This document shows positions 1 through 64,000 of a DNA stretch of 64,000 bases, in pieces. This DNA comes from Dipteris shenzhenensis. Its lineage: Eukaryota. Under the pieces are notes generated by a model. The model searched no databases. It was not told the origin of the DNA and was given only the letters and a program-made list of their open reading frames with translations. Where the stretch lies: assembly GCA_047967505.1 (NCBI GenBank), contig CM106538.1. The stretch is one strand, 5' to 3'. The position numbers and the translations under genes are program-made. Positions within the stretch are counted from its first letter, which is position 1, and each line of letters opens with the position of its first letter.

Positions 1-2018
1 TCTTGCAACAAGAGTTCTACCAACTCGTGAAAAGAGAGAGGATTGCTACCCCCCCTCAATGACAAATTCAGTGAGGTATGGAAACCGAGATAGGACTGCG
101 GAAGAGAATTAAGAGTGGTGGTATTCATCTCTGAATCCGGAATAATCTCATGTATATTCAGCAACTGTTCCCTCAAATCCTGGAGTTTTGTGAGGTGAGC
201 ATTCATGGAATCTCCCTCATCCATGTGTGTATGAGATAGCGCTCTCTTTAGGAATGAGACTCTGGCATCATTTCTTGCTGCAAACATGCTCTCTAAAATA
301 TCCCAAGCTGCCCTCGATGTCTTGCGCATGACCGAATGTGAGGAATGATAAACCTCTTGATAGAAAGGGAAATAACTAAAAGAGCCTGTGCATCTCGTGA
401 ATCCCACCTTTTCTGTTATGCTGTGGGAGCCACCAAAGTAACATCTGTTGCTCCTACCACTTGTCTTGCACTTTGACCTCTAGCCTTGCCTCCATCTGTA
501 GGAGTGACAGGTGTAGCCATAGTTTCTGGCCTTGTCTCATCTCCATTGACATAATCCTAGAGATGTCTGCCAACTAGAATGTTGCGCGCCATAAAGCTCC
601 ATAAGGAGTAGTTGGTGCCATCCTACTTATCCTCCTATGTGAGGACTCCAAAGACCTCATTGGGATTGTTCTGAGCCATATTTGCCAGACAACTAAAAAA
701 TGCAGCAAACTAGACAAGTGCAATCCCTTCCTGGGGTGTAAAATGCACAGTTGGAATCTGTAAAAAATCTGCCCAAAATGCCAATTGCTGTCACAGTCTA
801 TCAAAGGCTTGAAATGCACCAAAATGCTTTGCAAATGCCCAAAATCTGCAAAATATATCTGCAAAAAGTGGCAAATGTCTACAATGTGACTCAAACTGAG
901 TCCAAAACTGCTTGCAAAGCTCCCAAATGATTTGTCCACTGCCAAATTGTATCCTTAATGCAAAAGCCCCAAATTCCTGCAAGAAATTGCAACTGAAAGA
1001 GGGCAAATCGACCAAAAGCCCCAAATTTTACAATTATCTACAAAAGCCCCATATTTTGTTTGCAAGATTGCAAGCAGAACCAAAAAGCCCCAAATTTCTG
1101 GAGCAGATTCTGCAACCTGACTGCAATGCCTGCAACAAATAAAATGCCCCAAATTCTCTGCAAAATCTAAGCCAGACAATGGCTATGTGCAAAGTGCACC
1201 TGCCAAAATCACCTACTAAGGAAAACCTGCAAGGAAAAGAAAACTTGGTCAAAGTACAAACTCCTACGAAAGTACTGAACTGACAGTACAGTAAATGTAA
1301 GGACAGTACATGCATATACGGCCTGTACGTCGAAATCCATACGAATGTATGGTGCAGGTGTGTGCGGACGCATGGCGAGTGGTTTTTGTACAGTTGTACG
1401 GACTGTACGGGCGAGCTTCTGTAGGAATGTATGGAGCTGGAGCTGGAGCCGTACGGGCTGTATGGCTGATGCTGTATGACGACTGTACGGACGGTGTACG
1501 GGCGTTCGATCGAACTGCATGAATGTACGGGCGATCTCTCATGTGTGGTACGGCTCTGATTGTGCAGCGTGTACGGAAATGTTGAGGCGTACAGAATGCT
1601 GGTACGGACGGTGCTGCATGGACGGGCTGTACGGGACAGTACGACAATTGAGTATAGGACTGTACGGCCAAAATGGTGATAGATTTCCATACAGTCGTAC
1701 AGGCAACGAGGTATTGGCTGAAGCTTTGAGATGCCGGCGTGGAAGAGTGAGAGCAGATGTAGGAACAACCTATTCTGATACCAAATGTGAGAGTGGAGGA
1801 AGCAAGAAGCAAGAGTGTGAGAGCAAGAGCAAAAATGTAGGATTGCAATAGAAGAGATAAGGTGAGTACAAGTGAGGAGATGGTTTTGTCCAAGTGACAA
1901 AACCATACTAACCCACTAACTGTGGTTAGGGGGAAAAACCTCCTAATGAGGAAAAGTGCCCCTAACTCACTTATGGATTACATTGGCCACTGCCTAGAAT
2001 ATGCCAATAATTCTAACA
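1..2018 (-). mobile_element. Ty1/Copia LTR retrotransposon, 5' part (5' LTR, PBS, repetitive leader, degenerate gag); continues left of the window
   Basis: LTR at 1786-2018 with TG...CA ends; Met-tRNA-type PBS (tctgatacca, revcomp TGGTATCAGA) at 1774-1783. The minus strand at 1-~580 translates to Copia gag-like text (AWDILESMFAARNDARVSFLKRAL...MDEGDSMNAHLTKLQDLREQL...LNSLPQSY) with stops/frameshifts. LTR and leader are homologous to 46910-48136. Confidence 0.9.
1786..2018 (-). repeat. Copia 5' LTR (233 bp)
   Basis: tgtgagag...ttctaaca, next to the PBS. Shares blocks such as 'gtggttagggggaaaaacctc' and 'aaaagtgcccctaactcact' with the LTRs at 44282 and 47863. Confidence 0.88.
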
Positions 2019-2719
2019 AAACCTTACTCCGTTCGTTGTCTTGACTCCCCGTCTAATGCGTTGTGTGAACACCTTCCTAGGGGGCTGAATTGATGCCAAA
2101 GGCTGAGACTGGTCAGAGGGCCACTGGGGGTGAGTGTCAGGCTGTTCAGAGGGGGCTGAGGAGGAGCTGTAGGAGGCTGAAGGAGGGAGGGAACTGAATG
2201 AGGAAAGACGGCTTGGAGGCCCCCTATTTATAGGGCTTTTGGGGCTGGTTGGCTGGCCCCATAAAGGTAGCCCTAGGCCCCATAAATGGCAGCCCTAGGC
2301 CCCAAAAATGGTAGCACTAGGCCCCATCAAGGCAGCCCTAGGCCCCATAAATGGCAGCCTAGGGAGGGGTGCAGGGTAGCCTATAAAGGCAGCCCTTCCC
2401 CTGCCATTCTCGTCACTTGTTCTAGCCCTGAGGGGGCCCAGAAGGGCTCCTATCCTAGGCTGGACCTAAACCTATCCCTAAACCTAAGACGGAAACACTA
2501 CCTATGGTTGTCGAGTGGGTAGTAGTGAACAAGGACTGATCTTCCGACTTGACTTAAGGCTGAGAGATTGACTTACGTAGCTTGTGCCTGACTGTCCCTG
2601 GACAAGGGCTCACAAAGGGGTCACAACATACGACAAAATCTTCTATTAGGGAACTATTACACACTTGTCGATGTAGCCAGTGTGTCACTTTGCACCCAAG
2701 TGCGGGGGTGCATGTGACA
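2019..2719 (-). repeat. Gypsy 3' LTR, interrupted on the left by the Copia insertion
   Basis: The minus strand reads PPT 'gttaaggagggaa' then TGTCACA starting at 2719. TATA-like ctataaatag on the minus strand near 2224-2233. No terminal CA before the Copia LTR at 2018. Confidence 0.75.
2255..2362. repeat. 21-22 bp minisatellite (~5 copies, ggccccataaatggcagcccta) inside the Gypsy LTR
   Basis: Tandem copies read directly. Confidence 0.85.
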
Positions 2720-4868
2720 TTCCCTCCTTAACTTGGCGGTAGGTTCATTGCTTCCAAGTAGTCTGCCAATATCTTGGGAAACTCTTGGAAAAAAATTTCG
2801 TCTAACAACACTGCTTAACGGGTACCTTGATCATGGAACTTGGTGTAAAGCTCCCGGATCCTGTGTCCTGACCCATGCTGGAATTTATGAAGAAGGATCT
2901 GTTGTGGCTGCAAAACTTCGGCTTCATCAAGAACTTCAGGTTGTTGCTCGTTGAAAATCTCTGAAAGAGGAGGTCCAAAATATGGCTTCAACCAAGTTAC
3001 ATGAAACACATTGTGCATAGTCCAACTGTCTGGAAGGCGTAACTTCATTGAGACATCGTTGATCTTTTGAATAATAGGGAATGGTCTGAAGCTCCTGAAG
3101 GACAGCTTAGGGCATCGCTTGCCGACCTGCTTTAATCTTTGCTTGATAATGCGTAAATACACCCTTTGTTCCTCTTTATACTTGACATTTCGTCTTGATT
3201 TGTTAGCCTGGCGCGCATACGATGCTTGAGCTTTGGCGATGCGGCTTTTCACGGACTTCGTAATCTCTGCCATTGATTCGGTGGTTTTGTTGGCTTCAAG
3301 AGATGGAGACACCCTTTGGGTGAGGAGTGATGTAAACTGCCGTCTAAATGCCGCTTCATAAGGTGTGCTACCAATACTCGAAGACTAGGTATCGTTCAGA
3401 ATGGCCTGCACAAGTGGAAGAAACTGCTTTGACTTTCCCTGAGCATCATGACAATATGCTTTCAAAATATCAAACGCCATACCATTATATTTTTCTGTCT
3501 CGCTGTTCGATTGCGAATGGAAAGCGTTGGACATCTGTAGCTTAGTATCAAAATTATCAAATAAGCCTCGCCAAAAGTTAGACGTAAACTTGGAGCCCCT
3601 GTCGGATGTGATGGTCTTTGGCAACCCTCCAATGGGATACCAATACTTGATAATTAAACGAGCTACATCTTTAGCGCTGGCCGTTTGTTTGTAAGGAATA
3701 AGCATACAATATTTACTAAAGCGATAAACAATAGTAAGACATTGAGTATTACGCATACCTGCAGATGCTAGAAGTGGTCCCATGAAATCCATACCTATGT
3801 CTTGAAAAGGACCGTCGGGGATTGGCAATGGCATAAGGAAGCCTGCCGCTTTCTTGTGGGAAGATTTGACCTTTTGGCATATCTGATAGCCGTATACGTC
3901 CTTTCACATCTTTGGCCAATAAAAATAGTACTCTAACTTCTCCAAAGTCCCGTTGATACCTCCGTGACCACCGGTAAGGGTGTCATGGGCATCATGAAGA
4001 AGCAACCGCCGTTTATCTTTGAGTACACATAATCTTTTCTTATAGAAAAGCCAACTGTTCTCTAATGAGTAATGGCGTGGAGCAAGCGTCTTGGCTAACT
4101 GGAACTGCATGCCAAACTCTGTTGACTCCGTCTACTGTGTCTTCATGCTATCAAGATTCTTTCCTTAGATTTCGAGCACGGTGGTCTGCTCAATAGTCTG
4201 GATGGAACCTTTCCGATTGAGAGTGTCTGCAACTACAACGGGGTTGGTTTTGCCAGGAACGAACTTGATCATTCCCCAAACTGCTAGAATATCTAGCTCC
4301 ACCGTTGTTGCCGATCGCTCCATTGCGCACTAGGCATTGTTTGAAGCCACTTAAGGGCTTGGTGATCTGTCTTAACTGTGAAAGTCCGTCCATATAGGAA
4401 AGGCTTCCAATGTTTTAATGCTTGGATGACACCGAGGAGCTCTCTATCATAAACTGAATAGTTCTTTTCGGCATCGTTAAGCTTTCTGTTGTAATATGCC
4501 ACGGGCCTATCTTCTTGCTGTAAAACTGACCCGATGGCGACATTGCTAGGGTCTGTGATTACTAGAAATGGATCCTCCTAAGGGGCGATCTTCATAACTG
4601 GTGTTGTCGTGGCCAGCCATTGCAATTCATGGAAGGTCTGCAAAGCTGTGCCTGTGACTTGAACTTTTTGTGTGCGTGTCTTTACCCCCTTGAGTAAATC
4701 TATAAGAGGGGTTGCATGTGTCGAGAAACCATCCATGTGTGAGCTGCTTGACACAAACTCACAAAGGATCGGATTTCGTGAGCCATCGTGGGGCCAGCCA
4801 AACTTGTGATATCTTGAATCTTCTCTGGGTCCAATCGAATCCCTTGAGCACTAATGATGTAGTCCAAA

Positions 4869-7800
4869 CATGATTGCAACCGTACGCGTACGGTCAGTTT
4901 TTCCGTACGGATTCTGTACGGCCGTACGTACGGATTTCCGTACGTGGCTTTTTTTGGGGTTAAAAAATCGGGATGCGTACCTTATATTGTTGCTGGGCTG
5001 CGATGTTCGAAATTCGAATCCGGATTCCGTACGAAAATATTGCAAGTTGCGAAGGCTTCCGTAGTACGTAGTACGTACTGTTCACGAATCACCGTCGACC
5101 GACGCTCTCAGCTCTGCTTGCAGCCTGCAGGCTGGCCGTTGCACACCGACCATTGCTGCCTCAAGAGCCTATTTAGGCTGACGTTTGCTTCTATTTAGGC
5201 AGGCTGCAGCCCTTTGCCCTCTTCTAAGCTTCTTCTGCACCTTGCTCAGTGCTGCCCTCTTCTTCAGTCCCGACTCCCGAGTCCCCTCAGCCCTTCACTC
5301 TTCTAAGTTCTAAGTTCTTCAGTTTGCCCTCTTCTTCAGCACCTTGCTGCCCTCTATTTAGACAGCCCTTTGCCCTCTTATACTTGCTTTGGAGGTGAGT
5401 GGTCACCGTACAGTTGCAGCCCGCAGCTTGCCTCTACGCTCTACCTGCTCCAAGTGTCAAGGTAAATGCAATGGCTGCTTTTTTTTCCTGTTTTGCAGCA
5501 AGTGCTCTCTCTTTAGTTGATGCCATCTAACAGGGCAGCCTGCAAGGACTTCAAGCCCTCTTTGGAAATTGTTCCTTTGCCCAATGCCCATTGCCTTATA
5601 ATTTATATGCCCTCTTTTGCAAATTTGCAGCTTGCAGATCTTACAAATGGGAAGACAAAAAGGACCAGAATGGGAATTTGTAGAGGCCTTGAAGCCTTTG
5701 GGGAAGGGCCAATTCACTTGTAAATGTAAATATTGCCCTCATTCATGGGATGGAGGACCGACCTGTATAAGGGCACATTTTCTTGGGATCACAGGCTTGG
5801 GGGTTGACAAGTGTACTGCTCCTCCTGAAAATGTGAAAGATACTTGTCGAAGATTGCAGGCAAAGGTGCCCCTAAAAACTGCTGCAAAACAGCTTGTTGA
5901 AGATGTGGCTGATTTGGGAGATGCCTCAGTGAGTGGTACTGCAAGTGGAAATGCATCTGGCAGTGCATATGAGCCAAAGCAAAAGAAGTTGAAGACGTCA
6001 AAGGGAACCTTGGAAAAGGCATGGGAGTCACAAGCAGGGAAGGATGCATACATTGCTCTCCGTCGTTTTTTCTTTGCAGAGGATATTCCTCATTGGAAGG
6101 TGAGGAGCCCTTATTTTTTGGAGATGGTTCGTGCCATTGGCCAAGTTGGGCCTACCTTCAAGCCTCCATCCTACAATGTTTTGCGCACAACGGAGCTAAC
6201 TAATGAAGTAGTATGCATAGATCAAGAGATGCTACAGTTTCGGGATAAGTGGAAAAAATATGGCTGCACCATAACTTGTGATGGTTGGTCTGACACTCGA
6301 CGCCGGCCTATAATCAATATTATGGTCTCATGCATATATGGTTCAGCCTTCTTGAAGTCCGTGGACACAAGTGGGCAGTATAAGTCAGGGGAGTACATCT
6401 TTGGGATACTGAAAGATGCCATTCTTGATGTTGGGGCTGAAAATGTGGTGCAGGTGTGTATGGACAATGCATCTAACTGTGTGCGGGCAGGAGAATTGGT
6501 GGAGGAAGAGTGGCCTCACATTTTCTATACTAGATGCACATGCCATTGCCTTGACCTCTTGTTTGAGGACATTGGAAAGCTTCCATGGGTAAAGCCAGTG
6601 TTGGTACATGCTAACATGATTGTGACATTTGTTACCCGGAAACACACCGTGTTAGCAATGTATAGAAAATTCAGCAAGAAGGAATTGGTGAAGCCAGCAC
6701 AAACACGGTTTGCTTACATGTTTATCATGTTAGCAAACTTGTTGGATGAGAGGGTATACAATGGATTGCGTCGCATGGTTGTCAGTGATGAGTATTGCAA
6801 GAAGAAGGTGTCACGCACTGTGAAAGCACAACAGGTGTCTTCTATTATATTGGGTGCTTCATTTTGGCAAGATGCAAGACTCATTGTGAAGCTTTGTGCA
6901 CCTATTTTGAAGATCCTTCGCCTGGCTGATAGGGAAGGGGCTACCATGGGACTTGTATATGAACTCACTGATCGGATGGTCGAGAAGATGGCAACTATTG
7001 ATGGGATTGAATCCTCAAAGCTGGCTGATGTTAGAGCCTTATGTGTTGACAGGTGGAATATGTTGCATTCTCCATTGCATGCGGCAGCGTTTGTTCTCCA
7101 TCCTATTTGGAGAAGAGAGAAAAATCCAGATAGTGACAAGGAGGTGCACGATGGGTGGATGGATGCCATAGAGCGGTACACCAAGTATGATGTTGACAGC
7201 CAAGGCACCTTATGTGATGAGTTGGATATTTACAAATCCATGTCAGGCACATTTGCTCGTGCGATTGCAAAGGATGAAAAGAGAATGCACCAAGGGGTGA
7301 AATGGTGGGAGACATTTGGGGCTCACACACCAAATTTACAGCGGTTAGCTCTTCGAGTGCTCTCGCAAGGCACATGTGCTTCTCCTTGTGGGAGGAATTG
7401 GAGCACATTCTCTCTTATCCATACTAAAAGAAGGAATAGGCTGCTTCCAAAGAATACCGAGAAATTAGTATACATCCATACTAATTTGCGTCTCATTTCC
7501 AAAATCAAGGAAAGGGGATTTGAGAAGATAGAAGTGACCCTAGAAATGATCAACAAGGAGAAGGATGATGATAGGCTGCTAGCGAGGCAAGCAGATACAG
7601 AGGGAGAAGACATTGCAGCCCCTATTGTTACACTTACAGGAACGATGGATGCTGCTGCAGCTTCAAGCAGCTCTAGTCTTTTGGAGTTCCATGGCGAGGC
7701 AGATGAGGATGATAGTGATGAGGAGGAGGAGGAGGATGAGGAGGGTGCAGGCATTGATGCAGATGATGATGAGGATGAGGATGAGCAAGAGGATGAGAAT

Positions 7801-8312
7801 GAAGATGCAGCTTGAGGCTGTGGCACACTGGCAGCCTTTTCTTTATGATGTTTTTCCTTTCATGTTTTGGTGTAGTTACTAATACGGTGTACCTACTTCC
7901 TTTGAAGTTTGATGGTGATGTTTTGGACCTTTTGAAATTTGGTGTAGTATTGATTATTGATCTATGATCTATGATTCCATCTATGATGTATCAAAATCTA
8001 GAATCCAGATGACTACGGTCTCTGGAGGCTGGAGTCTTTCATGAATGAAGAATCGCGATTCACGACTCATGACTCATGACTCATGATTGACGACTTTAAA
8101 ATTAATACAATTATACAAGTTTCAAGTTTCAGTTTAATACCTCTGTGTCAATTTAATGTGTACAATGATCAATGATCAATCTATATTTTTCTGAAATTTT
8201 TTGGATAAAACTAGGGTCACGTATGTTTCAGCCCCAAGGGCTGAACCATACTCCAATCATACTTCCGTACTCGTATGACGTATGCGTATGGTAACGTATG
8301 GAAAAAACTATG
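4869..8312 (+). mobile_element. hAT DNA transposon 1 (3444 bp) inserted in the Gypsy RT
   Basis: 8-bp TSD AGTCCAAA at 4861-4868 and 8313-8320. Imperfect TIRs CATGATTGCAACCGTACG / CGTATGGAAAAAACTATG. Subterminal CGTACG/CGTATG repeats. Confidence 0.95.
5647..7815 (+). CDS. hAT transposase (BED finger, DUF659-type core, dimerisation domain, acidic tail), 722 aa, intronless CDS; predicted catalytic Glu replaced by Gly
   Basis: CKYC...IRAHF BED finger; CDGW, DNASN, CTCH and WW motifs; SPCGRNWS where the family has CERNWS. ATG at 5647 follows a likely 5'UTR intron acceptor (ttgcag ending 5637). Confidence 0.9.
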   Translation: MGRQKGPEWEFVEALKPLGKGQFTCKCKYCPHSWDGGPTCIRAHFLGITGLGVDKCTAPPENVKDTCRRLQAKVPLKTAAKQLVEDVADLGDASVSGTASGNASGSAYEPKQKKLKTSKGTLEKAWESQAGKDAYIALRRFFFAEDIPHWKVRSPYFLEMVRAIGQVGPTFKPPSYNVLRTTELTNEVVCIDQEMLQFRDKWKKYGCTITCDGWSDTRRRPIINIMVSCIYGSAFLKSVDTSGQYKSGEYIFGILKDAILDVGAENVVQVCMDNASNCVRAGELVEEEWPHIFYTRCTCHCLDLLFEDIGKLPWVKPVLVHANMIVTFVTRKHTVLAMYRKFSKKELVKPAQTRFAYMFIMLANLLDERVYNGLRRMVVSDEYCKKKVSRTVKAQQVSSIILGASFWQDARLIVKLCAPILKILRLADREGATMGLVYELTDRMVEKMATIDGIESSKLADVRALCVDRWNMLHSPLHAAAFVLHPIWRREKNPDSDKEVHDGWMDAIERYTKYDVDSQGTLCDELDIYKSMSGTFARAIAKDEKRMHQGVKWWETFGAHTPNLQRLALRVLSQGTCASPCGRNWSTFSLIHTKRRNRLLPKNTEKLVYIHTNLRLISKIKERGFEKIEVTLEMINKEKDDDRLLARQADTEGEDIAAPIVTLTGTMDAAAASSSSSLLEFHGEADEDDSDEEEEEDEEGAGIDADDDEDEDEQEDENEDAA

Positions 8313-8880
8313 AGTCCAAATACTGAATTTCCAGCAAGCCGAATTCACTTTTCTTTGTGTTGAGGTATACGGGGTTATCACGTAATAACTGTAGGGTACA
8401 TCGCACATTCTTAATATGTTGCTCGGCTGTAGCGAAAAAGATAAGGATATCATCGAGAAAGATGAACATGCACTTCCCAATATACTCTGCAAACACCTGT
8501 GACATTATCTTGTTGAATGTTAGTGGTGCATTCTTCAAATTAAAGGGCATGACGACGAACTCGTAATGAGCTCGCTCTGTTCGGAAAGTTGTCTTTGGGA
8601 TGTCAGCTTCAAAAAATCCGGATTTGATGGTAGCCACTCTTGAGGTCAATCTTTGAGAAAATTTTTGCACCATTGAGTTGTTTTAAGATGTACTCGATGC
8701 GGGGCATAGGAAACTTGTTGCTTACTATAAGCTTGTTGAGTTCTTTGTAGTCGACACATAGTCGTGCGGACTTATCCTTCTTTGCCACAAATAGAATGAG
8801 TGCATCAAAAGGCGAAGAAGTGTTGGACTCTCTTTGGATTATCCTTATGGGAGAATAGTTAGCTTCTCTAAGGTCCATGG

Positions 8881-11800
8881 CATAGTTCAATGAAACGTTT
8901 CAGAACGTCGAAACGTGAAACGTTTTGAAACGTTTCAAAACGTTTCAAAATAATAGGTGAAGTTTCAAAAAACCAAATTGTATTTTTTGGGTCCAAAAAA
9001 TATAAATTTTATGCATGCATACATTTGGTATGCCAAAACTGTGCAAAACTAGCTAAAAACATAGAAAAAGAGTCAAGACTTGACAGAAAGCCTATAATGG
9101 CCAATGGTAGAATAGATTATAGACTCCAGAATCCAGATTAGAAAACTCAATCAAGCCTTCAACTTTATCAACAAGCCTATAATGGCCAATGCTAGAAATT
9201 AGAATAGAGTGTAGATTACAAAGCTCAATTAAGCCTTTAAATTTTAGAAATTAGATTTCAGTTGAGTAGATACTAGAATCTAGATAGGTCGCAAAAAATC
9301 AGATTTCAGATTACAATTTACAAGCTCAAGAGTCAAGCCTTAAACTTTATCATATTTCAGTTTTCACAAGTTCAGGAATCACAACCATGGAGTCTGGACA
9401 TAAATCAAGTTCTCAGTTTCACTCTTGTAAATAGTCTGCTAGTCTATAGACTAGAACCTAGATTACATAACTCAAGAGTCAAGAGTGAAGGCATCAACTT
9501 TAAATTTCAAACAAAACTAAAGTTCAAACTCTACTGAAATCTGAAAGAAAGTAGCAAGTTAATCAGCAAGAATCAAGATCTGTAGGTGCTTGGGCTGCGG
9601 GCATCTTCTCCCTGGCCCTCAGCCCCCTCCTCCTCCTCCTCCCCATCATCACTATCAGAATCTGCAGAAGTGGATGAATCCTCTTCTGATGATGAGGAGG
9701 TCTCCTGTTCTTCTGGAGCGGCTGCTATTAAAGTTGGTTCTGTTCTCCCTGCTCGTCTGCCTGCCTGAGATCGTGTGGCACGTGCCAACGATGCCCGCTC
9801 CTCAGCAATGAATGCATATGCATCATCATCCTCATGCATAGGATGAAGCATTTCATCCTCAGGGACTTGCACACGTATCTTATCAGGATCCACCTCCTGT
9901 GGACCTTCAATGGTCTTCATTCGTCGAATAAGTCGTAGATTGGCATGGACATATACAAGCCTACCATACACCAAATGAATTAACAGTAAATACATGTAGG
10001 TTGTAGCATAACTATAATTCAAATGCTAATAATGAGCTGTGTGCTGAGTGCATATATGATATAAAAGAAAATAGATATGCTGAGGCCGGAGTGCTCACAC
10101 ACAAAATTATGAATTACCTGTCAAGTTGTCCAGTGCCTAGTCTATTCCTTTTTTTAGTGTGTATAAGTGAGAACACACTCCAATTCCTTTCACAGGCGCT
10201 AGATGAGCAATCTTGTGAAAGGACTCGGAGGGCAATGCGCTTCAACTCCGGCGTGCCCCGACCATACTTCTCCCACCAGGTAACAGGCCTCAACTGACCA
10301 TCACGGAGACATGCACGAGCTGATCCAAACTCCCCAAAGGAGTTCCTAAATGAGAGGAGTTGGTCCTCCAAAGCATCTTGCAATATTGCATCTTGATATG
10401 CACGTTCAAGGAAACCTGTCCACCCTGCAGTCAACTCAGCATCATCCGATTGGGCCTCCCTCCTCCATAGAGGATGCAAAATGTGTGCTACTGCATGAAT
10501 AGGCCTATGGAACCATGTCCATCTTTTTTCCCACAAGGCCATAATCTCTTGCTCTCTGTAGGGTGCAAATGAAATATATTTAGGTTGCTGCAAACCTAGA
10601 ATCTAGATTCTAGATTCTAAATACAAATGTAACATCATACATGCAATTCCTTAAAGCTGCAAATAAGAAAATTAATTGCAGCCAACAGTGAATTGAAAGC
10701 CAAGATTCCTGATTTGCATTTACCTTGTTGCATCAAGCCATGTGCACCCTTTCAATGCCTCTCCAACCTTCTCCAGGAACTCATACACGAGTCCAATTGT
10801 GCATCCTTCTCTATCAACAAGTCGAAGGGTACTGAAAAGGGGCTGCACAATCCCCACAATCTCCTCAGCTGCATGCCAAAAATCACCATCAAACACAATG
10901 TCCTCAAAGGCACGTGCCTTTGGTTTGCTGGACTTATCCCAGCTCAACCATTCCTCACTGACTACCATGCGCCTTAAGTTAGGCTTCACCTTTACCAAGC
11001 GTGACAAGACTATAAAGAGATAGGCAAAGCGGGTCTTTGAGGGCTTCAGAATCTCATGGGAGCTATGTTGCCGAAAAATTGCAAGGGCTCTATGCTTCCT
11101 CGTCAAGAAAGTCACCATGCTCCGTGCCTTGTCAACCACCGAGGAAATCCAAGGAAGCTTCCCTATGTCCTCTATAAGAAGATCCAAACTGTGGGCAGCA
11201 CAGGGAGTCCAAAAGATATGCGGATAGTCACTCTCAAGTAGCGCACCCATGCGCTGACAGTTACTTGCATTATCTGTAACCACCTGTACTACATTCTGAG
11301 GCCCCACATCCTCTACTGCCTTCTTAATGTGGCTGTAAATGTACTCACCTGTATGAGATTCATTTGATGCATCTATGGATCTCAAAAACATAGTACCCAC
11401 GCAAGATGATACAAGAATGTTAATGAGCGGGCGCCTCCTGGTATCTGACCACCCATCACACAAAATGGAGCACCCGTATCTAGCCCATGATGCCTTAATA
11501 GGCTGCAGCTCCTTCTCAACTTGCAAGACCTCTGCTTTCAGCTCCCGAGTGCGTAAAGTCTCTGAAGATGGAGCCCTAAATGAAGGGCCAGCCTCAGCCA
11601 CTGCCTGAACGAACTCCTGAAAAGCTGGAGTACGAGCAAGGTTAAAGGAAAGGTCACACTCATAAAAGAGCTTGCGAGTTGCCCGACGAGCAGATGCAAG
11701 CAAAGTTGTGACCCAACTAGCTCGTAAAGTCCCTGGCCTGGGTGGTAACCTGGTTGAATTTGGAAACCTTGGAGGCTTCACAACTCGCACTGATGCCCGT

Positions 11801-12952
11801 CTAGTGGAAGCACTACCAATAGAAAAAGAAGCCCCTTGTGTAGGTGGTGAAAGTGGAGGAGGGGGTCCAGATGTCACAGATAGAACAGGACTCCTGGGAG
11901 GAGATCCAGGACGTACTAGTGTTGATGAGGCCTCAACTCGTGCCCTCTTTGACGGGCCACTTGGTGTGCCTCCCAAGGAAAGAATTACATCATCTGGAAC
12001 TTCTCCTACACATGGATTCACACCCTTTCCAGTGATACCAAGAAGATGTGCCCTTACACGAGGTGCACTACCACAAAATGAGCCACCACAATGCTTACAC
12101 TTCCATTGTTTCGAACCCGAAGCACCATACTGTTGCTCCACATGCACTTGCTCCCAAACAATGTCCTTTGCTCGCCCCATCTCTAAGCTATACTACCTGC
12201 AAGACAACCATAGATCCCTTTGATTATTTGTTGCTTCAAGCTTGCAAGACAAATTACAATAAATTTTGTATTGTGAATCGTGAATGTTACAAAATTTATT
12301 GTAATTTGTCTTGCAATAAATTACAATTATTTCGTGCAAGACCAACCAACTGCTTCCAATGCTCATTGCTCACAGCATCTAGCTAATAGCTAGCTAGCTG
12401 GCAATTAGTAGCATCATGCATGCAGCATGCAGCTTGCCACGCTCCAACGCAATGGACAAAAGGGGCTACATAGTACAGGCTTCTATCGTGAATCGTGATT
12501 CGTCATGCATGTAAGCAGCCAGCTGCCAGCTAATGTACCTGCGTCACGCGTCCACGATGCACTTGGGCCTCCTGGGACCTGTTCGTCGTTCAAACTTCAA
12601 AGGCGTTGGAGTAGACTGTAGAATGTGAATATCGAATCTCGATTGCTGCCTTGAGCCTTGCGTAGGGGCCAAGGCGCTTGGAGCTAGCAGCTACCTAGCG
12701 GCGCAGCCTGCGGGTGTCCTGTCGTGACTCGTGACTCGTCAAAAAGCCCCTAGCCTGCAGGTGTCGTGATTGTCGTCCAAAAGCCCCTTGCGCCGCGTCG
12801 CCGCCGTACGGGAGACGTACAAGAGATTTGCCCTTGCAAACTCTTATGTAAGCTTACCCTAGCCACGTTTCATTGAACATGAAACGTTTCGAAACGTGCT
12901 GCACGTTTCGAAACGTTTCAAATTCAATGAAACGCGTTTCATTGTGACTATG
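8881..12952 (-). mobile_element. hAT transposon 2, copy A (4072 bp), apparently autonomous
   Basis: TIRs CATAGTTCAATGAAACG / CGTTTCATTGTGACTATG; GAAACGTTT subterminal repeats; flanks GTCCATGG (left) and AGCGCAAT (right). Confidence 0.95.
9573..12180 (-). CDS. hAT transposase copy A, 3 exons (12180-10724, 10555-10118, 9960-9573), 760 aa
   Basis: Mirror image of copy B. GT-AG introns; BED finger, CDGW, DNASN, CAAH and SACERNWS (complete DDE). Confidence 0.9.
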
Positions 12953-13418
12953 AGCGCAATAAGCTGAAATCAAAACATACGACTTGCTTTACTATATGAA
13001 CAAAGAATAAACAACCGACTCAGCTCATGAATTTTACACAAAAGCCTTTTATTGCAATAAACTCAGACTCGCTATCTACTAAGGCTCATCCCGACCGGGC
13101 TTTTTGCCAATACAAAGGACTCTGCTATCAACCCTAATGAGCAGCTGCTCAGACGCACACAAACTCAGAGAGCCTCGAAGGCTCAGACAAAAGGAAGGAC
13201 TTCATGCTTCTCGTGTCGTCTTTGTAGGTACGCTACTGCCGCCTCAACGCTTCTCTGCATGCCGCCTCACGTACAACCTCCTAGTTGCTTTGCCACACGT
13301 TGCCCATGCATTGGGCCACCCACATGAGCCAATCAATCAACACCACCTCAGATAGTCTCCCTTCACGTGCTCATTCATGTCGACCTCAACATGAGGTAAA
13401 TAACCTTTAACCATGGAC

Positions 13419-16400
13419 CATAGTCACAATGAAACGCGTTTCATTGAATTTGAAACGTTTCGAAATGTGCAGCACGTTTCGAAACGTTTCATGTTCAATG
13501 AAACGTGGCTAGGGTAAGCTTACATAAGAGTTTGCAAGGGCAAATCTCTTGTACGTCTCCCGTACGGCGGCGACGCGGCGCAAGGGGCTTTTGGACGACA
13601 ATCACGACACCTGCAGGCTAGGGGCTTTTTGACGAGTCACGAGTCACGACAGGACACCCGCAGGCTGCGCCGCTAGGTAGCTGCTAGCTCCAAGCGCCTT
13701 GGCCCCTACGCAAGGCTCAAGGCAGCAATCGAGATTCGATATTCACATTCTACAGTCTACTCCAACGCCTTTGAAGTTTGAACGACGAACAGGTCCCAGG
13801 AGGCCCAAGTGCATCGTGGACGCGTGACGCAGGTACATTAGCTGGCAGCTGGCTGCTTACATGCATGACGAATCACGATTCACGATAGAAGCCTGTACTA
13901 TGTAGCCCCTTTTGTCCATTGCGTTGGAGCGTGGCAAGCTGCATGCTGCATGCATGATGCTACTAATTGCCAGCTAGCTAGCTATTAGCTAGATGCTGTG
14001 AGCAATGAGCATTGGAAGCAGTTGGTTGGTCTTGCACGAAATAATTGTAATTTATTGCAAGACAAATTACAATAAATTTTGTAACATTCACGATTCACAA
14101 TACAAAATTTATTGTAATTTGTCTTGCAAGCTTGAAGCAACAAATAATCAAAGGGATCTATGGTTGTCTTGCAGGTAGTATAGCTTAGAGATGGGGCGAG
14201 CAAAGGACATTGTTTGGGAGCAAGTGCATGTGGAGCAACAGTATGGTGCTTCGGGTTCGAAACAATGGAAGTGTAAGCATTGTGGTGGCTCATTTTGTGG
14301 TAGTGCACCTCGTGTAAGGGCACATCTTCTTGGTATCACTGGAAAGGGTGTGAATCCATGTGTAGGAGAAGTTCCAGATGATGTAATTCTTTCCTTGGGA
14401 GGCACACCAAGTGGCCCGTCAAAGAGGGCACGAGTTGAGGCCTCATCAACACTAGTACGTCCTGGATCTCCTCCCAGGAGTCCTGTTCTATCTGTGACAT
14501 CTGGACCCCCTCCTCCACTTTCACCACCTACACAAGGGGCTTCTTTTTCTATTGGTAGTGCTTCCACTAGACGGGCATCAGTGCGAGTTGTGAAGCCTCC
14601 AAGGTTTCCAAATTCAACCAGGTTACCACCCAGGCCAGGGACTTTACGAGCTAGTTGGGTCACAACTTTGCTTGCATCTGCTCGTCGGGCAACTCGCAAG
14701 CTCTTTTATGAGTGTGACCTTTCCTTTAACCTTGCTCGTACTCCAGCTTTTCAGGAGTTCGTTCAGGCAGTGGCTGAGGCTGGCCCTTCATTTAGGGCTC
14801 CATCTTCAGAGACTTTACGCACTCGGGAGCTGAAAGCAGAGGTCTTGCAAGTTGAGAAGGAGCTGCAGCCTATTAAGGCATCATGGGCTAGATACGGGTG
14901 CTCCATTTTGTGTGATGGGTGGTCAGATACCAGGAGGCGCCCGCTCATTAACATTCTTGTATCATCTTGCGTGGGTACTATGTTTTTGAGATCCATAGAT
15001 GCATCAAATGAATCTCATACAGGTGAGTACATTTACAGCCACATTAAGAAGGCAGTAGAGGATGTGGGGCCTCAGAATGTAGTACAGGTGGTTACAGATA
15101 ATGCAAGTAACTGTCAGCGCATGGGTGCGCTACTTGAGAGTGACTATCCGCATATCTTTTGGACTCCCTGTGCTGCCCACAGTTTGGATCTTCTTATAGA
15201 GGACATAGGGAAGCTTCCTTGGATTTCCTCGGTGGTTGACAAGGCACGGAGCATGGTGACTTTCTTGACGAGGAAGCATAGAGCCCTTGCAATTTTTCGG
15301 CAACATAGCTCCCATGAGATTCTGAAGCCCTCAAAGACCCGCTTTGCCTATCTCTTTATAGTCTTGTCACGCTTGGTAAAGGTGAAGCCTAACTTAAGGC
15401 GCATGGTAGTCAGTGAGGAATGGTTGAGCTGGGATAAGTCCAGCAAACCAAAGGCACGTGCCTTTGAGGACATTGTGTTTGATGGTGATTTTTGGCATGC
15501 AGCTGAGGAGATTGTGGGGATTGTGCAGCCCCTTTTCAGTACCCTTCGACTTGTTGATAGAGAAGGATGCACAATTGGACTCGTGTATGAGTTCCTGGAG
15601 AAGGTTGGAGAGGCATTGAAAGGGTGCACATGGCTTGATGCAACAAGGTAAATGCAAATCAGGAATCTTGGCTTTCAATTCACTGTTGGCTGCAATTAAT
15701 TTTCTTATTTGCAGCTTTAAGGAATTGCATGTATGATGTTACATTTGTATTTAGAATCTAGAATCTAGATTCTAGGTTTGCAGCAACCTAAATATATTTC
15801 ATTTGCACCCTACAGAGAGCAAGAGATTATGGCCTTGTGGGAAAAAAGATGGACATGGTTCCATAGGCCTATTCATGCAGTAGCACACATTTTGCATCCT
15901 CTATGGAGGAGGGAGGACCAATCGGATGATGCTGAGTTGACTGCAGGGTGGACAGGTTTCCTTGAACGTGCATATCAAGATGCAATATTGCAAGATGCTT
16001 TGGAGGACCAACTCCTCTCATTTAGGAACTCCTTTGGGGAGTTTGGATCAGCTCGTGCATGTCTCCGTGATGGTCAGTTGAGGCCTGTTACCTGGTGGGA
16101 GAAGTATGGTCGGGGCACGCCGGAGTTGAAGCGCATTGCCCTCCGAGTCCTTTCACAAGATTGCTCATCTAGCGCCTGTGAAAGGAATTGGAGTGTGTTC
16201 TCACTTATACACACTAAAAAAAGGAATAGACTAGGCACTGGACAACTTGACAGGTAATTCATAATTTTGTGTGTGAGCACTCCGGCCTCAGCATATCTAT
16301 TTTCTTTTATATCATATATGCACTCAGCACACAGCTCATTATTAGCATTTGAATTATAGTTATGCTACAACCTACATGTATTTACTGTTAATTCATTTGG

Positions 16401-17490
16401 TGTATGGTAGGCTTGTATATGTCCATGCCAATCTACGACTTATTCGACGAATGAAGACCATTGAAGGTCCACAGGAGGTGGATCCTGATAAGATACGTGT
16501 GCAAGTCCCTGAGGATGAAATGCTTCATCCTATGCATGAGGATGATGATGCATATGCATTCATTGCTGAGGAGCGGGCATCGTTGGCACGTGCCACACGA
16601 TCTCAGGCAGGCAGACGAGCAGGGAGAACAGAACCAACTTTAATAGCAGCCGCTCCAGAAGAACAGGAGACCTCCTCATCATCAGAAGAGGATTCATCCA
16701 CTTCTGCAGATTCTGATAGTGATGATGGGGAGGAGGAGGAGGAGGGGGCTGAGGGCCAGGGAGAAGATGCCCGCAGCCCAAGCACCTACAGATCTTGATT
16801 CTTGCTGATTAACTTGCTACTTTCTTTCAGATTTCAGTAGAGTTTGAACTTTAGTTTTGTTTGAAATTTAAAGTTGATGCCTTCACTCTTGACTCTTGAG
16901 TTATGTAATCTAGGTTCTAGTCTATAGACTAGCAGACTATTTACAAGAGTGAAACTGAGAACTTGATTTATGTCCAGACTCCATGGTTGTGATTCCTGAA
17001 CTTGTGAAAACTGAAATATGATAAAGTTTAAGGCTTGACTCTTGAGCTTGTAAATTGTAATCTGAAATCTGATTTTTTGCGACCTATCTAGATTCTAGTA
17101 TCTACTCAACTGAAATCTAATTTCTAAAATTTAAAGGCTTAATTGAGCTTTGTAATCTACACTCTATTCTAATTTCTAGCATTGGCCATTATAGGCTTGT
17201 TGATAAAGTTGAAGGCTTGATTGAGTTTTCTAATCTGGATTCTGGAGTCTATAATCTATTCTACCATTGGCCATTATAGGCTTTCTGTCAAGTCTTGACT
17301 CTTTTTCTATGTTTTTAGCTAGTTTTGCACAGTTTTGGCATACCAAATGTATGCATGCATAAAATTTATATTTTTTGGACCCAAAAAATACAATTTGGTT
17401 TTTTGAAACTTCACCTATTATTTTGAAACGTTTTGAAACGTTTCAAAACGTTTCACGTTTCGACGTTCTGAAACGTTTCATTGAACTATG
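13419..17490 (+). mobile_element. hAT transposon 2, copy B (4072 bp), inverted relative to copy A
   Basis: Same termini as copy A; paired coordinates all sum to 26371; flanks CCATGGAC (left) and ATTGCGCT (right). Confidence 0.95.
14191..16798 (+). CDS. hAT transposase copy B, 3 exons (14191-15647, 15816-16253, 16411-16798), 760 aa
   Basis: Splice sites AG|gtaaat...ctacag|A and AG|gtaatt...tggtag|G. Joined length is 2283 nt (761 codons), open throughout, with an intact D-D-E triad. Confidence 0.92.
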
Positions 17491-17625
17491 ATTGCGCTAT
17501 CACCATACTTGCCTATTGCATTGCATGCAATCAATAATTCATTCCATAGCTTGTAAAAGCCATCAAGAAGAAGGTCTAATAAACCTTGCATGTAGTAATT
17601 GAGACAATTGCTGCTCCCCCTCCAT

Positions 17626-18025
17626 CATAGTTGCAATGAAACACGTTTTTTCTTTTTTGAAACGTTTTCAAACGTTGCCAAACGTTTGGAAATAAAAAAC
17701 ACATTTTTTTGGCAGTGGTTTTTGAAGGTCAAATTTTTGCCCTATTTTTCATCAAAACAATCAAAGGAGCTGTCGCCATCGCGCTTTGTTGGAAAACGCC
17801 TTCTTGGACTCACTTCTGAGTGTATGAACATATAAGATTGCTGAAGTGTTCTCCTCTATGCTCCTCACTGTTTTGGGTGCCATTAGTGCCTGTAATCATG
17901 CATTTTAGGTCCCAGGAATGTGTACGTATAGTAAAACAGGCGCTTGGGCAAAATTTTGCTACGAAACATGTTTGGAAAATTTTCCAAACGTCTGCAAACG
18001 TGTTTCCAAACGTCTGGCAACTATG
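17626..18025. mobile_element. Non-autonomous hAT element/MITE (400 bp)
   Basis: TIR CATAGTTGC...GCAACTATG; 8-bp TSD CCCTCCAT at 17618-17625 and 18026-18033; AAACG(TTT) subterminal repeats like hAT2. Confidence 0.93.
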
Positions 18026-18781
18026 CCCTCCATAGACTTAGAAAGTCGATACGGGAACTTACTTGGAGGTGTCGAGTCCGGAAGTAGATTAATGTGATGG
18101 TCTTTCGGTCGGTTGGGAGGAAGCTGGGGTGGCAGATCATCTCGGAGCATGATGTCTTGGAACTCTTGGAGTAGATCCACCATTGCTTGTCCCATCGGAG
18201 GAGCAGCTTGAACTGCAGTGATTTGGCATTGGACGTAGACAAGTGCACACATGGCGTCCTTGCAAGTGGCGCGACTTGCTTGAACATGCGAGATTAATGG
18301 AATCCCTAGTATGCTCCGATGGTCGCGTATCACGGCGGGCTCAGGTAAACCTTCCACAATAGTGAAGGTGTCCTGCTGCCAATCACGCGTGGGTACATGC
18401 TCACGGAACCATTGAATCCCGAGGATCATGTTGCACCCCATCAAAGGAGTCGAAATAAAATCCCGCGTAAACATGGCCTTCTGAACTAAAATAGGGAAAT
18501 GGATGGCCTTATGCGTGATGTGTGTGCGCAAGCCGGCCATGAACCCGTCCACTGCAAGCTCGTGAGGCACCAAGGTGCACCCCACTGTCTTGGCAAGTTG
18601 AGGGGGGATGGCATCTTTTGAACTTCCCATATCGAAAAGGACAATAAATTGATGCCCGTTAGCTGCTCGAATGAGCGCCTTTTTTTGATATGAGAAATCG
18701 CCCTCCTTCTTACCTTGAAAGACCACGGGGGGAATGGTGTTCAAAGCAAGGAAGACGGCATTCGTAAGCTGAGGATGGAGG

Positions 18782-19950
18782 TGTTAGAAACTCACTGTGC
18801 CTACTTGTGAGCCCCCGATTTGAGGAGACAAGGGGCAGTGAGAGGTAGGAGGGCTGGGGAGAGAGAGAGACTCAGGCCGGCATCATAGGCAACCAGCACA
18901 CGGGCTGGTTGTAGTCTGCAACAGCAGGAATAAAGGGGCTCTAGGCCTCACATAGAGGCACCAGGAGCAGCATTGACTGGCCGCCCAGGGCGCCCTTAAA
19001 TAAGGGCCTGTGGCTGGCCAAGTCGGCCCAACCAGGGCCACCGACCAAGGCCAACCCTGGTCGGTTTTCTAGGGCCCATGTGGTCGGCCACCAGACAGGG
19101 TACCGACCCTGCTGGTCGGTCAACTCAAGGGGCTTGGGCAGTGCCTATAAAAGGCCTACTCCTCCATTCATTCCAGCATCCAGTGCAAGACTGGAGAGAT
19201 GCACTTATATCAATATACATGCGCACACGCGCACCCCCCCCACACACACGTGTGTACCGCACGCACGTTCGTGTGTGTGTGTACACACACATAGGGTTGC
19301 GAGGGTGCCCTAGTGGAGCTTGGGGGACACACACACACACATGTTCTTGATGAACTCATGTTCGCGTACTGGAAACTCGCAACATGGACTTTGCATGTCC
19401 ATTATCGCACATTTCAATCAATTCTAGTCGCCTACATCCAGTTTTATTCGCCTTTGATGATGTTTGCCAAGCACTTAGATCTGGAGCAGTTGGTGAGAGA
19501 GAGAGTCCACCAATATTCTCTAGCACTTTGCTGTGTTTTGTACTGCTCCCTTGGAGCTATTTTTCTGCCCACCATCTGGTGGATGAATATACTCTCTTTC
19601 TCTCTCCGTCCATATTTATTTCTGAGAGAGTGTTTGTTGCATCTGTGATCATCTATCTGAGTTGAGTGTGTGTAAGAGTTGGAGAGATCTTGGGTGGAGG
19701 TTTGAGTGATTCATTCCTCCTTCCTCCTTCTCCAGTCATCTTCCTTCTTCATTTATTCCCAATTTTGGTGAAGCTGGAAAGCTCAATGGGATGAATTATC
19801 CAATCTGGAAAGTCAAGATCCGAAGCCATTTGTTGGCACGGAAGCTGTGGAAGATAGTGATTGGGACCGAGGAGAAGCTGGAGGACATTGTGGACAAAAG
19901 AGGTGAAGTTTTATTCGAAGCAGATGCGGATGAACTCAGTGCATCAAAGA
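18782..19950 (+). mobile_element. Truncated Copia 5' fragment (probable LTR start plus gag N-terminus)
   Basis: TGTTAG start where the Gypsy protease homology stops; TATA-like cctataaaagg near 19145; KLNGMNYPIWKVKIRSHLLARKLWKIVIG (Copia gag N-terminus) at ~19780-19880. No PBS or TSD found. Confidence 0.55.
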
Positions 19951-19976
19951 CTGTTGGTCTCCCGTGGACATTAATA

Positions 19977-20015
<39 letters not shown>

Positions 20016-20191
20016 AAGCTCTTTGATGAGCATGTGAGAGGAGAGAAGTACCAGCGGTGTGAAGGTATTTTGCAGCACTTGGCTTTAGATATTGAGGAGC
20101 ACTTGGCTGCACGCATGAGCAGTTGTTTGTTACTTTAAGCTCGCGTATTGGTGGAGATGATAGTATGATCTTTTGGTGTTGTATGTTTCCA

Positions 20192-20535
20192 GATCTAGCC
20201 TTCTCCTTTAGTGCTAGCCTGCGTCATGGCTGAGTTTTCCCTTCACCTCCGGAGTGTCGACAGAAACTCAGTACGAAGACTTTGTATAAATGGATGCTCA
20301 AGTATGTGTGGGTGTGTGGATTTTGTATATGTGAGAGCATACTTTTATACTATGGTCTACACCCACTGTTGGGCGCTGATGACGTCAGTGGGGATGTCAT
20401 AGTAGCTAGTCCCTACTATGCGTGATGGAGTTTATGGTTTTCAATCTTATGAGTGACTCTTGTGAGATTGAAACTGCACTATGTTGTGTTTTTAGAGGAT
20501 GAGTTTGGGAATGTTCCTAGATTCATCTAGGTATA
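20192..20535. repeat. Dispersed ~340-bp hairpin-rich repeat, copy 1
   Basis: Homologous to 33246-33579 and partly to 52935-53040; flanked by the 13-bp direct repeat TTGTATGTTTCCA (20179-20191, 20536-20548). Confidence 0.8.
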
Positions 20536-20807
20536 TTGTATGTTTCCAAATTTGATCGATTCTCTTTCATTGCATTGTGCACTTGTGGGTTGATAGATTG
20601 GAGTGAGTAGTGTGAGAGCTTCCCACCTAGTTTTTGCCGCTAGGGTTAGCTTGTCACATAATCAGGTTAAAAATAATGCTTGGTGAAGGGGACAATTTGT
20701 CTCGAAGGATGAACTAGTCCAGCTTGAACGGTTGACCTTTCATCTTCTATTAAAATTAAAATTGTTTGTGTGATTAAAGTGTATGTGGTCTTTGAAACTA
20801 TATTGGT

Positions 20808-21818
20808 AGGTTGTGGTTATATGGAGGTGCACCTATCAGGTGCTTGTAGTGGGACCGAGGAGAGTGGGAGTGGATAGATCATGGGCACCGAGAGAGGGGG
20901 ATTCCCTTCTTTTGTTTCATGGTTGGTAATGCCAGGAGATTTCAGTTGAGCAGTAGGGGTTGGATTCCCTCAAGAGCCCCCCACTGGGACAGCTTCTTTA
21001 TCACCGTAGATTTGTGTAGGAATTTCTGGAGGAGGCTTTGGAAATCCCTCAGAAATAGAAAGATCACTCTTTTCTTTTGGCTTTCTATTCATGGAGGGAT
21101 TGCAGTGAACTTGTGGAGATCACGATTTAGGGCTGATCCCACTTGCCCTCACTGTCATTCTGTAGAGGAGTCAGTGCGACATTGCCTTTGGGACTGCAGT
21201 CAGGCTAGGACTGTTTGGAAAGGGGTTGCTCGGATACTCAGCATTTTTCATACTTCCCCTTTCTTCATGACTTGGGGCTTGGTCGCATGGTTATTACTTA
21301 CTGGGCCCCAGGTGTTTTATGAGGGTGAGCCTTCTTCTTGGGCACTCTCGGTCCGCCGACAGGTGATAGAGCCCTGCTCTCTTCATGATGTACCACTTAC
21401 TCCCTTCAGAGCTTCTCATGCTTCAGTGGACACCTCTTGGGAGATTTTGGCTAGCATTTCCTCTTGGCACATTTGGAGAGCCAGATGTACAGAGGCCTTG
21501 GATGGCACCCAGATACACCCATCAGAGGTGTTCACGGGTATTGGACTGACACGGTTTACACTTTGATAGCCATATGGGCTAGCATGCAGGGCCCTTCATG
21601 GGCAGCCTCTTTTAGGAGGACTGTATATCTTCGAGTTTGGAGGGGTTCTCCCTTTTTCTCAGAGGTTTCTACTAGATTGAGATGGCACTATCAGCCCCAA
21701 TCCTTTCTTTTGGCTCTTGAGCTTTTCATGCATTGCATGGTGTATCCCATATGGAGCTTGCTCTAACAGTTTTCTTTAATACTTAATAGAAGTCTCTTTT
21801 TGCAAAAAAAAAAAGAAA
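20808..21818 (+). mobile_element. 5'-truncated L1-like LINE (zf-RVT region, frameshifted)
   Basis: FWRRLWKS...FFWL...CPHC...ESVRHCLWDC and WHIWRAR; A-rich tail at 21804-21818; 14-bp TSD gaaact(a/g)tattggt at 20794-20807 and 21819-21832. Confidence 0.9.
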
Positions 21819-22479
21819 GAAACTGTATTGGTTATGGATTTCCTAGTTTCAGTTTGTCGTTTTTAAAGGATGTTGCGTCTTGAGCTAATTCTAATTTGCT
21901 TGTATCTAACAGTTTTGGCCCTTGGTGATGCATTCAACTTGACATGATGAATAGTTAACCCTTGAGGCTAAGGACTGATTTGGTAGGCGTCTAAGGGAAA
22001 GTTTGGGTTACTTTTATTAGTTAAGCTAAATATAGCTATAGGTGCTGTGGGACTTTACTCTTCTTGCAAGAAGATTGTGGTATGCAAAGATGGTGTCTTC
22101 TAGAAGATTGAATTTGGCTGTTTGAGAGCGTCCCTTGTATACTTAAGTGAGATTGATGATGTGTGAGGTGGATTAAGGAGTGGAGTCAGTGTAGAGACGA
22201 GTGAGGCATTGGGTAGCTCTAGCAAGAAGATTGTGGTGTGGATAGATCTTGTCTTCTAAAAGATTGAATTTCAGCCTGAGACAATTGGTCAAGAGGCCTT
22301 CTTGGTAACTAGATCAGTGAGACTGGGATTGGTGAGAACAAGACGGAAAAAGACATGGAATGAGTGATCAACAGCATTCCCAATTATTGCTCTAGCGGCA
22401 ATTGGGAATGTGAGAGACTGCAATTTTCCATACGAAAACTTGGAGGAGGAAGTCTAGGTGCAGCAGACACATGGATTTT

Positions 22480-22685
22480 TCTTCTTGGATTAGAAAGAGA
22501 GAGACATCCTTCACAAGACTATGTATGGGCTGAACAGGCCTGGAGAGCTTGCTACTAGAACTACTTCACAGTCCCACTTGTAATTTGTTGGATGCGAGCC
22601 TACATCTTGCACAAGACGGAAACAAGATTTGATGGCCATCTTTGTGTATGTAGATGACTTGATCATCACCATGATCACATTAGGG
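22480..22685 (+). pseudogene. Copia RT remnant
   Basis: Degenerate KTMYGL...AWRACY and AIFVYVDDLII. Confidence 0.65.
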
Positions 22686-23225
22686 TGATTCACTAGAATG
22701 GAGGCACAAGGGCCTTACAACCCTGCCTTAGGCGTTCAACCACCATCCCCTCCAATTATTGCCAGGGCCACCCTTCAAACATTGGTATTTTCCCAGCCGG
22801 GTTTTGGCAATTGGGATACTTACCTCTTTGTGGGGTCGATATGTGCAGATCTGGGGCAATTATCAGCCTTCATGTTAGTGCACATAGGTTCGTTTTGATT
22901 TGAAGGGAAGACCCTTTGTCTATTTGAATGAAGAAACTCACTATCTTAATGTGAACATATATTTAAGCATGGGGAGCTGCAACTGGCTTTCAGATTTCAG
23001 AGCATGCAACATGGTTATGATTTGAAGTTTTTGAGTGAGACTCTTGTTTGAAATCTGATGACCACAGCACATTTGTTTTTGTTGTGATGATAAAGTTGCG
23101 AAAACCTGATGCTTTCATCAGATTTATCATTGAAAATCATTAACTCCAGGCTACAAGGAGGTACGTGATATTTTTCAAATATTGATTTCTTTAACATAAT
23201 AATGACAGTGGGCCTTTATTTTCAG

Positions 23226-23823
23226 ATTAAAGTCTCTCTCTCGCTGGAAGGAGGACGGACACCTGAAGGTATCAGATTTTTTAAATGTGGAGAAGGCAGA
23301 AGCTGTGGAATTCGGCCAGACAGGTGAAGGAGACTCTCCTCAAACAAGCTTAAGCACCCATAGCAAATACCAGGACGATGATAATGAGGCTTCCTCTAAA
23401 GATATGGACTCAGAGAAGCTTTGTCAGCAGCACATGCAAAAGCTTAAGGAACTTGTGTCACAGCATCATGGGGTTCTTGAAGATGACTGGAAAGTGGCCG
23501 TCAAGAAGCGGATGAGTTCTGGGAAAGCTTATGATGTTACATTCTATTCTCCAGATGGGCAAAAGTTTCGGTCTAGGCTGGAGGTTGCCAGATATTTGGG
23601 CCTTCTAGAGCAGAAGAGGGGAGACACGAATTCTAGAGAGTGGTCCTCTCCTGTTCCTCGATCAAGGAAAAGAAAGGAGTTGGCAAGGAGCCAAAAACAG
23701 GCTTATTTGTCAGAGGAGGATGACCAAAGTGATGATGAATCTCTCGACCTTGCAAAATGCAGAAATAGTGAGACACCTCGGGATTCTGAATTTCCAGATC
23801 CTTCTACTGATGTGGAGATTCAG
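23226..23823 (+). CDS. MBD9: MBD9 exon, MBD domain
   Basis: ttcag|A acceptor, CAG|gtgat donor; WKVAVKKR...YDVTFYSPDGQKFRSRLEVARYLG. Confidence 0.88.
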
Positions 23824-24182
23824 GTGATCCTTCCTTGTCATAGCTTGCATAAAGTCTTGTATCTGATACTGAGCAGTTGGGACTTATCCCTGCTTTGTAT
23901 GCTTGAAATGGTAGAACTCGGTGTGTGTGTGTCTGTGTGTGTATTCACGAAAAAAGAAAAGAAAAGTGTGTGTCTGTGTGTGTGAGGATATACATATGTT
24001 TACATATGTTGTTGCATGTTTTACGTATCTAATACTGTACATTCCTGCTTTTGTGTTTTTGTACGTGTAGAGCTATGTGTGTGTGTGTGACATATGTTTT
24101 ACATATACAGATGTTCACACATGTCCACATATCCACATACACAATGTCTATATGTATACAGTATATATATGTATGTATATAC

Positions 24183-24237
<55 letters not shown>

Positions 24238-24537
24238 AAAGTAAAAGAGAGGGTAGTCCATGTCCTTTGTCTTAAAATGAGTTCTAATGGATTCTAATGG
24301 GTCTCAAATATTCAAAAATTCAGTATCTTCATGACCACGATTCTATTTGATGTGCAATTTTTTAAATCAGCGTGCCCTCTAATCATTCTGCTACTTCAAG
24401 TTTAGAGTTATATATATCTACATACATACATACGTACGTACGTACATACATACACTTATATCTCCACACATACATATATACATACATGTGCGTGTGTGTA
24501 TTTCTATGTATGTATGTGTATATATACATATATTTAT

Positions 24538-24580
<43 letters not shown>

Positions 24581-27500
24581 ATATGATTGTATGAAAGTCC
24601 TTTTGAGACCTTCAGGATCTATGGTACTACCGATCACTATCAACAAATAGTGATATTTTACATCCGGTGAAATATTAGACTGCTATTAGTTAGTACTTGT
24701 CGGGCTACTTTGTGTGCTAGCCCAAGTACTTCGTTATAGTGCTCCAAAAACTTCTTTTAGATAGCTTCCTAGCTTTGTAGCTGGCTGTTCCAATAGATTT
24801 TTCAGGCTGCCTCTGCTGTCATCATACCGTTCTCTAATGTGTGCATAGGCCCGGCATCTTACGAATACATGCTGCTTATTTTGCACCTCTCTTGTGGGGC
24901 AGATTTTGCATATTATTCCTTCTCTTGGGACCCTTGGTCATGTCCACCTTCCCTTCTCCACTTCCAGGTCATGTGAGCTGGTTCTCATTTTAGGTATCAG
25001 ATGCCTTTTGAACATGAATATGTCTTCCCCAAGGTATTTCTGCATCCCATAGCTATCCATTGGATTAATTTCCTGTTTATAGAACTGCATTTTTGCAGCT
25101 AGGTCTTGCCATAGTTTCTTTAGCATCTTTTCAGTCACAAGCTCTTTGATCTCACATGTATCTTCTGATATATCAGCAGCTGTTATACCCCATAATTCCG
25201 TCCATTTCGTCTCTTCTCGGTGCCTTCTAGTGGTTTGTGTAGCTTCCAATACCTTGTGAGGTATCTTGCTAGCATCGATCTTCTCAACTTTGTTGAAATA
25301 AGCCATGAATTGGCATTAACTTTATCCCTCGAGAGATATCATGCCGGTCTCCCTAGTAGGATGGGGTAGGGTGTCTAATTCTTATCCCCCAATTCCCCTC
25401 TGAGGAATCTTTTATGTAAAGTTTCTATTTTTTTCTGGTAGGTCCTAGAGAGCCTGGGAGACCATGCTGGACACCCATAAAGTATCACTATTTGTACAAG
25501 CATGGTGTATAGAAACTTTCTTATTCCCAAATTCCACAGCTTTGCATTCCTGCACTTGTTTTAAAGTTGAGAAGAAAGAAAGAAAGAAAGTTTATTAAAG
25601 TCTTTGCAAGACTGATGGGTCTATGAGACTGTGAAAATCCTGGTACAAACGAGTTGTGAGGGTGGAGCTACTAAAGAAGCATCCACACCAATGCAGAATG
25701 CAAAAAACGAGCATCCTCTCTCTTGGCTACCTGTTGGGGCTCTGTATGCTCCTTCTCTCCTGCCCGTGGTCCTCCTGCATTCTCTATCTTTCTCTCACTC
25801 CAGCTTGTTCTCTCTCTCCCTCCTAGCTGCTCATTTCTCATGCATACCCTTGCCTGGTGGATTTGCTACCCTTGGAGGTGTTCGGGATGAATTCAGCTAC
25901 CTGGAGCTGATTTGGAACCATTTGGAGTGATTTGAAGATGGTTTGAGTTCTCGTGTCCCTATCCCTTTCATTTTACTTGCATTTGGTCATTTTGGAAGCT
26001 TGTTGTTGCTCTTTTGCTGTGGGAAGCCCCCTCTTGTCCATTCAGGTTGTGAATAGACACCTAGTTACAGAGGGTGTAACCAGACTGGAGCCTGAGGGGT
26101 AGTGTGTGGATTTCTTCCTGTATTGAGGTCACTTGTTCAGTGTGAGAACTGTGTTGATGAATTGTCGCCCTGAGACTCTAGAGGCTGGTTAGTGGATTGT
26201 GGAATTGCCAGACCCTTAGAGGGACAGTTTGGATGCATTTCAAGCCTTGAGGCTGTTTGAGCATTTTTGGAATTTGGTTGTGATGCCTTGACATTCTCAG
26301 TTGGGCACTGTTGTGGAAAATGCCTTAGTTTTGACCTTGGCACTCGGGTACTAGTGGTGCATTGGAATTGGATGCAGGCAGAGACCAAGTGTTGGCTCTG
26401 GCAGTGGAAAATGCAAGAAGAATGGTGCAAGGGTGCGCCCTTGTTGTACATCAGAATTCCACTTTTGAAGAATTAAATAAATACCGAAAGGGGCACCAAA
26501 GTGTTTGGGGCCAATGTGGTGTCTCGTGTTTGGTTCCATTGAGCAGGGGCACCCTAGCCTCCAACCAGTTTCTTTTCACAGTTGTTTCTAAGTCGTTTTG
26601 TGTGTAATGAAGTGGCTGAAAGATATGTCGAAAGGGGTGCCAAAGTGTTTGGGGCCAGTGTGGTGTCTCGTGTTTGGTTCCATTGAGCAGGAGCAGTCTA
26701 GCCTTCAACCAGTTTCTTTTCAAAGATGTTTCTAAGTGGTTTTGTGTGTAATGAAGTGGCTGAAAGATATATCGAAAGGGGCGCCAAAAGTGTTTGGGGC
26801 CAATGTGGTGTCTCTCTTGCCAGAGGGTGTAACTAGATTGGAGCAAGAGGGGCAGTGTGTGGATTTCTTCCTGTATTGAGGTCACGTATCTAGTGTGAGA
26901 AGTGTGTTGATGCATTGTCGCCTTGAGACTCTAGAGGCTGGCTAGTGGATTGTGGGATTGCCAGACCCTTAGAGGGACAGTTTGGATGCATTTCAAGCCT
27001 TGAGGCTGTTTGAGCATTTTTGGAAATTAGTTGTGATGCCTTAACATTCTTAGTTGGGCACTGTTGTGGAAAATGCCGACCCTGGCACTCCGGTATTAGT
27101 GGTGCATTGGAATTGGATGCAGGTAGAGACCAAGTGTTGGCTCTGGCAGTGGAAAATGCAAGAACGGTACAAGGGTGCGCCCTTGTTGTAATGCAGAATT
27201 CCACTTTTGAAGAATTAAATAAATACCGAAAGGGGCGCCAAAGTGTTTGGGGTCAGTGTGGTGTCTTGTGTTTGGTTCCATTGAGCAGGGGCACTCTAGC
27301 CTCCAACCAGTTTCTTTTCAAAGTTGTTTCTAAGTGGTTTTGTGTGTAATGAAGTGGCTGAAAGATATGTCGAAAGGGGTGCCAAAGTGTTTGGGGCTAG
27401 TGTGGTGTCTCGTGTTTGGTTCCATTGAGTAAGGGCAGTCTAGCCTCCAACCGGTTTCTTTTCAAAGAATGTTTTTAAGTGGTTTTGTGTGTAATGAAGT

Positions 27501-29651
27501 GGCTGAAAGATTTATCGAAAGGGGCACCAGAGTGTTTGGGGCATGGTGTCTCGTGTTTGGTTCCATTGAGCAGGGGCACTCTAGCCTCCAACTAGTTTCT
27601 CTTCAAAGTTATTTCTAAGTGGTTTGGTGTGTAATGAAGTGGCTGAAAGATATGTAAGCTGGCTGTAATTGATGTGGATATCCCTTTAGTCATAGTTTAT
27701 TTCCCTTTAGTTTACTGAAGGCCGGTTTTAGGGGGGATCTAGGCATTATTGATCCAGAGACACAGAGCAGAGTCTTCAGCAAGTTGGTGGTACGGGGACT
27801 CACTCCAGGCCAGGAGACCTAGAAGCTATTGTGACAGCGTGGGCTTCTCAGGAATGCTCCCCGCACTGGTGGTCATTGACAGACGTCCTATAGATGGATC
27901 TTCTCAGTGGCTCCTCTCACGGGGAAGGGCTCACTCTCCCTTGATGAGAAGCCTTTTAGGGTCTGGAAGTGCTCGTCTCCAGGTCTTATTTGGGCCAGCC
28001 CCACTTGTCTTGAGTAGTTCGATAGACAACCACTTTTGTGGCATTCCGAGGTACGGGATTCAGATGAATGCAATTTGGGTCAGCGGACACATATTGGTTC
28101 GGCACAGTGGATAACAGCATTGCGATATCTTTTGGGATGTGGAGGCAGCTCCCTATGGATGAGGAGGACAAGAGTAGGCACTTTCTTATATGCGAGTTGT
28201 AGGTGCCAAGGCGGTAGAGATAGATGCAACGATACCAGACTCATGGTGGGAGGGGTTGAGCACCACATGGACTCCACATTGTTGGTCGGGGTAGTTTTCT
28301 AGGGATGGAGTGCCTCCTAGGGTACAATTTCTCAAGCAAACAATTGAGATCGGGTTCCTTTTGGCGCAGGTATTACTGGGTAGGCAAGGGGGGACCTGTT
28401 GACAACAGAGCTTGACAGAGACTGTTGGGATGAGGAGGGACTTACCTGGCAGTGGCGGATCTGGATTGTGCATGGTTGGGGCAAGAAGGGACTACACTGG
28501 AGACTCTGGTTGTGGGGGTGCCGTCCCCTTAGGGATATCCAGTGGGATCCAGTGGTTTTGCCCCGCTTGCGTGGGGCTTTCAGACAAAGTGGAGGAGGTG
28601 CCTTTCTTCTCCTACACGACACGTATTGGCCGCCACCTGTAGTTGCAGGTAGCAGCCTGGACTCCCTCGAGGGAGTGCCATTGGGTAGAGTAGGAGGTGC
28701 CTAGAGAGGTCATCTCCCGTATCAAGTCGTGCCTTTGGAGTAGCATGCGACCTCTAACTTCTTTTGAATGGTAAAAGTTGCGGAGCAGATGCGGGTGGAC
28801 GGCAAATGCCGCTGCTGTATGGACGGAGTGATGGAGACGATTTCTCTTACTCTCTGTGGCTGCCATGTAGCGTAGCGGATCTGGTCAGTAGCTTTGAGGT
28901 TAGTGGCCAGCATTCATCGAATGGAGCGAGACTTCACCTAGGGGATGGCCGCGTGGCTCATAGAGGGAGGGCATGCGTTTTTGATCCCACTGCTCCAGCC
29001 TTCCGGATTCAGGGCCAGATCGTGGCCAAGATTCTCCTAGCCAACAGCCTCGCTAGCATCACTACCCAGCATTTCTGGGTTACCCCTTGCAGTTGGGTGA
29101 TGGGAGGACAACAGACTACTCTAGTGGCCCCTTTGCTCGCCATTTGGTAGGACATCATCTACACCCTTTGGGCCATTTGGGAGCTAGGGACTCTGAATTC
29201 TAGAGCGACCGCCGAAAGGTGGGAGCGTTTTTGCAAGGCTTGGCATGTAGGCATTTTCTATATCCTCACTGTGAGAGGTATTCGCTGGTTGTATAGCCTG
29301 CCACCATGGTTGTTAGCCCCTATTCTAGAGATTCCCTAGGTTTATGTTGGGTTCTTAGGAAATAGGTTGGCCCTTTTATGGTGAGCAACCAGTTCTTTCC
29401 ATGGTCAGCACCATCTGTTGGTTATGCTGATTTGTATGGGTGTTTTAAAAGCATAAATAGAAGTTCCTTTTCTTTTGGGGAAAAAAAAATTGAATCAGCC
29501 GAAACCCATGCCCCTCTTGGAAGAGGCAGTGGTACCATACTCGGATCCGATAATAAACTAGGCAGACGCTCCTTTGTCTCCACCTCCTCTAGTGTGCATA
29601 ACCTGCAAGTCTGCTGCTCTCTAGGAGTGCCAGTGGCTTTCAGCTGATGGG

Positions 29652-29689
<38 letters not shown>

Positions 29690-32600
29690 GAGAGAGAGAG
29701 AGTGAGAATCCATTAATGTCCATGGGAGACCAATAGGTCTAGGGTACAGTTAAAAAAACAGCTAATACGTCCGCGTAGGGAGGACACAGGGCAGCTCCCA
29801 AGGAGAAATTTGTTAAAATTATGGAATCGTCTTTGGTAGTGGTTGATGACTGACAAGGTGTCATAATAGTGGGGAGTTACAATAGCTTTCAAGATAGCCT
29901 TTAGAAATTGCCATTATATGAAGCTATCCGAGGCTGCTGACGTATAAGGGTGTTGTAGTGTCCAGAAATAGATGCAACATATGTTGTTGATATGGGCTGG
30001 CTATTTCACAACTAAGTTGTAGACTGTGAAATACATGTTCTTTACCATAAAATTTGAAATACTCTGTGAGACGAATTTATAACGTATGAATGACTATAAG
30101 ATACATGTTTATCCTAGAAAGTATGTACTGTGTGGGCCATGCTAGCCATCATCCAAATTCTATTTGCTTTAAATGTGTGAATTTAATCTAATGGCATTGC
30201 TTATTTTTGAGTCTCAAAGTCTTTAGTAAGTCGGTTTGATTTCCCAGGTTTTGTGGATTTAACAATTTGCCTGTCAGCAGATGGCATTTGAAATGATGTT
30301 GTTGGGTTTAGCTCTGACAAGCGTTTGCTCCCTCCATTTTGGTGGCGCTTTGGATTGCAGCTACCGTTACAGTGCATGGACTTGAAGGTTGAGTCTTTGG
30401 GTGTTGTTGTACTGCGACCTGGATATTATGACGACAATAATATATGGCCTGTAGGGTATCGTTGCCTATGGCATGATGCAGTAACTGGCTCTATCTGCAT
30501 CTCTGAAGTACTAGATGGTGGGCCATCTTCCCCGATATTCCGAATTACGAGGATGCCGTGCTTTGTTGATTCAGATATTTGCAACAGCAATAACATCCGA
30601 CAACAGGAATATACTGATCGGCCAGAGAGAAGCATCAATAAACTCCCAATAAATAATTTCAATTCCAAAGACTGCTTGCCAGGAAACTGCTATACTGCAC
30701 CAGATGTTCATGTTGCGAAATACCAAAAATGCCAAGATATAGGTAGGGGCAAGGCTGTAGATGTGGGGATTACTTCTAGGCCGAAATCTTTCGATGGAGA
30801 AAAGCTGGACGTGCAATACAAGCATGTCTATGATGAGGAGGATGAACTGAGGATCCTCCTCGGGACCCTTGGCAGCTTTACTCCAGGTTATATGTCTTCT
30901 AATCCAAAGGTCTTAGGATGGACAGCAGGAAATGAAATGTGGTATGAAGAACATCAAAACCAAGAAAGAGCTGACTACCAGGAGGGACCGAAGCCTGCAA
31001 AATGTGCCAGCAACAAAGAGTCAGACTATGTGAGTGCAGTTGACTGGAGTAAGGAAGATGTCATGGAAAACAAAAGAATTGAGGCTGAAACACAGCCGTT
31101 ACTAGAAAACTGTGCTGGGAGTCTAGATACCAAAGCACCATTGATGTCTGATAAAATTGGAAACATAGTTGTGGAGAGCTCTTCCTCATTGGGAGCATGG
31201 AGATTATTTGCTGTAGAGTTTTTAGAACGTTTCAATAAATCATTTGGAGAAGCAGGATTTCAGTTTGGATGCAAACATTTGGAGAGTTTGTTGTCAAGTC
31301 CATTGGGGTTCTGTTTGCCTGATTTTGTGCAAGGTTTGATTAGAGGAAGGCCAGGAGGTGGGCAAGATGACTTTGAGACAATTTGCTCTAATGTGAAGGG
31401 ATGGATTGGGCAAGACCGATTTGGTTTTGATATTCCTGTTGTGCAGAATTATCTCAGAGCTGCAAAAACTAGATTGCAAGCAGTGCGCCCTCCACCACCG
31501 CATGGGTTGCCCATTGGTCAAAAAGTGCCGGCAGAATTTATTGGTGATTTGCTTCAGGTAACTTGTAATTTTATGAAGTCTAGTTGTAGAGTTATAGGAG
31601 TTTCTTGTTTTCTTTTTAATTCTAGACTTACCTGCTTTCTCCGTCTGTCTGTAGATTTGGGAGTTTCTATGTCGTTTTTCAGAAGTTCTTGGTCAAAAGG
31701 ATCCTCCTTCTTTGGAAGAGCTAGAGGAAAGCATATCTGATCCATTGCAATTTGGTGTAGCAAAGGACAATGGTAATTACAAGAAAGAAAATATTCTGAC
31801 TGTTGGAAAGCTTGCTGATCAAGGGAAAAAAAACTTATCGGAGGCTTTGGATCCTTGTCCTAAAGAAGATTTGGCGACAAAGGGCTCCAATGAGGTGCAG
31901 GATCGAAAAGTTGGGTCGAGCTCTGAGATAGGTGTACAGTTGTTCAAGTCAAAAAGACTCTCAAAGAATAGTTCTTCTATGACCACAGGTTTCTGTAACG
32001 TGGCATCGGCTGCCTCGCACATTTCATTATTGAAGATAGCATTGTCTGATTTCCAACAAAAGGTGTTTGTCAGTGTTCCTGATTTGAACATCGAAACAAA
32101 GCGAGGTAAAAAGAAGGATGGAGAAAAGAAGGATGGGGAATCAGGGATGGCCTCAAAGAGACAAGCAGGCTCATTACTCCCTTTGAATGAGCTAACCTGG
32201 CCTGAAGTAGCAAGGCGATATGTCATTGGCTTGTTAGCTTTGAGTAATTGTGTAGAAAATACTGAGATGAATGTCCAGGAGCGTAGGAAGATATTACGAT
32301 GCATACAGGGAGACGGTGGGGTGCTTTGTGGTGCCCTTGATGGTGTGGCGGCGATTGAGGCTGACACTCAGGTGAACTCTCTTTGGGACTTCCTTGTCAA
32401 ATCACTGCTTCGGTTATAAGGCTAACAGGATTTGCTTATATATTAAGGAAGTTGCCTTTCCCCTTCATATCAATTTGGAAATCCTATGTTATTTTGTGTG
32501 GTGACACTTTTTCCTTTGATTAAATGCCTAACAACTACTTTGGTCATAGCAAGTGTGCTTTCTGCCTCCGGGAAAGAAAGAGAAGGTCAGCTTGTTGGTC

Positions 32601-35600
32601 TTTGTCTAATGTTATGAATTCTAAAGTAATCATGCTCTATGCTCAGACATAGGGTTGGTTGGTGATGACATAATGCCACTGCATGATGAAATTCAACAAT
32701 TTAAAGCTTCATGAGCAGACTATCTTGAATCGATGACCATCTGTTTTGTTTGTGCTCAATATATTGTGGAAATTTATGAGCTTTCCATCAACGGTCCTTT
32801 TTGCCATCAGTATACCCAATTCTTTCCTGTACTCAAACCGGAATTATTGAAACCAAGTCAGAAGCTTCATGCTTATATGGGTTTCCAAGGATGCTACAAT
32901 TTTGGAACTCTGTACATAATATGTTGAATATTCTTAGAGCATGAGTCACATCTGTGTTTCATTGAATATTTCCCAAACATGAGTCACATCTGTGTTTTCA
33001 TTTCTGTCCATAAAGGCACCTATCTTGCCTATACATTATTTCAGCATTTTGGGAAAAGTGAGATGTAAAGCTGTCATAAAGTCATCTAGACATTGGTATA
33101 CTTACACTCAGGGAGCAGGGGAGGGAAGAGATGTGGAAATCTCTAAAGTTGTGAGTGCTCAATATTAGGAGTTAAGAGCTTGTTGGTGCTATAACCTATT
33201 AGGAGTCAAGAGTTTGTTGGGGATAGAGAATGTGGACTACTTTTTGATTAGCCTTCTCCTTTAGTGCTAGCCTCTGTCACGGCTAAGTTTGCCCTTCACC
33301 TCTGGAGTGCCGACAGAAACTGAGTATGAAGACCTTTGTATAAATGGTTGCTCAAGTATGTGTGGGTGTGTGGAGTATGCATGAGAGTGTATGTTTATAC
33401 TATGGTCTACACCCACTGTTGGGCGCTGATGATGTCAGTGGGGATGTCATAGGAGCTAGTCCTTGCTATGCGTGATGGAGTTTATTGTTTTCATTCTTAT
33501 GAGTGACTATCATGAGATTGAAACTGCACACTGTGGTGTGTTTTAAGAGGACGAGTTTGGGCATGTCCTGGATTCATCTTTGATATGTGCTATGACCCTA
33601 TTTTTCATCCGTCATTTGATAAAATGATAGTATTTTACTTGGTTGGAACTTAATTGCAAATGTGCTGGATATTATGAGTTACAGACTTGTGTGGGAATAG
33701 AGGTGCCACAAGCCTATTTCTCATCCATCATTTCTGATTGGCACATAAATGATTTTGTTTCGCTTGGTTGGAACTTAGTTGAAATGGTTAGAAGTACAAG
33801 CAAATAGTATGGAGTCGGCATCAAGGTAGTCTGGTGTTTCTCGAACATATATGTTCTCATGCTTTGTAGGTGCAAACAATTGCTAATCTTATACTCTTTG
33901 ACTTGTAATGGCTGTATTGGAAAGTGTGTTCTCTTTCGGCTCATTTATTTGTTGGGATGTACTTGGGAAAAAATGGAGTCTAAAATTTCATTAATGTTAT
34001 TCTGGTGTTTATCAAAGGCTTTTATAATGATGTTGAGAACATGTAAAAGAAGTGTTAGTTTTAGACATTTTGTCCCTTTTCGCTCATTTGTTCTCTCTTC
34101 TACTTGCTTTACTGTTCAGATGCTTGCAGAAGCAGAAAAGCGGGTATCTCACAGGTTACAACTTATAAAAGCAGACCAGAAATGTGGTTCAGAAGCTCTC
34201 GACACGAAGGAACCACAGGAGATGCCTCCGGGAAACAATTCAAAGAAGCCTCCTTGGGCGAATGCTCTAGAACCTGTTCGGAAACTTGCTACAAACGTTG
34301 GTGCAAGAATTAGGAATTGTATACGAGATGCACTGGAATTGAATCCTCCAGATTGGGCAAGAGAGATGCTAGAATGGTCAATCAGCAAAGACGTTTATAA
34401 AGGCAATGCATCAGGTCCAACCAAGGTAACATGCAGTTAGTAGGGCTGAGCTTAACCAACTCTTTAAATGTGCTATGTTGACTTTCAGGCATGGCTTTTT
34501 GAGAACTTGTACTGATTTAGATTGCTGTACTGTTTCAGCGAGCTGTTTTGTCAGTGCTGGAGCAGGTAAATGATGAAAAACAGAGACCACCATCAAAAGC
34601 AGAGCCGAAGGTAGTGTATGTTGTTCCCACTCCAGCTCTTGTCATGCGACGGTGCCGTGTAATTTTGCGTGAAATCATCACTACAGATGACGTACGTATA
34701 TTCTGCAACTCCCTCGGAGGAATGGTTTTGGGCTATGTTGAAAATGAAGAAGACAACATTGAAGTACCACTACCACTGGTTACTCGTCCTCTTGATTTTA
34801 GAATCATCGACTCAAGATTGGCTGCTGGGGCATATGGGGATTCACATGAATCATATGCAGCAGATATGCAGCAGGTTTTTCTTAAATCTGAACTTAGAAG
34901 CTCCCTTTGAATGCAAAAAATGAAACATTGTTGGATTAATAAACACATTGTTAAGAGATTTGAGTGTTCCAGTCATCCCAAAATCACCTTTGAAATGTTG
35001 GAGCAAAGATGTTTTGAGGGTGATGACTGATAATATTTATTAAAAGAAAGTTGGCAATGTAGTGATTTTTTGTGTTGTTTTTGTTTTTCTTTGCAGCTTT
35101 TTCGAAATGTTCCCATTGTTTTCCACAACCGAGAAGATTTGATAAAAGTGGGCGAATCTATGTCTCAGCGGTTCGAAACTCTGTATGAAGAGAAGGTATA
35201 CAGATGAACAATGTTAACTGTGTTTTTATTAGTTTAGCTTTCTGTCGAGACAATGTCCATACCAATCACTTGTTTCTATCGCAACCATAGAGAAATAGCA
35301 GCTAATTCAGCATGCTCATTCTAATATTACAAATGTTACAAACGTCCATGCAGGTGATAAAGTTGATTAACAGAAAAGAGGAAGCAAAAGAAACATCAAG
35401 CCGGAGGCTAACATCTGAATCCAAGAATGATATCGAAAAGGAAGTAGGACCAGATGAGGAGCTTATGAAAGCTCCTTGGGAGGAGGGAGTCTGTAAAATT
35501 TGTGGAATTGATAAGGATGATGACACTGTCCTTCTCTGTGATACATGTGATGCTGAGTATCATATATACTGTTTGGAGCCCCCTCTTTCCAAGATTCCAG

Positions 35601-38600
35601 ATGGTAATTGGTATTGTCCGTCCTGTGTTGCTGATGAGCAAGGATTTTGTAGACATGCCTCTGCTGTTGGAGAATCAAACAAGACAGCTCCCAGGCAGGT
35701 CCATCGAAGCAAGCCCATGGATGATGGAAGCATTCTACCAGAGTTGATGGCAAGCATGGCTGGAAGGGATTACTGGGATTTAATTGGATCTGAGGTAGGA
35801 ATACAGATTTACTGGTCTTTGATCTTTGTAAGACGTTGGTTGCCAGAGTTTCATTCCTTTTGTCAATGTTTGGTTTTTTAAATTGGTTTTAGTCTAGCTT
35901 GTCATTCTACCTTGTCTTGTGGGTTGGTGGTGATTTCCTTCTGTTACTAACACACTTTTTGTTGCATGTAAATATCTTGTGAGTCTGGACTCTGGGGTGA
36001 TTTTTAACAGACGTTTTGTTGCCTGTACATGCCAGAGAATGCTACTTTTAAAGTTTTTGTGTGACAAAGGTTTGGAATCAGCAGTAATAAGAGATCACAT
36101 TGACCAGAGCATTGAGGTATCATTGGAACTACAGCAAAAGCTGCGCCTCCTTCTATTGGAGAGACAAAGCTGTATAGGCAAAGGAGGTCATGCTATGGAT
36201 GACAGTCTTGTAATGGATGCAGCAGAAGCTAGAAGCAAGGATGCATTTATAGCCAAGAAACGAGGACGCAAAAGCTTGAAAACTAGTGTTTTCTGCTCAG
36301 TAATGGAGGAAACTGACAGAAGTGGGATGGCATGGGAAGATCTAAAGCTGCAGGCCGGACAACCTGGTAGTTCTGGGATTGTTGAGTATCAAGAAAGTCC
36401 AGGTCATGTAAAGCAACTGAGTGGGTATGAGGAAAATCTCACAAGGACAAGAGGTAGGATCAATGCTCTCGAAGGTGGGGAGAGAGAGAGGTCCTTGCAC
36501 AGTCAGTCAGAGACTGGTCTGACATTGTTCTCAGATGTGAATCAAAGAGATTTTGAGGTTGGACAGAGAAGAGGTTGGGCGGACAGAGATATAGAACCAC
36601 ATACTATCTATGAAATGCAGAATTTGGGTCACGTTGGTTCAGATGTGCGCCAAACAGGCACTGCAGTCGCAATATTAAAAGAACCAGAAGAGGAAATCAA
36701 GGATCAAAATTTATCAAGCAATACAGAACAGAAGGATCCATTAGTTTTTTGCGCTGACAGAGCTAAAGATCTAGCTGTCCAAGCACAAGAAGCTGCAAAA
36801 GAGTTGCCAGGGGAGATTTTCAAAGGCATAGGGAATATGGAAGCTAATGTTCTGGTACGTGGCAGTCCTCTTAATAATGCATTGATGAGATCGTTGCCTG
36901 ATCCATTTTATTCACCTGCAGCTGAAGAGAATGAGAAGGGAATCCAGGGTGCTTTCGAAGTTAGGAATCTTGAAGCTAGAACAGGTAGGTATCAGCTACC
37001 TTTGACGGCATCGTCTTTCCAGCAGAGCATTGGGCAAGAAGATTCTCTGCTGTTGGATGCTCAAGCACTGTCTGTTCGTGAGCCAGTGGAAACAGAGATT
37101 GAGAAAGTGGAGGCAGAGATAATGAAAACAGCCGCACGAAGAGAGTGTCTTGGGAGAGATGCATTGGGAAGGGTCTACTGGGCCCTTGGTTGGGCAGGTA
37201 AAGTCCCTTGGTTAGTGGTTGAAGGACAGTCCTCTGAGCCCAGAAATTTATATCCTGAGAGAGATTTTTCAAGGAGCCACACTTTTGATGGAAGTGCTGA
37301 AATGGACCCACCTGCTGGATTAGGCGTGAGTAAGGTAAGTGAGGCAGATATTTCACGTGCTGAAGGTGCCTGGTTGAATGAAAAGGCAGCGGTAGGCATG
37401 CAGGAATGGATTGCATATGAAAGTGATGAGTGTATTGAGCAGCTTCTCAGATGGTTCAAGCCAACTTTAAGCATTGAAAGGGCCTTGAAATCTGCAATTA
37501 CTAAATGGTCTACGTTATGGAGTCACAGAATTGGGAGGGAACTAGATAAGAAACAGCTACCAAAGTCACGATCTGCTGCTGGCATTTTATTAAACACAAA
37601 GGCTGCAGCTATTCTTGTGAAGAAATTTGGTCCAATCTGCTGGCCAGATGGACCCAGTGAGGTCCATGGTCGTAAGCACGGAAGAATGAAAAAGGCTTTA
37701 GGCGAGGGGAGGCTATTTCGATGTGATTGCTTGGAATTGGTTTGGACAGCAAGAGGCCACTGTCCGTGCTGTCATGAAACATTTGACTCTCCTACAGAGC
37801 TCCATAGTCATAATAATGGTGCCTGCAGCTTGATTTTATCTGCTGCTGAGGAGCGAGAGGGCAATGCCACAGTTCGGTCAAAGATTAAGAAAGCAAAAAG
37901 TAAACAGCAAGAGTTTGTTCCTCCAGACCTTTCTGCTGTGGTGAAACTTTTCTCTGCCCGAACCTCAACTCGGGAAAGGGTTCTCCAAATTGGATGCATT
38001 GCAGATAAGGGACCCACTTTTACTCCTGCACTTTCTATTTCTCCTTTCTTTGACCCCTCTCTTACCATGACACATACATCATCACTTTCAGACGCCCTTC
38101 TGTTATCAGACATCACAAACCTTGGTTCAAAGATCCACAGTTCTTCCAGCAGTATTTTCAGCAATGATGGTTCTTTGTCCAAAACTCCTGTTAATGTAGC
38201 TTTTGGCACAGTAATAAGGGTTAATGAAGATGCGGAACGGAATGGGTTGCCTACAGGTCCTATATCTAACAAATTGTTAGAGGCTGTAAATAATTCATCA
38301 ATGTTATGTGACAGTAAGCATAGCTCAAAGGTTACTTTATCTTCAAGCAGTGTTCCTGCCCCAGGCTCTCCTATACATGTGGATGGAGCGACAAGGGTGG
38401 CGAATGAAGATACCAAGTTGCATTCTGCAAGAGATGCTCAGAGTCCTCAAATGAGGGTGAATGCATCAACATCTGCACAGCCTTTGACTGGGAGGAAATT
38501 GTGGATTTTGAAAAGGCTTAAAGCAAATTTGCTTGACATTGAATCTGTTCTGTCCATAGACGCCTTGGAGCCATCAAGAAGTCAGCCCAATCGACGGCGG

Positions 38601-41600
38601 GCTTGGCGGTCTTTTGTAAAATCAACAGCTTCAATTTCTGAGGTGAGTCGGTGGCTGTTTCCATTTCTTATAATGGTGCTGTGTGATGATAAAACGCCAT
38701 TGGATTTCAGTTTGATCATGTTAAATTGCTAGGTTTCATCATCGCTTTGAGCTTCCCTTGATCCTAGGGAGTTGTTACTATAGCCAACAATATTTTAATC
38801 TAGGGCCATTGCGTAGTGTCCTAGCTATTCTTAAGAATTCAAGGAATTAACCTTCATGGTTGGATTTTTGTGAAGTCAATACCCAAATATTTGATTGGAG
38901 TTTGTGATTTTACTTTGCTGATAACTAGCTTTTTCACTTATTTGTCATCCTCCCATGTTATAACATGCAGAAATAGGCTAAATATTGTGCAAGTTCTGGC
39001 CGTTGGTTTCTGCTACTTCTTTACATCTTCAGAGTGCATCAGAAATGGGCTACTGAAGAAATATTTTTATGTGTAATCCACGTCATGGCTGTTAGTATAT
39101 GGTGTGAAAGTGTTTCTGTCTATAGAGCAGGGTGAATTGTAAGGTTGCATTGATGAGCTTTAGTCTTTAGTGATAATTTTAGTAATGGGTCATGGTGGAG
39201 TCTTCCCATCATCTCTGGATAATCCAAAATGTTTGTATATGCTCATGTTGTCATGTAGGTAACTTGTGTCAAATGCAGGGTACCAATGACATGTTTGGAG
39301 ATACCATAACATGCATGTCATGTTAAGCATGTTAAAACTTAGGTTTCAGACTGTTGTGAGTGGAATGCCAACTTTCGTGAAGTTAATACAGCATTATCTT
39401 CATGATTTTATGGTGCTGATTTTGGGAGAAAATATGAGTGTTTCATTGTTTCCCAAGAAGGCAGCTAAATTTAGCGTTTTCAAAATCTAGTGTTCTAAGT
39501 ATGGAGTAATTTTGTGCTATATTTGTAAAACTGCCTTTTGAATTTTTTTATCTTGGTTGCAGTTAACTCAGCATTTTGCAAACATTCTAGAGTCGGCAAT
39601 CCGATTATTGTTAAATTCTGTGATGGTAGTGGACATAAGAAGTATTGAATTACAGGTCAGCAGCTAGTGTGGTCCATAATCGACAATATCAGATTGAGCA
39701 AAGAAGTACTTTCTTGAGCCTTGGGTTTCAGATCTCCCAGGAGAAGTTGCATGTGCATGCATTTGGTAGGCCTGAGAGCAAGATTCTATTATGAACTCAT
39801 CCTTTAGTGTTGGGTTTATACAGAGCCAATGTTTTTCAGATTTGGTCCATTCAACTTGCATAGTTACAAATCTACATTTTGAAGAAGTCGTGACGTAGAA
39901 AAGGGAATGCTGTTGCTTAACATATTAAACAATTGGGCAGAATTTTAGCTGTGTGAGTGTTTGATGATGCTCTAGGAGCCAAAAACAGTCCATAACTACA
40001 TCGAATAATATCAGTAAATGGTTTATGAATTGCGATTGAATGCACACAACAAAAAAGGGTTGTTGCAAGTGACTTGTGACCCAGCGGCTCTGCCTTGGGG
40101 ATGGGCGAGAAAAGTCTCACAATATGAGAAGAGTGAGTGAAAGAGAAATTGTACTTGCTAGCACAAAGCAGCTGCAAAGAGTTTGAGAAAGAAAGAAAGA
40201 AAGACAGTTCATTAAAAGCCTTCGGAAGACAAAAGGGTCTATGAGACTAAAAGACACTAATACAATGAGCTAAGGAATGGAGCCACTAGTAGGCATCAAC
40301 ACCCATGACGTATACAAAGGAAAATCCATAATCTTGAACGTAACGGCGTCGCTTCATAGAGAGAGAACTCTTTGGGCCCGTGAAATGGGAGCTAGTGGGG
40401 GCATCAACGCTGGGAAGGGGGGCGTCGATGGACGAGGCTGATGTGGTGGCATATAACCTGTGATAGATCACTGACAATTGTCAGCGTGTCTGGTCCGTTG
40501 TGGTCTCTTGGCTATAGCTCTACGGCGGACAAGTACCATCGTCACTTCTTCGTTCTGATGAGCATGGAAGGTCTATAATGTGATCTGCTCCTCAGTGTTG
40601 AGTCTGGCGTGTCTCTAGCTTTGACTCAAGTCCTCGCAGCTGCCGTCTCTGAGGGTCCTGCTGGTCGGTGCTGTCTAGCTAGAAAAACTCAGTGATCATA
40701 CTCTGAGTGGGTTTGGCTGCGTGTCCTTATCACCCCTACGTGCTCTAAGCAGGGCTCCATGTATTGGGCAGCCTCATGGATGAAGGCCATCAAACTTCTC
40801 TGGTTTGGGTAGGATAGGAAATTGGATAGGGCTCCAAGACCATTTCAAAAAGGTAGTGATAGTGACCTGATATCGTAGTTTGTGATGGCATTGAAAGCGA
40901 AATGCTCCTCTGACTCAATCTCGGGACTCACACAAAGTGCAGATGTGGCCCTTTCTGGGCATGCCCTTAGTCCGACGACTCTCAATACGGAGACAATATG
41001 ACGAGGCCCAGAACTACCCTATCAATATCCTCATGGAGTGGGGGAGGTGGGTTTGTGTGTACCCTGGTGGGTCACACTCCGCAGCAAAATGAGTGGAAGA
41101 ATCGAGGCTTGATGGAAACGGCTAGGTGGATGCGTAGGGTAAGTCTTTGCCCAACAAGTTTTGTGCTCAATAGGGCACCCAGCACCCAGGCGGGCATTGA
41201 AGAAAATAACTCCCTCTGAAGCATGGACAAGCCAGAAGCCTGTGATGTCACGCATGTGGGTATTTGGGTGTTTCGCCTATGCACATGTTCCCTCTCAGTT
41301 GACACACGAATTGGAGGACAAAGCAGTGAAGTGCATATTTGGGCTACAGCTCACAAAGTAAAGGCTATAGATTGTATCAGCCTAGCATGAGGAATGGAGT
41401 GTGTCTGGCTCTGTAAGCTACCTGCAGATCTTGATGTCTTCCAGACCTCTTCTACTACCATCTACACGGACAGCTAGAGTGCTTTGGCCATTGTGTGTAA
41501 TCTTGTCTTTCATGTGCGTACCAAGCACATAGGGGTTCACTTTCACCATGCTCGAGAGCAACTGTCAGCTTGAGACATACAGTTGTCCTATGTACTGACG

Positions 41601-44600
41601 GAGGATAACTTAGTGGATCTCTTTACGAAGGCTCTACTCCGACCCAAATTTAAAGTTTTTTGGCAAGCTTTTCACTTGTTACCTTTGTTACTTGATTCTA
41701 CTTTCTGTGTACTATCGTAGGTTGCCATATCTATCACGGATGAACCTGTGCATCCTGTTAGAGTTCATCTCCTGTCTCATTGAGTGAGGGCCTTGGTTGT
41801 GGGTCTGCCCGCCCATGTGAGGGAGTGTCAAGCCCGTTGTTGTGGGTTTGTCCGCCCTGGAGAGGCAGAGGGGGTTCATAGAGGCCAGCATGTACATGGA
41901 CCTGTGCGGGGCTGTTTGCCTCTATTCCGAGGCTTTGGAGGGGCCGCCATCTGATGTGGAGGGTGCAGGGGTCTGCAGGTCCCTGCTAGAGGCCTGTTTG
42001 GAGGCACCATCACCCTGCCTTGGGGCTGCCACCAGGCCGCACGTGTGTGCCTGGTTGGCGGGCCATTTGGCCTCACACTAGCCTGCTACAGCCGACCTAT
42101 CTGGTTGGTCTTCTCCAGCAGACCAGAGTCGGACCCTATTGGGGCAGGGGGTGACCTTATAATAGAGCCCCCTCCCTCCCTTGTTTGGCATCTTATCAGC
42201 AGGTGATCTCTCATTGGTTGAGGTTTTTTTCCAGGAGTAGAGGAGGTATTTTGTGAGATCCTTGTGCAAGTGTCTCTTGTTCCCAGTTTTCCTGTGTGAG
42301 TGTTTGCTGTTTTCCTCCATTGTTGCTCCACACCGTTGCACTTCTCACATGGTATCAGAGCCAAAGGTTGGCTTAAAAGACCTAAGTTGTGGAGAGGAGA
42401 ATCAGCAAGCTACGATGACTTTTTGGGAGCTGTTCGTAGTGGAAGCTGAGAAGGTGCAGGCTGCTTTTTGGACTACATAGAAGGGTAGTTACTTTGAAGG
42501 GTGTTTCATATCGAAGGAGCGGATTGTGTGAAGGCTAGTCACTTGGAGGTCGAAGGAAGAATCCTCTCAGCCTTCTCTCCTTCCTCCTCTCTTTCGTCCT
42601 TCATTTCCCTTCTTTAATCCTCCTCCTCGATCTTCCCCATTCTTTCCACTTCTATCCCATGGCTTCTCTACAGGAATTGGCAGAAAACAAGTTGAAGATC
42701 CCTGTTTTACCCCCGTTCCCTGTCGACCGTCAATTGGACAGGAACAATAATGGCGTGTGGTGTTTATGATGGAGTCAGTATTACAGCCTTACGGCTTGGC
42801 GGACTTCATCCTGGTAGGTTTTACAAGGCCAGATCCCCTTGATGCAAGTTTTGGCATTCTGGATTAGAAGGAGGCCGAGAATCTGGCTCAGATTTGGGAC
42901 CATGTCAATGCAAGGGTCTGTTCATTCATCTTCTTGAGTTGTACTCCTTCGATTATTAATCATGTAAAGCACATGTTGGCTGCAAAGAGTATCTGGGAGC
43001 ATCTGGCCTCCCTCTATAACCGGACTTCCCCTATGAAGAGGATCTCTCTTGAGGTTCAGATGAGGATATTAGATCCTGCTAAGTCATTTTCTATGCGGGA
43101 ACATATCAATAAGCTTTTGGAATTTCAACAGGAGATACTTCAGGTAGGGAAGGAGATATGAAGATATGTCCATTACTTTTCTTTCTCATCTCACGTCCGA
43201 GTACTCTGCTTCTTATTCTTCATTGATCACTAGTGGCAGGATGAGTACTCTCACTTGGGAAGAGTTGGTGCTTATGGTGCTGGATCAAGAGGAGCGGTTT
43301 CAAAGTTCCCCGCATGGCGGTGGCTCCGATGCTCTAGCAACCCCACAGTTGGGCAAGAATCAAGGATGTCGCACCCCTGATACGAGGACTGAAGCTGTGA
43401 AGGAGGCACTGAAGGAGGAACGATTGCGGCAAGAAAGGTCATTACTAGAGGAAGTGTCCTTATCGGGTTACCAACAAAAGTCCCGGTTCTTCCAGAGGTC
43501 CAGGTTCTTCCTTTGGTGCTATCACTCCCGCTTTTGTGCATATTGAAATGATTGATTCTCTTGTGTCCTCTATTGGAGAGGGGGTTCTGTCTGTCTAAGC
43601 CAATGACTTCATCGTTGATAGCGGGGCATCTCGGAATATGAGCCCTTCTCTAGCTGTGCTGAAGGATTTTGTGATCTTCGGTGGTAATGTCTGTATTGGC
43701 GATAGCTCTGTCATCAAAGCTCTTGGTGCAGGCAACCTCGACATCATTCCCAATGGAAAAGGAGGGATGCACTCCTCTTGAGTTCTGTTTGTTCCCTCTC
43801 TCGGATTCAATCTATTATATGTTTATGAGACTTGCCATCTTGGAACCACAATATTATTTGATGAACACTTTGTGGAAGTTCGAGATAAGGTTACCGGTCA
43901 AGTGGTACAAATTAGTACAGTTAGTCATGGCATCTACACTCTGTGCGTGCTTTCCACGATCACGTCTTCTCTTCAAGGTGATCTTTGGCACTTTCATTTT
44001 GGTCACTTGAATGTTGATGCTTTCAGATGTGGTGCTAGTGAACAAATGATCCTTGGACTAGCGAGTTGAACAGCAAGCACGGTCAGTGCCACGGTCATGT
44101 ATTCGAGGAAAGAAACACCGGGATTCGTTCCCGAAGCAGGCCTCACAGCGGGCTTCCTTACCTTTGGTTTGGTCCGTGTTGATCTTTGTGGACCGATGAC
44201 TGTTGCCAGTCTTGGTGGGGCTCTTCATGCTATTGGTTGATGACTTCAGCAGGTATATGTGGATATATTTTTTGGCCCACATGTGAAAAAAAGCAAGAGA
44301 GCAAGAGTGAGCAAGATGGAGAGTGAGCTGAAGGTAGTTCACTCCCTAAAGTCAACTGAACTGAAGTGAATGAAGTGTGAGTATAAGGAAAGAGATAAGG
44401 GTTTTGTCTAAGTGACAAAACCCTATCTAATCACTAAGCGTAGTTAGAGATTAGACCGTGGTTAGGGGGAAAAACCTCTAAGAGGAAAAAGTGCCCCTAA
44501 CTCACTCATTATATTACATTGGCTACTACCTAGAATATATTAATAATTCTAACACCCCCCAGCAGTGCCAATGTGGTGTACAAGGTAGTGATCAATCACC

Positions 44601-47600
44601 CAAAGGAGATAAGTTTAGGGCACTGCGAAATGCCTCAAACTTCTCACGTGGAAGTGCTTTGGTGAAGATGCCTGCAACATTGTCATGTGTTGACACATAG
44701 ATCATACTGATCTCCCCTGCATGCAACTTCTCTCTGACATAATGATAATGAACCTCAATGTGCTTCGTGCGAGCATGAAACACAGGATTCTTTACCATTG
44801 CAATAGCACTCAGAGTATCAGTGAGAATAGGAGAAGGACCCTCCAATATGAGACGAAGATCAGCGAACAAACGTCGTAGCCAAACACACTCAAGTGTCGC
44901 TGTGAAAGCTGCCCTGTACTCAGCTTCACATGAGGAAGTAGCCATTGTAGATTGCTTCTTGCTCAGCCAAGAAATGCAAGCGTTGCCCAAAAAGAAACAA
45001 TTACCACTAGTGGACTGCCTGGTATCATAGTCTCCAGCCCAATCTGAACCACTGTAAGCATGCATCTGCAAGTCACCCCCCCTGGGAAACATCAAGCCAA
45101 AAGACTTTGTGCCTTACAAATATCTGAAGATGCGTTTTACAGCCTGCCAATGTGTTGTCTTTGGGCTATGCATATATCTGCTCACGTGAGATACTGCATA
45201 TTGAATATCGGGCCTGGTATTGCACAAGTATATGAGGCATCCAACAGCCTGGGTGTAAAGTGTGACATCCACTGATTCACCAGCATCATACATAGTAAGC
45301 TTCAGCCCCGGCTCCATGGGAGTGACAATAGGCTTACAATCATGCATGTTGAACCTATCCAAGAGTTTCTGCACATACTTGGATTGAGACATAACAATGC
45401 CACGCTTGTCTTGTATAAACTGGATCCCCAAATAAAAATTTAACATGCCCAAATCTGTCATGTCAAATTCAGCTTTCAACTCAGCTTTGAAATTTGCAAT
45501 TATATCCTCATTTGAACCCGTGAGCAGCATGTTATCTACATAAAGAATGATGACCAAAATATCCCCCCCATCCTTCTTGATGTAGAGGGTGCTTTCCGTA
45601 GGAGTATTGTGTAATCCCTTACTTGCCAGGAATGCATCTATCTTGGCATACCATGCACGTGGGCTTGTTTCAGCCCCTATAAAGCTTTGTTAAGCTTGCA
45701 TACCTGAAGTGCATTGCCAGAAAGTTCAAATCCAGGAGGTTGCTTGACATAAACCTCTTCCTGCAAGTCCCCATTAAGGAAAGCTGTTTTTATGTCCAAC
45801 TGATGGAATTCCACACAAAATTTGCAGCCATTGCAATAACTGACCGTATGGTGGTCATCCGGGATGTAGGAACAAAAGTCTCCTCATAATCTGTGCCCTT
45901 CTTCTGTGCATAGCCTTTGGCAACCAGCCGTGTCTTGTACCTACCAATAGGTCCATCTGGCTTTCTTTTTAGCTTGAAAACCCACTTGGTACCAATGGCA
46001 TGCTTACCTGGTGGCAAATCCACAACATCCCGAGTCTGATTTTTCTCTATGGACTGCAACTCATTGTGCATGGCATGCATCCAATGCACATTATCCTTTG
46101 CTTCTTCAAAAGAGTCAGGCTCCTCTTCATCAAGAAGAGTCCCTGCATAAGCTGTCTCAACTGAAAGAGCCCCCCCTGCGTGCCTTACTGCACTATGAGT
46201 CCTGCCAGGCAATGGGGCCTCAAGCCTACTCTCCCTAAGAGTTTGGAGCAATCAATTCGGGACTGTTTTGGCTGCGTGTATCTCTTGAATTTCTTGCTTG
46301 ACAACTTTATCCACACCCTGAGGTGGTACAAAATCAGCCGACGGCTGAATTGGGGCATGTGGATCTGGTGGAGGTTGCTGTAAATTCTGAGTTTTAGTGG
46401 GGGAACCAAATGCTATAGGAAGCATCCCCTCAAACACATGATCTGAAGAAGCTGGAATCTGAAATTCAGCATGTGTATGCTGAATTTTCAGAGAATATAA
46501 CATCTCTACTAACAAAAATCTTGCGTGTAGCAAGATTGTAGAGACGATAGCCTTTGCTCTGTGAACTATATCCCACAAAAATGCATTTAAGTGCCTTATC
46601 TGACAACTTGTGTCTAAACTCCACAGGCACATGGGCATATGCAACACAACCAAAAAGTCTGAAATGGTCCACTGAAGGCTTTCTCCCATGCCATGTTTCA
46701 TAGGGAGTGATTGTCTTCAAAGCCAAGACGTGTGAGGCAACTTCTTACTTGTAAGCATGCATCTATTCATCTCCATGGTAGTGCGATTCTTCCGCTCAAC
46801 TTTGCCATTCTGTTGAGGTGTAAGCCTCACTGTAAGCTGATGCGTGATGTCTTTCTCCTTCAAATATACTCTCCCCCTCGATTTGTGCGAAGTGTCTGCA
46901 CCTTGACAAACATAGCAAACTGACCAAGTAAAATCCCTTCCTGGGATGTAAAATGCCAAGTAAAATCTGCAAAAAAAATCTACCCACAGTGACAAGTACT
47001 ATCACAGCCTATCAAAGGCTCAAAATGCACTTCAATGCTTTGTTGAATGCCCAAAAATCTGCAAATAGAATTTGCAAAGAGTGGCAAAAGTTTGCAAATG
47101 GACTCATACTGAGTCCAAAACTGCTTGCAAACTTCCAAAATGCTCTTTTACCTGCAAAATTGCAACCCAAATGCAAAAGCCCCAACTTCTTGCAGGAAAT
47201 TGCATACAAAAGAGGGCAAATGATGTGAAAGCCCCAAATGTTGCACAAATTGCACTCTGCCTGCAAAAGCCCTAAATTTCATTGCCAGATTGCTATGCAA
47301 TTGCAAAAGCCCCAAAAATTCTCCAAAACTTGCAGATCTACTGCAATGTCTGCTAAAGCTTCAAATTTGCTTCTAAAAGCGAAGCCAAACAATGGCTTAT
47401 GCACAACTTAGCCTGCAAATGACGGACACCGAACACTTTCAGTTTGCAAAAAATCTGCAAGTACAGAACTGTACGGAATCGTACGGATGTTCTGTATCGA
47501 CTATACGGACAAAATTGGCGCAAAAGTACGGAATTGTATGGACGGCCGTACGGAACTGTACAGACGAAAATTGGCGCACTGTACGGAAATGTACGGACGG

Positions 47601-50600
47601 TCGTATGAAAGTGTACAGATGAAAACTGACGCATAGTACGAAAATCTGTACAGTCATACGGGATTGTACGGACAGAATGCGTAGTGTACGAACGGAGACG
47701 GGCACGGTATGGAATTTGTACAGTTGTACGGACTGTATGGACAGAATGGTGCTATACGGACGTCCGAGAGCTGAAGCTTGGCGATGGAGCAGAAATGCGG
47801 GAGCTGAAGCAAGAGGCTGGGAGCAAGGAGTAGGTTTGGGAAGGAAGTGCTCTGATACCAAATGTGAGAAAAAGCGAGAGAGCAAGAGTGAGCAAGATGG
47901 AGAGTGAGCTGAACGTAGTTCACTCCTTAAAGTCAACTGAACTGAAGTGAATGAAGTGTGAGTACAAGGAAAGAGATAAGGGTTTTTGTCCAAGTGACAA
48001 AATCCTATTTAATCACTAACCATAGTTAGAGATTAGACTGTGGTTAGGGGGAAAAACCTCTAAGAGGGAAAAGTGCCCCTAACTCACTCATTACATTACA
48101 TTGGCCATTGCCTAGAATATATTAATAATTCTGACACCACAAGTCTCTAGCGTATTCTCGTTTTTGGAAATGGTGTGCCTTAGTCGAGAATGAATCTAAC
48201 TTTCATGTGAAAACCCTTCGGTCTGACAAAGGTGGTGAATTTTGTTCTCATCGATTTGAGGAGTTTTGTGTGGCAAAGGGGAGTTTGCCAAATATCGGCA
48301 CTGCATCTAAAGCAGGTGTTGTTGAGCAAAAGAATTGTACCGTGGTTGAGATGTCTTGGACCATGTTGGGTCACCGGGAAGCTCCTCGACTTCTTCGGGT
48401 TGAGGCCACTGCCATGGCAGTTCATATCTTGAACCATTCTCCGACGTATGCTGTTCCCAAGGCAACTCCTTTTGAAGCTTATTTCTGCAAGAAGCTTGAT
48501 GTTTCCTATTTTCGTGTGTTTGGGTCTGACGCCTTTGTACACATTTCAAAGAAGCAGTAGACGATCTTTGTCGGATACAATTCTCAATCTGCAAGTTATT
48601 GACTGTATGACCCTTCCAAAAGGGAGATTATCCTTAGCAGGGATGTTATCTTTGATGAGCATATTCTGTCTTCAATAGTTGATGTTGATCTACCCCTTCT
48701 TCCAGAGACCGTGGATGATGACAGCAGTGATGATTCTGTTCCTGCATTGCCCCCACCAGAAGGATAATTTGTGTCTCAGAAACGTTAAACTCAGGAGCTT
48801 CTGGAGGCTTTTCATATGTGAGACTGTGGTGCCATTTCCTCACCCATGGACCCGAGTACCAAATTGTCCAAGTATGACCCCAGTGATCCAGTAGATGCAA
48901 GCGAATACCCCCAGTTGATTGGTTCCCTGATTTGGCTCCTCCATACCAGACTAGATCTATGTTATTCTGTTAGTCTTCTCAGTCCCTTCATGCAGACATC
49001 TAAAAAGAACCATTGGGGCCTTGGTATGCGGATCCTTCGCTATCTTCAAGGGTCTCGCAATCGAGGTTTGTTCTATCAATCCAGATATCATTCCAAGATC
49101 CAGCTCCTCTGTCCAGGCCCCCAGGGGTGTAGATAATGACTCCCAGCCAAGGGAAAAGAGAGAGTATGAGAGAGAGACACATTCTTGGAGTTGAGAACAG
49201 AAAGAAGAGCAAGGCTCAGAGTGCAGAGGCCAGAAACACGAGAAAAAGGCTAGAACATCAGCAACAGGTCTTCGAGAGGTGCACCGACAGTCAACATAGC
49301 TTCAAAAAACCACCTCGGGGTGCATGCCAGTCACAAAAATCACCGCATAGCAGCAAAAACGAGCCTGGGAATGCGTGCCATGGGTTCTAGAGCAGAGAAG
49401 GAGCCTTGGGATGCATGCTAGCAAATGGGGAGGAGATTTAGACACTCTTCATTCCACCACTGGGTACTGTTTCACTCTTGGCTCAGCCGCTGTCACTTGG
49501 AGCAGTAAGAGGCAACCGACAGTAACCTTGTCTTCCACTGAGGCTGAGTATCGTGCTGCATGTTCCGCCACTTATGAGGCAGTTTGGCTTCGGCGGTTGC
49601 TCGGACAGATTGGGTTCCCACAGACATCCCCGAGAGTCATTCACAGTGACAATCAGAGTTGTATTGGTCTTGCCTGGAACCCTGTGTTTCATGCCCATTG
49701 AGATCTAGTACCACTATGTTTGAGAGAAGGTTCTCGATGACGTGATCTAGCTGACGTATTGCAAGACATAGGACAACAAGGCGAACCTCTTCACAAAGCC
49801 CTTAGCACAACAACTGCTTGTTGATCATTCTAGATCCCTCAGGATAATTCATGATCCAGGAGCTGAGAAATCAAGAAGTGATACTTGATATTTACCCGTC
49901 CTCGCGTTGAAGCCCCCAACAAGGGAGGGGGGGGGGGCGTATTGCAATGAAGAGGTTCTGTCACGCCTCTCGACAGAGATCATCTTTGTGAGATATGATT
50001 TATAGTACCACTACTCAAAAAGGAACTCTTGCTTTCCACACAAACCATGCTCCAAAAATAGGCAAGCACACATTCAAGAGCGCATAATTAGCCACCATAC
50101 TATTGCTAATCACCATCATGTGCTTCTCTGTATGCTTTCTCAGTCTCTTGTTTAAATGGACTGGTGTCCAAGCAAGCTCTGCCAATAGCTGATTCTAAAA
50201 TATAGTGTCCAAATAGCATGAGGGCTGCTTAACATGTTGATGAAGCTCCTAATGCAGCAACTTGTTGCATCATCTGTACGTTGTAGATTTAGCGATCTAG
50301 CAAACAACAGCTCCAAGGGTCCCATCGGAAGTTTGTAGTATCTTTGGAATGTACCTGAAAACCATCATGTTTTGACTTTTAGAAAAAGGTTTACAAAGAT
50401 GTCTCATGCAGCTGTAATCCCTTTTCTATGTCTGAGATCAACATCACATCATTTGTGTGAAGCAACAGTTTGGAGAATGACAAATTTAGATTATCTATTA
50501 TTCTACAAAGGACAATCCGGTGGATATCTTTACCAAGTTCTTTCTTTGCAAACACCTCGGTATTTAGGACTACTTTTTCTTGATGAGGCATATGATGCCT

Positions 50601-52496
50601 TCAAGAATGAAGCAGGTTCAGTTACCCAAGCTTAGCCTTCAAGAATGAAGTAGGTTCAGTAACCAAGCTTAGCAAGAGTTGGACCAATTTTGGAGACCCA
50701 CAAGTGGAGGTAAGATTTCCCTCAAAGGCAACATCAAAGCCATAACCATTGTTTCCCCCTCCCAAAAAAGAAAAAAAAAACTCGATCCATTTGGATTGAC
50801 ACTTCTAGTGTACTCACATGGCAACGAGACAATGATGTCTAGTCAAATGTACTCACATAGCCTTTCAACAATCATAAAGAAGGATTATTGTTTTCTTCTA
50901 ACTAACTCCATAACAACATATCCAAGCTCAGAAAGATTTGGACCGATTTTAGAGACTTACAAGTGGAGGCACCATTTCGCCCAAGGTCCACATCAAAGGC
51001 ATAACCATTGAAAGTCTCCTCCCCCCGAAAAAGCAAACATAGCACCAATGCATTGGGTTGACACTTCAATTGTATGCACATAGCTTTCAACAACCAAACA
51101 ATGCTATCTAGTCAAATGTACTAGAGATGATTGTTGTTTTCTTTTGACCAACTCTGCACCACATACCCAAATTCGGCAAGATTTGGATCAATCCGAGAGA
51201 CTCATAACAGGGGTTGAGGTGAAGGCATCTTGCATGAATACGAAGTATGGCCTCCAATGGAAAGATTTCCCTTCGCGTGAATAAATTCCCATGGATCATG
51301 GAAGGTACAATTTACACAAAGATCGAGCTGGAAGACCTGAAGTTTAGAATCAAAAAGCTAGTGGCTGAAGTTTTCAAGCTGAGATTTGACAAAGATAGAT
51401 GCAAAGTGCTAAAAGTTAAGAAAACAACTTTATGCTTTGACTTTTTGTGGCTAAATAATAAAGATCATGACATCGGTTCTAAAAAGAAAAGATACACAAA
51501 GATAGTTAAGTGTTGAAGATGTTTGCTCTTAGATAGATTTTCTTTTAGATAATCTTTACATCACAATAGGTGATTCTTTGTTTCAACAAATTATAGGAAT
51601 CCCCATGGGCACTAATTGTGCCATCTTTTTAACAAACTTATGAATTTGAGTTTATGCAACGTCTTATTTCTATCAATACATGCCCTATCATTTTACATAA
51701 GCTTAGCCAAGTTAGGCGTTTTATAGATGATTTATTTGTACCAAATGTTCCTGACTTTCAAGACTTTATGTACAAAGATGCTTGTGCTTTTGGAGAAGGA
51801 ATCTATCCTCGTGACTCTTGTGAATTGAACTGCACTTCAAGAGGGGATTCTTGTGTTTTCTTAGATTTTAGACTTTCTCAATCTACAATAGGATTAGAGG
51901 TTGATATATATGATAAATGTGAACAACCTGAATATAGTGGTTTACACATTATAAAAATGCCTCGCATTGACTCAAACATTTTTGATTTGGCAAAATATGA
52001 AGTCATTCTTCCCAATTCCATAGATTTTCCTGCCTTTGTACCACTAAGGAGTCTTTTATCACTCAATGTAGTAATTTGATCACTTTACTATTCTTAGATA
52101 TGAAGTCTTTTATCTATGGTGTATCAGCCTTAGGTATGTTTAGAATGATTGAACATAAGTTGAAAACAAAAAGCGGGGAGCTGAATAGCTTGTTTTTCTT
52201 TTAGTTTCAAAAGAGAGTTTGATTGAGTATGCTTGTGCTTTCTAAGTTAGGATTGTAATTTTGTCTCTTTGTAGGAAGCGATACATAAGTTTAAAGGGTC
52301 CATTTAGCTTTTTATGTTTTAAATAAGAGAGAAAGAAAGAATGATATATTAACGTCCTCGGAAGACCTCGCGGGTCTATGGGACAGAGTGATACAACATC
52401 AAAAAAGATCTCATACAAGCCTCTGTGGGCTGGGGCAAGTTCTAAGCTGATGGGAGGAAACTCGCATTTGGCCAATGGCAATCCGGAGTGCATGAG

Positions 52497-52545
<49 letters not shown>

Positions 52546-53683
52546 CAGTTTTTTGGAAGATTTTGCTTCTTGACTTGATTGTTTATTTTTGCTTAGTCAC
52601 CTTCTTCCTTTCTTCTTCCTTTCTTGTTTTCTTTCTCTTTTGTTTATTTGACGTATTTAAGTAAGCACAGGGTTTGCCCAAGAGACTCCGCGGGTCTTTA
52701 GAAACCCAATATAGTTGCTTATGCTTGGGCACTGATGACGACATAAGTGTTGCTTTGCTTGCTAAGTATGTCTTCCTTTTGTTTTTCATAAAAGTTTTTG
52801 TTTACCTCTTTCTTTCTTTCTTTTTTTTTTTCTTCTCTTTCATTTTCTCTTTTGTTTTCTGTGTAGATTTTTGGTCTTTAGAATAACAAAAACTCTAAAT
52901 TTGTATGATTGGACTTATTCTAGTCTTACAAAGGTATATGTTTATGCTACTGATGTCATCAGTGGGATGCCATGGTAGCTAATTGCTGCTATGCATGGTA
53001 GAATTCATGGTTTTCAACCTTGTGGGTGACTGTCATGAGGTCGATATCAAATTGTTTCTTTAGCTAGATATCACCACACCATAGACACCTTTTTGACTGA
53101 TGCCAAAAACGCCCAGCAAATGCATAGGCAATCCCCATGGCCTTGGACTTCAAATATTAAAATTTTAACTTCTTTAAATCAATAAGTAACTAATTTAGAA
53201 TTTTTTTAAACTATTGATTGTCAATCTATGTTTTGCACTGTACACACTTGAAAATAGAAATCTACAATAACACATTTTCCTTTGCTTGTCTTGCTTAATT
53301 CTAATGTGATGGATTTTGGGGTGGAAACCTGAAATTGTTTGAAATGTCACAACTCTGCATTTTCACGTTATTTTTGTGGCATGCTTTTGGTTGATGTGTA
53401 ATTTTGCATGTAATGGAAAATAATGACATCTTTTGATTTGCAGTTGGTGCAAGCTTTTATGTTGCTTGAACAAATGCTGAAGGCAGATTACTTGAGGGAA
53501 ACATGGTGTAATTGGACATGTCTTTCAGCCGGAGCAAGGATAAACACACTCAGCTCTTTGGCATTGAGAATATACTGCCTTGATGCAGCTATCAAGTATA
53601 AGAAAGCGATGATAGAATTGGAGACTGGAGATACTGATAAGGCAGCCAAATCAGGGAGGAAAAAGAAAACACAGATTGTCTGA
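23226..53683 (+). CDS. MBD9: Methyl-CpG-binding domain protein 9-like gene; 9 visible coding exons, 5' exon(s) upstream of the window
   Basis: GT-AG exons 23226-23823, 30361-31557, 31655-32371, 34120-34425, 34539-34874, 35097-35195, 35354-35794, 36036-38642 and 53444-53683 join in frame (6541 nt: 1 nt phase plus 2180 codons). Domain order MBD, FYRN, FYRC, DDT-like, bromo-like, PHD, WHIM; plant MBD9-typical motifs such as LEWSISKDVYKGNASGPTK and APWEEGVCKICGIDKDDD. Confidence 0.92.
24192..24234. repeat. (GA)n microsatellite; similar tracts at 19979-20013 (CT), 24541-24578 (CA), 29656-29706 and 52500-52541 (GA)
   Basis: Read directly. Confidence 0.9.
24700..25320 (-). pseudogene. Non-LTR retrotransposon ORF2 C-terminal remnant (RTE/RTEX-like)
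   Basis: RTSSHDLEVEKGRW followed, after a frameshift, by ICKIC...QHVFVRC (CCHC-type motif). Confidence 0.6.
26068..27655. repeat. Higher-order tandem repeat: ~750-830-bp unit x2, each ending in ~143-bp subrepeats
   Basis: Units begin 'cagagggtgtaac' at 26068 and 26821; the subrepeat 'gaaagggg..ccaaagtgtttgggg' recurs near 26487, 26630, 26774, 27228, 27372 and 27517. Confidence 0.88.
27740..29489 (+). mobile_element. Decayed L1-like LINE 3' fragment
   Basis: Trp-rich ORF2 C-terminal remnants, a degenerate zf-RVT-like stretch near 28780-28900, and a poly(A) at 29481-29489. Similar in composition to 20808-21818; no TSD found. Confidence 0.6.
30361..31557 (+). CDS. MBD9: MBD9 exon, FYRN/FYRC
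   Basis: gcag|CTA...CAG|gta; VESLG...IWPVGYRCLWHDAVTGS and WIGQDRFGFD. Confidence 0.9.
31655..32371 (+). CDS. MBD9: MBD9 exon, DDT-like region
   Basis: gtag|ATT...CAG|gtg; IWEFLCRFSEVLG and LPLNELTWPEVARRY. Confidence 0.9.
33246..33579. repeat. Dispersed ~340-bp hairpin-rich repeat, copy 2
   Basis: Collinear homology with 20192-20535. Confidence 0.8.
34120..34425 (+). CDS. MBD9: MBD9 exon
   Basis: tcag|ATG...AAG|gta; WANALEPVRKLATNVGARIR. Confidence 0.9.
34539..34874 (+). CDS. MBD9: MBD9 exon, bromodomain-like
   Basis: tcag|CGA...CAG|gtt; RPLDFRIIDSRLAAGAYG. Confidence 0.88.
35097..35195 (+). CDS. MBD9: MBD9 99-nt exon (not in the ORF track)
   Basis: Polypyrimidine tract then ttgcag|CTT...AAG|gta; LFRNVPIVFHNREDLIKVGESMSQRFETLYEEK completes the bromo-like helices. 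Confidence 0.85.
35354..35794 (+). CDS. MBD9: MBD9 exon, PHD finger
   Basis: CKIC...LLCDTC...YHIYCL...WYCPSC (C4HC3). Confidence 0.92.
36036..38642 (+). CDS. MBD9: MBD9 large exon (WHIM1, WHIM2-like, Cys/His cluster)
   Basis: ccag|AGA...GAG|gtgagt; RMLLLKFLCD, LGRDALGRVYW, RCDCLE...HCPCCH, LKANLLDIE. Confidence 0.9.
40186..41040 (-). mobile_element. Non-LTR retrotransposon 3' fragment with a (TTTC)n tail
   Basis: Minus strand ICTLC...ESEEHF (CCHC-like); (GAAA)n on the plus strand; terminal block homologous to 25571-25720 and 52330-52400. Confidence 0.55.
41050..41700 (+). pseudogene. Copia integrase plus RNase H remnant, RT deleted
   Basis: HTPQQN...NRGLMETAR and VFGCFAYAHVP, then YTDS*SALAI, HVRTKHI and NLVDLFTKAL. 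Confidence 0.75.
41756..49938 (+). mobile_element. Decayed Copia (outer element): 5' LTR 41756-42349, PBS 42350-42362, gag, PR, IN (split at 44281/48137), partly deleted RT, RNase H, PPT ~49921-49938
   Basis: TGTTAG...CTCACA then TGGTATCAGAGCC; FIVDSGAS, LWHFHFGHL, VDDFSRYMW, LRSDKGGEF, TRLDLCYSVS, WSSKRQPTVTLSSTEAEY. No matching 3' LTR seen. Confidence 0.85.
44282..48136 (-). mobile_element. Internally deleted Copia (inner element, 3855 bp) lacking gag, protease and the IN N-terminus
   Basis: LTRs at 44282-44554 and 47863-48136; TSD CCACA at 44277-44281 and 48137-48141; PBS 47849-47860; PPT at 44555. IN TPQQNGKVERKN; RT KWVFKLK, RLVAKGY, LYVDNML; RNase H SCEAEY. Frameshifted. Confidence 0.95.
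50679..51215. repeat. Diverged ~250-bp tandem repeat (2 copies plus the start of a third)
   Basis: 'ttggacc.atttt.gagac..acaagtggagg' at 50679 and 50938; partial copy at 51183. Confidence 0.7.
51298..52079 (+). pseudogene. Penelope-like element reverse transcriptase remnant (Chlamys/Naiad-like)
   Basis: Across frameshifts: IYTKI..DLKFRI, FLLDNLYITIGDSLFQQIIGIPMGTNCAIFLTNL, YEFEF, RRFIDDLF, GIYP, FLD, IYDK, IIKMP.IDSNI. Confidence 0.75.
53444..53683 (+). CDS. MBD9: MBD9 terminal exon (after a 14,801-bp intron)
   Basis: ttgcag|TTG; LLEQMLKADYL..W..W...TLSSLALRIYCLDAAIKY; TGA ending at 53683. Confidence 0.9.
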   Translation: MVQAFMLLEQMLKADYLRETWCNWTCLSAGARINTLSSLALRIYCLDAAIKYKKAMIELETGDTDKAAKSGRKKKTQIV

Positions 53684-54415
53684 AGGTATCATGTTATCAT
53701 CTTTTGTTTATCCCTTTCAAGCTCATATTCAGACTTCATGTCCTCTTTTTCAGAGTCTCCATGCTGATCTTTCTTTGGCATTTCTTTCACTCTACGATAT
53801 CAGATGGCTACTCATCAAGAACACTTAATCCTGCAAGCGGAATGTCCTTCCCACCTTGTGTGAAGGGGCTGCAAGCATCGCATCTATACTCACTTCTCCA
53901 GACCTCCTGTCGGCGTTGATTGGTTTGAAGCCAATAACACCTTTTTTGTTGCTGTATTGTCTAGCCTCGCTCTCTCTGCGCTCCCTGAGCACGTGTGTAT
54001 ATGCAATGCAACCAAATATACCTCTCTGCAAGCTTTTACCTCATATGCATTTCATGCTTGTCCTGTGCTCTCTTGTGGAGTGACATTTCTAACGGCCTTT
54101 GTAGGACTCATATTGATGATATTAGGTGCTGTATTTTTAGTTTCGACCTAAGGTTCGGAGAATATCCTCTCTTGCAGCATGCATTTGGCTATGTCAAAGA
54201 GTGTTTTATTCAACCACTGCCATTAGGGGGAAAAACGCTTCCTTATAAAAATCAATACACTTGAAGCTTGATGTGAGCACTAATGTGCATTTCACTGCAA
54301 GAAAGTAACATCTTTAATGACATTTCTTTTATCCATGTCTCCTTATTGGTGAGTTTAATGGATGCAAAAAGAAAATCCTTCTAGGTTGCCTTGGCAACAT
54401 GGCAAGACAAGGCCT

Positions 54416-54507
54416 TTATGCAATCCATTGATCATTCCCTGGCAAAATAAAAGCTGATGCGTTATGCAATCCATTGATCATTCCCTGGCAAAATAAAAGC
54501 TGATGCG
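54416..54507. repeat. Perfect 46-bp tandem duplication
   Basis: ttatgcaatccattgatcattccctggcaaaataaaagctgatgcg x2. Confidence 0.9.
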
Positions 54508-56934
54508 TAAGCTGGTATGTGATGCAAAATATAGTGCAGGTCCTGTGAGTATGTGGACCTTAATAAGGTTGTGTAGGTATGTTTGTGATCAAAGACGCAA
54601 AGGGCAAACTTGGTAAAACCAAGGTTTTGCTCTTCAACGCTTAACCACCTGCAAGGTCTTTGTATATCCTAAAGAGCCAGTCAAGCATATGTACTTGGGG
54701 ATTATGTTGGAGTTTACTTCTCCATGGAAAGAGCTACCTACCACTTAGGAACACAAAAGTCATGCTAGATGGAAGTACCACTGATTCTAGACACAATTTG
54801 AAGAAATGTATATGAAAATCCTCTTTGTTGACTCACTAATCACATCAGCAACTAGCACTTGATCCTAATGAGACCCAAGATTGAGATAAGATACAAAGGT
54901 TCTGGGTCAAAATGCCGTTCTACATCATGTGTAAAGAACCCTTGATTTCACATTACTTTGTAGACATGAGCTTGGAGCACCACCTTTGCAATTGGATGTG
55001 GCTTTCAAATCATCACATACATACAAAGGTCATGGTGATAGATGACAATAGGCTTCTTGTGTTGGTGTTGCTCTCGTCGCCATAGCTTGCACAAGACGGG
55101 AGCAAGGGGTGTTGGTATGCAAGAGTCCAAGCATGGTTCACCTATTGCAGTACAACTTGGATATGTGAACCAGGTGCCTGTTTTGGCAGGAGAAGAATAG
55201 AGAGGTAACAACAGACTTCTTGCAGCTTGGTCTTGAATTGAGCCATCTACTACACTTCAAAGCATAAGTTATACATAGATCACTTTCTTCAGTTCATAGA
55301 GGATGGTTTTATTGAAACACCCAGATTCTTCTATCCTATTTTACCACCTTACATCATAAAGGAGGGTCTTTTTTCTTAAACTCTTGGTAAATGTGTAAGC
55401 TGCTCCCATTGATTGACTGCCCACCTCCTCAAGGTTGCTCACCTATCAATATGCTACTAATGCCACACGTTCATTTAACCATACACTTCATATTTACATA
55501 CACTTTGCTAAGGCAAGGGGCATCTCTACCACAAATTTAAGCGCATGCATGAATATAGTTGCAATCTCCACCAAGTCAATGGCAGGGCAGGCTCACAGAC
55601 TGGCCAGTTGTCGAATTCAGGAATTTCGCCTATACAACGCCCATTGTAGGGCCTGTTGTTAGTTCAGTTAAGGTGCAGCCCTCAGCCTGTATAGGGCTCT
55701 ACAGTGCACACACCTACAGTGTGAAGTCAACATGAGAGTACATCTCCCATGTGAGGAACTAGAGGTGTCTATCTCGTCTCCAAGAAACTATTAGTGAACT
55801 AGGAACTACAGGAAAGAAACTCTATGTGTTGGGAGTAGTTCCTATCATGTCCTGTCATGTGTCGTCCATGAGTTGCTTGAGCTCTACATGGTCCCAACCA
55901 TCTGGAGGTGCAGTGTTTTTGGAAGAACTTTGAGATCTGTTGTCAGCATCTTCGACTTCTCTCTGTAGGATGTACTAGTGGGCGAGATGAGGCAGCTTCA
56001 CATGATGCCGCAATGATGGTACCTTGACTGGGACGGGTGCTCGCAAGACCCGTGTCCAGTCTCCTACTGACTTGGTGTGATTGAGTGTTGGGGTCTCGGT
56101 CTTGATATCCACTTCTCCTGTGAAGAAGTCATTGCTGTTTGGGGCCGTGTCACATGGTTGGGTCTCAAGATTCTACACCTGAGTCGTGTACAAAGACTGC
56201 GGCACATCTTGAGTCTGGGAAGGCCAATGACTCTACCCATATCTGTGTAAGAAAAGGCAGTGATACCACCTTTAGATCCCATACTATTTGGGGCATACGT
56301 TCGGACGCGCTCCATGGTCCCACCTCGTGTATCACAAAGAGTTTAGGGCCTAAGATCTTTGCATGTGCATGTGTCGATGTTAATTAAGGATTTCTGCGTA
56401 ATGTGGCTTGAATTTCCATGAGCTGTGATGTGAACTCCCCTTTCAACCGAATTAGACCTGGAATGCCATCCATCTACTGCAAGGATATTGTGCAGGATTT
56501 ATTGCACGTACCAAATACTCTGAAACATAGCAATTTGGTCAACTTAGAAGCACTCATACCTTCATCAAGATTGGAGTGGAGGGAGGGGAGATAATATGAG
56601 AGTGGATGCTAATAGTGAGCGTAAATCTTGGCTATGCAAAGATTAGCAAATTAACTACTAATGTATGAAGTTTTAAATTGTGCTTGTATTTCCGGACAAG
56701 ACAGGGCCACATGGAGACAGCATAAACCAAATAACATGCTCGCATTGTAGCCATTTGATTAGCAATAGCAATCCACACTAACCAATTTTTTGGTCTTGTT
56801 GTAAAACTATCGGTTGAAATTGTTGGCTTGAACTTCGTGAAATGGCAAGCTGTATTTTGTGTTCTTGTCTAGCTCTTTTGGTTTGGGTTCATGTATAGGT
56901 GTGCATACAATTGCAATAATGTCTTGTTGTGAAT

Positions 56935-57620
56935 TTTTGCAGGTTGATGCTAGCTTTCATGCTGCTTGAACAAGTGCTGAAGGCAGAGTGTGTGACAGAC
57001 AAATGGTGTAGCTGGACATCTCTTCCAGGGTAAACCACACGTGGCTCTTTGGCATTAAGAATGTACTCCCTTGATGCAGCTATCAAGTAAGAAAGCAATG
57101 TTGCATTTAAGACCGAAGAAACACCTATGGCAGGAGCACAGAGGAAAAAATTATTGGCTGGTATTGTGTTATAAATTTTCCAAGCCTTCAAATGGCTGTG
57201 TATCATTTTCAGCTTGCTGCCGTCTTCAAGCTCCTTTCAAACTGCATACTCTTCTTCTCGAGTCTTCATGCTCATCTTTCTCTATCATTTTCCTTCTGCT
57301 GCACTACAGTGGATGGGCTGCCCATCAAGAAACCTCAACTGTTCCAGTGGATGGCATTCTGATCGTCATGTGAATGGGCTGCAAGCATTATATCCCTACC
57401 TATGCTTTTGATTGGTCATTGAAGCCAATAAACATGCACTCCGTTTCTTTGTTTCCAGCCTCTTTCTCTGCTCCATCAAGACATGGCATATGTAACACAA
57501 CCAAACACCTTCAATTGCTTCACACTTGTCTTGTCCCCACCAAGCCTCCTGTGGAGTGAATTTTCTCATGGCTTTTGCTGACTCTTATTGATGACGTAAG
57601 CTGTCATGCTTGGGTGACAC
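56935..57620 (+). pseudogene. Degenerate duplicate of the MBD9 terminal exon and 3'UTR
   Basis: LMLAFMLLEQVLKAECVTDKWCSWTSLPG* then GSLALRMYSLDAAIK*; downstream sequence aligns with 53700-54130. Confidence 0.85.
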
Positions 57621-59067
57621 CAAAAGGGTCAAAGTATGAGTGGGATCTTCGGTTTTTGAAGGCAAGCTACTTCTGATCCTGAAGCAAGTAATACCTCTTC
57701 AAGATTTCCCAGATGAGAATTTTTTCCATGTACAGATAACTGCCAAATTCAGCTGTGAGGCAGCAATTTTGATTGGCAGAATTACAGAGTCAAAGAAACC
57801 GGTCATTTTACTGGGCATCAAGAGTGGAAATCATCCACCACAGCAAAACAGCAACCAAAACCTTTTCAAGATTTATCTCAAATGGAGTCAAATTGGTTGA
57901 AATTGACCAGTTTTTGGCATGCCCTGGGACCAATGTCCGCCTTACCCTTCAGATTCTGTTGTTTATACTATGCTGAAACTTCTCGAATTCTTTAATTAAA
58001 ATCTTTAAATTGTTATTTGTACTCTCTAGGATTACCGATAGATAATACTTGCCTTCAATTTCCTATATAATGATGGCCTGGCCATTGCATTCTTGAGATT
58101 TGCAATGACATGGTGCTTGCAAACGTCTCAAGTGGAATATTTTCTGAAGCGAATTATGGTATACAAAGTTCCTGCAACCATGTGCATGGGATTCAATACA
58201 TGCACGTGCACGATGGAGGGAAGGAGAGGAGATTGGGAGAGGGGGGGATTTCTTCTGCCATCCGTTGGAGACAAAAAATGCAAGATATATGATCATCGAT
58301 GTAAGTGCCTGTATGTGCCCACGAGAAGTTTGTCATCATGAAATTTGGTTCACAAGTGTGGTGGAAGCATCATGGGTGCTCCCCTACTACATTCGAGACT
58401 ATATCTAGCTTAGGTTGTCCTTGCAATTGTCTTAGGTCATAGAACCCATGCAATGGAAGAACCGAACTACAAGAGGTGGCTTTGTATGTCTAAAACGTTT
58501 GTAGCCATGGATCACATTCGTATATGATGAATGCAATGGACAGATTGGTCTTTGGACTTTACCACTCTCCATGTTCGAACGATGTATGCCGTGCACCAGG
58601 TCGTTGATCTTACCTCTTGCCAGTCTTCCTTTCTAATCTTTGTGAGCTAGGGTGAACCAACAATATGGCTTGTCTCATCTCCAAATATTACACCAGATAA
58701 TGCATTTGAGTGACTAGTGGGTTGATGTTGGCAATAGTACAAAGATTTTATCTAGTAGTGAACTAAATATGGAGCAAGAGTTGGAAGATCTTATGTCAAG
58801 CCTCTTATGAGTATATCATCTTTGAAGAGAGGTGAAGGTATGTGATCGTCTAAGTCTGTTATGTGCATGCTTGGCAGAGTTTGTCATCTTCAAATTTGGT
58901 TAACTATTGTGTATACTGCCTTGAGGAAGCCTTGTTGATGCTCGTGTTTAGGTTGTCCTTGCAGTTGTCTTGGGTTTCTAGAACTTATGTGATGGTTCTA
59001 TGGATTACAGATGTCCCCTTTGCGTAGGCACCCATTGAAAGAAATGAGTGTGCATCTATTGCTGTCT

Positions 59068-59189
59068 TGACTACATGCCTCACAAGTCTCTCTCTATATC
59101 TAGTGGTCTTTGAAACAAAAAGTGAAGCTGACTACACGCCTCACGAGTCTCTCTCTATATCTAGTGGTCTTTGAAACAAAAAGTGAAGC
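59068..59189. repeat. 61-bp tandem duplication
   Basis: tgactaca(t/c)gcctcac(a/g)agtctctctctatatctagtggtctttgaaacaaaaagtgaagc x2. Confidence 0.9.
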
Positions 59190-61329
59190 GCAACAATCAT
59201 TTGGGTAGTCGATGGTCTTGCTCATGTCTAGGAACGTTTGTGCAAACATACAATGATGTAGACCTTGAATCTCGCTTCAAGTTGTACAAGTGATGATGTT
59301 TGAAGTACATGGTTCATCTCAGATTGGGCGTGAGCATTATGACATATAGCCTCTTGAATCCACCTTGGATGGTTTATTCCAGATGATGAGAACATCATGA
59401 CCTATAGTCTCTTGAACTTCATCACTCATCTTGTTGGATAGAGAGATTTTTGTATGCACATGTTGAAAATAAGCTTGAAAGTACTCAAGTAAGATTGAAA
59501 GTGTCCTTTAGGTGTGCTTGAGTAGTACTCCTTCTTGGGTCGTATGAAGATGCACCCCAAGTAAAGATACCATTTGAGATTAGTGATTATTGTAGATTAT
59601 CTATATGCTTCCATACACTCTCGATTGTCTATGAGAGCAAGACATCATTTGCATATAGCAAAATAGGGTTTGGGATTGTGATGAGCGCTCCTACCCTAAT
59701 GTGTCCGCAAAGGATGCTAATTCATCAATGTAGGTTCAAATATGGGGGACAATGGGCACCCCTACCTCACATAGGCATTGGTAGTCAAGTGTCTGTGGAG
59801 GTGGATCCATAGGTTGTAAGCATGCTTGTCCTTGTTAATCATAATTATAGAAGTGAGCTGAATAAAGTGTCCATACGTTGACCACGTACTCTAGTATGCG
59901 TTGACCACGTACCCCACTCATACTAGTGTTCTTTACTTTGTGGTAAAGATGTGTGTATTCATGCAATATGGGTAGGCTCCTTTTTGGCCTCTCAGGCATC
60001 ATTGTGTAGGTGATGGTGTCTTTCTGTTTGAAGGTCTAGCAAGAGAAACACAAAGTCCCAATAGTTTTCTAAAATGCAAGGAGTAGAGCAATTTCAGTCC
60101 CACCAGTCGTATACTTTTACTTGGCTAGGTGTAACTTTTATCCTTGAGTGACCCTCTTGTCTTCATAAACTATCCATTTCATAGTTGTTGGTCGTGACAT
60201 GTAGTGCCAATTGAGTGATTGAGAGAATTGAATCATGGTGCCAAGAGATTTTGGTGAAGTAGTCGTGCTTCCCTCTTGGCCAATATTTATGATTTTCATA
60301 TAGAGCTAGCATTTTTGAAGAAGAGATTCCCTCTTGGGCAATAGTAATGATGATGTTCATTCTAGAGCTAGGAGTTTAAGAGATTTCTTTTCATTAATGA
60401 ATTATCTAGGAAAGGACCTAACGTTTGTCTTGAATGCGCAGTCTTTTCTCTAGAGTCCGGGAGACCCTATAAAAAAGGACGACAAAGCTAGGAAGAAGAG
60501 AAAGAACACCCGTTCTCAAAACAAAACAAGAGAGAACACCAGTGTGTGTCTTGAGAACACTGTTGAGAGCATGATACGAACATGAGAACAAGGCTGCTAG
60601 GTGGATTGTGTGGACTTGAAGTCCATGGAAACTTTGAACTTGACAAAAAGCCATGAAGAGCCACTCCAATGAGTGATTACCATGGTAAATTGTAGCACAC
60701 CCTTAAAAAAGACAAGGAAAAGGAAGGAGAGGTAACATACCCTTAACAAAGACACAGCTACATGAAAGAGGTAGGATATCCTTAAAGAAGACTAAGGGAG
60801 AAGAGGCCAACATTGATGATGAGAGTAGAATGCCTTGCCAAAAATGATGAAAAATAGCTTTACTATCATGTCGCGCAAGGTGTTGCAAGACTTGGGTATC
60901 CTAAGGACTCTTAGACCTAGGGAAAAATGGTATGCTAAGTGCACAAAGTCTAATCATACTGCTAATAAATGCTGAGTGACCCTATTGAGTATTTTGTGGC
61001 AAAATAGCACGGTATGCTAAGGAATGTTGCTATAAAAAGGAAAAAATGTGGAAGCCAGTTAGAGGATTGAGGGCTTAGATAGATTTAGCCACCCAACACT
61101 AACTAGCAAGGTCGTGCTTAAGGCGATTGAGGCACATGTGATTGCTGTTGAGATTGAGCACTAAGAATGAGAATTTCCCTAATTGAAGATGAAATTAGAA
61201 TGTAAGCTATGGCAAGAGCATATGTAACTACTTCAAAACAATAGTGAAAGACATGAGTAGATCTTATTGTCAACAGTGGATTGTATTAGCAAAGGTGGGA
61301 ACCAATAGATGTTTTGACTTGATATGCTA

Positions 61330-62361
61330 GTATGAAAGAAGAGCTACCAAGAGGAAGTAGAATCATCTTGTTGTAGAGATTGCAACAAAATCATGAGAAA
61401 AAATCTGTGTAGTAGAGTTGCCCAGTGTATGAATGAGCAACTTTAATCAGCCAACCCCCAGCTTATAAAGTTTTGATAATTGATGGTGGATTTCATGTGA
61501 TCATCTCACAAGATTTGATGAAAAAGATGCAATTGAAGAAGCAAAAACCATTTACTTCTTGAGTTTAAATAGTAGACTAGTGCTTTGTTATACCCAAGGG
61601 GATATTGAAGACTTGTGGATAAGTATTTAGGGATCTTATTGGGACTTCCATCTAGTATCAATGGCTAGTATCAATGGTATTTTGTGCTAACAAATGTTAA
61701 GAGGAACACACTTGCATCTAGTTCATTCACATGCAAATAAATCTTGGTAGTCCACAAAGTTGCTTTTGCAAGTGGATACATTATTTTGGGTAATATAGAT
61801 TGTGTGGGCCAACTTCTCAATTCCATGATTCCTTTCCATGATCTTCAACTCGATCTCTTTTAGCCTATGATTATCAATAATTATTGAGGATTAGTGGGTA
61901 TCTTTACTCATTTCGGATGGTCGTCATGTCGATATCCCTTATGATAGCTTGACCTTTTTAGCTAGGGCATAACAACAATAGAGGATAAGTGTTTTCTTCC
62001 ATGGTTATCACAAGCAAGCTCATATAGCATACTATAGTATGTACCCATAGTATGTACCCTAAATACTTATCCACAAGTCTTCAATATCCCCTTGGTTATA
62101 ACAAGGCACTAGTCTAGCATTTAAACTCAAGAAGTGAATGGTTTTTGCTTCTTCAATTGCATCTTTTTCATCAAATCTTGTGAGATGATGTTCACACGAA
62201 GTCCACGATCAATTAACAAAAAATAATAATCTGGGCTTGGTTGATTGAAGTTGCTTATTCATACACTGAGCAACTCTACTACACAGACTTCTTCTCATGA
62301 TTTTGTTGCAATCTCTACAACAAGATGATTCTAGTTCCTTTAGCTAGCTCTTCTTTCATAC
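61330..62361. repeat. Inverted repeat: ~300-bp arms (61330-61632, 62057-62361) around a ~425-bp spacer
   Basis: For example, 'gatattgaagacttgtggataagtatttaggg' pairs with 'ccctaaatacttatccacaagtcttcaatatc'. Confidence 0.9.
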
Positions 62362-63342
62362 CCGCACATATACCAATACATGATTAACTATGCTACTAAT
62401 AAGATAAAAGAGGAGTTGGCCATTTGCTTATGGAAAGAATTACTGTTATGGCCCAAAGTGATTGGCTATCCTCTATCATTGTTATGACAAAAGAATGAGA
62501 GATTGAGAATTTGCATTGATTATAAGATGTAGAATTGTAGATCATGTTGAACCCATATTTGATACTTGAAAGTGCAGTAGAATGCGAATAGCAAACTGAG
62601 AGCACGTCAAGAAGACTCGAACATTAAGAAAAATGATATGGAGGAAGACACCTTGGACACCCGTGGATCATAGAAAAACTCACATGTATTGTGGAGAAAG
62701 ACCTACAAGTCCAAGATGAAATAATAGGGGCAAGGGGCCCTATATATGAGGGTGCGCTCCTTGTATTCGGCCTACTTATGTAAGCCAATTTGGATGACCA
62801 GTAGGTCAGCCTAACTTGACCCAGGTGGGTCAGTCTGGTTAGTGTAGCTGACTAGGTTGGGTGGCCAAACTAGCCCCCAAACCTGGACTACTATCTCCCA
62901 ACCCTGGCTATTGGGTGCCCTGGTTGGTAACATGGTAGCACATCTTTGGTTACCTTGCCGAGCGGCGAGCACATCTTTGGCAACTTCCCGTGACAACAAC
63001 ATTTGAGGTGGTGACTCTCAGTCCAAGGAGGAATCATCCTAAAGCTAAGGGCGGTAGCCCAATAATGAGCAGTGGTCTAGTAGACCGCAAGTGTTAGGAA
63101 TAGAAGTTGGTCTGGTAGTAAGACTAATAAGTAGCAAAGCATTGTAATAGAAAGAAGGTCCTAGTTGTTTCACAAGTCTCTCTAGCTTGATAAGTTACGA
63201 GCTTGCATACTTGAATGATCAATTCAAATCGAGGCAGCTTCATCATAAACAGAGTCTCTTTTAATACAATACAAGTGTGGTTAGCTTCCATTCTGCCTAT
63301 ATTGCATATTCTGTTTATTTTCTACGCTTAATCCACCATCAC

Positions 63343-63690
63343 CATACGGTTTCCCTTTCAATAGCAACCCCGACCTCCGAGTTGTTTTTGTTGATGTTTA
63401 TCTGCATCAAACTTGAGCACATTCGCACACACATCTCACCAAGGACTGCAAGAGTGAGCATCTTCATAGGAGCACTGCACGGGTTGGGTTAAGTATTCAC
63501 AAGCACAAAACACTGACACCCATACGGTTTCCCTTTCAATAGCAACCCTGACCACCGAGTTGTTTTTGTCGATGTGTATCTCCATCACACTTGAGCACGT
63601 TTGCACACAAATCTCACCGAGGTCTGCAAGAGTGAGCATCTTTTGCATGGATTGGGGTTAAGGCTTCATGAGCATAGAACACTGAGCACC
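63343..63690. repeat. ~178-bp tandem dimer
   Basis: 'catacggtttccctttcaatagcaaccc' at 63343 and 63521. Confidence 0.88.
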
Positions 63691-64000
63691 CATAAGTTGA
63701 CCAAAGGGGAATGAAAAATTGGACCGTCAACATTTGGCAATTCTCCTAGGGAAGGGTCAATTGAATTTGCGTATTGATGTGTTATTAGCTATAGGAATTG
63801 AGTGGATTGAGTGCACAGTCATTGAGAGAGGTTTATGCTAACCAATGATGAATTGAGGCAATTCTTGGGCACGGTGAGCTATTACAAGAAATACCTTCGA
63901 GTGACCACAGATGAGCAGCGCAGTCTAGTGACGTGCTTAAGATCAGAGTGTGGATTATAGAGAGCATCTAGGCAGCGAATCGACTAATTCACGACTTAGC

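Follow-up and report, generated by a model that had tools for sequence, protein, structure and literature searches.

It is not settled how an active DNA transposon is first recognized for silencing. According to the best-supported model, inverted duplications left by the transposon's own aberrant jumps are read into hairpin RNA. In the literature found, support for this model comes from a small number of maize alleles (Mu killer and two Ac killers), and the killer-locus papers found either concern maize or are general reviews. For Mu killer, a hairpin of ~4 kb is described that arises by read-through from a flanking gene (PMC3440606). In one Ac-killer allele, a composite insertion occupies intron 1 of a host gene, whose promoter drives its transcription, resulting in double-stranded RNA, siRNAs of 21, 22 and 24 nt, and heritable silencing in trans (10.1101/2020.01.07.897926). 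The two Ac-killer alleles are given as p1-ww-id1, or Ack1, in intron 1, and p1-ww-id4, in intron 5 (10.1101/2020.01.07.897926; PMC13635294).

Two routes to inverted pairs are on record for Ac/Ds: sister-chromatid transposition, which yields inverted Ac duplications (10.1101/2020.01.07.897926), and local inverted reinsertion with recombination. In rice, 2 of 270 lines carried a second, inverted Ds at a distance of 1.1 kb, and in 33 of 300 plants recombination had flipped the inter-transposon segment of such a pair (PMC3239180, PMC3429523).

Here, we describe a locus built in the same way in a distant lineage of plants. It is very young, with complete arms and junctions that still record its formation, and we consider it a candidate member of the Mu killer/Ac killer type. 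The preliminary description of this DNA had invoked Mu killer and Ac-derived inverted repeats as precedents, and rightly so: both Mu killer and Ac killer are of this kind, and one of the Ac-killer insertions lies in host intron 1 and is read from the host promoter.

Architecture of the inverted hAT pair

A repeat search of the window (the whole 64,000-nucleotide stretch of DNA that was analyzed) identified an inverted repeat with arms of 4072 nt each and 466 nt between them, an 8.6-kb palindrome whose coordinates agree exactly with those originally proposed (Table 1). In a base-by-base comparison, the arms differ at 2 of 4072 positions (10454 versus 15917 and 12905 versus 13466; 99.95% identity), which indicates that the pair is either recent or homogenized by gene conversion. 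A repeat this large cannot have originated by chance. Base pairing of the arms ends exactly at the ends of the hAT element, and comparison of the flanks revealed no continuation of the palindrome in the paired sense beyond the arms.

Table 1. Features of the inverted hAT pair and its surroundings (positions in the window)
Feature	Position	Strand	Basis or remark
hAT copy 1 (arm 1)	8881..12952	-	arm limits; ORFs with DUF659 and Dimer_Tnp_hAT; terminus CATAGTTCAATGAAACG
hAT copy 2 (arm 2)	13419..17490	+	arm limits; domains; GAAACG distribution
Spacer (inter-transposon segment), 466 bp	12953..13418	.	flank identities; inferred inverted relative to flanks
TSD A (GTCCATGG), outer left flank of copy 1	8873..8880	.	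exact reverse complement of 13411-13418
TSD B (ATTGCGCT), outer right flank of copy 2	17491..17498	.	exact reverse complement of 12953-12960
Transposase gene, copy 1	9573..12180	-	mirror of copy-2 model; three coding exons
Transposase gene, copy 2	14191..16798	+	exons 14191-15647, 15816-16251, 16409-16795; stop codon 16796-16798
Reverse-transcriptase domain (RVT_1), host Ty3/gypsy element	8308..8878	-	Pfam; directly adjoins copy 1
Further gypsy pol domains, leftward	RNase H 4577-4296; integrase 4131-3385; SH3 3384-2815		domain search
Pre-RT part of gypsy pol (candidate ORF)	17962..18783	-	right of palindrome; motif reading
Non-autonomous relative, MITE-like, 400 bp	17626..18025	+	shared terminal motif; own direct 8-bp TSD (CCCTCCAT)
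First MBD9 exon in window (MBD domain)	23226..23823	+	PF01429; P0002 residues 280-484; acceptor start, GT donor end

The two elements are arranged head to head. Copy 1 has its 3' end on the outside and its 5' end on the inside, the 5' end of copy 2 is likewise the inner one, and the 5' ends and transposase starts face the spacer. Both arms span both termini, the 5' region and the entire transposase gene, in keeping with the earlier claim that TIRs, promoter region and full gene are all included. The terminal inverted repeats are short and imperfect, with ends CATAGTTCAATGAAACG and CATAGTCACAATGAAACG, and the same motif is present at the end of the MITE. In copy 2, the hexamer GAAACG occurs eight times in the first 250 bp and seven times in the last 72 bp, and nowhere else.

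The spliced transposase model of copy 2 comprises 760 residues without an internal stop. Coordinates for the copy-1 gene were derived by subtracting the arm-2 coordinate from 26371; its product differs by a single residue, an alanine (10454) where copy 2 has an aspartate. In both copies, the ORFs are intact and show no decay. Pfam identified the hAT dimerization domain (PF05699, E=1e-10) and DUF659 (PF04937, E=6e-57). The model is 41% identical to an intronless hAT ORF at 5602-7815, with an alignment that is gapless across the intron-1 junction, and one transcript contig from sample X1 contains the 16251-to-16409 joint with GT..AG boundaries and 0 differences over 15814-16251. A second spliced contig, from sample X4, shows 0 differences to the arms over 16432-16588. 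With 8-bp TSDs, short TIRs and an uninterrupted transposase that carries the C-terminal hAT dimerization domain, the element has the features of the hAT superfamily. Judged by its sequence, each arm is well supported as a complete and apparently autonomous hAT, just as the preliminary description had put it. The existence of two copies that differ at only 2 of 4072 positions, together with spliced transcripts that match the arms, hints indirectly at mobility.

Target-site duplications and formation of the pair

Each of the two 8-bp duplications at the pair occurs once directly and once as its reverse complement: the spacer, whose sequence occurs once within the window, begins with the reverse complement of TSD B and ends with that of TSD A. 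Including the duplication at the MITE, there are three independent 8-bp TSDs, two for the hAT pair and one for the MITE. Target-site duplications swapped in this way, with each recurring in reverse complement at the far end of the spacer, are at the sequence level the signature of an inverted inter-transposon segment.

These junctions also bear on a more trivial explanation, namely that the palindrome or the orientation of the spacer was produced by the assembler, for instance from a chimeric fold-back read or by placing the segment between two long inverted repeats the wrong way round. The structure is known from the assembly alone, its arms are nearly perfectly identical, and reads shorter than an arm could let an assembler flip a 466-bp segment between 4-kb inverted repeats. 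A mis-oriented spacer, however, would still leave two inverted copies 466 bp apart and the palindrome standing. A fold-back chimera predicts mirrored flanks and no spacer, whereas the outer flanks here are different unique sequences, and the exact 8-bp reverse-complement copies of both flanks that the spacer bears constitute a biological signature of transposition; the swapped duplications thus argue against a fold-back artifact. The two mismatches between the arms, which include one CpG transition and one non-synonymous change, speak against it as well. We consider an assembly origin highly improbable. Based on the assembly and its internal logic (8-bp duplications that are swapped, and flanks that are unique and differ from each other), the palindrome is confirmed, and it is very probably a real structure made by hAT transposition.

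Two routes could have led to this arrangement. In the sister-chromatid route, the inner end of the copy on one chromatid and the outer end of the copy on the sister would insert together ~450 bp away. The resulting order would be L-A-E>-rc(B)-rc(s)-rc(A)-<E-B-R, which is precisely the order found here. Alternatively, the element would first make an ordinary local jump in inverted orientation, and homologous recombination between the two copies would then flip the spacer. Although the junctions match the sister-chromatid prediction exactly, local insertion with a recombination flip gives the same pattern; the two routes are not separable and appear about equally probable. The aberrant jump envisaged in the preliminary description therefore fits the swapped duplications, but as one of two good readings.

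The pair is nested in a degenerate minus-strand gypsy pol gene. To the right of the palindrome, the candidate ORF for the pre-RT part of pol had no Pfam match and is assigned by motif reading alone; the spacer is without a reverse-transcriptase frame in both orientations. For the MITE, a paralogous contig from sample X2 represents the empty site, joining 17616 to 18026 without the 400-bp element. More generally, the region around the pair consists of nested transposon debris, with gypsy, a second hAT, a copia gag and a LINE zf-RVT fragment. The nesting in gypsy pol had been passed over when the palindrome was first described, as had the divergence of the transposase genes from its center.

The MBD9 neighbor and the hairpin model

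The two transposase genes diverge outward from the spacer. Their own promoters therefore cannot make a hairpin, and read-through from outside is needed: the element promoters would give sense mRNAs only, whereas an incoming transcript would contain both arms and fold up as a stem of ~4 kb. In a folding calculation, a miniature of 1466 nt (500 nt per arm plus the spacer) formed one uninterrupted stem with -1165.7 kcal/mol. If the pair is located in a 5' intron of >23 kb, the plus-strand pre-mRNA of MBD9 would be the most likely transcript of this kind. As with Mu killer and Ac killer in maize, Dicer-like enzymes would then cut the stem into siRNAs against the hAT family.

The hAT pair is located 5.7 kb upstream of the first MBD9 exon seen in the window. 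Pfam recovered the domain order MBD, FYRN, DDT, PHD and WHIM1/WSD. Seven MBD9 relatives were identified (best identity 49%), and the exons from 23224 to 53671 are collinear with MBD9 relatives; the closest transcripts show 49% identity and ferns ~40%. In tblastn searches with the seven relatives, exons were found only from 23218-23224 onward (hits were examined for three of the seven). The conserved N-terminal 250-280 residues, a PHD-like block, had no tblastn match in the window with the relatives, and a profile of three N-termini together with three single searches returned nothing better than E=0.5 in 1-23300. The exon at 23226 opens at an acceptor (tttcag/A). An acceptor-initiated exon combined with a missing N-terminal block suggests that one or more upstream MBD9 exons should lie left of position 1, unless this copy is 5'-truncated; the block is either encoded there or lost from this copy. 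With other MBD9 introns measuring 6.5 and 14.7 kb, a 5' intron of >23 kb is plausible. Since no upstream exon was found in the window, the intron placement is an argument from absence, and the MBD9 copy could be 5'-truncated or a promoter could lie between 17.5 and 23.2 kb. On balance, the pair lies in an MBD9 intron somewhat more probably than not. The location originally proposed, which the acceptor-initiated exon and the absent N-terminal block support, is thus plausible, and so is the host read-through route, but only if there is an MBD9 5' exon left of the window.

Expression and splicing of MBD9 in conspecifics or close relatives are indicated by a contig of 7388 nt from sample X4, with ~99% identity and GT..AG joints, among them that from 23820 to 30358. 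Should the 5' exon of MBD9 be located to the left of the window, any expression of the gene would require polymerase to pass through the pair. This consideration weighs against the view that the pair is an inert by-product, a recent structural accident produced by hAT transposition that never gives a transcript spanning both arms, is subject to general RNA-directed DNA methylation without a family-specific role, and will decay or be lost, long palindromes being unstable. In favor of such a view, no contig among those listed bridges 12952/12953, 13418/13419 or 17490/17491, and hardly any coverage falls in the spacer bins of the four transcript runs examined, but contigs cannot exclude a rare pre-mRNA. 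The outward-facing transposase genes, which preclude a self-driven hairpin, the surrounding transposon debris and the existence of spliced hAT transcripts identical to the arms are also consistent with inertness; comparable intronic inverted Ac repeats in maize nevertheless gave double-stranded RNA (10.1101/2020.01.07.897926). An inert by-product is a serious possibility, if slightly less than an even one.

From the spliced hAT contigs identical to the arms in samples X1 and X4, it follows that transposase mRNA of the pair or of an identical copy is present in those samples, which may or may not carry the pair. Such contigs are not what a fully effective killer predicts; if anything, they suggest that silencing of the family is incomplete there. 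The intact, undecayed ORFs of both copies likewise count against the killer reading.

In plants, transposons in introns can, when heterochromatic, cause transcription to terminate prematurely. Together with the gypsy element, the pair might act mainly in cis on MBD9 instead of silencing hAT in trans: as a block of heterochromatin prone to hairpin formation within the 5' intron, it would reduce MBD9 transcripts or cut them short, for instance at the terminator of the arm-2 transposase gene, which is in sense orientation. Arm 2 is a complete gene in sense orientation to MBD9, with its own splice sites and 3' end, and the pair is placed upstream of the acceptor-initiated exon. Full-length, correctly spliced MBD9 contigs from X4 and X1, samples that again may or may not carry the pair, count against such a cis effect, which we regard as unlikely, although it would be compatible with the hairpin model.

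The best explanation overall is that the pair is a candidate hairpin, or killer-type, silencer read from MBD9, a proposal to which we assign an even chance. Evenly balanced, too, is whether the pair produces hairpin-derived siRNAs; that it acts as an effective trans-silencer of the hAT family is more doubtful. In its most far-reaching and improbable form, the model describes a natural full-length "hAT killer" outside seed plants, in which one aberrant jump of an active transposon would have created both a transposase source, with two intact outward-reading genes, and, by read-through of a >23-kb MBD9 5' intron, a 4-kb hairpin that silences the whole family. The Arabidopsis counterpart of MBD9 acts with SWR1/H2A.Z and against DNA hypermethylation. 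If the killer reading were true, silencing that spreads from the hairpin could hence feed back on MBD9, a regulator of silencing itself. Should carriers and non-carriers exist, the locus would allow a direct test of whether the hairpin route to silencing is general. If never read through, it would still be a clean natural cis-paired inverted hAT pair, and such pairs drive rearrangements in rice and maize.

Comparison with described killer loci and inverted pairs

Like the described killer loci, the pair consists of transposon sequence duplicated in inverted orientation, with a terminus and transposase-coding sequence in the duplicated part. It departs from them in that the arms of the described cases are partial and non-autonomous, whereas both arms here are complete, with intact transposase genes.

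Maize Ac killer is similar in several respects: it belongs to the hAT superfamily, its inverted duplication includes the 5' end, and it is ascribed to aberrant (sister-chromatid) transposition. Placement in a host-gene intron and a host promoter that drives double-stranded RNA have been shown or proposed for it; at the present locus, the corresponding intron placement is inferred and the hairpin proposed. In Ac killer, the arms measure 1.8-3.9 kb and are broken, incomplete parts of the Ac 5' region, in composite insertions made with re-replication and accompanied by Mb-scale flanking duplications. In contrast, the present pair has complete arms with nothing but the inverted 466-bp spacer between them, and apart from the TSDs its flanks are not duplicated. 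At p1-ww-id4, the Ac promoter itself drives the double-stranded RNA, which is impossible here with diverging transposase genes. Finally, double-stranded RNA, siRNAs and heritable silencing have been demonstrated for Ac killer in maize, whereas for the present locus they are predictions.

Mu killer (Muk) is likewise a natural inverted duplication with TIR and transposase sequence, for which a ~4-kb hairpin by read-through from a flanking gene is proposed (PMC3440606; 10.1101/2020.01.07.897926). It differs in being of the Mutator superfamily and only a partial duplication. Muk is a trans silencer of its family, with silencing proven genetically; at the present locus, silencing in trans is only proposed.

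In its geometry, the pair resembles OsRLG5-161 of rice, where two identical inverted hAT elements lie 1.1 kb apart (466 bp here); a local jump of a single element gave rise to the two copies, both of which have 8-bp TSDs (PMC3239180, PMC3429523). That pair consists of transgenic, non-autonomous Ds under tissue culture and was studied for rearrangements, not silencing. Its TSDs were in the normal configuration as first isolated, whereas those of the present pair are swapped. The flip of the intervening segment reported for 33 of 300 plants in these sources would give exactly the swapped-TSD pattern of the present pair (PMC3239180, PMC3429523).

Architecture of the palindrome and its surroundings

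A repeat search of 7000–20000 returned a single inverted pair, 8881–12952 and 13419–17490, with arms of 4072 nt each lying 466 nt apart. These values coincide exactly with the coordinates and sizes in the preliminary description, which had also called the arms 100% identical; base-by-base comparison instead gave 2 mismatches in 4072 positions (99.95% identity). One, at 10454 versus 15917, swaps a single residue (Ala in arm 1, Asp in arm 2), and the other, at 12905 versus 13466, is a CpG transition within a subterminal repeat. The spacer (12953–13418) is without any other match in the window. Its derivation from an inverted piece of gypsy reverse transcriptase (RT) was ruled out by the absence of an RT-like frame in either orientation, and a hidden duplication linking the two outer flanks by a best local alignment of only 7 bases. 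A CpG depletion measure gave 0.53 for the arm, 0.43 for the window mean, and 0.33–0.43 for exons, values that are not informative as a sign of long methylation. An Rfam scan of the window yielded 0 matches.

Both ends of each arm form an imperfect terminal inverted repeat (TIR) of ~17 bases built on CATAGT..CAATGAAACG, and GAAACG motifs are confined to the two extremities, with 8 within the first 250 bp, 7 within the last 72 bp, and none in the interior. In Ac, subterminal repeats bind the transposase, and the GAAACG end motifs resemble them. Two Pfam domains, DUF659 (PF04937) at E=6e-57 and hAT dimerisation (PF05699) at E=1e-10, were detected in stop-to-stop open reading frames of the arms, and the transposase gene was modeled as three exons encoding 760 residues with 0 internal stops. 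Aligned with a second, intronless hAT in the window, with which it shares 41% identity (496 bits), the model is gapless over the first intron junction. The second intron was confirmed by a contig from X1, one of the sequencing runs compared with the window, which has 0 differences over 15814–16251 and is joined to 16409 across a GT..AG intron. Another X1 contig, more divergent at 26 differences in 713, is suggestive of a 5'-UTR intron at 13824–14182; each copy would then be transcribed from a start within its inner 400 bp. Taken together, the ends, motifs, domains, and uninterrupted spliced model identify the arms as whole elements of autonomous type, and the earlier claim of an entire autonomous hAT per arm is justified at the sequence level. 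The two transposase genes begin near the center and run outward, on the minus strand in arm 1 and the plus strand in arm 2. The protein collection covers the family poorly: among 395 matches to exon 1 at E<=0.001 (7997 candidates scored), the closest has 68% identity over 65% of the query, followed by relatives at 43–44% and many Ceratopteris proteins at ~40%.

Coordinates of the modeled transposase exons and of transposon-related features flanking the palindrome
Feature	Position	Strand	Remarks
Transposase exon 1	14191-15647	+	gene model, copy 2 (arm 2)
Transposase exon 2	15816-16251	+	gene model, copy 2
Transposase exon 3	16409-16795	+	gene model, copy 2; stop codon 16796-16798
Gypsy RVT_1	8878-8308	-	Ty3/gypsy pol left of palindrome
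Gypsy RNase H	4577-4296	-	Ty3/gypsy pol left of palindrome
Gypsy integrase	4131-3385	-	Ty3/gypsy pol left of palindrome
Gypsy SH3	3384-2815	-	Ty3/gypsy pol left of palindrome
Second, different hAT	5602-7815	+	uninterrupted 737-aa ORF with DUF659 and hAT dimerisation domain
MITE-like element	17626-18025		400 bp; non-autonomous relative of palindrome hAT; same terminal motif; direct 8-bp TSD CCCTCCAT
ORF resembling pre-RT part of gypsy pol	17962-18783	-	read from motif; no Pfam match

The palindrome is nested in transposon debris. The second hAT interrupts the gypsy pol ~1 kb to the left and reads toward the palindrome; no pair of TIRs with an 8-bp target-site duplication (TSD) was found at its ends at the threshold used. 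On the right, 135 bp of flank precede the MITE-like element, which is missing, as an empty site, from a paralogous gypsy contig in sequencing run X2. An RT N-terminal-like motif seems to be present on both sides of the palindrome (8800–8880 and 17540–17625, minus strand) in flanks without DNA similarity, and the gypsy pieces to the left and right may be different elements. The right flank and spacer together make up about 590 bp without assignable origin. No long direct repeats were found within 1–24000. Separately, contig depths at 20037–20703 sum to extremely high values in each of the four runs (4616, 1057, 95, and 842), and loose ends and short joints are numerous there. This suggests a repeat that is either highly expressed or present in very many copies; it is without an Rfam match.

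Origin recorded in the junctions

The 8 bases to the left of copy 1 (arm 1), A (GTCCATGG), recur as their reverse complement directly left of copy 2 (arm 2), and the 8 bases to the right of copy 2, B (ATTGCGCT), recur as their reverse complement directly right of copy 1. With L and R denoting the outer flanks, these positions define the order L-A-[copy 1>]-rc(B)-spacer-rc(A)-[<copy 2]-B-R. As read from the sequence, such swapped TSDs are the picture of two hAT insertions, each with an 8-bp duplication, after inversion of the segment between them.

Two routes, about equally likely, yield exactly the observed product. In the first, sister-chromatid transposition, worked out geometrically by hand, a single replicated element would be cut at its inner end on one chromatid and at its outer end on the sister, the two being a 5' and a 3' end. 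Both ends would insert jointly, on the same side, into a target ~450 bp distant, inverting the intervening piece and leaving an empty donor site on the reciprocal chromatid. Sister-chromatid transposition is described as a source of inverted Ac duplications (10.1101/2020.01.07.897926). In the second route, an element would make an ordinary local jump, landing in inverted orientation, and the copies would then recombine with each other. Both steps are documented in rice: in 2 of 270 lines a second Ds, inverted, was situated 1.1 kb away from the first, and the inter-transposon segment had been flipped in 33 of 300 regenerated plants (PMC3239180). A third way to the same pattern would be mis-orientation of the 466-bp spacer by the assembler, which would still leave two inverted hAT copies in place. 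A fold-back assembly chimera was rejected on the evidence of the flanks, since such an artefact would mirror them and lack a spacer. The swapped TSDs appear to record the origin of the palindrome and make an artefact unlikely.

Plant substitution rates are ~0.5–1.5e-8 per site per year. Given 2 differences in 4072 bp, the copies would have separated at most some tens of thousands of years ago by these general plant rates, which may not be those of this lineage. Gene conversion keeping the copies alike would cause this date to be underestimated.

Placement in MBD9 and potential for a hairpin

To the right of the palindrome, the plus strand carries an MBD9 gene with MBD, FYRN, DDT, PHD, and WHIM1/WSD domains (Pfam). 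Retrieved with the 932-aa WHIM/WSD exon as query (the MBD exon gave no match to longer proteins), seven MBD9 relatives are collinear with it, at a best identity of 49%; identity is 43% to Adiantum, 39% to Ceratopteris, and 27% to an angiosperm MBD9-like protein. The exons span 23224–53671 (tblastn; alignments examined for three of the seven relatives). Of the exons in the window, the first begins mid-codon at an acceptor (tttcag|A, at 23226), with no start codon ahead of the MBD domain; a 7388-nt contig of sequencing run X4 joins it to 30358 across a GT..AG intron. The gene is expressed and correctly spliced in X4 and X1 material, at ~99% identity to the window.

The relatives share a conserved N-terminal block of ~110 residues, for which 1–23300 returned only noise (tblastn, a profile of the N-termini of three of the seven relatives, and phmmer with each of the three); the best score in the window, E=0.5, fell at 4566–4694 on the plus strand, antisense to gypsy pol. 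Because the first exon is acceptor-initiated and this block was not found, we lean toward placing the 5' coding exon left of the window, which would make all of 1–23225, palindrome included, intronic. That the gene has other introns of 6.5 and 14.7 kb lends credibility to one of 23 kb. Alternatively, this MBD9 copy could be 5'-truncated, or a promoter so far unseen could lie between 17.5 and 23.2 kb. Among the contig ends listed for four runs on 12700–32699, none is a loose end at 23226.

Several other features were observed within or beyond the gene. The last coding exon (53441–53671, plus strand) is followed 3.3 kb downstream by a weaker duplicate (56944–57150, plus strand); residues 2344–2419 of one relative, P0002, are 74% identical to the former versus 45% to the latter. 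The 14.7-kb last intron (38688–53440) contains a minus-strand copia-type element (RVT_2 at 45114–46251, integrase fragments near 48.1–48.6 kb). Within the 6.5-kb intron, 25373–26039 has high depth in all four runs (111, 141, 49, and 13) and is probably another repeat, and (GT)n-rich microsatellite tracts occupy 23880–24090, directly after the donor site of the MBD exon.

Since the transposase genes diverge, transcription from their own promoters yields a pair of identical sense mRNAs and nothing double-stranded; a hairpin would need a transcript entering from outside the palindrome. Candidate drivers would be the plus-strand MBD9 pre-mRNA, if the palindrome is intronic, possible plus-strand run-on from the second hAT, and a minus-strand gypsy transcript. 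The promoter-bearing LTR for the latter was not found: 30 small ORFs scanned at 17.9–23.2 kb contained no assignable gypsy gag or LTR, and included plus-strand copia-gag and LINE fragments. Any RNA through both arms would be predicted to fold on itself, and in the computed structure of a 1466-nt miniature a single stem runs unbroken through 500 bp (-1165.7 kcal/mol).

Of six sequencing runs listed, four contained a small share (0.16, 0.09, 0.08, and 0.05; none on record as RNA), and their contigs were compared with 12700–32699, a stretch that omits most of arm 1, and hence junction 8880/8881, to avoid the long repeat. None of the contigs listed bridges a palindrome junction in this stretch, and the spacer bins are almost uncovered in these partial runs. 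Spliced hAT transcripts identical to the arms are present in X1 and X4, which is mild evidence against silencing being complete there, though those samples may not carry the palindrome allele.

Relation to known killer loci

The palindrome observation in the preliminary description is confirmed, and its proposal that the locus acts as a hairpin "killer" of the hAT family from an MBD9 intron is supported in part only. Newly recognized are the swapped TSDs, the intact transposase genes facing outward, the insertion within gypsy pol, indirect support for a very long MBD9 5' intron, and direct published precedent. As a candidate judged on structure, the palindrome offers a clean, young, natural test case of a known silencing model in a distant plant lineage.

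The silencing mechanism that had been invoked is established biology. Mu killer is a partial inverted MuDR duplication whose ~4-kb hairpin is thought to arise from flanking-gene read-through (PMC3440606). Two maize Ac killers, which arose by sister-chromatid transposition with re-replication, carry inverted fractured-Ac 5' pieces of 1.8–3.9 kb and are located in host-gene introns, intron 1 for one and intron 5 for the other. They yield dsRNA, with a host promoter as the source in one case, as well as siRNAs of 21, 22, and 24 nt, and their trans-silencing is heritable (10.1101/2020.01.07.897926). The name Ack1 has since been given to one of them (PMC13635294).

The Dipteris palindrome has the architecture of this class, an inverted transposon duplication. 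Whereas the described killer loci have incomplete arms, both of its arms are complete, and in contrast to maize p1-ww-id4, where the Ac promoter is the presumed driver of the dsRNA, its diverging genes cannot do so from their own promoters. Its nearest structural counterpart is the inverted Ds pair of rice OsRLG5-161. That it would work as Mu killer does, and as the Ac killers do, follows only by inference from these analogies, which make it a candidate killer-type locus.
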